NCBI GenBank assembly: GCA_049999805.1
Contig: JBNGIO010004124.1
Location: 1-48,596 of the forward strand
DNA: 48,596 nucleotides
Direction of reading: 5' to 3'
Source: Folioceros fuciformis
Taxonomy: Eukaryota
Shown here piece by piece: positions 1 through 48,596 of this stretch (positions within the stretch are counted from its first letter, which is position 1; the number at the start of each line of letters is the position of its first letter). The notes below the pieces were generated by a model. It was not told the origin of the DNA, made no database searches, and worked only from the letters and a program-made list of their open reading frames with translations. A program made the position numbers and the translations under genes.

Positions 1-428
1 CTGCTGCCGGCCGCATGCTCCCTCTCCTCCCTCTGGACCTGCAGCGGCCGCTCCCTTCCTTCCTCTTGACCTTCCAGTGCGCACCACACAAGCATGTGGG
101 CACCAAGCGCCCAGCCGGATGCCTGGACCTGGATGCCTGCGACGAGCCCGGGTCCGCCTGGGGGGCCTCCAGGAACAAATTGCCTTTGATGGCCCCAACT
201 GATTTTGGGTCAGGAAGGAACTCGGACCACAACCGGCACACCGGGTAACCGGGATACCGGGACCGGCCCGCCATTCAACTACAGTATGTATGTACTGTGC
301 ATACTGTATTACGCATTCTCCAGGGGCACAACACCTGTCGCCTGTCAATCTCTAAACAGCGCCGAGTCCCTCATCCTAGCGGAAACAAAGAACAGGAGGT
401 GTGGAGAGAGACAGGCAGGACTGTCAGG

Positions 429-489
429 AGCCGAGACGAGACGAGCCGAGCCGAGCCGAGCCGAGCCGAACCGAACCGAACCGAGCCGA
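429..489. repeat. Pentanucleotide microsatellite (GAGAC/GAGCC/GAACC)n upstream of CPSF160
   Basis: Seen directly: gagacgagacgagccgagccgagccgagccgagccgaaccgaaccgaaccgagccga. Confidence 0.9.
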
Positions 490-656
490 TTCACGAATCG
501 AGCAAGCAGTCGGGCTTCTTTCCACCAGGCACGCACAGAGGCTCTGCCCGGCCAGCCGGCCACAACGGGTAGCCAGATACATAAACGCGAACGTCGTGTT
601 GTGACGCACAGCTGCTGCGGGAGGCTGTGGAAGGGACGCAGGCTCGGCCACAGACC

Positions 657-3600
657 ATGAGCTATGCGGCTTTCAGAATGGTGCACGCGCCTACGGGCGT
701 GGAGAATTGCGTAGCCGCCTACCTGACGCACTGCACGGGCCACAGCGACGACGCAGAAGCAGAAGCACAAGTAGACGCCGCCGCCGCCGCTGCCGCCACC
801 GGCGTCTATTGGAGGAGCGTTCCAGACAGCAGCTTCAAGGATGCGGCGTCGCTGCTGCTGCCCAACCTGGTCGTCTCCAAGGCCAATGTCTTGGAGGTGT
901 ACCACTTGCGGGTGCAAGAAGGATGGGACAAGGACGACGGCGGGGTTCAACAGCAACAGCAGTCGCGACCGCACACGGCGGCCGATGGCTCTGCTGGAGC
1001 CCGGCGGGGAGGCTTCATGGCCGGGGTGTTCTCTGTCTGGCTGGAGCTTGTGTGTCATTACAGGTACCAGCTGCTTCGGGTGGGAGGTAGTGAAACGGAT
1101 GGAATGCAATGCAATGAGATGAAATGCAGTGGGTACAAGATTGGATGGAATGCCGCTGTGCACCTCTGGGGGAATTCCCTTTCGTCTGGCCTGCCTCACA
1201 GCCGGCTACCTACCTCCGCTTTGCTGCGCTGACTGAATTACTGAAACCGCGCAGTGCTTGTGTTCTGCTCCTGTCATGACGTGAGTGAGGATATTATGGA
1301 TGATGCAGATTGCATGGCAACGTTGAAAGTATGGCAGTCCTGTCGCACGGTCGGGATGATGGCCGCAAGCGTCGGGACGCGATTATTCTCACGTTCCGCG
1401 AGGCCAAGGCCTCCCTTCTATCGTTCGACGACTCGATTCAGGGCCTGCGGACCAGGTGCTGTGTCTCCTTCGCCAGTGCTGGACTTGGGGAGCTCAATGC
1501 TTCTCGACCTGGCCCCTTATCCTTGACGTTGTTAGGGTTAGGTCTGCCGATGCTCTTCCTTGTCGCAGCCTGTCCCTCAAGAGTGGTCTCCTTGTCCGTT
1601 GCAGCTCATTGCACTTCTTTCAGGGACCGGATTGGGATCACCTGAAGAGGGGACGAGAGAAGTTTCCGAGAGGTCCCCTTGTCAGGGCAGATCCCTCAGG
1701 GAGATGCGCTGCTGTGCTCATTTACGACTGCCAAATGGTTCTCATGAAAGCTGCGCAGGTGGGAGCCCCGCCATCACCATTCTGCTTCGAAGGGCTTCTG
1801 CCGTGACTTGCTTGCCTGGGGACTTATGTGAGAGCCAATTCTTATAGCTGCTGGTATGCAGGTTGGGTATGGGTTGGTGGAAGAAGATGAAGGACCTGGT
1901 CCTGGTGGCATTGTTTCAGCGCGTGTAGAGTCATCTTATGTGGTGAGCTTGCGAGACATGGATATGAAACATATTAAAGACTTCGTCTTTCTCAATGGCA
2001 AGTTCATCCACGCTGTATGCTTACTCTCTACTCATTGTACGTCCAACTCGCCATCATCTTAGACTTACCTCAGATTGAGGCTCTGCATTTCATTCTCTAG
2101 TCTCCAAATTTTTGTACACTACACTGCTGCACACTCTCCATTCCAAGTAGCTCCTACTCCAAACCTGCACTTCATTCTGTCAGGAGCGTTGATGTGTCCC
2201 AAGCTTCGCTTTTACATCCTTTTTGACAAACGCGCTGGTCGGGATTTGCAGGATTCATAGAACCTGTGGTTCTTTTTCTTCACGAGAGAGAGCCAACTTG
2301 GCCTGGTCGTCCAACATGGAAGCGGCATACTTCTGCAATAACTGCGCTCAGCATCAACACATCTCTCCAGCAGCACCCAACTATTTGGGCCGCTGCTGTA
2401 TGGATTATAGCTTGCCCTTACCCCGATTCGTTCAGCTTACCCATCTCATCGTCGGTTGTACAGGAATTTCTTGTTCGTGTTTGCTGTTACTTCAACTGTT
2501 TCTCACTGTGATCTGCAGAACCTGCCGTATGATGCGTACAAGCTTCTAGCGGTACCCTCTCCTATTGGTGGTGTCATCGTGATCTGTGCAAACAGCCTTC
2601 ACTATTATAGCCAGGTATCAAGATGGTTCCAGCATAGCTGAAAGAGCAACCCCACGCATTTGTTCATATGTGTTCCTGTACTGCCTCGTCTTTTGGCTTA
2701 ACCTGGCTTCACTGTGCAAGTCTGACCGTTGTGATGTACTCCGGCCAGTCAACTAGTTGCTCCCTTGCACTGAATGAGTGTGCAGTGGCTCCCGAAGGAA
2801 GGTAGGCTCATGCTGGAACTTGTACTCAGTAGCTCCTGCTCCTGCCTGAATAGGTTGTTTTGTTCACACTCAAAAGCACTCCAGTGTATAACAGATAGTG
2901 TCCTTCTTCAACTTTTCCCAGACAAAGAAAATGGTCATTCCAATCATCTTGCAATTGTTGTTCCAATGTTCCAGCGTCTCAGAGATGAGCAGGTCAAAGA
3001 TTAGGGTTGAGTTGGATGGGGCACACGCAGCATGGATATCAAACGATGTTGCCCTTTTTTCAACTAAAACTGGCAACCTGCTTTTGCTTTCATTGGTGTT
3101 TGATGGAAGGTAGGTTTGCTTAATCTACTCACTGCTTTTTTGCCCAAATATCTGCTACCTGTTCCTTTACGCATGTTATCTCCCCCTCTTTTGAATTGCG
3201 GAAATTGTTCAGATCTGTTCAAAAGCTGGAGCTTTCAAAATCAAGCGCTTCTGTTCTTGCTTCGGTACCCATCTCAAAGCTTGTGCTTTTGGCTAAGAAA
3301 ATTTTGATCAGATGTTATGCTGCATAACTGTATGTGCGAATATGAGCAATATACTCATATAATTGTAAATCAGTGCATGTGCACAGTGGGGGACTCTTTT
3401 TTTTTCCTTGGCAGTCGCCTTGGAGACAGTCTACTGGTTCAATACACGTCAGGAGCAGTTTCTGGAGGAACTCCAACAGGAAATCTGAAAAGTGTTAAAG
3501 AGGAGGTGATTTTGGTCTACGTGGCCTCGTTGGTGCACTTCTGGTCGATTTGCTTCCTGCACGCTGGAATATGCTGCCAGCACTGCCCTTCATGGCTGAA

Positions 3601-6600
3601 CGCATTCGAAGTTCAAAAGTGGTGTGTTTTCACCAATACCTCAACTGGCTCATGCAGCATAGTGAGATGGATGGGGACTTGTTACAACCACCTTCAAAAA
3701 GGCTCCGGCAAGCTTCTTCAGATTTGTCTCAAGAAGGCATCAGTGCAGAGGAACTCTCTCTCTATTACTCCTCACCCGCATCTGATTCGCCAAAGGTAGT
3801 CTGCGCACATCTTATTTCATTTAAGGTGAACTGGACGCATCTTACTCTGAGTTGTGGAGCCTGTCCTTATGCTGTGGGCTTTTGTAGAGGAAAACTTTTT
3901 CCTTTGCAGTTAGAGACTCGCTAGTGAACATTGGTCCTCTTCGAGATATTGCTTACGGACTACGACCAAATGCTGATGGGAACACCTCTGGATCTACCAG
4001 GCAAAGTAATTATGAACTAGTACGTCTCCTTTGCATTGTTGTCGACTGAATTTACTCTACCTGGACAGAAAACGCCCATTATTTAAACCATTATCATGAA
4101 CTCGTATTTTTTGAAAGTGTCAGCATCCTTTCTGAAAATTGAATATCAGGTAGCTTGTTCTGGCCATGGAAAAAACGGAAGTTTATCAGTATTGCATGAC
4201 TCAATCCGACCTGATTTTATCACTGAGGTATTTCATGATTGCTTGTTTATGCCACGTCAGCTCATGGTTGTTATCGTCTACGACGCGCTGGACAGTTTTT
4301 AACTTTCCTCTGCAGGTTGAGCTTCCAGGTTGCAATGGAATCTGGACTGTTTACCACCAAACGGGACAGAATCCTACCTTAGAAGTGAAGGCCAATGATG
4401 AATTCCATGCCTACCTCATCATCAGTTTGGAAACGCGAACCATGGTGAGGTTCTTTTCTGCATGCGTGGGCTCCTTGCAATGCAGGAGTTGATCAGTCAT
4501 TGTTCACGCTTCCTGATCTTACTTGTGCAGGTTCTTGAGACAGGTGAAATGCTAGGTGAAGTTACAGAATCTGTGGAATACTTCACAGAGGGCCCTACTA
4601 TTTATGCTGGAAACCTTTTTGGCAGGTGAATGTTGAGATTCACCGTCTTGTCAATTTCAAGAATGGGCTAAAGGCCTCTTGCTTAATGCTTTGCCGGAAA
4701 TGCAGACAGCGGGTCGCACAAGTGTATTCAAGGGGTGTCCGTGTCCTTGATGGAGTACACCTGTGCCAGGAATTGCTCGTCCAGAGGTCCTCCTCTGATG
4801 CGGACAAGGAGGACAGCAAGCAGATTCTTGTCGAGATGGCAGATGTTGCAGATCCCTACATTCTCTTGCGTATGAGTGATGGCAGCATTCAGCTGGTTGT
4901 CGGAAGTAAGTGTCCAATGTTTCCAGTAGGTTGACTTTCATTGCTTTGGTTGAAGCTCCCTCCCTGATGTGTTGTTTATCAGATCCAGATAATCTCACCC
5001 TATCACTGAGTGAGCCGCCCTTTGCTCCGGGCTCTGATGTGATAACTGCTTGCTCCCTTTTTACGGATAAAGGGGCCAACCCATGGCTTCGTCGAGCACA
5101 CATTGATGCTCGTCCAATAGAACAAAGGGCTGACAACAAGGCCTTTTGCATCTTGGCCAGAAAGAGTGGAAGGCTTGAATTTTATGACCTACCCGGTCTT
5201 AGCTGTGTCTTTAGTGCTGAAAAATTTATTCATGGATTGCCTATTTTAATAGACGAAAAACTGAACCATGCATACACTGTAAATGGGTTAGAGATAATTG
5301 AGGACACAGAAGGCCAAGGTGATAATGACCATGCCCATGCCACTGATTCAGCGCCGCAGAATATTGTAACTGAAGTTCGAATGGTAACTTGGGGTGAAAA
5401 ATTTGGGCGGCCCTTTTTGTTTGCCATGTTAAGCGACGAAACTATGTTGTGCTATCACGCATTTGTCTTTGATGGGGTAGAGTCAAACCTAACTAGTGAG
5501 GATGCTCTAGCCATTACTGTGGAAGACAGTGACATGGCTAGAGCAATTAGAACAAGGCTCTCCAGATTGAGGTTTGCCAGGGTGCCTTTGGAGTGGGTGA
5601 GCGGAGAGGAGGGAGGAGGACAACCACCTTCCTCTGGACAAAGGATTTTCCCTTTTGACAACATCGGGAATGTGGAAGGAGCGTTTGTGACGGGAACTCG
5701 GCCTCTCTGGTTAATGATATGCAGGGAGCGAGTTCGATCACATCCTCAGGTGCGGGGCCTAGTGCCAACAGACAGAAGATGGCTAAATTGATGGAAACAT
5801 TAGTTCTCTCTCAAACTGCTGACGGAAAGTCTCTTTTTCGTGTCTTCCATGCAGTTCAGTGATGGGAGCATTTTAGCAATAACTTCTTTGCACAATGTGA
5901 ATTGCAATCATGGTTTCATATACATCACTTCCAAGGTAGTCTGCTCAACCGTTCATACACTTTGGAAACATGGTGAATGAACACGTTTGCTCCTGGTTCT
6001 GTAATATTTGTCATGTATCAGATTTGTTGTCCTCCACCTAAGCACGAGTTTGGATTGCCAGGGGTTATTGAAGATCTGTCAGCTGCCTTCAATACTCAAC
6101 TATGACAATGATTGGCCTGTACAAAAGGCAGGAGTTGCTATGTTTTTCTAGTATTGATGCAGACATGGTATTTAGCCCAAGATTCTTTCCATGATCTGCA
6201 TTTCTGTTGCTCATGTCCTGTAGATCCCGCTGCGGGGTACACCTCATCAGATAACCTATTATGCGGAGGCAAACCTCTATGCACTCGTTGTCTCATTTTC
6301 GGTCAGTTTCTCTACTATGTTTGCGTCCATTATCTGCCTTCTCAGTCCAACTGCAGAGTTCCTGCAATCTCACTCTGCAGCTGGTCATGTATATGGACTA
6401 GGGTCTACCTGGCGGAGGTGAACACCAGGTAGAATCAGAGATCCCTGGAGAAGATGGACAAAAGCTGATCGCCTCTTCTGAAGACTTTGAAGTCCGCATC
6501 TTGGAACCTGGTAAATCGGGTGGAACTTGGGAGACGAAAGGGACAATTGCCATGCAGGTGACAGAGCATGCGCTTACTGTTCGAATTGTGTCCATCAAGG

Positions 6601-8105
6601 TAATGTGTTTCACAACTGTGCGACCAATTTCATCTGTAATGAGATTCTAAAAGTGTACCACATTTCTCTGCAACCAGAATATTGTCAATGACCAAACTCA
6701 GACGTTCCTAGCTATTGGAACTGCATTTGTTCAAGGAGAGGATGTTGGTGCCAAAGGTCGTATCATATTGGTTCAGATAAGTCAAGATGCCAATGATTCT
6801 AACATCGAGGTAATCAATTACTGAGCTCGCCTTCATTGGGTAGTCATCTTAGTGTTCAGTAAAGTACTGAGAAACTGAGTGTCCCCGGTAGTTTGAATCT
6901 TTACTCACTGGGAGAGGTCTGCGTTTTTCTCTCTGATTCCAGGCACGTGAGATCTACTCAAAGGAGCTGAAAGGCGCCATATCAGCAATTGCCTCACTAC
7001 AGGGCCGTCTTCTTGTAGCTATTGGCCCCAAAATTATTCTTCACAATTGGAATGGTGTGGAACTAAATGGCGCTGCTTTCTTTGATGCACCGCTGTATGT
7101 GGTGAGCTTAAATGTTGTAAGTAGCCCCGACATCCTCCTACAGCCAAATATCGCATACTTTTTTGAAGAAACAAAGGCCCAAACCGTGCCGTCTTATGTT
7201 CCTCCAACGACTCATGGTTTGCAGGTTAAGAACTTCGTTCTCTTTGGTGACATCCACAAGAGCATCTACTTTCTATGTTGGAAGGAGGAAGGAGCACAGT
7301 TAGTCCTTTTAGCGAAGGATTTTGGCTCACTCGATTGCTATGCTACAGAGTTTTTGATTGATGGTGGCACCTTGAGTCTCCTTGTGTCAGATAGCCGGAA
7401 AAATATTCAGGTATGGGAACCTGAGTTTGTTCCTCTAGCAGTAACTAACACCGGTGTTTCTGATGCCATTGTGCTTTTGTGGGTGTGGAATGATTACTGC
7501 ATAGCTTGTTGACTGTTGTGGAGTATGCCGCAGATATTTTCCTATGCGCCAAAAAGTGTTGAGACTTGGAAAGGCCAGAAACTTCTGCCGAGAGCAGAAT
7601 TCCATGTGGGTGGCCATGTCGGAAAGTTCTTGAGATTGCAGATGCTTCCAGTCTCAGGAGGCACTCGTTCCAATAGATTCGCCCTGTTCTTCGGCACGTT
7701 AGATGGGGGAATTGGTTTCATTGCTCCGCTGGACGAGCTGACATTTCGACGACTGCAAAGTTTGCAAAGGAAACTAGTCCATTCCATTCCCCATGTGGCA
7801 GGATTGAATCCTCATGCTTTCAGACAGTTTAAGAGTGAGGGTCAAACTCATCGACCAGGACCCGAAAACATCATAGATTGCGAGCTGCTCTGCCAGTAAG
7901 TTTTTTTCGCCCGTTTGTGATCAAGAGCATAAGGTTTTGAAACATTTGACAGTCTCTGACACGTTTCTCTGCTTGAACGTTTCCTTGCAGTTACGAGGCT
8001 CTGCCCGTGGATGAACAGTTAGAAGTGGCCCGCCAAATCGGTACCACCCGTTCTCAAATATTGTCCAATCTCCGTGATCTATCTCTGAGTACGAGCTTTT
8101 TATGA
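657..8105 (+). CDS. CPSF160: Cleavage and polyadenylation specificity factor subunit 1 (CPSF160), >20 short introns
   Basis: N-terminus MSYAAFRMVHAPTGVENC. Exon peptides include HGNVESMAVL, RGPLVRADPSGRCA, FFLGSRLGDSLLVQ, KNFVLFGDIHKSIYFL, QKLLPRAEFHVG and TFRRLQSLQRKL, all matching plant CPSF160. C-terminus LRDLSLSTSFL* (TGA 8103-8105). Confidence 0.95.
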
Positions 8106-8510
8106 TCCCGTCCAACAATATTTGGGATAATGCAGATTTAAGACTCTCATGTATATATAGCCGTAGGTTAGCCATTGTGTAGAAGGTACCATTGTGTACC
8201 ATGCAGTTCTGACTCACAGATTTAGTGGGTCCGCAATTTTGTACATGGGCTATCCTCTGGAATCAGAGGATGACAACAGTGAAGTATGCTTAAGCATGCC
8301 TTGCTACTCGAACTGATCGAAGAATCTGATTACAGCTGCACAGCATGAACGCAAGGACTCTCTACGCCACGGCTGCTCATCTTGAAATTCGTGTTCTACA
8401 AGGGTGGCATCGTCTCATCTCGTGATGCTTCCATTGAAGCAAGACTGCAAAACAAGGAGGGTAACACGGAGGTAGGCATAAAGCTCACAAAAATTTGGGC
8501 AGTGCGAATC

Positions 8511-9046
8511 CTACGTGCTCTCAGTGCCAGGAATAGTGATCTTGGACTGAATATTTGCAGCAAGTTGAGGAATAGTCTTCAAGTGTTCCCTGATGGAGCC
8601 TTCCATGCACCTCTCCATCTCTTGTTGCTTTTCATCATCTAAATCCACCGTGCCAGCAGCTTCTACTTTATCTTTACAGGCATAAATGGACCTCTGCAGA
8701 CGCTCCTGAAAGCTCGTCAGCTCGTGCTGGATTACGGATTGAGCCTTCTCCACGGGCGCAGTACACTTGTCTAGACACCGCTGGAGCTGCAATTGCGAGG
8801 GCTTAGGGTCCCTGCTGCAACAATAGTAGCCGCACTGGAAATATGACTTCTGCAAATGACAGCAGTAAAGGCTCAATCAGCCGCTCAAGCAACATGAGGC
8901 CCCTTCGGAACAGAAGGTCAGGCAACCATAGAGAGCAGCTGGCAAAAAACCTGAAGCGTGAAATTCACGTAGTCTTGCACTCCAGTCATAGCCTCGTTGA
9001 CGGTGGCATTCACAGTATTCATCAAATCTACCAGCTGTCGAGACAT
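8511..9046 (-). CDS. FAM136A / DUF842 family twin-Cys protein; exons 9046-8951 and 8849-8511
   Basis: Spliced product MSRQLVDLMNTVNATVNEAMTGVQDYVNFTLQ|KSYFQCGYYCC...RCLDKCTAPVEKAQSVIQHELTSFQERLQRSIYACKDK...MERCMEGSI, with a GT-AG intron at 8850-8950. The Cys spacing and FQERLQRS motif are typical of DUF842. The start codon is inferred. Confidence 0.85.
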
Positions 9047-9170
9047 GGTTGCCGATCCTGGTGAAGATGAAACTTCCGATCCACCCGCTATAACGCAGGA
9101 CAGTCGGCCTTCCTCTTCGAACCGCGAGCATCAGAATCCAACAGGCTACTCACGTCGCAGAATCAGTCCA

Positions 9171-9179
9171 AAACCCTAA
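9171..9179. promoter_or_regulatory. Telo-box (AAACCCTAA) near the 5' end of the FAM136A-like gene
   Basis: Exact AAACCCTAA in the divergent FAM136A/PSAT intergenic region. Telo-boxes are established plant cis-elements; function here is inferred. Confidence 0.45.
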
Positions 9180-9294
9180 ACCTTGGCCCTAACGGAAAGT
9201 ACTGCGTAAACACTAAGTCCACTCCCCATGCTCGATCGTGGGTGGTGGTTCGTTCCATCGTGTGCTATATAGCAGTTTTCTAACTTGGCAACTT

Positions 9295-9497
9295 TGCGCT
9301 CCGTGCCTCGCTCCGTGTCGGCCCAACAGTCGTAGCAACTTTGGTCTGGTCTGCATGCGTCTTCGCTCCGTGTGGTTGTACCTGAGTAGCAACATTGGTT
9401 TGCTCTGCATGCCTCCTCGCTCGGTGTCGTCAGAACCTCATAACACCTTTGGTTTCCTCTGAATGCCTCCTCGCTCCGTGTCGGTGCAACGTCACAG
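9295..9497. repeat. Degenerate 54-bp tandem repeat, about 3.5 copies
   Basis: The unit ctcgctccgtgtcg...agcaac.ttggt.tg.tctgcatgc recurs every 54 bp. Confidence 0.85.
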
Positions 9498-9725
9498 CTG
9501 CGATCTTCACGAGCTTTCTTTCGGGTGCGGCTCGATGACACTGTCCGGATAGAAATCGCCCGCTTGGATGCTTGCCGACTTTGTATTCTTACTTGTTTGT
9601 TCCTTGTCTGTCTCCGGATCTGGCGGTTGAATGATCTTGTGTGGGCTGTTCTAGTGTGTCACTCTCAGTGACTGAATTTCAAGGGTCACCTAACTGTGTT
9701 GGCACTGTCCAGTATTTGATATCTC

Positions 9726-11051
9726 ATGGCCGCCACAATGTCGCAAGCATCTCTGCTTTCGCAAGCTGCCGCGCGCATCACAGTCAACAGCAAGCGGGAA
9801 TCGCTCTTTGGCTCAGAATTCAAGGGACAGCAGGTGACATTGGTGAAGTTCATCAAGACTGCCTCCGTGAATTTGAGATACCAACGACCCATCACGCAGT
9901 GCACGGCAACTGTTCCGTCGTCGGCAAGTATCAAGGGTTCGGATATTCCAGTTGAGGACCAGGAACGCCAAGTTTTCAACTTCGCCGCTGGTCCAGCCAC
10001 GCTTCCTTCGAGAGTCCTGAGAAAGGCGCAGGAGGAGCTCTTAGACTACAAAAACAGCGGTATGAGCGTCATGGAAATGAGTCACAGATCCAAGGAGTTC
10101 TTGTCTATCATTCTGAAAGCTGAAGCCGATTTCCGGGAGTTGCTGAAAATTCCGGAAACGTACGAAGTTTTGTTTGTGCCCGGGGGCGCGTCTACCCAGT
10201 TCTCTGCCATTCCTCTCCAGCTCTGCGAACCAGATGACACAGCAGATTTTATTGTCACAGGCTCCTGGAGTGACAAGGCGTACAAGGAGGCACAGAAATA
10301 CTGCAAGGCTAATTTGGCTTGGTCTGGGAAGGCAAACAAGTATACCCGCCTGCCTTCTAAGGATGAAATCAAACTCACGCCGGGAGCCAAGTTTGTCCAT
10401 ATTTGCGCCAATGAGACGATCCACGGGGTGGAGTTTAAGGATTATCCCGATGTAGGGGACTCTATTCTAGTGGCGGACATGTCCTCCAATTTCTGCTCCA
10501 AGCCTGTCGACGTCTCTAAGTTTGGTATCATCTATGGGGGTGTGCAGAAAAATATTGGACCAGCGGGTATTGCTATCGTGATCATCAGGAAAGATCTGCT
10601 TGGTAAGGCGCAGAAACAGACTCCTGTCATGTTGGACTACAAGACTCATGCCGACAACAAGTCGTTGTACAACACACCCCCATGCTGGATCATCTATTTG
10701 TGTGGCCTCGTCTTTGAAGACTTGTTGGCTCAGGGTGGCTTGGAAGGTATAGAAAAGAAGAACGTTGCCAAAGCTCAGCTATTATATGACGCTATCGATG
10801 AGAGCAATGGCTTCTACAGATGTCCCGTGGAGAAATCTGTTCGCTCTCTTATGAACGTGCCCTTCACAATGGGTACCCCTGAGCTAGAGGCTGCGTTTCT
10901 TAAGGAGGCCGCTGCCCAAGGTTTGAAGGAACTGAAAGGGCACCGGTCAGTTGGGGGTGTAAGAGCTTCCATCTACAATGCCATGCCCAAGATCGGTGTC
11001 GAGAAGTTGGTTGCCCATATGAAGGTGTTTCAAGCAAGGACTGAACTCTGA
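9726..11051 (+). CDS. PSAT: Phosphoserine aminotransferase, probably plastid-targeted, intronless
   Basis: [54 protein letters not shown] (PLP lysine), LYNTPP and [19 protein letters not shown]. Ser/Ala/Arg-rich N-terminal extension. Confidence 0.97.
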
Positions 11052-11504
11052 GAGGTGATTTTCGTCGGACTTTTTGAAAGACTGAATATCAGCATGTAGG
11101 AGTGGCTTGTCTATTGGCATATATACGTAAGGTGGCTTGACTTCTGAGTTTTAGAAGAGTTACCCGGTGATGAATTTTGCTCTGGGAGTAGCAGCTGCTG
11201 GAAGTTGATTGCCATAATTGAAAGAGTATATTTCGTAGGTACAGGTTGTTGCGACGTATTTTGTGGTTGAATGTTATTCATTTGACTAATCGAAAACTTT
11301 TGTGAAGCTTGTTGAGTTGATGGGGCAAGTAGAAGTGTCTTTTATATTTGTTGAACAAAACGAGAACACAGTTTGTTTGAAGCCCGAACGCAATCTCACT
11401 CGAATATGTACATGTGTCAGCCTGGGAAGTTTCTTACATCAAGGAAGTCATACTATGCTACTCAAGAATTCACAACTTCCTTCCTGCAGTTCATCTCTAC
11501 CGCC

Positions 11505-13577
11505 CTAATCAACTTCTTCAATCTTGGGCCCCGCCCCTGTGTTGCCAGCACCGGAAGCACCCGCATAGTTCGGCATGTCACCACCGCCCTCTCCGCCTTG
11601 ATACATCTTGGCGATGATTGGATTGCAGATATTTTCCACCTCCTTTTGTTTGTCCTCGAATTCCTCAACTTCCGCGAGCTGGTTGCGATCAAGCCACTCG
11701 ATAGCCCCATTCACCGCCTTCTCGATGGTCTCCTTATCTTGGGCTGAAAGTTTTCCTGCAAATTTCTCATCCTTGACAGTATTCCTCATGTTGTAGGCGT
11801 AATTTTCCAGGGCGTTCTTCGCCTCCACTTTCCTCTTCACCTCTTCATCCTCGGTCTTATATCTCTCTGCCTCTGCCACCATCCTTTCAATCTCATCTTT
11901 CCCCAACCTTCCCTTATCGTTCGTGATAGTTATTCTGTTCCTCACACCAGCTGTCTTGTCCTCCGCCGACACGTTCAGGATGCCGTTTGCATCAATGTCG
12001 AAGGTGACATTGATCTGTGGTACACCTCTCGGGGCTGGAGGGATTCCTGACAATTCGAATTTACCCAATAAGTTGTTATCCTTGGTTCTCGCCCTCTCTC
12101 CTTCGTATACTTGAATGAGCACTCCTGGCTGGTTGTCAGAGTAGGTGGAGAAGATTTGCTCCTTCTTGGTCGGAATGGTGGTGTTCCGAGGAATAAGCGT
12201 GGTCATCACTCCTCCCGCAGTCTCCAGCCCAAGGCTAAGGGGCGTCACGTCCAGCAGTAGAAGCTCTTGTACCTTCTCATCCCCTTCCCCACTCAAAATA
12301 GCTGCCTGCACTGCAGCACCATAGGCAACAGCCTCGTCGGGGTTGATACTCTTGCACAGCTCCTTCCCGTTGAAGAAATCCTGGAGCAGGTTCTGCACCT
12401 TGGGAATTCGGGTAGACCCTCCCACTAACACGACCTCATGCACTTGCCCCTTGTCCATCTTACCATCCTTTAAGCACTTCTCCACAGGAATCATGCAGTT
12501 GCGGAACAAATCCATGTTCATCTCCTCGAACCTTGCCCTTGTGATGGTGGAGTAGAAATCCACGCCTTCGAAGAGCGAATCGATCTCAATAGTGGTCTGG
12601 GCAGTGGATGACAAAGTCCGCTTGGCACGCTCACAAGCAGTCCTCAACCTTCTCAAGGCTCTGGAATTGCCGCTGATGTCCTTCCTGTGCTTCCTCTTGA
12701 ACTCCTGGACGAAGTGGTTCACCATCCGGTTGTCGAAGTCCTCACCACCTAAGTGCGTGTCACCGGCTGTGGCCTTGACCTCAAAAATACCCTCCTCGAT
12801 TGTGAGGAGGGACACGTCGAAAGTTCCACCCCCAAGATCAAAAATGAGGATGTTCTTCTCGGTCTTCCCCTTTTTGTCCAGGCCGTAGGCAATGGCGGCT
12901 GCTGTGGGCTCGTTGATGATCCTCATGACGTTCAGCCCCGCGATAACCCCGGCATCCTTGGTTGCCTGCCTTTGAGAGTCGTTGAAGTAGGCAGGAACAG
13001 TCACAACAGCATTCTTCACAGACCTCCCCAGGAAAGCCTCTGCCGTCTCCCTCATCTTGACGAGCACCATGGAGGATATCTCCTCAGCGGAGAATTGCTT
13101 CTCCTCTCCTTTGTATTTGACCAAGATCATTGGCTTGTCGTTAGGCCCCGCGATCACCTTAAAGGGCCACAGCTTTTGGTCTGCCTGGACGGATGCATCC
13201 GTGAACCGTCTACCAATCAGGCGCTTGGCATCTGAATTCCAAAGCGATCACACCATGTCAGAGCACGAAAACACAATTTTAAATCACTACATCCGTCTAC
13301 GACACTCCATAAATGGGGCCATAAGAATCCAGCACAAGCGGTGATTCAGCGAGGACGTACCGAAAACAGTGTTCTCAGGATTCATGGCAACTTGATTCTT
13401 CGCAGCATCTCCGATGAGACGCTCGGTGTCGGTGAAAGCCACATAAGACGGAGTGGTCCGATTGCCTTGGTCATTGGGGATGATCTCCACCCGATCATGA
13501 TGCCACACACCCACGCAGCTATATGTAGTGCCGAGGTCGATGCCGATTGCGGGCCCCTCTCCCTTTCCGGACGCCAT
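11505..13577 (-). CDS. HSP70: Cytosolic HSP70; exons 13577-13361 and 13231-11505
   Basis: [43 protein letters not shown] and C-terminal GPKIEEVD. A single GT-AG intron (13232-13360) splits the D codon of VFDAKRL, the conserved position in plant HSP70. Confidence 0.98.
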
Positions 13578-13728
13578 CACTTGAGAGCTAAACTAGAGCT
13601 AACAACAAAGTCGCTTCTCTGCAAGCAAATCGCACAGAGAGCTATAGAATGCAGCGAGCTACGGGAAGCAGCACAAACGCTTGTAAGATTGTTTGTCTAC
13701 AGATGAGAAGGGGGAGGAGGTGACAGGA

Positions 13729-13836
13729 TTTATAGCTAGCTCGCATGCAGGCGGAACGCGCTCGATGCGTACAGCACTGTCTCGAGACTACTTGAAGCTT
13801 CTCGTTCGTTCTTCTTCGGAAGGAAACATTCCGGAA
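13729..13836 (-). promoter_or_regulatory. HSP70 promoter: TATA box and heat-shock elements
   Basis: CTATAAA on the minus strand at 13729-13735. nGAAn inverted arrays GAAgcTTCtcGttcgTTC (13794-13811) and aAAcaTTCcgGAA (13824-13836) lie just upstream. Confidence 0.7.
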
Positions 13837-14066
13837 GGCCATGCTAGCGTGTAGTCCACTTGTCATTGTACACAACGCGAAACGGAACGGCAGTTGGCAC
13901 GAGAGTTTCAACCCCCCAGGGTGAGACCCAACTTCAGCGCGTGGTATTCCCACGAATACGTTCGACACACAGAATAACCCTGCCAGGTTAAAACTTTCAG
14001 GCCAGCGGCCCCTTCTCATTACGTGTTACGAGCGCGGGAATTGTCGTCAGCCGTCTCAACGCAAAA

Positions 14067-15699
14067 CTACCACCGCTCCCTTACTCGGGGAGGGTGGCCG
14101 GATGTTTTCAAGGCCGCTACAAGTTCTCTTTCTTTTTTATCAGCTTCGGCTACCGCTGCTAACATGTCCATCTCGTCGTCATCACTTTCACTGTCCTCGT
14201 CGTCCTCCTCCTCATCATCATCATCGTCACTGCCGATGCCGTCCTCCCCATCTTCATCACTTTCGTCATCATCCTCATCCTCATCCTCCTCGTCCCCTTC
14301 ACGACGACCTGCGGCTGTCGGTGCACCCTTCTTTCCAAGTGAAACCAGTTCGCCCAGGCGTGCTTTGACTTCCACCAAAGGATCCTTGTCGATCAGTTCA
14401 GATCCACGGTAGGCCTCCCTCAGAAAGACAGAGTCACGGGCTCCCTTCAGTGACACGTAGAACAACTCAGGATGCCGTATGATCATAGAATGAATCCTTT
14501 GTGAGAACTTGAAATCCCGCCTGAAGTGGGTAAGATGGTCTATCAATAACCGCTTCTCCAAAGTAAGGCTCAGGACCTCATGCACCACTGCCACAGCATG
14601 CTTCTCCGCCTCCGGGGATGAGGGACTCAGACTGCTGACATCGGCATAAGGCGAGATGTACGGGAGGTCCTGGAACTTGAGTATAACCTCTCTGTCCTTC
14701 CTGGACAGGTTGTACCCCTTCGGGAGATCGATTCTCCTGAATTTGTTAGGCCTCTCGAGTGACACGGCTTCTCTGGCTGCTTCCTCCTGAGCTTTCTTCC
14801 TTTCCCAAGCACTAACAGCCAAGCTGGGGTCCCACTCTTTCAGCTCCAATGCAGGCCCGTCTTCTATTTCCACCACATGGAAATACTGGGGGTACTTCGG
14901 CACCACCGAAGTGAGATAGTCCTCAGACAGCCCGAAGTCCCGCTTCACATGTGCCAGTTTCGAAAGCAGAATCCTTTTGTCAATGGACATCATCAACATC
15001 TTCCTCAGCTTCCCTACTGCCACAATTTCAAGCTCTTCCCTCAGTCTCAACTCCTCCTGGTGATGCTCTTCAGCCTGGGGCGTGAGCCTGAAGTAGAAGA
15101 CATTACACCCCTCTTCAAAAACCTACATCGGAGCCAGATTCTCATACAGTAACTCCAGGCTCCCTCACCCGTAACAACCTAGGCAACAAAAAACCACCCT
15201 GACTTCCTACCAGACCAGACGCACAGACGAGATCCATCAGCAGTAGTACCTTGAAAACAGCCGGGTATCTGTTGAGCAGAGCCACACATCTCCTCTTCCC
15301 CGTGAGCCCTATCTGCTTCCTGTTCTTCCCCAGGTCCCGGAGAGACATCACCCGGCCGGGTTGCTTCACGAGAAGGTCCTTGATGCGGCTCACAATCTTC
15401 AGCTTTTTTTCTCGCTGGATGACATTGTCGAAGGAGGGATCCTTCCTCCGCTTGATCCTAGCTGTTGGCAGCCAGGTCCTGGTGACCGATTTACTCTTGG
15501 GAATGCGAGCCCTTTGCAGCTGCTGCGTGGTGCCGAAGAATGCGGATTGCAACGCCAACGCTCCATGGCTCAGTTTCCCACCCCTTCCAATGAAGCACAC
15601 AGAGTGCTGCGGGGACGACCGCCCGCGCAAGTTGGCAAGCTCGCAGTTGAGAGAAGCTGCTACTGCCCAGGCCCGGCCGACACAAGCCCTCAGCGCCAT
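14067..15699 (-). CDS. WTF1: PORR-domain organellar group II intron splicing factor, WTF1-like; exons 15699-15250 and 15122-14067
   Basis: Transit-like N-terminus followed by RRKDPSFDNVIQREKKLKIV...QPGRVMSLRDLGK...ALLNRYPAVFK|VFEEG, KLRKMLMMS, FQDLPYISPY, EKHAVAVVHEVLSLTLEKR and IIRHPELFYVSLKG, then an acidic tail. GT-AG intron at 15123-15249. Confidence 0.88.
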
Positions 15700-16095
15700 G
15701 CGCAACTACAATCTTGGGAACACATGCATCCACGCCCCAAAGTACACTGGGCATCAACTTGGCCTTGGAATGAAGACCTAGCTAGCTAGATTCAATTACA
15801 GTTTTGATGTCATATTTCCTTATCCCCCTTACGTACCGAGAATTTCATTTCATGTTCATTTCTCTGTCCCCGTTATATACGTGTAGGTAGGTAAGAGTGA
15901 GTCTAAAATACTCAGGCACCGCGGACTCTTCAGAGCTCGGATTAGGGCACGCCGCCTCCGCAGCTCGCCTTTAGCACCTCTCCGTGCAGCCGTGGTCTTT
16001 CTCTCGCCGCCTTTGCAGCTCGGCCTCCAGCGCCTCTTGCGCTAATCTCTGGCCGGCTCCCTAGCTCTTCCGGCGCATTCGACGACCTCTCAATC

Positions 16096-16850
<755 letters not shown>

Positions 16851-17393
16851 TCTCCTATGACATAGAATGGCGCCTTATCCGTTTGTGGGATAGGGCAACG
16901 CGTAGTAGGAAATTGAGAGACTCTTACGTTACCGGGATGTTTGAGGAAGGAGGATTTTAAAGGCCTTGGTCTAGGCCTCGCGAATTATCTTTTGAGAGTG
17001 TACTTGTCTTGTGCGGATTCCACACCATCCGTCGTCGTAGTCCATCAGAGGGGAGTTTTAGCGGCTATTCTCGATTCTCAGGCTTGGACTTTTCATAGGT
17101 CTCACTGTCGGTAACAATTCCTTCTCTAATTAAGGGCTCGAGAGGAAGGCTCTCGGACTATTTTGTTGCTGGACCTCGGATCCCATGTCGAACTCCTCCT
17201 CCGGAATGGCGAGTCGCTTCCCCCGTGTTGTTTCCGAATCCCATTCGTGGGTCTCAGCGCCCAATTTCCAGTTTGCGTCTTGGATTTACTGCGGTTAGTG
17301 GGCTACGTTTTCCTAAAGTTGGTGTATAGTTCGTTCGCATCCTGGCGCAGGTCACGTTGTTTGTCGTGCACAACCTAAGGTGTCGCCTTGGAG

Positions 17394-20300
17394 ATGGCCA
17401 CTCTGTGGCAGCCGGATCTGCCGTGGATTCAGCAATTGTCTGGGATCACGGAGATCCATGGAGGAGCTCCCGCTCACCTCACTACAGACACTTCACCCCC
17501 TGCAAACAACCAGGCCTCCCGATGCAGTAGTGTACGGAGTCCAGCAATTCCAAGTAGATGGATTACTGGCGAGGTATTCTCTATCGATGGTGGTCGCCAG
17601 GTGCAAGAGCAGGAGCTCTTATGGCGAGATTTGTTTCTGGACCCTGCTAAGTGGTGGGATAACAGGCTAGGTAAGAAGAGCTCTCGTTCCCCTGACTTCC
17701 GTCGTAAAGGGTCCGGTGAGGTCCTCTGGTTAAACAACATTTCCAAGCCAGCTTGGGTGGATGAGCAGCTGGGTTCTTTGGATATGCAGATGGGTCATGG
17801 TGCCTTTCGTCCCAAGTGGAGGTCTCCGAGTAAGCCGGAGGCCGGCAGACCTGCAGGATTGGGAATGGGCGCTGTGACGCCTGTAACTGTGAGCACGTTA
17901 TGTCAACAGAAGAAGCTTGTCGAGGCCGTTGGAGCTCTGGAATCCCTGGCGCAGACAGACTGTCCTACTACTCGGTCTCTCTTTTACACTGTGTTAAAAC
18001 TGTGTGCAGCTAAGAAGGATACGGTTGTGGGGCGACGAGTTCATGATCTCGCTGTCAAACTTGGTTACGAATCAAATACATATCTGGGGAACCATATTTT
18101 GCGTATGTATGCATCTGGAGGTAAGCTACAAGAGGCCATGGATGTGTTCACCAGGGTGCTCAACCCAAATGCCTTCATGTGGAGTTCCATAATCGCTGCA
18201 CATGCTAAACATGGGAAACCTAATGAGGCCATACAACTGTACCATGAAATGTGTAGTTCAGGGGGGAAGGCAGATGCTCACGTCTTTGTAGCAGCCCTTC
18301 AAGCTTGCGCTGTTGCTGCGGACTTGGAATCTGGCATAAAATTGCATTTTGATGTGTTGCACAGTGGCATTCCTTCTAACTTGTTTGTTGGCAACTGCCT
18401 GGTGGACATGTACGCCAAGTGTGGTGAACTGGGAGAGGCACGCAGGGTTTTCGACAGCTTGGCCACCAAGGATGTGGTGACCTGGAATGCCCTAATTTCC
18501 GGGTATGGAAATCAAGGTCACAGCCAGGAGGCGCTTGTTGCGTACGGACAAATGGAGCTGGAGGGGCTGATTGTGGGTAACCATGTTACTTTTGCTAGTC
18601 TTCTGAAGGCGTGTGCAAGCGCTGGTGCCTTACAGAAGGGCAGGCAGCTGCACTCACAAATTGTGGAAAGAGGACTGCTAGGTAACATACTTGTGGGCAC
18701 TACCCTGGTGGACATGTATGCAAAGTGTGGTGAAATGGAAGATGCACGCCAAGTATTTGATAACTTGGCAACAAAGGATGTGGTGACATGGAATGCTCTG
18801 ATTGCTGGGTATGCACAGAAAGGACTTAGCCAAGAGGCGAGTGTTCTACATGAACAAATGGAGCAGGAGGGCCTCATTATGGCTGATGAGGTTACGTTTG
18901 CTTACCTTCTGAAGTCTTGCACTATCGACGGCGCCATACAGAAGGGTAGAGAGCTGCACTCCCTGATTGTGGAAAGAGGACTCCTAGATAGCATGCTTGT
19001 CCGCACTTGCCTGGTAGACATGTATGCAAAGTGTGGCGAACTGGAGGATGCACTCCAAGTTTTTGACAGCTTGGGCACTAAAAATGTTGTAACATGGACG
19101 GCCCTGATTGCTGGGTATGCACAGCAAGGTCTCGGTGAGCAGGCGCTTGTTCTGCATGCACAAATGGAGCAGCAAGGCCTGATTGTGGCTGACGATGTTA
19201 CTTTCGCGTGCCTTCTGAAAGCCTGTGCATTCTCTGGCGCCCTACAGAAGGGCAAGCAGCTGCACTTGCAGATTAAGGAAAGGGGGCAGCTTGATAGCGT
19301 ACTGTTGGGCAACTGCTTGGTGGACATGTATGCAAAGTGTGGCGTATTGGAAGATGCGCGCCAGGTGTTTGACAGCTTGACCACAAAGGATGCGGTGACC
19401 TGGAATGCCATGATTGCAGGGTATGCACAGCAAGGTCTGGTCCAGGAGGCGCTCGTCGTGTATGAACAAATGGAACAGGAGGCCCTGATTGTGGGTAATC
19501 ATGTTACTTTTGCTTGCCTTCTGAAGTCATGTGCAGCTGCTGGTGCCTTGCAGAATGGCAGGCAGTTGCATTCGCAGATCGTGGAACGAGGGCATCTAGA
19601 TAACATCCTGGTAGGCAACTCCCTGGTGGATATGTATGCAAAGTGTGGCGAACTGGAAGAGGCGCGCCGGGTTTTTGACAGCTTGGACAAAAAGGATGTC
19701 GTGACATGGAATGCCCTGATAGGTGGGTGTGGTTCTTGTGATGAAGGACACAACGCCCTAGCATGTTTTGAGGAGATGTTAATCGCCGGCATTCAACCTG
19801 ACGATGCCACTTTCACTTGCCTTTTGGCAGCATGCAGTCACAAGGGACTGGTGACTGAGGGGCGCAAGCACTTTGATTCCATGGTTGAAGACCATGGCAT
19901 CAGACCTACTATTGAGCATTACAATTGCATGGTTGACCTTCTTGGACGTGCAGGCCTTTTAGACGAGGCAGAGAAAATGCTCTTATCCTGTGAGAGCCAG
20001 AGCAATGTTGTGGGGTTGAGGTCATTGCTGAATTCCTGTAGAAGTCACGGGGACGTGGAGAGGGCAACACGGTGCTTTGACAGTCTCGTTAGGTTAGAAC
20101 CTCAAGGTGCATCCTCATATGTGCTCATGGCCAATGCCTACGCAGATGCCGGTAGGTGGGGTGATGTATCAAGGATTGAGACGCAGAGGATGGCGGCGGG
20201 AGCTAACAAGAAACCTGCAGTGGCGGGCATTGAGGTGAAGAAGCAGGTACATACTTTTGTGGTTGGCGACAGTAGAGATGACATTTCGGTCGAGTTAGAG

Positions 20301-20612
20301 AGCATGAATGCACGCCTGAAGCAGGAAGGGGGCCACGTCCCACACACAAAGTTGGTGTTGAAGTCTGTGTCTGAGAAGGAAAAGGAAGACGCACTTTGCG
20401 GGCATGCTGAAAAGCTAGCCTTGGCATTTGGTCTCTTGAACACTCCAAGTGGCACCCCTTTGGTGGTAACAAAGAACCTACGCATGTGCAGTGACTGCCA
20501 CAGCTCCACGGAGATCATGTCCCGGGTGGAAAGGAGAAACATTGTTGTAAGGGATGGGTACCGTGTTCATCGATTCGCGGCTGGTTCTTGCAGTTGCAAT
20601 GGTGGAACGTGA
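17394..20612 (+). CDS. PLS-class PPR protein with E1/E2 and KP-type DYW deaminase domain, plus N-terminal PDF (OSB-like) motif; paralog 1
   Basis: Repeated S (LVDMYAKCG), P (VVTWNALIAGYAQ) and L (VTFACLLKAC) motifs, then HYNCMVDLLGRAG, KKPAVAGIEV, GHAEKLALAFGL, KNLRMCSDCH and HRFAAGSCSC. The true start may lie in an upstream exon. Confidence 0.93.
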   Translation: MATLWQPDLPWIQQLSGITEIHGGAPAHLTTDTSPPANNQASRCSSVRSPAIPSRWITGEVFSIDGGRQVQEQELLWRDLFLDPAKWWDNRLGKKSSRSPDFRRKGSGEVLWLNNISKPAWVDEQLGSLDMQMGHGAFRPKWRSPSKPEAGRPAGLGMGAVTPVTVSTLCQQKKLVEAVGALESLAQTDCPTTRSLFYTVLKLCAAKKDTVVGRRVHDLAVKLGYESNTYLGNHILRMYASGGKLQEAMDVFTRVLNPNAFMWSSIIAAHAKHGKPNEAIQLYHEMCSSGGKADAHVFVAALQACAVAADLESGIKLHFDVLHSGIPSNLFVGNCLVDMYAKCGELGEARRVFDSLATKDVVTWNALISGYGNQGHSQEALVAYGQMELEGLIVGNHVTFASLLKACASAGALQKGRQLHSQIVERGLLGNILVGTTLVDMYAKCGEMEDARQVFDNLATKDVVTWNALIAGYAQKGLSQEASVLHEQMEQEGLIMADEVTFAYLLKSCTIDGAIQKGRELHSLIVERGLLDSMLVRTCLVDMYAKCGELEDALQVFDSLGTKNVVTWTALIAGYAQQGLGEQALVLHAQMEQQGLIVADDVTFACLLKACAFSGALQKGKQLHLQIKERGQLDSVLLGNCLVDMYAKCGVLEDARQVFDSLTTKDAVTWNAMIAGYAQQGLVQEALVVYEQMEQEALIVGNHVTFACLLKSCAAAGALQNGRQLHSQIVERGHLDNILVGNSLVDMYAKCGELEEARRVFDSLDKKDVVTWNALIGGCGSCDEGHNALACFEEMLIAGIQPDDATFTCLLAACSHKGLVTEGRKHFDSMVEDHGIRPTIEHYNCMVDLLGRAGLLDEAEKMLLSCESQSNVVGLRSLLNSCRSHGDVERATRCFDSLVRLEPQGASSYVLMANAYADAGRWGDVSRIETQRMAAGANKKPAVAGIEVKKQVHTFVVGDSRDDISVELESMNARLKQEGGHVPHTKLVLKSVSEKEKEDALCGHAEKLALAFGLLNTPSGTPLVVTKNLRMCSDCHSSTEIMSRVERRNIVVRDGYRVHRFAAGSCSCNGGT

Positions 20613-20876
20613 GATGAAGCGAGCTCTGAAGGGCCGAGCGTAAATTTCAGGGAACCAGCATCCCCTAACCGTTTGCACCGGACAGGGACCGCCATTCCTC
20701 GGGACTCTCCGTCCCAGCGGCGATATAACCTGTTTGTTTCTCATCACGAATGTCTATCAAATATTCGCGTTTTAATTCGATTAGGATAGAATTTGGAACA
20801 AAATAGACGTCTTGCATGCGTCAAGCGCCGCCCAAGCATACTGAGCTTTGGCTTTAGGAGTTGCTCAGGGTGCGGG

Positions 20877-20952
20877 GAGAGGAGGAGCTCCAATGGGGTC
20901 AGGAGAACTTGTGGAGAGGAGGAGCTCCAAGGGGGTCAGGAGAACTTGTATG
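20877..20952. repeat. ~37-bp direct tandem duplication
   Basis: gagaggaggagctccaa.ggggtcaggagaacttgt occurs twice. Confidence 0.85.
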
Positions 20953-21066
20953 GAACACCTGTATAGCTCGGGACAATGCCGAATGCGAGGGGTTTGGACT
21001 CTAGTCCCGACATGTACCACCCGCACCTAGTCTCAACTACTTTCAACAACCTTCTACAAGGAATGC

Positions 21067-21178
21067 TGGAGCAAGGGTATGGACTTCCTCCCTAGTGATG
21101 GAGCAAGGGTATGGACTTCCTNNNNNNNNNNGGGTATGGACTTCCTCCCTAGTGATGGAGCAAGGGTATGGACTTCCT
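21067..21178. repeat. 32-bp tandem repeat spanning an assembly gap (N at 21122-21131)
   Basis: The unit tggagcaagggtatggacttcctccctagtga appears on both sides of the gap, so copy number is unresolved. Confidence 0.9.
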
Positions 21179-21234
21179 ACCCAACATGTACCAGCTAAAT
21201 CTAGTCACCGACGACCTGATCTGCCGTGAGTGCA

Positions 21235-21575
21235 GGAGCAAGACAAGAGGGCATTGGAAACCTAGGTACAGCTGAAGAGGAATCGCACACGTTGGACGTG
21301 GACAAGGAGCAAGACAGAGGCATTCGAAACCTACGTACAGATGAAGAGGAAGCCCACACCTCGGACGTGGACAAGGATATATGTCTTCTTTCGTCTCCGC
21401 AACAGTGTGGGCACACCGTGCAGGTCTTTTGCAAAGGCTTTATAAGTTGTTCTTGTTTAAAGACCTTGTGGCTTGTTCTTCTTCTAAGCGGATATGGCAA
21501 TGAGACGATGTTGTTCTTGTGTGAAGGCCTTGTGGTTCCCTCTTCTTCTAAGGCAAAATGGCAATGAGACAGTGC
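21235..21575. repeat. Two adjacent imperfect tandem duplications (~70 bp x2 and ~63 bp x2)
   Basis: ggagcaagaca...gaagaggaa...ggacgtggacaa occurs twice (21235-21378). ttgttcttgt...ccttgtgg...tcttcttctaag...atggcaatgagac occurs twice (21448-21572). Confidence 0.8.
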
Positions 21576-22228
21576 TTATTTCTTTCCCCTTGTGTCTTGC
21601 ACCCTGGCTTTCACACGCTCAGTTGCACGCACCAAAAGAGGCGCTCACTTACATGGATGCAAAAGCCCCTACGGCCCCCACTTGCATCACGGAAAGTCCC
21701 TGTTGTGACTTGCATCAAGGGAAAGCTGTTACACTCGCTGCACTGAAACCTTCCCAGGGTTTAGGAAAAATGTTTGACAGTTGATCATCAATTATGTGAA
21801 ATTTTTTATCTAAGACGAAAGGAAATTACCCATCACAAAGATCGCTGTATTGGATGTGGGCGCACCGAGCGTTTGGGTATGGCTACACCGAGCAGATACC
21901 GTCATTTTTATGCCGGGCCGATGCAGCCATCCTGGTGATGGCGGAAGTTGTCGCCGTATGCGGAGGCAATTTCTTTTCCACACACCGGCAGAAACATCGT
22001 CGGGTCACTGCAAGGGTGTTCATAGCGTTGTTCCATAACATAGTCCTAGACACGTCCAGAATTGATCTGTGTACTGAGGAGATATGTACATTGGACTTGC
22101 AGAAGTGAATCTCCGAAGGACCTGTCTGCACTAGTCTCGAGGGTGTCGTATCATGCAAAGGACCTAAGCACCCTGCAGCGGTTTTTAGTCTCTTCTGCAT
22201 CCCATCGTCTGAGATTGGTGCCTGTAAC

Positions 22229-25129
22229 ATGCCCTCAGTATGCCAACCAGATCCATTTTCGACCCAACAAATTGGTGAATGTGCAGGGCTTGAACGAGGA
22301 GCCCCGGCCCACCTCACATCAGGGAGTCAAACGCTTGCGGGCTACCGGTGCCGCATTTCCAGGTACCCAGGACTTCCAGGCAAATGGATTGTTGGGGAAG
22401 GTTTTTCTACCGATGGTGGTCGCCAGCACCAGGAGCTTTTGTGGCGACAATTTTTTCAGGACCCTGGCATGTGGTGGGATACCAGGCGAGGTAAGACGAG
22501 CTCTCGCTCGCCTGACTTTCGGTGCAAGGAGTCCCGTGAGGTCCTCTGGTTAAACAACATGTTCAAGCCAGCGTGGGTGGATGAGAAGCTCGTTTCTTTG
22601 AACATGCAGGTGGGTGGTCATTGTGCCTGTCCTTCCAAGTCGAGATCTCCGGCGAAGCCTGAGCCTGGCAGGCGTGCCGGATCGGAAATGGAAGTCGTGA
22701 CGCCTGTAACCATCAGCATGTCGTGTGAGCAGGGAAAGCTTACTGAGGCCATTGGAGCTCTGGAATCTCTGGCACACACAAACACTTCTATTCCTCAGTC
22801 CATCTTTTATACCGTGCTAAAACTTTGTGCATCCAAGAAGGATATGGTTCTGGGACGACGCGTTCATGATCTCATTGTCAAACTTGGGTATGAGTCAGAC
22901 ACATTTTTGGGGAATCATGTCTTGCGGATGTATGCATCCGGAGGTAGGCTTCAGGAAGCCTTGGATGTGTTACACAGGGTGGGTAACCCAAATTCCTTCA
23001 TGTGGTTTTCAATTATCTCCGCACATGCTAAATATGGGGAGCCCCATGAGTCCATACGACTTTACCATGAGATGTGTCGCTCTGGTGTGAAGGCGGATGC
23101 CCACATCTTTGTAGCAGCGCTTCAAGCTTGTGCATTTGCTGTGGACCTGGAATCTGGCAGAAAGGTGCATCATGATGTGTTACACAGTGACATCCCACCT
23201 AACTTGTTTATTGCCAACTGTCTGGTGGACATGTACGCAAAATGTGGTGAACTGGAAGAGGCACGCAGGGTCTTTGACAGCTTAGGTAGAAAGGACGTCG
23301 TGACATGGACAGCCCTCATAGCTGGGTATGCAAATCATGGGCTTGGCCAAGAGGCGCTGGTTCTGTATGGACAAATGGAGCAGGAGGGTGTGATTGTGGG
23401 CAACCATGTTACCTTTGCTTGCCTTCTGAAGGCCTGCGCGAGTGCGGGTGCTCTGCAGAAGGGCAGGCAACTGCACTCACAGATTGCGGAGAGAGGACAA
23501 CTAGATAACACTCTTGTGGGCACTTGCCTGGTGGACATGTATGCAAAGTGTGGCGAATTGGAAGATGCGCATAGAGTTTTTGAATGCCTGAGCTCAAAGG
23601 ATGTGGTGACTTGGAATGCCCTCATTGCTGGGTATGCACAGAAAGGGCTTAGTCAAGAGGCGCTATATTTGTATGGACGAATGCAGCAGGAGGGCCTGAT
23701 TGTAGCTGATGAGGTCACTTTTGCTTGCCTTTTGAAGGCCTGTGCAAGCGTCGGTGCCTTACAGAAGGGCAGGCAGCTGCACTCGCAGATTGTGCAAAGG
23801 GGACATTTGGATAACAAACTTGTGGGCGCTGCTCTAGTGGACCTGTATGCTAAGTGTGGGCAACTGGATGATGCACGCCTCGTTTTTGACAGCTTGGCCA
23901 AGAAGGACGTGGTGACATGGACGGCCCTGATTGCTGGGTATGCACAGCAAGGTCTTGGCCAAGAGGCGTTACTTCTACACGGACAAATGGAGCAGCTGGG
24001 ATTGACTGTGGCTCAGCATGTCACTTTTGCGTGCCTTCTGAAAGCTTGTGCAAGTGCTGGTGCCCTACAGAAGGGAAGGCAGTTGCACTCACAAGTTGTG
24101 GAAAGTGGATCGCTTGATAACGTACTTGTGGGCACTTGCCTGGTGGACATGTATGCAAAATGTGGTGAGCTGCAAGATGCTCGCCGAGTCTTTGATAGCT
24201 TGGCATCAAAGGATGTGGTAACATGGAATGCCCTGATAGCTGGGTTTGGTACTTGTGATGAAGGACACAATGCACTGGCTTGTTTCGATGACATGCTTGC
24301 TGCTGGTATTCAGCCCGATGATGTTACGTTCACTTGCCTTCTAGGAGCATGTAGTCACGAGGGACTGGTGAATGAGGGTTGCAAGCTCTTCGATTCCATG
24401 GTTCAACAGCATGGCATCAAACCCACCATTGAGCACTACAATTGCATGGTTGATCTTCTCGGGCGTGCTGGTCGTTTAAATGAGGCAGAGAACATGCTCT
24501 TATCATGTGAGAGCCAAAGCAATGTCATCGGGTTGACGTCTCTGCTGAATGCCTGCAAAAGTCATGGGGATATGGAGAGGGGAGCACGGTGTTTCGAAAG
24601 TCTTGTTCGGCTACAGCCTCAGAGCGCATCCGCATATGTGCTCATGGCCAATGCCTATGCAGATGCGGGCAGGTGGACTGATGTGGAGAGGGTTGAAACA
24701 CAGAGAAAGGCAGCAGGAGCCAACAAGAAACCTGCAGTGGCAGGCATTGAAGTGAAGAAGCAAATACACACCTTCATGGTTGGGGGTAACAGAGACGATC
24801 TGGCATTCAAGGTAGAGAGCACGAATGCACGTCTGAAGCAGCAAGGGGGCCATGTACCACACACGAAGTTGGTGTTGAAGCCACTGTCGGAAAAGGAAAA
24901 GGAAGACGTGCTTTGCGGGCATGCTGAGAAGCTAGCTTTGGCGTTTGGTCTCTTGAACACTCCAAGTGGCACACCCCTGGTTGTAACGAAGAATCTACGC
25001 ATGTGCAGTGACTGCCACAGCTCCACAGAGATTATGTCAAGGGTTGAAAAGAGGGACATTGTGGTAAGGGATGGGTACCGAGTGCATCGGTTTGCTGCTG
25101 GTTTTTGCAGCTGTAAGAGTCGACAATGA
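22229..25129 (+). CDS. PLS-class PPR protein with KP-type DYW domain and N-terminal PDF (OSB-like) motif; paralog 2
   Basis: Colinear with paralog 1 from the first Met, with one PLS triplet fewer. Contains KKPAVAGIEV, GHAEKLA and CSDCH, and ends CSCKSRQ*. Confidence 0.93.
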   Translation: MPSVCQPDPFSTQQIGECAGLERGAPAHLTSGSQTLAGYRCRISRYPGLPGKWIVGEGFSTDGGRQHQELLWRQFFQDPGMWWDTRRGKTSSRSPDFRCKESREVLWLNNMFKPAWVDEKLVSLNMQVGGHCACPSKSRSPAKPEPGRRAGSEMEVVTPVTISMSCEQGKLTEAIGALESLAHTNTSIPQSIFYTVLKLCASKKDMVLGRRVHDLIVKLGYESDTFLGNHVLRMYASGGRLQEALDVLHRVGNPNSFMWFSIISAHAKYGEPHESIRLYHEMCRSGVKADAHIFVAALQACAFAVDLESGRKVHHDVLHSDIPPNLFIANCLVDMYAKCGELEEARRVFDSLGRKDVVTWTALIAGYANHGLGQEALVLYGQMEQEGVIVGNHVTFACLLKACASAGALQKGRQLHSQIAERGQLDNTLVGTCLVDMYAKCGELEDAHRVFECLSSKDVVTWNALIAGYAQKGLSQEALYLYGRMQQEGLIVADEVTFACLLKACASVGALQKGRQLHSQIVQRGHLDNKLVGAALVDLYAKCGQLDDARLVFDSLAKKDVVTWTALIAGYAQQGLGQEALLLHGQMEQLGLTVAQHVTFACLLKACASAGALQKGRQLHSQVVESGSLDNVLVGTCLVDMYAKCGELQDARRVFDSLASKDVVTWNALIAGFGTCDEGHNALACFDDMLAAGIQPDDVTFTCLLGACSHEGLVNEGCKLFDSMVQQHGIKPTIEHYNCMVDLLGRAGRLNEAENMLLSCESQSNVIGLTSLLNACKSHGDMERGARCFESLVRLQPQSASAYVLMANAYADAGRWTDVERVETQRKAAGANKKPAVAGIEVKKQIHTFMVGGNRDDLAFKVESTNARLKQQGGHVPHTKLVLKPLSEKEKEDVLCGHAEKLALAFGLLNTPSGTPLVVTKNLRMCSDCHSSTEIMSRVEKRDIVVRDGYRVHRFAAGFCSCKSRQ

Positions 25130-25894
25130 GAAGAACATGGGCAGGGGCCACTGATCGGATAGCTACAAGATTAATTGGAGTCTCATGAGACCGAGTAAGA
25201 GCACCAGGATCCCATAGCAGTTCAGCTCTTGTCGGGATACCCAGCAAGCAAGTACTAGGAACTCGGAGTGACCAGGCAAGTGCTAGGGTCCCCAGCAAGC
25301 AAGTGCGAGGGTCCCACTGTGCTGAGAACGAGCAGACCAGTGCCAGGATCCTATCCCAGAGAGAGCCGAGCTGGGATCCCCATCCCAGTATTGATCTGTA
25401 GAAGAGCTTTGAATAGCTATTTCTACTTATCTGCCCACAACATCCCAATTGTTTTCCGGGTTCACTGTCATAAGGTTGTCGCACTTAGAATCCACCAACG
25501 TACGGAGACGTTACTCTTGATAAGTGTATTAGCAGTTCTATCCAGTTGCTGTGTAATGTATTCCTTAATTCCATCGTCGAGTGATGGCTTGACGAATGAA
25601 AGCTAGAATGCAAACCTGGTTGGGGATGCTTCTGACGACATCTTTCGGAGACCATCGTCTCCGCAATGCGCCTACTTATAAGCAACACCAAAGGTATAAC
25701 TAAGACGTCTGGGATGCGTATGCGTTCGTTCAAGGCAATGCCGAAGAACCTTTGTTTTTTCAGGTTCGCACCAACTAGCGTTTCAAAACATAAGATACCA
25801 GAACGTTTGACCCTTTGGCGTCAAACCGCCCTAAGCACGTACGCTCTCTAGAGCAGTCGTCTCCAAATCGTCAGGCGTGTAGGGGATCCTTCTT

Positions 25895-28800
25895 ATGGCT
25901 CAACGCAATAGCAAGTATGATCGGCAGCTGAGGTATGGCGCATTCTTTGTACCTCTCATTGTTCACAGTATGGGAGCTGGAACCACCGCCTCACCATTCT
26001 GGAAGTACAGAATATGGGGGGAACATGGACAAGCTGCACTGGAGAGGGCAAGTGTATGCGTTATCAATTCTGGGCCTACGGGGTCAGAAGCTTTGAAGAA
26101 CTTAGTTCTGGGAGGGATTGGAAGCTTCACGATCATCGACGCGGCTCTAGTCGAAGAATCGGACCTCGGCAACAATTATCTCGGTTTGTTGTCTCGGTGC
26201 ATCCAGCACGTTCACGCCTTCCTCGTCAGAATCTCCCATGCTAAGTAAGCTCCTAGTTTGAATTGTTGGAACGTCGTGGCAGTTGACTGGGACAGCCTTG
26301 GTCAGTCCAGGGCGAAGTGTGTGAGCCGTCTTCTTCGAGAGCTCAATGAATCAGTCGAAGCGAAGTATGTGGAGGAAACTGCCGAATCTCTGTTGGATTC
26401 CGACCCCAGCTTTTTCGCTCAGTTCACCATTGTGATTGCTACGCAGGTACGACTCTCCAATTTCTGGCCAAATTCAGCATGTATTTCTGCCTTAGAAGTG
26501 CATCAGCAGGGAATCGTATCACTTTTGAAACTTGTCCTGTTTTCAGATGCAGGAAAGTGCTCTGGTGGTGTTGGACGATGTATGCAGGCTGCATAATGTG
26601 ATGCTCATTGTCGCACGGTCTTATGGGCTGGCCGGCCTTATTCGAATCAGTACAAGGGTATTCATTCGGCCCCGTGTGTACATTGTTCCCTGGCAACCTC
26701 TGCACCTGGCATGCTGATTGAGAACTCCACCCTTCTGCCGTTGTCTTTTTTATTTTCTTTTTATTTTTTTTGTTGCAGGAGCATGATGTAGTGGAATCCA
26801 AACCAGATAATATAGTTGATGATCTACGACTTCACAACCCGTGGCCCGAATTGAAACGGTGAGTATTATGGTTTCAGTATGACATTCCTGTTTGTACCTG
26901 AACCCCATACGGTATATGCTATTTATGCTGGTATTAGGGTGGTTTACGTCAAGAAAAACTGTCTTGTTTCTAAGGCCCGCACCGAGTCACTGGCTTTCTG
27001 AACTGTTAGGCCTTTCTGTATATGGACCTGGATCTGTTGTTGGATAGTTGTTCTAGTTCCAGTTTCTCAGAGTTCTAGGTCCCTCCTGCTATGAATGTTC
27101 ACTATCAGATGCCGTATGACATGGTCTGCTGTCAAATCCAACGCTTTCGAGGATTGTTAACTTACTTTCTATCGTTCTGCAGGTACGTGGATCAGTTCGA
27201 TATAGATACAAAGGACCCTCTGATGCATAGGCATATTCCATTTGCAGTCCTCCTAGTCAAGGCAGCCGAAGAATGGAAAGCTACTCATGGTGACCTGCTT
27301 CCATCCACCGACAAAGAGAGAAAAGAGTTTAAGGTGCGGTTCCCTCCTATTTCTGGGGTCAAGATATCCAGGCCAAACTGCTCTTTGAGGTGTTGGCTTG
27401 CCAATAACTATTACTTTGAGAGAGTAGGCTGCTGGTCGGGCATCGTTTGGGGATTCCCTCAAGAGTATGGGATAGTTTTCCTGTCAGGAATCTGATGTGG
27501 TGTTTGTAGAGTGCATTGTCTGCAAGGAAGCTGTCCGATGATGAAGAAAACTATAGGGAGGCTTTGCAATCTGCTTTCAAAGTTTGGTCTCCTCCTAAAA
27601 TCAGTAAGTAATGGTCACTGACTGGTTGTGAGTCGTATAGCACTTTATTCCAGGCTGCTAACACTCAGGCTAATTCAGGTTCTGAGCTTCGAGTGTTGCT
27701 AGACGATAAAGCTGTGGAAGTGACTTCAATTTCCTCTGACTTCTGGGTGATAGTCCGAGCATTAAAGGTATTTTCTCGTGGTAGGTGGAAAGCTTCAAAC
27801 AAATGCCACATTTACAGCAGCGAGCATCTCCGGGACGTTCCTTATTTTGCTGTTACTCTGACTTGGTCATCTACAGTTATTCGTTGATAATGAGGGACAA
27901 GGAGATCTGCCCATGGACGGGGGAATACCTGACATGCATTCATACACAGGGTAAGAGGGATGCGGAAGAGTTGTCATTCTTTCAGGAAAGCTTCATCTAT
28001 GTATGGACTCAGTATGTTTCTGCTATCCCAGGTACTATGTGGAGCTGCAAAATATATATCAATCTCGTGCTGAGGCCAATGTGTCGGCCGTTGAAAGTTA
28101 TGTTCGAAAAATTCTAAGAAACATAGGACGGGATCCATCTTCAATTCCACGAAGCAGTATCAAGCAGGCTTGCAAGAACTCACGAAATTTGAGGGTATTC
28201 TCGTTGTCGTTTTGGTAGCACCAATTTATTAATTTGACTTGTAGCTGTGACATGTCCTGCTTCCACACTGAAACCCTTTATCATGGCTGGTGCAGGTCCT
28301 CAGATACCCCACGCTTGCAGATGAGTTCAGCTCTGGTGCTTGTGGTGGGGTACAGAGGCTCATGAATGAAGACAGCAGGTATGGACTTTGTTTAGCATTG
28401 AATGTGGTTTACCAATTAGTGCGTTGTCACAGCAGGCTCAAAAAGCGTCATTTTTAATTGATATGAACATCTTTGGTTCAGCAATGCTGCCCTCTACATT
28501 CTACTTCGAGCTGTCGATCACTTTGCGAGGACCTACAACCGATTTCCAGGAGCCGTTGATCAGTAAGCAGTCATTGACCGCATACTTGAGCAAATGTGAT
28601 CCGCTGGCAGTTGTTCTAACTTTGGTTGTTTTCCCACGTAAAGACAACTGGACAATGACGTTGAGACCCTACGGCTGGTCGCCCTTAGACTTTTGAGTGA
28701 AATGGGACTTGTCGGAGCTACGGTATCTGAAGACTATGTGTCGGAATTCTGTCGCTTTGGAGCAGGAGAACTTCACTGTGTGGCATCCGTAATTGGTGGC

Positions 28801-28985
28801 ATTGCGGCACAAGAGGCTATCAAAGTAAGCTCCTGGTTGTGCGTTTATAGTAGCGTTGATAGCACATCTGCCAGTGGTGCTTAATTTTGTCCTGGTTGCA
28901 GCTTTTGACAGGGCAGTTCACCCCGTTACTGGGTACGCTTGTTTATAATGCCATCACTTCCACATCCTCAGTCTTGAAAATTTAA
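25895..28985 (+). CDS. AXR1: NEDD8/RUB-activating enzyme E1 regulatory subunit (APP-BP1/NAE1), multi-exon
   Basis: [77 protein letters not shown] and [27 protein letters not shown]. Ends TSSVLKI* (TAA 28983-28985). Confidence 0.95.
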
Positions 28986-29578
28986 GCATTGCCGTGACAG
29001 CCTTGAACATCGGGTATTCAAGGGGCTGGTGGTGCCGTTCAGGTCGGTTCCTGCACGCCTGAATGCTGCAGACTTCACTTGCTTTGACGGTCCTAAGCGG
29101 TGACGCAAACATGCAGGTCTTGCACTGAAGAGGGGCGAATCAACGAACCACGAGACGTCGATGCCATTTAACTTGACGGAAATGTAGTATGTTCTTAGTA
29201 CCTTATTGGTAGAAGGTTCTCCATGGCTCATGCATGGGAAACGGTCGTGGTGGGCCTGGCCCGGCTAATGCGCAGGTCTGTATGAACGGGCATGGTGGGA
29301 ATTGGCGCTCCCTCAAGTCCGCCCTAGTGGAGTTGAAGCAGTGAGTAGGAGCATGTGAATCGGGCTGCTGGTTCGATTGCCAGCACCATCGATGCGCATC
29401 ACATGAGCACTTTTCCGTTCTTGTTACCAGCCAGTGCGCCGCATCACTCCTTCACATACCTCATGTGTGCCAGCTCTAGTGTATGAGATGCTCGCCAGCA
29501 AGAGCAGTGAGGGGCTGCCGCTGCGGTGAATTCCTCACGCGCTAGCCATCATCTGCTCGTCCCCTGCTTGCCTCAGTC

Positions 29579-31581
29579 ATGGCGACGAGGGATGAAACAT
29601 ACCCGGACTCACCAGTGCGTTCCTCCGCCCTGTTGTATTCTTGATGTGGTATTTGGTGTCTTCGTGGTGTGTCTTGCTTTACACAGCAATTAAGCAGGTC
29701 ATAGCGGCTTCCTTTGTCTCAGAGGGCCTTCGTCGGTTGCTGCGGGTGCATTGGAGGACCGTGGCCAAGAAAGCCTGCATCAAATGCTCAAACCGGCCAG
29801 CCGGCATCGTCGGGAGCCACACAGGAATGGAACGTTGGGTCACCATCCTTCTTAGTCCCACCGTCGTCCCCTGTTTCGCTAGAGACCTCGGCTGTACTAA
29901 CGCCATCAAACCACTCAGCCTCGCCGCTGGATGACGAAGATTTGGACTTAGGTTTCTTCACCAAAGAGCACAGAGCCAGTTTTGTAGACGATGAAGTCGA
30001 CGTCGGTGCCCCAAGTAGACTTCAATTGACCATCGTGAGCCCACCTTCACTTCCAACATTCGGTGGCGCGCCCGCCGGAACAGTGGATTTACTGTCGTCT
30101 GAAGAAGAATTACCAGACCCTGCCAGAAGTCCTGGCTTTGCTCCGTTCCCACGCCAAGACTTGTTTGGACGTTTGGAAGGTAATGGCAAAAGAGATGCCC
30201 GTCTCGAAACCGGCAAACGAGTTCTGTTCTCCGTACGCAACCTAATTCATCCGCACGGTGTCCATTTGGCTACAGGATCTGGCAATCACGAGCATGAAAT
30301 TCCAGGGGCATTACAGCCTGATGACTGCACCGACGACAGGGGTTTCGCGTCTGAAGGCAGCGATGACAGAGTTTCTGAAATTCCCAGACAAGCTTTTCCA
30401 GCAGCCGAAGCCGAGAGCTTGGGGAATGCTAGGGACCAATATCGTTCAGTTGTTCCAACGTTGGCCAAACCCGAACAGTTCCACATGCAGAAGGCGAGGC
30501 AGGAAGAGTTGGACGAGGAGGTGGCCGAAGCGGAAAGGTCGAGGCCGATTGAGAGTACCTTGGAGGACGAACTCCATCCAGTTATCCCAATGTTAGCAAC
30601 ACCCGAGCAGTTCCACATACAGAGGGCAAGGCAGAAAGCGTTGGAAGAAAGCGAAAGAGCGAAGCAGATCGAAGACGCGAAAGCCAAGGCAGAAACTCGG
30701 ATTCTGGTCCCTGCTTTGGCTTCACCCGAGGAGGTCCGACGAAAGCAGGCCAAGCAGAAGGAGCTGGAAAAGGCGGAGGCGGAGGAATTGCAGGAGCGCG
30801 CTGAAGCGAGGCAGAAGGAGTCTCAGGTGGTTATTCCCAAGTTGGAACCTCCGAGAAGTAGCCTCGATGACAAGAAAACATCCGATCCTAGACAACACGT
30901 GGCAAGTGATCCAATGTTGACCATTCCCGTGCCTCCCCTCGCAAGGCCTGAGGAGAGCAATGAGGATAGGATCTGGAAGGGAGAGCATGGTGAAGCTGGG
31001 CAAAGCCCCAGGTATGTTGAGCTTGTGTCTCGGGTTGAGCAGCTTTCCTTGGATCTGGAGACCTCCAAATCCAGAGAGCAAAAATCTAGACTGCTTCTGG
31101 AATGGTCTGAATTGAGAGTAAGTACCTTTTCCGTGCAACGTTTCTTAGTGCTGGTGTCGTATAGTGGAAACAAGTTTCAACCTTTTAAGGCTAGCGGTTC
31201 CAATCACCCCCCGCTCTCCCCACCATTGTAGAGCCACAACCCCATGGAATCCTAGGGTGACAATACTAATTTAGAATCTGGCATTGGTCATCCGTGGACA
31301 GCAGGATTTGCTCCATGCAGACTGACTCAGATGTGATCGACTTGCAGGCCAACAGCCTGGAAGGACACGTTGCAGGACTTTCCGAGGAGCTGACACAACA
31401 GCAAGCTCTTTACTTGGACCTGCAAGCCCGACACCTCAGTCACATGGGGATCACTCTGCCGGGCCCCGAGTTTTCTTCAACGAGTTTCCCTTCCGAAGAA
31501 ACCAGCACTCCGGAAAACTCTGCGCCTTCTGCTGTCCTCACTGAGAGGCTCCTGCGGGATCAGACTTTCTCAAACATGTGA
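29579..31581 (+). CDS. Uncharacterised protein with internal P-x-LA-x-PE repeats and C-terminal coiled coil; probable exons 29579-29614, 29723-31117, 31348-31581
   Basis: 505-codon open frame. A GTAAGT donor at 31118 and a TTGCAG acceptor at 31347 join in frame to ORF 31294-31581. The first exon is inferred from ATG 29579 and GT/AG sites. Confidence 0.65.
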
Positions 31582-31716
31582 GCCATACACATGAACGTGG
31601 GCCACCCCACGATTTAAAATGTATTCTACGAAATACCGACGTGCTTTCAGTTACAAGGGCATTTGTGAATTGGAATAACAAACATACTAACGGCAACCCA
31701 TGAATAAGAAGGAGCT

Positions 31717-33405
31717 TCAGACATCGGTAGTCGACTGGTTCGCAGGCAGTGGGGCTGTTGAGTTGCCGTCGGTCTCGCCGGGGTGAGAGCCTCCTTTGGC
31801 GCCGCGGGTATGGTTGATTGCTAGCAGAGCCCAATCATCCAAATGGAGGGCGATGAAAGTCCCTATCCCTCCTATCAAGCCGTAAGCAATGGAGTACGTG
31901 AGTGGCATGAGTATGATGGTAATGAAGGCGGGAATGCCTTCCTTGAGGTTGTCCCAGTCGATCTCCACCACAGACTTCATCATCAGCACTCCCACCAACA
32001 GCAGGGCAGGACCCACAGCCCATGGAGGGATGGAAGCAAGCAATGGCGTGAGGAAGAGCGCCAGACAGAAATAGAAGGCAACAGTGAGAGCGGTGAGGCC
32101 GGTGCGGCCTCCCTCTCGGATGCCCGTGGCAGACTCGATGAATGTGGTCACAGGAGAGGTGCCGAGCGACGCGCCTATCACAATAGCTGTGGCGTCGCTC
32201 ATGAAGGCGAAGTACTGGCCCTCAAAGTTGCCCATCTCGTCCACGAAGCCTGCGAATTTGGCCATGGAGTAGAGGGAGCCGGTTGCATCTAGAAGATCAA
32301 TGTAGAGGAAGGTGACCAAGGCTACCCAAAACTCGCTCCTCCCTATGTCATGGAAGCTCAAGGCACCGGCAGTGTGCTCGATCTTGTGCACCTGCACCAC
32401 CTTCTTGAAGTAAGCATAGGCAGCATCTCCGGCCTCAGTCTCGGGAAAGTAGGTGACCTTGGTGTGGCGGAACCAGGAAACTACTGTGACAAACAAGATG
32501 CCATAAATCATAGCGCCCTTGATGTTGTAGATAAGCGTGTAAGCAATGAGGAGAAAGCCCACCACCGCCAGCCAGAAGGTCGGGTCTTCCATGGTGTTCC
32601 TCTCGCACATGATGGCTGAGGTGACCACTCCCCCAGGCATGAGCGCCACCGTGCCGTTGACAGTGATGACGGGAGCCAGCTGCAGCCTGTCCTCGCGAGG
32701 ACACGCGCCCAAGGTGACGAGAGTGGAGCCGCTGCTGGCAACGAGCCCCACGCCCTCGCTGGACTGCAGTCCGATGAAGGCTAGGAAAAGGCCAATCCCT
32801 GCGGACGTGGACATCCGCACGGGCTTTGGGATGAGCTTGGCCAGCTTGGTTCGAAAGCCAAGCCCGGCGATGATGAGGAAGAGGAAGCCTTCCACGAAGA
32901 CGGCAGCGAGGGCGCTCTTGTAGGACAGGCTCCCGGAGCCGTGGAATCCCACCACGGTGTAGGCGAAATACGCGTTGGTGCCCATCCCAGGAGCCAGTGC
33001 CAGCGGCAAGTTGGCGAAGACTCCCATGATAAGGCACCCGATGAGGCTGGCGGCTGCAGTGGCCACGATGAGGTCCTTCTTCACGGCCGTCAGGCAGTCG
33101 GCATAGCCCACATCCACGGGCGGGAACTTACAACCGGGCCCCGGGAGCTGTCCCGGGGGAAGCTGCGAACCGTCGGCGAAGAAGCCGGTGCAGTCAGCCA
33201 CACTGCAGGTGCCGCCGGAATCCGTCAGGATGCTAGCGTTCACAGCCAGTATATAGGCCATGGTGAGGAAGGTGGCCGTGCCGGCTCGCAACTCGCGGGT
33301 GAGGTAGGTGCCCCGTTGCTCTAGCTTGAAATGCTTGCCGACGATGCTCCGGTTCACGGCGGCGTTCACGGATTTGAGCAGGGAGTCCCATCTCCCTCCG
33401 GCCAT
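31717..33405 (-). CDS. AZG1: Adenine/guanine permease (AzgA/NCS2 family), AZG1-like, intronless
   Basis: [75 protein letters not shown] and [14 protein letters not shown]. First in-frame ATG at 33405. Confidence 0.93.
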
Positions 33406-33829
33406 CCAAAGCTGCGTCCTCGTCGTCGTGCCACACGGCAGCTTGCGCGTCACAGGGCCGAGGGCTATGCTCTTCTATGCATGCGCTGCTTGTTCCATGC
33501 ATCCCTCTCCCGACCCAACACCATGCCCTTCTCTTCTAGCACGTAGAGTCGCAAACCATTTGAAAGCCATATGCACTTCGACAGGGGTAACCCGCAGTTC
33601 TCTCTAAATGATTCTGTTTTGGCGCGTTCGTGTGACTCGCTTGGATGATTGCGGCTGGTTGACTGAGCACATCTTATCGACCAACCAAACTTCAGCCACC
33701 CTGAGGACAGCTGGAATTTCCAGGAGACAGGAGCTCGCTGTTTCCATTCTCTCTTAGCCTGTTCTCTCCCTCTTTCCCTGGTTGTGTCCTTATTCTCTTC
33801 GGTGAATTTTACAAGAATCTAGGTTTGGA

Positions 33830-34450
33830 CTCGACTCTGTGTTTAACACGGCTACAGTAGTAACACCCTTTTTCCACCAATGTGGGGCAACGTGCTGGTA
33901 GAATCTACCAGCGCGTAGAGGTCTATCTATCTCTCGCAGAAATTGACGTATCAAAGGACCCATATTATTTACCAAGTTCATGCAATGTCACAACAATTAT
34001 ATCATCCTCCGTCACTTCTGAATCTATCATAGCAAGTTGATTTGCTAACATCTTCACCTCAGTTATGTACACAAGTATGTTTCTACTACCTTGTGACACA
34101 TTGTTGAACTACTACTTTAATTGCATCTTCCTTGTATGTGTGACATTCCCATTGTTCTTTATGAGTATATCCCATGCATCCTTCAACAACTTACATCCCG
34201 TGATCCATAGGACTATAACATCTTAAACGCTTAGTGAGAACCACCGTAAGACTTTACATGCTCTCTCTCTGTCCATAGCTTATAAGCTCTCCGTCACTAT
34301 TGTGATGGATTTCTACTTATTTCAGGTTTCATCTCATCACCTATACAAAGGTCCCCAATGCATCCTAAACTTCCACAAGGCAAAATTCTTGTTGTCTAGC
34401 TTCTCTCCAACAATTTGAGAAATGTTCTCCAATCCCTATGTGTTTGCCAT
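33830..34450 (-). mobile_element. Highly decayed Ty1/copia gag fragment
   Basis: Manual minus-strand translation gives KLDNKNFALWKFRM, YITEVKMLANQLAMIDSEVTEDDIIVVTL and a knuckle remnant CYYCSRVKH, with many stops and frameshifts. Confidence 0.7.
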
Positions 34451-35013
34451 ATCTTAGGCTTCCTTCTTAACCAGCACTTTTACTTGTAGTGTCTTTTCAA
34501 CTACTTCACTCTCAACACTCCAATATATCCTTGCTATCTTGAGTTTTTGTGCACCTGAACTGGATACCGAATATCCAACTAGATTCACTCCTTACAATCC
34601 TCATGTGCCTTGCTCTCACGGACTGCTCCTCTAGCAAACGCCCTTAGTGCCTCCTTAGCATGTCCTTCCTCCAAAATTACTACAAGACTTGATTGACAAT
34701 CGTACTGCTTCTACCTGCCCGTGCTCACACACCCCCTTATGCAATTCCTAGACACACACTTGCAACACCTAGCAAGAAAATTTGCTTGGGCAAGCTTCTA
34801 TAGGTCATCAATCCTCCCTACATTCCTCACCCAATGCTTGTTGTGTTTGGTGCCACTTCCTACAATCACTACTGTTGTCTGCAACTATCTTGGCAACTTC
34901 TTACGCTCAATTTGGCAGTGCCTTGCAGCCCTCCTAGCCAAACTCACTAGAGCATGCCTCAAGCAGTTCTTATCTACTAAGTCTCCTAAAGCATCTCTAG
35001 GCCACATAGTCTC

Positions 35014-37236
35014 CTAGCGCGCACGGCAATTGGCTTCACTTGAGATTGGCCTCTTCTCAACTGGTATGTACGCAAAAGCTCTCGAGCCAAAGACGTGAAG
35101 ATGCATGATACTTGGTTTTCTCTTCCAGAATATCTCGAAAGGCGTGCTACTAGGAACCGACTGTGATGTGAGCTTGTTGAGTATATACATAGCTGTCACT
35201 ATTGCTTCTGTCTAGTATGGAGAAGGTAATCCTGACCACAAGAGCATTGACCTCGTCATTCCCATCAATGTTTGATTCTTTCATTCTGCCACCCCGTTTT
35301 GCTGCTGGGTATATGGAACGATAAGTTGATGAATAATGCCTTGGCTGGTTAGGAACTCCGTGAAGTCATGGTTGACAAATTCACCACCATTGTTAGTCCT
35401 AAAGAGCTTTAGCAAATGACCAGTTTGACGTTGCACCATGATCAACCAATCCTTGAAGATAGGGAATGTATCATTCTTATGGTGCATCGGGTATGTCCAC
35501 GTATACCGGCTATAGTCATCAGTTAAAGTCAGAAAGAAGGCTGCACCTCCGAGTGACTGAATTTGTAGCCTGCCTGATATGTTTGAGTGCACAAGGTCGA
35601 GGACTGATGTTGACCTATGAGCAGGAGCCCTTGGAAAAGGAGTCTCTCGTTGCTTTGCAAGGGTGCAAACTTCACAAATAGGCAGCTCCTTGAAACAACG
35701 TGGGAGAGGCTCACAATAGTAATGCTGCCTAGAGGCATCAATCAATTTAGTTCTATTAGCATGGCCTAGGTGTGCATGCCACAGCCTGGCCTACTGGACA
35801 GCTGTTAGGCTGCCAACTATGGTGGAACATGCTTGCTGTCGTCGGAGGCAAAAAATGTCAAGACGGTACAATTTGGAATCTATGAAAGCTTTGAAGATAC
35901 ATATGGCTGGGGCACTATGTCTAGAGAAACAACAAGCGTCTTCTGAGACGGTAAGAACTGAATCCTTCATTTTCATCAATCTGCTAAGTGACATTAAATT
36001 CTGAGCCATCTTAGGTACATACAAGACGTATGGGAGGACTAACATGCTATCATCGTGTAAGGGAAATTTACAGACTCCTCTACCAAGGATCTGAAGACTA
36101 CTCCCTACACTCTCATCACCCAAGTATACTTTTTCAGCAACGGCTGATAGTGTTAAACTGGTAAAGAGAGATTCATCCCCACAGATATAGGCTATTGCCC
36201 CTGAGTCCAAAAACCAACAATCCACCTCACTCGTTAAAGTGTTAAGACAAACAATAAGGATCGTTACTACTGGCTTGCCTGAATTTGTGGATGTTGTTAA
36301 GGACTGTCTGTCCTGACTACATTTTTGTGTGGTTGTATGTGTAGAGGGTCGAGAAGAAGCCCGTTGAGGCTCGCCGGCTTTCTTTTTCCAGCATTCCCGT
36401 GCCCAATGCCCTGGAGTGCTACACAAATTGCATGTACCTTGTCGTTTCTGAGCAGAGGAAGATGAACCAATGTTGCCAGGTGTGTATGAACCATGGCCAG
36501 CACGTTGATTCGGATTTATCCCCCTTCCTCTACCTCTGCCTCTAGTTGCTAAGAAAACTTTGTCGGTTTTCTGTTGCTTTTGCTGCCCTCTCATAAGTCA
36601 TGTTTGTTCTTCTTGGTATAGGGCTCCCACCACAGCCTCCAGCAAACGAGTTGGAGCACCAGCTAGTAGGGACTGGCCAAGAAGAGCAATGGGCATATTC
36701 TGAGTGGTGACAAAAGTTTGATAGCTTGTAGGAAGGCTGACTAGAAATTGTGCCACTACATCAGCCTCAGTCATAGGACTCCCAAGTGTGTTGAATTGGG
36801 ATCGCAAGCATCGAAACTTGCTAATATGATGTGACACAGACTCACCATCTCTCATTCGCAGGCTGTAGAGTTCAAGGCAAACTGCACAAAGGGTCATCAT
36901 ATTCTGAACCTTGTAAGTGTTTGACAATTGGTATCATATATCCTTGGCATTAACCAAGTATTTAGTTTTAGGAATGAGGTCAGCATCCAAGCCGTTAACC
37001 AAGAGAGCAATGGCAATGCTATTGAAGCCATCCCAATTATCCTTGTCGGCTTGAGTGACAGTTGTAGGAACTCCTGTTGCACCAGGTACATCAGGATCCT
37101 TGTAGGAGCCATCAACAATAGTCCAAACGCCACGAGCGACCAAGGTAGTCTTCATGCGAACCTTCCAGATGTCAAATCTCGTTCCATTAAAGCAGTCTTT
37201 GTTCTTTACGTCAAATGTAAATGAGGGAGTTGACAT
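35014..37236 (-). mobile_element. Ty1/copia retrotransposon remnant: gag, CCHC knuckle, protease, GAG-pre-integrase and integrase; truncated before RT
   Basis: FNGTRFDIWKVRMK, CNLCSTPGHWAREC, WFLDSGA, LWHAHLGH, CEVC, DDYSRYTW, PYTQQQNGVAE and TPFEIFWKRKPSIMHLHVFGS, with in-frame stops. Confidence 0.92.
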
Positions 37237-38288
37237 GGTGAAATGCAGGATGTTAAGTGCACAAAAGCGCTGTAGAACTGCTACAAGGAAAAGTGTTCAC
37301 AAATAGCTACAGGGGAATGTCAACTGACAAGGAGGTATGTAGGACCATGTATGTGATGGTTCACATCTAAAATAACTGTCTAAAACCGTTGTGAAAAGTG
37401 CCCTAAAAAACTAATTAGGAAAACTGACCTAAGTTTGGAAACGTGCCCTAAAATGTAATGAGGATGTTCTGGTGATGTTCAAGTGGCAGGGAAAATAACT
37501 GTTGAACTATGGATTGGCGGCAAAGATGAAATTGGATGAGTTGCACATAGAACGCATCTGATCCGATAGCACAATCACCCAATTCATTGCTCCAGTATGA
37601 TAGAAGTGGATGCCAAATTACTGCGCAGCACTCCAGTGGTGCCCTCCACATGCAGCGGAATTCAAAGAACAGGATCTGCAGGGCTCTGCTCTGATTGACC
37701 CAATTTCTGTATCAACTTCACATCAGAATACTATAGAAATAATTGGATCAGATTCTGAGTAGCCAACACACCATTGCTGATGTCCTTGCTACATTGATCC
37801 ATTCCATGATGCATTCTCTTCTCCATGTCATGTAAAGCTGTGAGAAATAGGTCTTGTCTTGCAATCAAATGAAAGATGCAAATGTCAAGTCTGCCATAAT
37901 GGTAATTGATCAATTTTGACAGTGAGTCATCTGAATCTGGAACATCATCATCATTCTTCTCACCTGAAATCGCGTCATCTAAATTTAGGATCTTTTCCTT
38001 CAATTTAGAATTTTGCAAATTTTGATCAAAATAATAGTGTGATGATTCCCCTTTGCAATCTCTCAGTTGATTACATACTGTCCTCATTCTTGTGTTTCCC
38101 TGTTCCAATGCACACGGATTTGGGTGTGATACTCATCAAAGTATTGATTCCATGGCCCGTCACACATTGGGGGAATCCACTGCACTCCTCTACAGTTGCG
38201 TGGAAATACTTCACGCGATGGAGGTAGTGCATGCGATTCCTTCCTGCTAGGCATTGGACAAGAACCAAGAATCAGTAGATGGCATCAT

Positions 38289-38492
38289 ACTATGATACCA
38301 TGATCCAATCCGTAGAGCATCAGTAGCTTGATAGTAATGTGTGCTTGCGGATAGGTGGAATAGAAGAAAATGGATAATCAACTGAATAAACATGAAGAGC
38401 AAAGAGTACTTATAGTACAATGTATTTAACCTAAATTAACTAGGCATATTTAACCTAAGATGGTTATGTATTCAACATACCTCACCCTCACA
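38289..38492 (-). mobile_element. Putative short LTR (38301-38492, TG...CA) with adjacent tRNA-iMet-like PBS (38289-38300)
   Basis: The minus strand reads TG...GGATCA|TGGTATCATAGT, a 10/12 match to the canonical TGGTATCAGAGC. The segment begins exactly where the copia RT frame breaks off. Confidence 0.5.
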
Positions 38493-39466
38493 TCTAGGTA
38501 CTACGTAGCCTTTGGGTTGCTCCATGTAGATTTCTTCGTTCAGATCTCCTTTTAGAAAAGCAGTTTAAACATCCATATGATATATCTCCATATCCAAAGT
38601 AGCAGCGATAGCAAGGAGTGCTCGGATAGAGGCTATTTTCGCGACAGGAGAGAAGGTATGTGTGTAGTCCACACCTGGAATCTGCGTACACCCTTTTCCC
38701 ACCAGCCTTGCCTTGTACCGCTCTATGCTGCCGTCAACCTTCCGCTTGATCTTGAAAGTCCACTTCGATCCTATGCACTTCCTTCCAGGGAGTAGGGGAG
38801 TAATAATCCACATTTTGTTGGTAATGAGGGAGTTATACTCACTGTCCACAGCTTCTCTCCATTCTTTTGCATTTGGGCCTGCGAATGCCTTTGTCAAGCA
38901 GCGGGGTTCTCCAACATCTACAAAACACACCTCCTCATTAACACATCCATTAAGAGATTCTATGAGCTTCTGTGATGGCTTTTGCAACTTGGTAGATTTT
39001 GTAATGTTGGTTGCAGTTCTGTAACTCGATAGTCTTCTTCTACTTCTTCAGTAAAATCAAGAGTTTCTCTCTCTCCCCCCTCGATGTTGCATTCTACACT
39101 TGCGGCTGGGGGTAAGACTCCAACTACGTCTTCAACCACAGTGACATCATGACTGTCTCTCCCTCCCCCCCCCTACCCTATGTCGTAAGGTTGAGAAGAG
39201 TAGACAGGCATTGGAGCGGAAATCACACCATAGTCTGCGGCAGACTCGAAGGGAGCGAGTAAGGGAGGAGATGAAGCTCCCACTCCAGTTGTAGCCTCGG
39301 CAACCTCTTGAAAAACAACATCCCTGCTAAAAATGACCTTCTTCATAGTAAGATCGTATAACCAATAACCTTTCACTACATCGGAATAGCCAAGCATGAG
39401 ACACTTCGTACCATTAGAATCCCATTTGGTCCGGCTCGCCTTTGGAACACGAGCATAGACCTCGGA
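38493..39466 (-). mobile_element. Ty1/copia fragment: post-integrase region and N-terminal reverse transcriptase
   Basis: EVYARVPKASRTKWD..GTKCLMLGYS, VIFSRDVVFQE, CIGSKWTFKIK..DGSIERYKARLVGKG, QIPGVDY..TFSPVAK, YHMDV*TAFLKGDLNEEIYMEQPKG. Confidence 0.92.
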
Positions 39467-39741
39467 CCTTGGCATTCCCAGCCAGCTATTAGCACGTCTA
39501 TGGATCCCAGGGCTTGGATGTGGCCTTGTTGGATGTACATGATGTCTTCAGGCAGTGCTGAGAATGTGGCAACTAAGGCTACCTCCGATAGCTGTGTGGG
39601 GAACGTGCTGCGGAGCTCTTGTAAGCGATGAGCAGCTATCTGCTGTGCTTCCCTGCTGCTGTCACATTATGCATAGTGCCTTGTAGGGAGGCCTGCCTTA
39701 AGCAAAGCCTTTAGGCCAGTACAAATGCCACCAAACAACTT
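39466..39741 (-). pseudogene. C5-cytosine DNA methyltransferase-like fragment (motifs I-IV)
   Basis: One frame reads KLFGGICTGLKALLKAGLPTRHYA*CDSSREAQQIAAHRLQELRSTFPTQLSEVALVATFSALPEDIMYIQQGHIQALGSIDVLIAGWECQG, with a single stop at 39667-39669. Confidence 0.75.
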
Positions 39742-42400
39742 TCGAGAAAAAGGCCGGCGGGGCTAGGATAGGCCAATCAATCACCTGAGACTTGACAACA
39801 TGCTCTTGCATGGGATCCTTGAGTCCTCGCTGCAACAGAGCTTGCCCATGCTCATAAGCATCCTGCAGCACACCCTCAACCTGTGTGGGATGGTCAGCGG
39901 CCTTGATCAGATCTGTCAATCTCCATGTGGCTGTGGTGTTGCTGGAGTAGCTGTCACAGTGCTCCTCCTCTTGCTCTGACTCTAGGTGGTCCTCATCTTG
40001 CAAATGGTTGCTGGCCAAGGGTGTTCCCTCACTCACCAGGATTGCTGTACAGGCTTGTCGCTCTACAAGTGTAGCTGTGTCAGCCTCTGACATGTCATGC
40101 AACTGAAGGGGTAAGTGTGCCACCCTTCTTCCTCCTTGCTTCCAATCTGGATGATAATACGCCTGCTCTGTCCAGTTGTCCACTCTTAAACCTAGTGAAA
40201 ACAAAAATTCTTGCCCTAATAAGACGTCATAGTTTGTGGCTGTTGTCACTAGGCATGGAAGACTCAGTGTCATGGCATCTGGAGTGCCTAGCTTGAGTGT
40301 GATATCCACAGGCTTGACAGGCGACTAGCTCAATGGCTCCTGATGCTGTCCTTATGCTCCAAGGAGAGCTCTTGAGAGCTGAACCATCAAGGTTCAGCTT
40401 GGCAGCTAATGTCTTGCCAATGATCACTAGTTGAGCACCAGTGTCGAGCAGTACAACCCTTGGGGCATACCCATTCACCGTAATATGCCCCGCATCATTG
40501 TCGACAAGTGCATTGCCGACTCTGACTGCTAGGCGATTGGTGGGTTGGATCCTAGGAGAGCTAATGGGTTGAGCAGGCTACCTTCCAGCTGCTGCAACTT
40601 CAAACATGCTTCCAGCTACTGTCTCCCTGGTGCAAGGTGAGATGCTACCAAGTACCACCCACCCATTTGGAGCTAGTGGCCAACATGATGCTCCTGAAGA
40701 CAATACAACTGCTTGCGCTGGTTGCAATTCCTTGGGCAGACGCTCATGTCCTAGCCCCATGTCTTGCAAAGAAAATAGAGGAATGCCAGTCAGTTTCTCG
40801 GATAATTGTTCCATAGTGAAGGCCCTGGGCATCAAGTAGAATGGCCCACTGGCTAACATCTGTGGTTGTGGTGGAGGCTTGTTTACTAACTGTGGCCCTC
40901 CTGCCAATGTGGAATGCTCTTGCCCTCAAACTGGGATGGCACTTCCTGGTGACAGTGGTGCAAAAGATTGGGGCATGACCGCCTTTGCTCCTCGCTGCCG
41001 AGTGACTAGCCCTACTGCTATCTCCAACACTGGTGGGTATAAATGTGTGCCCTACCCACGTCTGTGGCAACTCAGCAGTTGTCATCTCAGCCTCCATCTA
41101 GTTGGCGACACACACCTGATGTGGTGAGCCGTAATCCTCCTCCTTGTCTCTGACCAGTTCAGCAACACTGGTTGGTTTGGGTGAGGTTGCTCCACTACTG
41201 AGACTAGCTGTAAGCGCGCCCAGCTGCGAAGATAACGTTGCAACAGTGGCTTCTAGGGCAGATACCTTCTCTGCATTGGATGCAGCCTTAGCTTTGGCCT
41301 TGTCCCTTTGATGTCGGCTGCATGAGACCCCAACACTGATACCAACTTCTGTGGTAGCTGTACCTCCCGCATCGGCTGTAGTCCCTGTCCCACTGCTTGC
41401 ATTTTTCTGAGATCTTCTCTCTGGATGCTTCTGAAAACATATTGTGACCACATGTCCATTCTTGTGACAATGTGTACAATACAAGCCTTCCAGGGAGCAT
41501 TTGCAGGCTGGGCTCATATGCTCAGAACTGCCACAGTAGTTGCACAAAGAAGCAATTGTAGCTGCAGCTGCTCCAGCCTTGATAGGCTTGGCCTGTTGTG
41601 ACTTGGCCCTTGAACCTGTTGCAGTAGACCCCTTTGTGGAGAACATAGACTGGTAATGAGTAAATGCCTTGGAGTGTCGTGAAGCATATGCAGAGAAAGC
41701 GATCTCCCTGCATTCAGCTTCTTCATGTACTTGCTCCAAGGTATACCTATCACCATATTTATCCACCAACGCTATGATGAGCTGAAAATGAAAGAGTGGG
41801 TCTCCTTCCAAGGCTGTTAGGAATTTCTCCGCTCGGATGATGTTGAGCGAACGGATGCTTGTGAGGAGGTGGAGGAGGATTGAAGCCATGAGCGCGAGCA
41901 ATGGGCAGCTGGTGGTGCATCCCTCCCGAAGTAGCCTGGCTTGCCACAGGCTCTTGCTAAACATCCTGGAGTATCTCCAAAGGTGTGAATTACGGGTATG
42001 GTATGCTGATGAGTTGCTACACTCTGGCTTGAACCCTGACGAGAAGGTCAAAGGAACTGGACGATTGCTCAATCAGGTTGCAGCCAATCTCGGGGATCCA
42101 TTTCCAGTTCAAGGGGGTTACGGTGGCCTGGACAAGGGTTAGAGGCGCAGGCTGCCAAAAGAATGCATGCAGACAAAGGCGAGGGACTGGCAAATTGCCC
42201 CATCCAGATATTGGAGTGTGGTCAACCAGAGGACATAACTAACATTTGGCTGTCCGTCGACAAGCAGCATGTCTGGCTGCTCGCAGGCGGAAGGTCTCAA
42301 TACAGACATGCTGCTTGTAGACGGGGAGCCAGATGGTGGAATGTCACTTTTAGGTGCCAGGTTTACAAGGCTGCCCCTCGAGGGCACCAGACCAACAGCA
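39466..42400 (-). mobile_element. Decayed retroelement: gag with two CCHC knuckles, aspartic protease, then C5-DNA-methyltransferase-like domain; truncated downstream
   Basis: CNYCGSSEHMSPAC and CTHCHKNGHVVTIC; VVLLDTGAQ...NYDVLLGQEFL; then KLFGGICTGL...DVLIAGWECQG at 39741-39466. Confidence 0.8.
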
Positions 42401-42585
42401 ACGTGGAGGCTAAACGAACGTGAAGAGGTGGAGGCTCTGAAGGGTGCAGGATGCTCTGAAGGAAAGGGATGGAATGATCTGAGAGAAGAGGGAGGGTGTT
42501 GAGAGGCACTAACGATTTTGGTAGTCTTGAGAGGTTGGTCAATTTTGGTAAGGGTACCCAGTGGTGTCCAGGGGACACAACCCCT

Positions 42586-42740
42586 ATTAGGTCGGGGTTA
42601 GGATTAGGTCTGATTAGGTTAGGTCAGACTTAGGGTTAGATTTAGGTCAGAACTAGGTTTAGGTCAGAGTCAAGTTAGGTCAGAGTTAGGTTAGATCAGG
42701 GTTAGGGTTAGGATTAGGTCGGAGTTAGGTTTAGGGTTTT
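42586..42740 (+). repeat. Degenerate telomere-like (TTAGG/TTAGGG/TTAGGTC) array
   Basis: Dense run of ttagg variants, e.g. gggttagggttaggattaggtcggagttaggtttagggtttt. Confidence 0.8.
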
Positions 42741-43655
42741 CACGAGTGGAGGGTTCTGTCGGAGGCGTGCTGACCTAGTTAGACAGTGATAGGGGTTCCT
42801 GGCCAAGGGGGTATAAGAGGCTAGGCTTGTCATTGAGGAGGGGTCTTTTTGGTGAGAGCTCCCTTAACCTTGTGTGTAGGCTGCTGGGTTAGAAGGTTAA
42901 ACCAGTGTGCAAATGCACCTCGGCCTCAATTCCCCATGCCACTAGGGGAACGTGGCGGCTCCCAAAATTGCTGAGATCTGGGTGGCCAGATCCGCAGGGG
43001 TTGACCTTTCTTGCAAGCTGGTTGGGTGGTTGGGGTACCTTGACATCCCTAAGGGGTTTCCAAGGTGATGGGCTGCAAGGCTGTGACCCAAGGAGGCTAT
43101 CCAGCCTGGGTCTGCACATTCCTGCCTCAAGGACTGCAAGTGAGGGGCTGTTGTGTTCTAAAAGTCCAGGAGTGAAACGTGAGAGTGAAGGGCTGAAGAG
43201 TTGAAGTGCTGAAGTAGAGATTTGAAGTGCTGGAGTTTGGAGTTGTTGTGCTGAGGTGAGGAGCTTAGGTGCTGAAGTTCTCAATCAGCCGCTGAGTTGG
43301 CTGACATTAGGGCTGAGAGTGGAGGCCGAGGCCAGGGCTGGGGCCTCCTCTCAGATGCTAAGGCGGCTGATACCTGGAGCTGGGAGTGGGAGCTGAAGAT
43401 GATGCTGGAGTTCTCATTCAGTTGGAGTTGGGGTTGGTGTTGAAGACGGGGCTAAGAATGCTGATCTTTTTGTTGTAGTGTGGTTAGGTCTACGAGCCAG
43501 CTGGTAGATAGGATTAGATTAGGGCAGTGCGGGGAGATTGTAGGAAACCTTGACACTAGTTCACTCCCTTGGGAGCGAATCATAGTACTGCAACGATAAT
43601 AAGGGGGAAGTGTGGCCCCTTAGTGGTTCTTGGGTGTAAGTTCCACTCCACATTT

Positions 43656-43672
43656 TGGCATCGTTGCCGGAG
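43656..43672 (+). promoter_or_regulatory. Primer binding site, tRNA-Asp-like
   Basis: CA-TTT-TGGCATCGTTGCCGGAG resembles the Athila-type PBS TGGCGCCGTTGCCGGGG. Confidence 0.7.
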
Positions 43673-46600
43673 AGTGACATTGTTGTTAGGGTTTAGAGGG
43701 GACTAACCTAGATAGGGAGTTGGATAAGGGGATGCTGGAGGGGCTGGTGGATGCCCCGCAAAGGAGCTGAAGACTTCAACTCCAGCTGTGAAGAGGGGGC
43801 TCAAGCTCAAGCAAGGAGGCAGCAACAAGCATCGGAGCGTGGGCAAAGAGCAGTGGAAAGGGAGCTGAGGCACCATGGCAGCTCCAGCTATTGCAATGCC
43901 CACCAAGCAGCCATACCCCTTGTATGGGGAGAAGAAGGGGTATGAGAACCCGGATGAGTTTGTGGAGAGGTTTGAACAGCTGACCCTTGCTAACCAGGAA
44001 TTAGCGGAGTGCCAAGAAGAGAAGGAAGGAAGCTGAATCCACTACAGGATCGGAGGAGGAAGGGAAGAGCACTCCACATGTGGAAGGGTCAGGCCATGAG
44101 GATGGAGATAAGGGGGGACAGATCTCCGAGAGGGAAAAACTAAGGACTGAAAAGGAAGTAGCTCCAGCAAAGGAGGGGAACCTGGAATTTCCACCAGATG
44201 TGCGGGGAGAGGTCATGGACATGATCCAGGAAGAGCTGGATAAGGCAACAAAGATGGCAAGACCTGTGGCTGCAAGTGAGCCACCTAGGGAGGTGGCAGC
44301 AGTGACTAAAAGCACAGCCAGGGCTGACCAGAAGCCATTCGACTTGGCTGGGGCCATCATGGATCAGCAATTTGCTGTCACCTTTGGCCAGCTCTTGAAG
44401 GACAACCCCAAATACCGGCAGCAAGTCTGGAAGGCCTTACAGGAAGCCCAACCCAAGAAGAAGAAGAGGCTGCCTAAATCAGGGCCAAGGGTGTCAGCCC
44501 CTACGGTCAACATGGTGTCCATGGTGGACCAAGGGCCGGCCAAGTTGCAGGTGGAGATTGCGGGCTGCGTGATTAAGAGGGTTCCGCTGGACACGGGTTC
44601 AAGGGTGAATATCATGACGAAGGACACCGCTAAGAAGCTCGGGTTGGAGGTGGAGCCCACAACCAAGGTCTTGAGGCTGGCTTATATGTCCAGGGTGCAG
44701 CCGTGGGGGAGCTGAGGGGGGTGACCACAACCATAGGGACCATTCCCTACCTCCTCAATTTTGTGGTTATTCAGCACAAGGCACTGGGCTATGACATCTT
44801 GCAGGGCAGGACTGGTTGTATGGCTCAAGGTGCAGGCTATCATGGGGGAGGAAGGAAGTGGCCTTCAAACCATCGGAATGGGACCCCAAGACAAAGGAGG
44901 GCAGGATTTGCTTGAGTTGGAGCCGGGACGTCTATCTAGGTGAGACCCCCACGGAAATGGAGGTATACGTCCGTAGGAGACACATCTGAATTGGAGGAGG
45001 GGGAAGGGGAGGACAAGTTCCCCTTTTCTCAAATCTCATGGTTAGATGAAGAGGAGGACTACCGGAGGGATATTCCTTATTCCCTGAACCGGGTGGAGTG
45101 TTTTGGAATCACCCTAGACTGCACCATGGTAGGGGCTGAAGGACCAACCGTGGATGAGCAGGCTAGTGAGGTTGCTGAAGAGAAGGTCCAGGAGGGGGGT
45201 CCACGTGCCAAAGGAGGGTGTGAAAGAAGGGGAGCTGATGGAAGGGGGCTGTGACCCAAGGGCAGATGGACCTGTTGGTGATGATCCGGAGGTCACAAGG
45301 TTCGCCTCCGAGGACCTATTCAGAGAATGGGGAATGAGGGAGGAAGATCCCCGGGAGCCGGAAGAAGGGTTTGGAGTTAGCTCAGCACCGGTGGACCGTG
45401 AATGGGTGCAACCTGATGAAATCAAGGATGTGGAGGTACTACCGGGCAGGTGCTGAAGTTTGCAAAACGGCTGGATGCCACATTGGAGGAGGGCATGAAG
45501 CAACTCTTGGCTGAGTTCATCGATGTGTTTGCTTTTGAGGTGACGGACATGAAGGGAATTCCCAAAGAATGGGGGGAGCACAAGATTGACTTGGAACCAG
45601 GAGCTGTCCCTGTCCGAATTCCACAATACAAGCTAAATCCAAAGTACTCTATGAAGTAAAGGAGCAGCTGGAGCTGTACGTGAAGGCATATATGCTTTTT
45701 CCCATTGTGAACTTGGAGTGGGTGGCTCCAATGGTGGTGGTGCCCAAGAAACAGCCTGGTAAGATTCGGGTGTGCCAAGATTGGAGGAGGCTGAACAAGG
45801 CTACCAAGAAGGACCATTTTCCCTTGCCATACATTGACAACATTCTAGATTTGGTGGCTGGTCGAATGATGTACTCTAATCTGGATGGCCACTCCCGTGA
45901 CAATCAACTGTCCTTAAGGGAGAGTGGCTGGCCATTGACAGCCTTCACATCTGATTGGGGAACATATGCCTACAAGAGGAGTGCATTTGGGTTGACAGGA
46001 GCACCAGGGTCCTTTATGCGCAGCATGTACAAGATCTTCAAGGATTTCCTCCACAAGTTCCTGGAGGTGTTCACAGATGACTTCTACGTGTCTAGGGGAG
46101 TGGAACAACATCTGGAGCACCTAAGGCTATGCTTGGCCAGGTGCAGTGAGACACAGCTTTGTTTGCATTCGGAGAAGTGCTATTTTGGCATGGCTGAAGG
46201 GATTTTGCTGGGTCATAGAATTTCAGCACGAGGCATTGAAGTGAACCTGGATAAGGTGAAGGTGATTGCTGCTTTGAGGGCCCCAACCACACTTAAGGAG
46301 CTGCGTGGTTTTCTTGGAATGGTAGGGTACTGTCACCGTTTTGTGCCCAATTTTGCTAGACGGGCTGCTCCTTTGACAGGCCTATTGAGGAAGGAGCAAC
46401 CTTGGGAATGGACTGTGGAGAGGGAGGCTGCGTTTTAGGACTTGAGGACCACCCTTGTGATAGCACCCACCCTCAAGGGGCCTGATTGGGACAGGAAATT
46501 TCATGTGTACGTGGATGTGTCTGCATTTGCCATTGGGACAGTCCTAAGCCAGCGGGATGAGAAGGGGAGGGACTACCCAATCTACTATGCTGGACACCAA

Positions 46601-48596
46601 CTCACGGAGGCTGAGCGCAAGTACACCACAACCGAGAGGGAGGCACTTGGCATGGTTTACTCATGTCGTAAATTTCATCATTACTCCTCTCCTATGAGTT
46701 TTTGTTCCATGTGGATCATTTTGCTCTCAAGCACCTGGTCAACAAGGCAGATCTATCGGGCTGGATAGTCCACTGGATTTTGCTCCTATAGGAGTTCACA
46801 TTCACCGTGGAAACAAGAGAAGGGTGCAGACATGTGAATGCTGATTTCCTGTCAAGGCTGAAGACAAAGAAAGTGGTTCAAGACTAGGAAGATGACTTTT
46901 CGGAAGAGGCGTTTTCAGCAGAGCCAGTTGGGAAAGAAAGGGCCAAACCAAATGCTAAGTTGCCAAGAGATGGAGGTGTGGCGCCGAATGAGAAGGGGAG
47001 AAGAGGGTTTCGTAAACTGTCTTACCAAGAGGTATCTGATTTTTTAGGCACGGGGGAATTTCCAGCTGATCTCTCACGGCAGCAGCAACGGCTGTTCCTT
47101 TATTTCATGAGGCTGGTAGTTAAGCACAAGGACAAGGTGTATCGCACAGGAGCTGATGGAGTGGACCGTTTGTGGGTCAACCATGACAAAGTGGAGCAGG
47201 TTATCAACTCCTTGCATGAGGGAGAGGCTGGAGGTCATTATGCAGCCCATGTAACCTGTAGAAAAATTATGGCAGTAGGGTATTGGTGGCCAACAATGCA
47301 TGCTGATGCTTGGGAATTCATCAAGAGGTGTGATGCGTGCCAAAGGGTGGGGAAGCCTACCAAGACAACACAATGGCCATTGGTCCCCATCCTAGCTCTA
47401 GCACCATTTGAGAAGTAGGGGATTGATTTCGTAGGACCAATTCAGCCAAAGTCCAAGGGGAGGCAAAACCAATACATCTTGGTAGCAACCGACTACTGCA
47501 CACGCATGGTGGAGGCTCAAGCTTTGCCCGTGGACACAGCGAATGTGGTGGCCAGATTTTTGTTTGAGCAGATCATCACAAGGTATGGATGTCCGTTACA
47601 GCTCGTAAGTGACAGGGGCACTCACTTCATCAATGAAGTGGTCAAGCACATGACTGAATATTTCAGTATCAGTCATAGGAAGACCACTCCCTCCAACCCC
47701 AAGGCCAATTGGCTCACGGAGAAGGCTAATGGGTTGTTATGCAAGATTCTCAGCAAGCTAACCGTCACATATGCTCATGACTGGGATAGGAAGCTTCATT
47801 CAGCCTTGTGGGCATATAGGACTGCGGAGAAGGTCACTACCTAGCAGACCCCTTATTATCTCACCTATGGACACTCCCCGGTCATGCCAATTGAATTCGA
47901 GGTACCTACCTTGAGAATGCAGGAGAGCAACTGATTGCCAGTGGAGGAGAGCCAGCTGGAGAGGTTGACTAGTTTTGTGCAGCATGAGGAGGATAAAGGA
48001 CGGGCCTTGGCTGTTTTCCTTGAGGTCCAGGAGAGGAGGAAGAAATGGCATGACCAGAAGTTGCGTAAACAGGAGTATGTCTTCCCTGGAGATTTGGCCT
48101 TATTATACGACAATAAGTACATGCACTTTCCAGGAAAGCTGCACTTGAGGTGGATGGAGCCTTACAGAGTGCTGGAGGTGTATGAGAATGGATCTATCCA
48201 ACTACAGCACCTCAATAGCCCTAACTTGCCAACTAGAGTCAACGGCTGGCGAGTGAAGAAATATTATCAGTAGTTGGTGGGGACGCCAACAAATGAGAAG
48301 GGGAGTATGTGGAGACCACATGGTAGACGGGCCTCTTAGAAACAGGGTAGTATTTTTTTTTTTGAGTTTTGAGTGAATTCCTTGGAAGGATAATTAGGAA
48401 ACTATGTTAGATAGGACTAGATTAGGTAGGCTGATTAGGAGATAGCGGTAGTGGAAATCAGAGAGTGAACAGTCGTCTAGCTAACCCGTGCCCATGGAGA
48501 AGGCGAAGTAATGGGTGGAGTGTGCCCGTCACGAGGGATGCCTGCATGTGTGGAACCCTAAGTCAGGTGTGTGAGGGTGAGTGGGGGCCTTGGGAG

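Follow-up and report, generated by a model that had tools for sequence, protein, structure and literature searches.

Two tandem genes in the window, by which we mean the whole stretch of 48,596 nucleotides analysed here, encode PPR proteins of the PLS-E-DYW:KP type that carry a genuine PDF domain, the module known from OSB proteins, ahead of the PPR array. PLS-class editing factors as usually described begin with a targeting peptide, continue with a PPR tract and close with E/DYW domains at the C-terminus; since this layout has no extra N-terminal domain, a conserved OSB-derived PDF in that place, predicted to be folded, deserves attention. The domain is found on dozens of PLS-class proteins, encoded by a lycophyte, by ferns and by the source genome of the window. 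Our literature searches brought up no paper on a PDF linked to PPR or DYW (Gerke 2020 and Gutmann 2020 were covered via citations alone), and two family-wide surveys of 2026 made no mention of a PDF-PPR fusion; the fusion thus appears to be uncharacterised, just as the original prediction supposed.

Two tandem PPR genes with an N-terminal PDF domain

The reading frame of paralog 1 runs without interruption from a TTG at 17388 (the start as listed) through the first ATG at 17394 to the stop codon at 20610-20612, and its parts follow one another in the order presequence, PDF, linker, PLS PPR array, E, DYW:KP. The features of both genes are as follows.

17394..20612, + strand: CDS of paralog 1, single exon, intact, 1072 aa plus stop (ORF and translation)
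17394..17585, + strand: presequence of paralog 1, residues 1-64, predicted disordered, S/T/P-rich (AF2 pLDDT and composition)
17598..17789, + strand: PDF domain of paralog 1, residues 69-132 (OSB-only profile), with 17613-17771 as its core
17799..17864, + strand: linker modelled at low confidence, residues 136-157, joining the PDF domain to the first PPR helices (AF2)
17880..20045, + strand: PLS-type PPR array of paralog 1 (Pfam PPR families)
20046..20234, + strand: E motif (Pfam PF20431), residues 887-949 of the 1074-aa reading from 17388
20211..20609, + strand: DYW:KP deaminase-like domain of paralog 1, 133 aa counted from the KPAVA box
22229..25129, + strand: CDS of paralog 2, intact, 966 aa plus stop, layout as in paralog 1
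22421..22603, + strand: PDF domain of paralog 2, residues 65-125 (OSB-only PDF profile, 71.5 bits)
24728..25126, + strand: DYW:KP domain of paralog 2, 133 aa, KPAVA box, Lys88, C-terminus SRQ

Translation of 17613-17771 (+) yields exactly the 53 residues named in the original prediction, which are residues 74-126 of the paralog 1 ORF, while the reverse strand contains stops. The ORF and the Pfam matches (PPR, 1.9e-98; E_motif, 6.9e-14; DYW_deaminase PF14432, 5.5e-33) confirm the claim that the motif and the PPR array lie in one uninterrupted frame of a PLS-E-DYW:KP protein. The start Met is aligned with that of paralog 2 and is preceded by an in-frame stop five codons upstream; when a hidden 5′ exon was sought via nucleotide homology between the paralogs, no such homology was detected upstream of about 17461/22296.

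The presequence (pLDDT <50 at residues 1-6 and 8-64 in the AF2 model) is only 46% identical between the paralogs. It is a putative organelle targeting peptide, atypical of the textbook transit peptide in having 5-6 acidic residues among the first 70. In the linker, pLDDT falls below 50 at residues 136-149 and 152-157, and confident helices start at residue 163; over the 73 codons that follow the 53-aa core as far as residue 199, linker included, the paralogs are 59% identical with an omega of 0.54.

The PPR array of paralog 1 shows six S-motif signatures, at residues 238, 339, 441, 543, 645 and 747, five of them spaced 102 aa apart. Its KP box, of the kind labelled KPAxA, reads KPAVA and is located at residue 940, followed by HAE...CSDC at residue 1004 and a Lys at position 88 of the domain, and the protein ends in GGT, not in DYW. 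Paralog 2 lacks one 102-aa P-L-S triplet relative to paralog 1, and it likewise has PLS-type PPR repeats followed by the E motif, with the zinc-ligand motif HAE...CSDC at residue 898. The features ascribed to DYW:KP proteins are a KP box replacing the PG box, a domain of 132/133 aa, Lys88 and a C-terminus other than DYW (as given in PMC9478123 and PMC11845758). Thus, paralog 1 is a PLS-E-DYW PPR protein of the DYW:KP type. In hornworts, lycophytes and ferns, proteins of this type are described as candidates for U-to-C editing (Gerke 2020 and Gutmann 2020, as cited in PMC9478123), and on its sequence paralog 1 is such a candidate as well; by its KP domain, the source plant should belong to one of these three groups (PMC9478123). 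Both window paralogs share with DYW:KP factors the PLS repeats, the E motif, the 133-aa domain, the KP box, HxE...CxxC and Lys88; unlike those described, they carry an extra N-terminal PDF domain with a predicted fold, and their C-terminal triplets are GGT and SRQ vs. the DRH or GRP reported for hornwort variants in PMC9478123.

The 53-residue stretch is a genuine PDF domain

OSB1-4 are plant organellar ssDNA-binding proteins with PDF motifs (Zaegel et al. 2006, as cited in PMC6963530 and PMC4166229), and the motif is described as about 50 aa long with a conserved Pro-Asp-Phe signature (PMC6963530). To compare the stretch with these motifs, we used a profile built from 39 PDF domains of 19 proteins bearing a Pfam SSB domain or an OSB name. 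This OSB-only profile aligned with residues 69-132 of paralog 1 at 80.0 bits (i-E 5e-27), and its scores for the two paralogs are to be set against 8.4 bits, the best among 400 composition-preserving shuffles of both N-termini. The OSB homology proposed in the original prediction is thereby borne out. In a word-index search, all five matches were OSB or OSB-like, the best being OSB3 of Striga hermonthica (E 2.9e-51, 59% identity), with 44-59% identity to the PDFs of OSB3 and OSB2 proteins; an exhaustive search returned 644 proteins at E<=1e-3. When PPR-length proteins were sought by the word index with residues 1-190, the Striga OSB3 alone was returned, which reflects the word filter, not absence.

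Like the PDFs of OSB proteins, the stretch is a module of roughly 50-60 aa with the signature W..F..P..WWDNR..K...PDF.HK...E.LW....P.WV. Two alignments, one of 11 PPR-linked PDFs (A1) and one of 24 PDFs (A2), share the invariant residues W27, D29, R31, K34, P40, D41, L51, W52, P59 and W61; F42 and V62 are invariant in A1 and conserved in at least 90% of A2, and F21 is invariant in A2 and conserved in at least 90% of A1. A Pfam scan of the 53-aa stretch matched 0 families, Pfam having no model for the PDF motif.

Paralog 1 is not itself a member of the OSB family. In OSBs the PDFs are C-terminal and follow a central OB-fold/SSB-like domain, whereas paralog 1 has a single PDF, placed N-terminally to the PPR array, and no such central domain; SSB (PF00436) is absent among the 25 of 30 matched Pfam families listed for its ORF. 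Among the matches listed, the SSB domain was found in 15 of 150 PDF proteins. The PDF domain thus occurs beyond the OSB family, contrary to the way in which the OSB papers present it in the passages cited here.

Predicted fold and selective constraint

Folded alone by AlphaFold2, the PDF domain reached a pLDDT of 85.7 and a pTM of 0.70. In the AF2 model it stands out at a pLDDT of about 86-95 between low-confidence segments and comprises a helix at residues 66-82, short strands and a helix at residues 121-132, so the PDF is predicted to be an autonomous mini-domain. A sequence search of the Protein Data Bank turned up nothing but CP29 N-termini, at chance level (E of about 0.5 or higher); Foldseek of the PDF model against the PDB found nothing at E<=1e-3; and the best VIA-align hit among 48,161 chains had a Z of 4.4, within noise for small helical models, so that no fold was assigned. 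As comparison with solved structures gave no informative match to the predicted fold, the structure lends no independent support to nucleic-acid binding. The comparison by HMM and structure prediction that the original prediction proposed was favourable as regards the OSB profile match and the confident mini-domain, but yielded no solved-structure match.

Identity between the paralogs amounts to 74% in the PDF, vs. 46% and 59% in its flanks. With a dN of 0.129, the PDF comes close to the PPR-DYW body (0.119), and the omega of the motif is 0.29, a value based on only 53 codons of one gene pair. These figures point to constraint on the motif.

PDF-PPR proteins of ferns and a lycophyte

The set of PDF-PPR proteins comprises 42 members, including the two of the window, with at least 40 others from ferns and the lycophyte Diphasiastrum. 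Among the 120 matches listed, 32 were PPR-bearing (29 from Diphasiastrum, one from Adiantum and one from Pteridium among them), and further fern records lay beyond the 120 listed; all named fusions recovered were of fern or lycophyte origin. The window pair resembles unstudied proteins of Diphasiastrum complanatum, Adiantum capillus-veneris, Ceratopteris richardii and Pteridium aquilinum, where the N-terminal PDF(s) are followed by a PLS-type PPR array and the records are annotated as hypothetical or PPR-containing. The ORF of a Pteridium transcript holds three PDFs together with PPR repeats. One, two, three or four PDF copies were counted in 10, 23, 8 and 1 of the 42 proteins, respectively, and in 41 of the 42 all PDFs lie within the first 350 aa; the tandem copies of the relatives, two to four in number, span up to about 340 aa.

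These data bear on the view that the PDF is a dispensable extension that does nothing in the mature protein, whether it is cut off along with the targeting peptide or is the decaying remnant of a captured exon. The motif does lie near the N-terminus, where presequences get cleaved, and its flanks evolve fast; yet a confident autonomous fold is predicted for it, its dN is on a par with the catalytic body's, its signature residues are conserved across the window, ferns and a lycophyte, and the span of the tandem copies is far beyond the length of a presequence. We therefore hold this explanation to be very unlikely.

Unlike the window pair, the fern and Diphasiastrum proteins, with their one to four PDFs, end in E motifs or in GDYW, and none of those in the set is of the KP type, which among the 42 is confined to the window's two genes. 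The full-length fern proteins stop at E1 and have no deaminase; four Diphasiastrum proteins have a canonical DYW domain, all four ending in GDYW and three of them with a K-x-PG-x-S box. The occurrence of PDF-PPR in both E1-ending fern proteins and GDYW proteins of Diphasiastrum suggests that the fusion is general to PLS-class PPR proteins of seed-free plants. A special tie of the fusion to KP-type domains or U-to-C chemistry, as had been suggested, is accordingly not supported. The idea that the PDF helps the U-to-C (amination) reaction of DYW:KP domains draws on the fact that both PDF-bearing genes in the window are of the KP type, but it fits neither the fern nor the Diphasiastrum proteins, and designer KP proteins are reported to perform U-to-C editing without a PDF (PMC9478123); we regard it as extremely improbable.

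In trees, the PPR-linked PDFs clustered together. FastTree with 80 PPR-linked and 110 other PDFs required 3 label changes vs. a shuffled mean of 61, and an IQ-TREE subset 2 vs. 27.7 when shuffled; one PPR-linked PDF clade was not rejected by the AU test (p 0.79). The PDFs of the window and of ferns formed a FastTree clade marked 98*; the quick tree from IQ-TREE had no corresponding starred clade. Judged from their sequences, the window PDFs have their nearest relatives in the fern PPR-linked PDFs, and the PPR-linked PDFs appear to make up a subfamily of their own, for which a single origin is not rejected. Since this subfamily is common to ferns and a lycophyte, the fusion is probably an old one, and it is not bound to the KP class.

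Possible role of the PDF domain

PPR tracts bind RNA in parallel, with the N-terminus towards the 5′ end. As the likeliest role for the PDF of the two window proteins, with about an even chance of being right, we propose that it helps from the N-terminus by clamping single-stranded nucleic acid. Once the protein has been imported and its presequence removed, the PDF would be kept on the mature protein and would act as a sequence-independent clamp, which, given the parallel orientation, would occupy the RNA 5′ of the PPR footprint, adding affinity and holding the editing site unfolded. Specificity would come from the PPR code, and the base conversion would be carried out by the C-terminal DYW:KP domain.

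The nature of the ligand is where the nearest alternative arises, since AtOSB1 and AtOSB2 are reported to prefer ssDNA over dsDNA or RNA (PMC4166229), which favours DNA over the RNA that we propose. The PDF might thus retain the ssDNA preference of OSBs and anchor the factor at organelle nucleoids, so that editing would be coupled to transcription; transcription bubbles, R-loops, or replication or recombination intermediates might serve as targets. The PDF is the binding module of OSBs, the motif of AtOSB1 being described as sufficient for ssDNA binding (PMC6963530), and every conserved OSB residue is kept in the PPR-linked PDFs. On the other hand, multi-copy PDFs on dozens of site-specific PPR proteins fit a generic gain in RNA affinity equally well, and as the PPR-linked PDFs appear to form a separate subfamily, their ligand preference may have shifted. 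We consider a nucleoid tether fairly unlikely.

The PDF might instead be a protein-protein module that mediates oligomerisation or brings the PPR protein to OSB proteins or other partners without binding nucleic acid. AtOSB2 is a tetramer, the region responsible not being stated in the relevant passage of PMC6963530, and small helix-strand-helix domains may often act as docking units. The conserved surface, though, is rich in Trp/Phe and Arg/Lys, as would be expected where single-stranded nucleic acid is contacted, and the sufficiency of the AtOSB1 PDF for ssDNA binding also speaks against this alternative, which we find quite unlikely. A complex prediction for two copies of the 76-aa PDF segment, run without controls, scored 0.00, which is no answer and counts neither for nor against.

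Beyond the accessory clamp proposed for the KP factors, the distribution invites a wider reading, which we put forward as rather doubtful: the N-terminal PDF may be an ancient RNA-affinity booster acting in cis in PLS-class factors of seed-free plants, the counterpart of MORF acting in trans in seed plants. In the 2017 work of Yan et al., MORF/RIP accessory factors are said to raise the RNA binding of PLS-type PPR editing factors. The analogy would be functional only, because MORFs are separate polypeptides of an unrelated fold with no sequence relation to the PDF. MORF is described as occurring in seed plants only (PMC13386178), and all named PDF-PPR proteins recovered in our searches come from ferns and a lycophyte, a pattern that the in-cis booster would explain. 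If so, either an organelle DNA-maintenance module has been re-used for RNA or editing is physically coupled to the nucleoid. More generally, the PDF would be a part of the editing apparatus that has been overlooked in the heaviest-editing, MORF-less lineages, and engineered PPR editors could gain from it a compact module that adds affinity.

The PDF motif and its host ORF

The 53 residues of the motif are the exact translation of 17613-17771 on the + strand; on the opposite strand, stops break the frame. They form residues 74-126 of a single ORF, listed from a TTG at 17388, with an in-frame stop five codons upstream of the first ATG (17394). In this ORF, Pfam found PPR repeats (E 1.9e-98), the E motif (E 6.9e-14) and a DYW-family deaminase domain (E 5.5e-33), which bears out the claim that the PDF motif lies upstream of the PPR array in the same unbroken frame. 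A second intact gene of the same layout follows in tandem, and a six-frame search of the whole window revealed no PDF motif copy beyond these two.

17394-20612, + strand: paralog 1, from the first ATG to the end of the stop codon
17613-17771, + strand: PDF motif core of paralog 1
22229-25129, + strand: paralog 2

Both host proteins bear a KPAVA box at the site of the PG box of canonical DYW domains, the zinc ligands HAE...CSDC, a domain that measures exactly 133 aa when counted from its KP box to the C-terminus, and Lys at position 88 of this domain. These features, together with C-termini other than DYW, fit the descriptions of DYW:KP domains in PMC9478123 and PMC11845758. The end triplets themselves, GGT in paralog 1 and SRQ in paralog 2, differ from the hornwort variants DRH or GRP that the former source names.

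Homology to OSB proteins and predicted structure

The PDF motif, about 50 aa long and named after Pro-Asp-Phe, is described in PMC6963530 and PMC4166229 as lying downstream of the OB-fold in OSB proteins, where one to three copies stand; the motif of AtOSB1 is sufficient for ssDNA binding (PMC6963530). The 53-aa stretch alone matched no Pfam family, so there is no Pfam model of the motif. A word-index search with a 76-aa segment returned five proteins: OSB3 of Striga hermonthica at the top (E 2.9e-51, 59% identity), two S. asiatica OSB3 records, a Salvia OSB2-like protein and a Handroanthus hypothetical protein. When 1.84 billion representatives were searched exhaustively, 644 proteins matched at E<=1e-3, of which 174 also passed E<=1e-10. 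Among the 150 matches listed, Pfam at E<=1e-8 assigned the SSB domain expected of OSBs to 15, PPR repeats to nine, other families to three (kinesin, a Peptidase_S41 fragment, a DUF4927 match) and no family to 123.

A profile built only from OSB proteins (39 domains from 15 SSB-bearing and four source-named OSB proteins) scored 80.0 bits with the motif of paralog 1 and 71.5 bits with that of paralog 2, while 400 shuffled versions of the two N-termini reached at most 8.4 bits. By these sequence comparisons, homology of the stretch to the OSB-type PDF motif is firmly established, as the original prediction had it. The C-terminal half (LW....P.W) of A1, a profile of 11 PPR-linked PDFs, resembled CP29 antenna proteins at their N-terminus (PDB chains 8bd3_R, 9hd7_R, 6kac_R) at chance level (E 0.5-0.8), probably a coincidence.

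AlphaFold2 modelled the 76-aa segment (24-row alignment) with pLDDT 85.7 and pTM 0.70, as a helix (6-22), short strands (27-29 and 42-44) and a second helix (61-73). In a model of the first 230 residues of paralog 1 (12 rows), the PDF (66-132) had pLDDT 87-95, residues 1-64 and 136-157 fell below 50, and PPR helices, modelled at pLDDT of about 90, began with residue 163. With low-confidence flanks on both sides, the PDF is thus predicted to fold autonomously and to hang on a flexible tether; the same values speak against its being a piece of an unstructured presequence. Searches of solved structures with the PDF gave no informative match, and the fold therefore adds nothing on function. That the module serves protein-protein contacts appears to us rather improbable.

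Constraint and divergence between the paralogs

Overall identity between the two paralogs is 75%, and dS is about 0.74.

Comparison of paralogs 1 and 2 by region
Before the motif: 68 codons; aa identity 46%; dN 0.402; omega 0.36
PDF core: 53 codons; aa identity 74%; dN 0.129; omega 0.29
Motif end to residue 199: 73 codons; aa identity 59%; dN 0.252; omega 0.54
PPR-E-DYW body: 771 codons; aa identity 79%; dN 0.119; omega 0.16

Judged from only 53 codons and one gene pair, amino acid change in the PDF has been as slow as in the PPR-E-DYW body. A PDF that is cleaved off or persists as a relic is, in our estimate, very improbable. The start methionines align, with the next conserved residues directly behind them, and no nucleotide similarity between the paralogs was detectable upstream of about 17461/22296; hence nothing points to an upstream exon common to both.

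One P-L-S triplet, exactly the 102 aa of a clean indel (18800-19105, present in paralog 1 and a gap in paralog 2), was gained or lost as a repeat unit after the tandem duplication. Paralog 2 has five S-motif signatures; of the six in paralog 1, five follow one another at a spacing of 102 aa. Given the indel and the differing counts, the two proteins presumably recognise different RNAs. Between the two genes, at 21122-21131, 10 N in a row probably mark a scaffold gap inside the duplication, so array spacing, and possibly copy number, may be misassembled.

PDF-PPR fusions in other plants

The nine listed matches combining PDF with PPR include proteins of the ferns Adiantum capillus-veneris, Ceratopteris richardii and Pteridium aquilinum and of the lycophyte Diphasiastrum complanatum. 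Run against longer proteins, profile A1 gave 1155 matches at E<=1e-3 among 8000 candidates scored. PPR families were present in 32 of the 120 matches listed (29 from Diphasiastrum, one from Adiantum, one Pteridium transcript ORF and one further record); as these were ordered by summed score, which favours multi-copy proteins, the counts are lower bounds. In total, the PDF-PPR set comprises at least 42 proteins, including the window's two and one isoform. Ten of them carry one PDF, 23 two, eight three and one four, and all PDFs lie within the first 350 residues in 41 of the 42, the exception being the database protein P0173 with a second pair at residues 636-735.

Outside the window's genes, a DYW domain was found in four proteins of this set, all from Diphasiastrum; GDYW is the C-terminus of each, and a K-x-PG-x-S box is present in three. 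The full-length fern proteins stop at the E1 motif, without a deaminase. P0196, an E-type Diphasiastrum protein, has the string KPALA but lacks HxE...CxxC. The PDF-PPR architecture is thus real and widespread among seed-free vascular plants, private neither to the window nor to the KP class. Since the PDF stands on GDYW-ending and E1-ending proteins, it follows PLS-class PPR proteins in general and not U-to-C chemistry. The special tie to the KP type that had been proposed is not upheld, and a role as a helper of KP-specific chemistry, present though the motif is on both KP proteins, is scarcely credible.

PDF repeats were also seen in further gene models (P0037, P0031, P0149). They occur with a kinesin motor in a Coptis chinensis model, with a Peptidase_S41 fragment in another, and in a Striga protein named by its source "Interactor of constitutive active ROPs 2"; such cases may stem from the merging of gene models and not from true fusion. 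Multi-PDF proteins P0030 and P0186 come from a transcriptome whose label names the dinoflagellate Biecheleria cincta and from an MMETSP transcript; either contamination or a wider distribution may lie behind them.

Origin of the PPR-linked PDFs

A FastTree phylogeny was built from 80 PPR-linked PDFs and 110 others (110 proteins drawn at random, each contributing one randomly picked domain), leaving out domains covering <45 profile positions and one isoform. It required three changes between PPR and other labels against a shuffled mean of 61, a value as low occurring in 0 of 500 shuffles. The window's two PDFs fell inside a 13-row clade (support 98) of PPR-linked PDFs only, with Ceratopteris, Adiantum, Pteridium and three further records. 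For a quick IQ-TREE analysis, 12 long-branch rows were removed and the remainder subsampled to 38 PPR-linked PDFs and 45 from other proteins; the resulting tree needed two label changes against 27.7 for shuffles. Forcing all PPR-linked PDFs into one group gave a tree slightly better than the unconstrained one, and the AU test did not reject it (p 0.79). In this 83-PDF subset no well-supported clade with the window's PDFs was recovered; fern PPR-linked PDFs were again nearest to them. A PPR-only profile made without the window's rows scored them at 87.6 and 85.1 bits, against 73-84 bits with other profiles. The data fit one old fusion that then spread with the PPR family, with the limits that trees of about 74 columns are weak and that related sequences cluster by descent.

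Possible role of the PDF

PPR tracts bind RNA in parallel, with the N-terminus towards the 5′ end, and the target of the DYW domain lies immediately 3′ of the PPR footprint. A conserved, foldable PDF precedes the RNA-binding tract, separated from it by a linker predicted to be flexible. We infer that it may act there, at the footprint's 5′ edge, as an accessory clamp on single-stranded nucleic acid, which would raise affinity or keep the site open; that the PDF is kept in the mature protein and clamps RNA in this way has, in our view, about an even chance of being right. A tether to ssDNA or nucleoids seems unlikely to us, though it draws on the preference of OSB1 and OSB2 for ssDNA over dsDNA or RNA stated in PMC4166229.

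The editing factor class and the PDF module are both known; new is their joint architecture, undescribed in the searchable literature. Among open full texts, no paper pairs "PDF motif" with "DYW", and none, supplements aside, ties the PDF motif or OSB to PPR proteins, a passing mention in Gutmann 2020, Gerke 2020 or Zaegel 2006 being possible. The fusion thus remains uncharacterised within that literature, as was supposed. Apparent OSB matches within PPR papers proved to be author names. A 2026 kingdom-wide survey of editing factors catalogues domain fusions, with no mention of OSB or PDF in its available part (PMC13386178). Public databases label PDF-PPR proteins "hypothetical" or "PPR-containing".

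Neighbouring genes and elements

Upstream of paralog 1, in head-to-head orientation, stands a gene with a PORR (plant organelle RNA recognition) domain; the PPR pair thus has another gene of organelle RNA metabolism beside it, perhaps by coincidence. The aminotransferase, HSP70 and permease-family ORFs each lie mostly in one open frame, and the region is gene-dense and intron-poor. Retrotransposon remnants extend across 35794-46435.

14070-15705, - strand: PORR-domain gene, two exons (PF11955, 1.1e-86 and 1.1e-14)
within 9726-13157 and 31720-33453: class-V aminotransferase ORF (441 aa), HSP70 ORF and xanthine/uracil-permease-family ORF
35794-36594, - strand: Pol beta-barrel domain ORF
41101-42072, - strand: zinc-knuckle-like gag ORF, no Pfam match
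45680-46435, + strand: reverse transcriptase fragment

Follow-up and report, generated by a model that had tools for sequence, protein, structure and literature searches.

A reading frame on the minus strand of a 48,596-nt stretch of Folioceros fuciformis DNA (hereafter the window, meaning the whole stretch that was analysed) raises the question of whether a land-plant retrotransposon carried its own cytosine DNA methyltransferase (DNMT). The preliminary description had read 39741-39466 on the minus strand as a segment with motif I, motif IV and one stop, and our translation agrees with it. We conclude, with a probability of about 90%, that 42072-39466 on the minus strand is the decayed gag-protease-linker-methyltransferase start of a Ty3/gypsy element, intact relatives of which encode a DNMT3-type domain between the protease (PR) and the reverse transcriptase (RT). 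As no RT, RNase H, integrase, PHD finger or terminal repeat of this element is present in the window, the class assignment rests on relatives that are 30-53% identical. The features are as follows.

41098-42072, minus strand: gag-like ORF, from translation, with two CCHC zinc knuckles at 41544-41437
40227-40577, minus strand: retropepsin-type aspartic protease (PF13975, PF13650), with the core at 40484-40326 and the string LLDTGAQ
39956-40315, minus strand: C-terminal half of the protease and the PR-DNMT linker, from tblastn, in a frame other than that of the PR core
39466-39741, minus strand: N-terminal 92 residues of a DNMT3-type C5 cytosine methyltransferase, from phmmer, hhalign and translation
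38565-39466, minus strand: Ty1/copia fragment, an integrase C-terminal SH3-like domain and then the start of RVT_2 (PF25597, PF07727)

The gag ORF, delimited from stop to stop, has 324 codons, and both knuckles (C-x2-C-x4-H-x4-C) were read directly in its translation. The Pfam zf-CCHC match at residues 177-191 is under the cut-off (E = 0.19), while the second knuckle aligns with the gag knuckle in the first ORF of L001, an intact metagenome relative (residues 408-437, 47% identity, E = 0.007). The PR ORF is above the cut-offs for both PF13975 (31.5 bits, cut-off 28.2) and PF13650 (31.3 bits, cut-off 24.3), and it is 42% identical in frame -1 to residues 709-761 of the same L001 ORF. The double-knuckle gag and the retropepsin proposed upstream of the methyltransferase are thus both present, and the window copy has the zinc-knuckle gag and the D(T/S)G protease of Ty3/gypsy elements; RT, RNase H and DDE integrase are absent from it and follow in that order in the collinear relatives. 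The linker matched no family in the Pfam scan, and tblastn aligned it with L001 ORF1 residues 761-888 (32% identity, frame -2) and with P0006 residues 324-424 (36% identity).

The methyltransferase piece spans motif I to motif IV (KLFGGICTGL...VLIAGWECQG), with one internal TAA at 'YA*CD'. Motif I of C5 methyltransferases, FxGxG, serves SAM binding; it corresponds in the window to LFGGICTG at 39738-39715 (minus strand), and its F and second G are invariant across our alignments A1 and A2. Motif IV reads GWECQG, in which the Cys is kept and Glu stands at the Pro position. About 220 residues of the domain, which comprises about 310 residues in relatives, are absent: no motif VI (ENV), VIII, IX or X was seen in the window, and tblastn found no rest of the domain beyond 39466.

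The check suggested in the preliminary description, a Pfam search of the 92 residues with PF00145, gave no match at E<=10, and Pfam as a whole gives no methyltransferase for this piece. This could suggest that the likeness to methyltransferase motifs is fortuitous. However, when the 92 residues were searched with phmmer in a library of 1.84 billion representative proteins, 367 matches reached E<=1e-3 and 44 of them E<=1e-10 (best match E = 2.2e-23, 53% identity), and in hhalign all 92 columns aligned with a profile built from six intact domains (A2; probability 99.3%, E = 1.5e-20), which makes a chance likeness negligible. The missing PF00145 match is therefore attributable to the shortness of the piece and not to want of homology, which is visible only via the relatives. 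The piece is also 30-46% identical to more than 30 metagenome loci; a word-indexed search for longer proteins gave a single match.

In the relatives, the full domain exceeds the curated PF00145 cut-off of 22 bits (P0096 58.4, P0010 45.5 and P0037 41.5 bits, with others above it as well), including all six intact A2 domains and the three Marchantia proteins scanned, so that the C5 methyltransferase identity first proposed for the fragment is upheld through them. The strings ENV, AHRxRxxWTN, ERERAMGF and LGxAMD, which we take to be motifs VI, VIII, IX and X, are seen in relatives. Searched against PDB sequences, the A2 profile, on which (and not on the window piece) closeness to DNMT3 was measured, matched DNMT3A best (3.5e-18), followed by DNMT3B/3C (about 1e-17), HaeIII (8.6e-9), a tobacco DRM entry (2.2e-7) and DNMT2 (1.9e-4), with no DNMT1 at E<=1e-3. 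By its sequence, the domain of the relatives is accordingly classed as a predicted C5 methyltransferase, closest to DNMT3 among solved structures. Animal DNMT3A/3B/3C, the nearest of these structures, resemble it in their short target-recognition region and in the motif AHRxRxxW; motif IV ends in QG in the window and in ND in DNMT3A, and the window copy differs further by its Glu for Pro.

The window order is found again in many relatives. Among proteins of at least 450 aa, PR is followed by DNMT in eight (P0006, P0010, P0029, P0076, P0092, P0096, P0122 and P0138), and DNMT is followed by RT/RNase H in four. From PR through the linker to DNMT, the window is collinear with P0006, P0010, P0037 and L001; the same order and spacing are seen in more than 20 metagenome loci, and 13 Marchantia polymorpha gene models share the architecture. 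The order PR-DNMT-RT-RNase H-integrase-PHD is complete in metagenome loci L001, L003, L008, L017 and L031. In intact relatives, a single frame runs from Gag through PR and DNMT to a stop codon, and RT, RNase H, integrase and PHD come after it in the same frame; in L001 the ORF at 976-5085 (1369 aa) is followed by an in-frame ORF at 5086-8229 (1047 aa), the latter with Pfam matches to RVT_1, RT_RNaseH, Integrase_H2C2, rve and PHD. A gag-PR-DNMT(-RT) family in the order first suggested for this locus, with a land plant as host, is thereby borne out by the eight proteins, the metagenome loci and the Marchantia models. Besides, the DNMT domain of the relatives is under purifying selection (dN/dS = 0.115 for L001/L002, 0.109 for L001/L003 and 0.090 for L002/L003); nothing could be learned from pairs involving L004, for which dS could not be calculated, or L015, for which values exceeded 1 and the compared stretch contains a stop.

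The surroundings of the element are a patchwork of broken elements, with copia sequence at 39466 and a second gypsy on the plus strand from about 44005, so random juxtapositions do occur in this region, and part of a DNMT3 or DRM gene of the host might have come to lie by chance beside an unrelated gag-protease relic. Against this, the PR-linker-DNMT order and spacing recur in the eight proteins, the 13 Marchantia models and the metagenome loci, and the linker itself is homologous to that of the relatives. The collinearity across all three parts leads us to exclude a chance juxtaposition, which we hold to be extremely improbable. Host DNMT3s of non-flowering plants, such as PpDNMT3b, are described as stand-alone genes with DUF3444 in the text of Yaari et al. 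(2019, PMC6453930), while in this family the domain is one of several modules of a polyprotein encoded by a retrotransposon.

The window copy is a relic without function, with frameshifts, stops and a cut after motif IV, and it had been called dead in the preliminary description for the same reasons. Its homology to an intact relative is split over three frames (PR in -1, linker in -2 and DNMT in -3), which confirms the frameshift placed before motif I, and the DNMT frame has two more stops within 15 codons upstream of that motif. The truncation after motif IV also holds: PF25597 (retroviral-polymerase SH3-like, copia-type) matches the ORF at 39547-39173 with 66.4 bits starting at residue 28, which falls near base 39466, precisely the point at which homology to the DNMT stops, and PF07727 (RVT_2) matches the ORF at 39047-38565 with 70.7 bits. 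This copia fragment is unrelated to the element and marks the break. Searching the window by tblastn with eight relatives and then with both L001 ORFs, we found no rest of the DNMT, RT or integrase of the element; its RNase H and PHD are likewise absent from the window. No direct repeats of at least 60 nt were found in 30000-48596, and LTRs around the element were not found.

Homologous DNMT domains occur in a second kind of gypsy polyprotein (type A, RT-RNase H-DNMT-integrase-PHD), with 36-40% identity to that of L001. Type A has the same integrase and C-terminal PHD finger as the relatives of the window, but its DNMT lies between RNase H and integrase, its motif IV ends in QD, and 3-4 residues are inserted before that motif. 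The window piece is without the small insertion, and it scores higher with the subfamily HMM of the PR-DNMT type than with that of the RNase H-DNMT-integrase type (105.5 vs 93.0 bits). In a FastTree phylogeny of the domain, the two architectures form separate groups and the 92-residue piece falls beside P0143, a protein of the RNase H-DNMT-integrase architecture, a placement that lends the assignment no support but is unreliable for so short a piece; the subfamily was therefore assigned by HMM scores and synteny.

The relatives also bear on whether the element could be of the DIRS type, with a tyrosine recombinase and a captured DNMT as in SymbioDIRS-Dnmt3. One relative, P0126, combines a DIRS-like RT, a DNMT, an RNase H-like stretch (recognised by eye) and a Dam-type adenine methyltransferase (PF05869, 45.9 bits), and L031, the sole relative with both ends, has A-internal-B-A-B repeats in a DIRS-like arrangement, while no terminal repeats were seen in L001, L003 and L017. 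However, relatives with the order of the window carry a DDE integrase (H2C2 and rve) and no Dam domain, which among the relatives is confined to P0126, the only DIRS-like one found. To our knowledge, DIRS elements normally have no DDE integrase and often carry a Dam-like methyltransferase. The published KnitGypsy-Dnmt3 likewise joins DIRS-like repeats (A-coding-B-A-B) to gypsy domains, according to the legend of Fig. 4c in PMC5890265, in which it resembles L031. A DIRS-type origin is thus very unlikely, and we retain the Ty3/gypsy assignment.

KnitGypsy-Dnmt3 of the charophyte alga Klebsormidium nitens is the published element kind to compare with (de Mendoza et al., 2018, PMC5890265). As described in that text, it shares with the relatives a DNMT3-type domain with unrearranged motif order within a gypsy-type polyprotein, which we found here by way of the relatives collinear with the window. 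It is similar also in being intronless and in its purifying selection (Ka/Ks < 0.2, compared with 0.09-0.12 in the relatives), but its host is a charophyte alga and that of the window a land plant. Its DNMT is placed 'in the Pol polyprotein ORF' (PMC5890265), whereas that of the relatives lies in the Gag-PR frame, before RT and upstream of the stop; this comparison is of descriptions only, and the domain order may not differ. No proteins named for K. nitens were among the database matches to the window piece and its relatives. According to the same text, yeast showed no methylation with the retrotransposon DNMT of K. nitens, a result its authors call inconclusive, while SymbioDIRS-Dnmt3 of Symbiodinium, also DNMT3-type, caused de novo CG methylation there. 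SymbioDIRS-Dnmt3 and SymbioLINE-Dnmt, both retrotransposon-borne C5 methyltransferases (PMC5890265), differ from the present family in class (tyrosine recombinase DIRS and LINE) and in host kingdom.

According to the preliminary description, such elements are not known to be well described in land plants. No DNMT-bearing land-plant retrotransposon was found in the main texts of the literature searched, though the supplements of PMC5890265 and PMC12344493 may list such copies, and a literature search for PHD fingers on algal gypsy integrases gave no related paper. Copies are already present in public Marchantia models, so its members had been seen, though not described. Plants silence transposons mainly by DNA methylation, and a transposon with its own de novo methyltransferase is hence a paradox worth testing. 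The relic, the 13 Marchantia models and many contigs of the same build show that the lineage extends to land plants; published cases of the phenomenon come from a charophyte alga and dinoflagellates (PMC5890265). Marchantia offers a tractable model for the activity of the enzyme, the sequence context that it marks and the shaping of host methylomes.

The intact relatives share a stop codon between DNMT and RT. Among the 24 loci with both domains, 18 have an in-frame stop at the corresponding position, and the other six comprise five that are frameshifted at the stop position and one (L036) without a stop. Base-level reading of 16 loci gave the stop context TAG CAG TTA, TAG CAA TCA or TAG CAA CCA in four. 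UAG-CARYYA is given as the plant-virus type I readthrough motif in the text of PMC5382211, and because of this resemblance we infer that the stop is leaky and that readthrough would take place in the relatives. If so, a retrotransposon would be using a plant-virus readthrough signal. A leaky stop would yield the methyltransferase in Gag-like amounts and RT-integrase in smaller amounts. The enzyme might then methylate the new cDNA of the element or nearby host DNA, both of which have been proposed for such elements (de Mendoza et al., 2018, PMC5890265), and the PHD finger may read histone tails and so steer integration.

The Glu in motif IV is shared by many copies: among proteins nearest to the window piece, GWECQ accounts for 32 of 52 motif IV strings and GWPCQ for 11, a count biased to E since the sequences were chosen for their similarity to a query that itself has E. 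With the Pro of the catalytic Pro-Cys pair exchanged for Glu, the domain of this sublineage may be a pseudo-enzyme or serve some other purpose, for instance the binding of DNA, RNA or SAM, and an intact copy, having E-C in place of the canonical P-C, might lack enzyme activity. Some E-variants (P0091 and P0109) moreover read LLEH where others have ENV. However, the Cys is kept in E-variants, most of them retain EN(T/V/S) at motif VI (P0004, P0007, P0011, P0012 and P0076), and they occur in long open polyproteins (P0008 and P0009), so the change is not simple decay; P-C is found in 17 of 18 metagenome loci and in P0299, the one Marchantia copy shown. A loss or change of role in the sublineage is, in our judgement, rather unlikely. 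Taking these observations together, we tentatively propose, as a reading with somewhat less than even chances, an undescribed gypsy lineage in bryophyte-grade land plants, including the plant of the window, in which a DNMT3-type enzyme in the Gag-protease frame precedes a conserved leaky stop of the UAG-CARYYA kind. The methyltransferase would be made in capsid-like amounts, would probably be packed in particles and would mark the element's own cDNA before integration; the sublineage with the window copy would have swapped a near-universal Pro of the catalytic loop for Glu in open frames, a hint that its chemistry has changed or that it has acquired a new role.

The RT and integrase sequences at 45.6-47.9 kb were considered as the remainder of the DNMT element and rejected, as they belong to the plus-strand gypsy, in which a DNMT would not fit, the gap between the matches to RNase H and to integrase being only about 190 nt.

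The element lies on the minus strand, where these pieces of it were recognized:

42072-41098, minus strand, gag-like frame of 324 codons with two C-x2-C-x4-H-x4-C knuckles at 41544-41437
40577-40227, minus strand, aspartic protease (PR), over threshold in two Pfam families
39741-39466, minus strand, piece of a C5 cytosine methyltransferase domain (DNMT), translation KLFGGICTGLKALLKAGLPTRHYA*CDSS...LPEDIMYIQQGHIQALGSIDVLIAGWECQG

The preliminary description had read 39741-39466 as DNMT, and the translation agrees with its string. The protease reached 31.5 bits with PF13975 (cut-off 28.2) and 31.3 bits with PF13650 (cut-off 24.3); Pfam zf-CCHC matched the gag-like frame only at E 0.19. Homology to an intact relative is split over three frames (PR in -1, linker in -2, DNMT piece in -3), which bears out the frameshift proposed before motif I, and the DNMT frame carries one TAA inside the piece and two stops just upstream of motif I. 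The proposed truncation after motif IV is seen at about 39466, where DNMT homology ends and a match to the copia-type SH3-like integrase domain starts (PF25597, 66.4 bits, from residue 28 of ORF 39547-39173, followed by RVT_2). Because the copia piece begins mid-integrase, the two were joined by deletion or rearrangement rather than by a clean insertion. Given the three frames, the stops and the end of homology, the window copy is a dead, non-functional relic, as had been described. The rest of its DNMT, its RT (reverse transcriptase) or its integrase was not found elsewhere in the window, and no terminal repeat turned up in a search for direct repeats of 60 nt or more across 30000-48596.

The check proposed earlier, Pfam on the 92 residues, fails on its own, with no PF00145 match at E<=10. 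With the fragment as query, phmmer on 1.84 billion cluster representatives gave 367 proteins at E<=1e-3, of which 44 reached E<=1e-10 (best relative E 2.2e-23, 53% identity), and hhalign with a profile built from six intact domains aligned all 92 residues from motif I to motif IV (probability 99.3%, E 1.5e-20). In relatives the domain spans about 310 residues, in which the motif IV region (P/E)-C-Q-G is followed by ENV/ENT, AHRxRxxWTN, ERERAMGF and LGxAMD, which we take to be motifs VI, VIII, IX and X. PF00145 exceeded its cut-off of 22 bits in 6 of 6 intact domains, in three of five proteins of one relative set (a fourth had 16.2 bits and one no match), in 2/3 and 6/8 proteins of two further sets, and in all three Marchantia proteins scanned; one partial Sphagnum protein had no match. 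Among all PDB chain sequences, the intact-domain profile matched:

DNMT3A, E 3.5e-18
DNMT3B/3C, E about 1e-17
M.HaeIII, E 8.6e-9
tobacco DRM entry, E 2.2e-7
DNMT2, E 1.9e-4

DNMT1 was not among these matches at E<=1e-3, and a single-sequence query reproduced the ranking. Since DNMT3A/3B/3C come first, the domain is DNMT3-type, and the window fragment is homologous to it. Three pairs of intact copies give dN/dS values of 0.09-0.12 for the domain, showing purifying selection; comparisons with metagenome loci L004 and L015 were uninformative.

The domain occurs in three architectures. Type A, the majority among long matches, is RT-RNaseH-DNMT-integrase-PHD finger, and type B is gag-PR-DNMT-RT-RNaseH-integrase-PHD. 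Among unnamed relative proteins, PR precedes DNMT in P0006, P0010, P0029, P0076, P0092, P0096, P0122 and P0138, and DNMT precedes RT/RNase H in P0089, P0091, P0109 and P0147. The proposed gag-PR-DNMT(-RT) family does exist, with the full type B order in metagenome loci L001, L003, L008, L017 and L031. Type C is one unnamed DIRS-like protein (P0126, 1417 aa), in which the C5 domain is flanked by RT and an RNase H-like stretch; P0126 matches both PF00145 (C5 methyltransferase, 33.6 bits) and PF05869 (Dam-type adenine methyltransferase, 45.9 bits). The window copy belongs to type B, because it shares collinear PR, linker and DNMT with P0006, P0010, P0037 and L001, the fragment scores 105.5 bits with the B-type HMM vs 93.0 with the A-type, and the fragment has no A-type insertion ahead of motif IV and ends QG, not QD. 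In a FastTree the short fragment grouped next to an A-type protein, a placement judged unreliable and not taken as support for type B. The element family is gypsy-type with gag-PR-DNMT-RT-RNaseH-integrase-PHD order.

The proposed land-plant host is confirmed by the neighbouring genes, which include one PORR gene and two intronless PPR-E-DYW genes:

17379-20612, plus strand, intronless PPR-E-DYW gene, 1077 codons
22109-25129, plus strand, intronless PPR-E-DYW gene, 1006 codons

These tandem neighbours probably encode organelle RNA-editing factors. The best named relatives of the PORR protein are from a liverwort (59% identity), a lycophyte (54%), ferns (52-54%) and seed plants, with no named protein above 60% identity. 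A search with the L001 domain gave 63 protein matches at E<=1e-5, including 13 Marchantia polymorpha gene models (among them Mp_4g09160, Mp_8g17980 and MARPO_0091s0058; NCBI label hypothetical protein), all 13 with type B order, and one protein from Sphagnum fallax. Public annotation thus already contains land-plant copies.

De Mendoza et al. 2018 (PMC5890265) report KnitGypsy-Dnmt3 in the charophyte Klebsormidium nitens, and SymbioDIRS-Dnmt3 and SymbioLINE-Dnmt in Symbiodinium; in their yeast assay the DIRS enzymes methylated CG, and the K. nitens enzyme gave no signal, which the authors call inconclusive. Later papers mention 'streptophytes (Gypsy-DNMT3)' (bioRxiv 10.64898/2026.05.21.726589) and retrotransposon DNMT3s 'in streptophytes and dinoflagellates' (PMC12344493). 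No description of land-plant DNMT-bearing retrotransposons was found in main texts, and supplements may hold such data and the K. nitens domain order. The relic represents an element kind already known, Gypsy-DNMT3, but its host group is one for which the main texts searched do not describe it.

In L001, a 1369-codon gag-PR-DNMT open frame ends at one stop and is followed in the same frame by 1047 codons (likewise 1047 in L003); in L001 this second frame matches RVT_1, RT_RNaseH, Integrase_H2C2, rve and PHD.

L001:5083-5091, conserved in-frame stop; also in L002, L003, L004 and 12 further loci

Among the 24 loci holding both DNMT and RT, a stop stands at the homologous DNMT/RT place in 18, five are frameshifted there, and only the divergent L036 lacks it; the stop between gag-PR-DNMT and RT-RNaseH-integrase-PHD is conserved. 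Of 16 loci read at base level, 11 have TAG or TAA followed by CAACCC, one has two stops, and four have TAG followed by CAGTTA, CAATCA or CAACCA, all of which fit the tobamovirus type I readthrough motif UAG-CARYYA (as given in PMC5382211). The conserved stop, with this context in 4/16 loci, suggests that a plant-lineage retrotransposon uses programmed readthrough. If the stop is leaky, Gag-PR-DNMT would be made in abundance and its extension into RT-IN-PHD only rarely. The methyltransferase might act on the element's cDNA, self-methylation of which was proposed by de Mendoza et al. 2018 (PMC5890265), or on host DNA, and the PHD finger may guide integration.

Both ends were present only in L031, with split direct repeats:

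L031:1676-2017, repeat A
L031:10238-10350, repeat B
L031:10350-10691, repeat A
L031:10693-10805, repeat B

Repeat A (342 nt) is 92% and repeat B (113 nt) 94% identical. This A-coding-B-A-B order around a gypsy-type coding region is an arrangement typical of DIRS/PAT elements, and de Mendoza et al. 2018 (PMC5890265, Fig. 4c legend) describe it for KnitGypsy-Dnmt3. In L036 the contig ends (1-127 and 8769-8895) are 100% identical over 127 nt, either a terminal repeat or assembly wrap-around.

Motif IV of the window reads GWECQ (39474-39466), where Glu takes the place of the canonical Pro that precedes the catalytic Cys. Of 52 motif IV strings from the nearest relatives, a set that the query biased, 32 are GWECQ, and its carriers (P0003-P0009, P0011, P0012 and others) include long open polyproteins. 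The variant is missing from 17 of 18 metagenome loci, which have GWPCQ, as has the one Marchantia copy shown, P0299.

Overall, both the observation and the interpretation of the preliminary description hold. The phenomenon itself is already published and the window copy is non-functional; the land-plant lineage, domain order, conserved stop and Glu variant give value to follow-up in Marchantia.

Other elements lie nearby. An ordinary gypsy (PR, RT, RNase H, integrase) runs towards the window end at 44005-47889 on the plus strand; only about 190 nt separate its RNase H and integrase matches, so it carries no DNMT. Copia pieces lie in permuted order at 39547-35281 on the minus strand:

39547-38565, minus strand, copia integrase C-terminus and RT, first in the series
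37296-35281, minus strand, copia gag, protease and integrase N-terminus, second in the series

This order suggests tandem or recombined copies.
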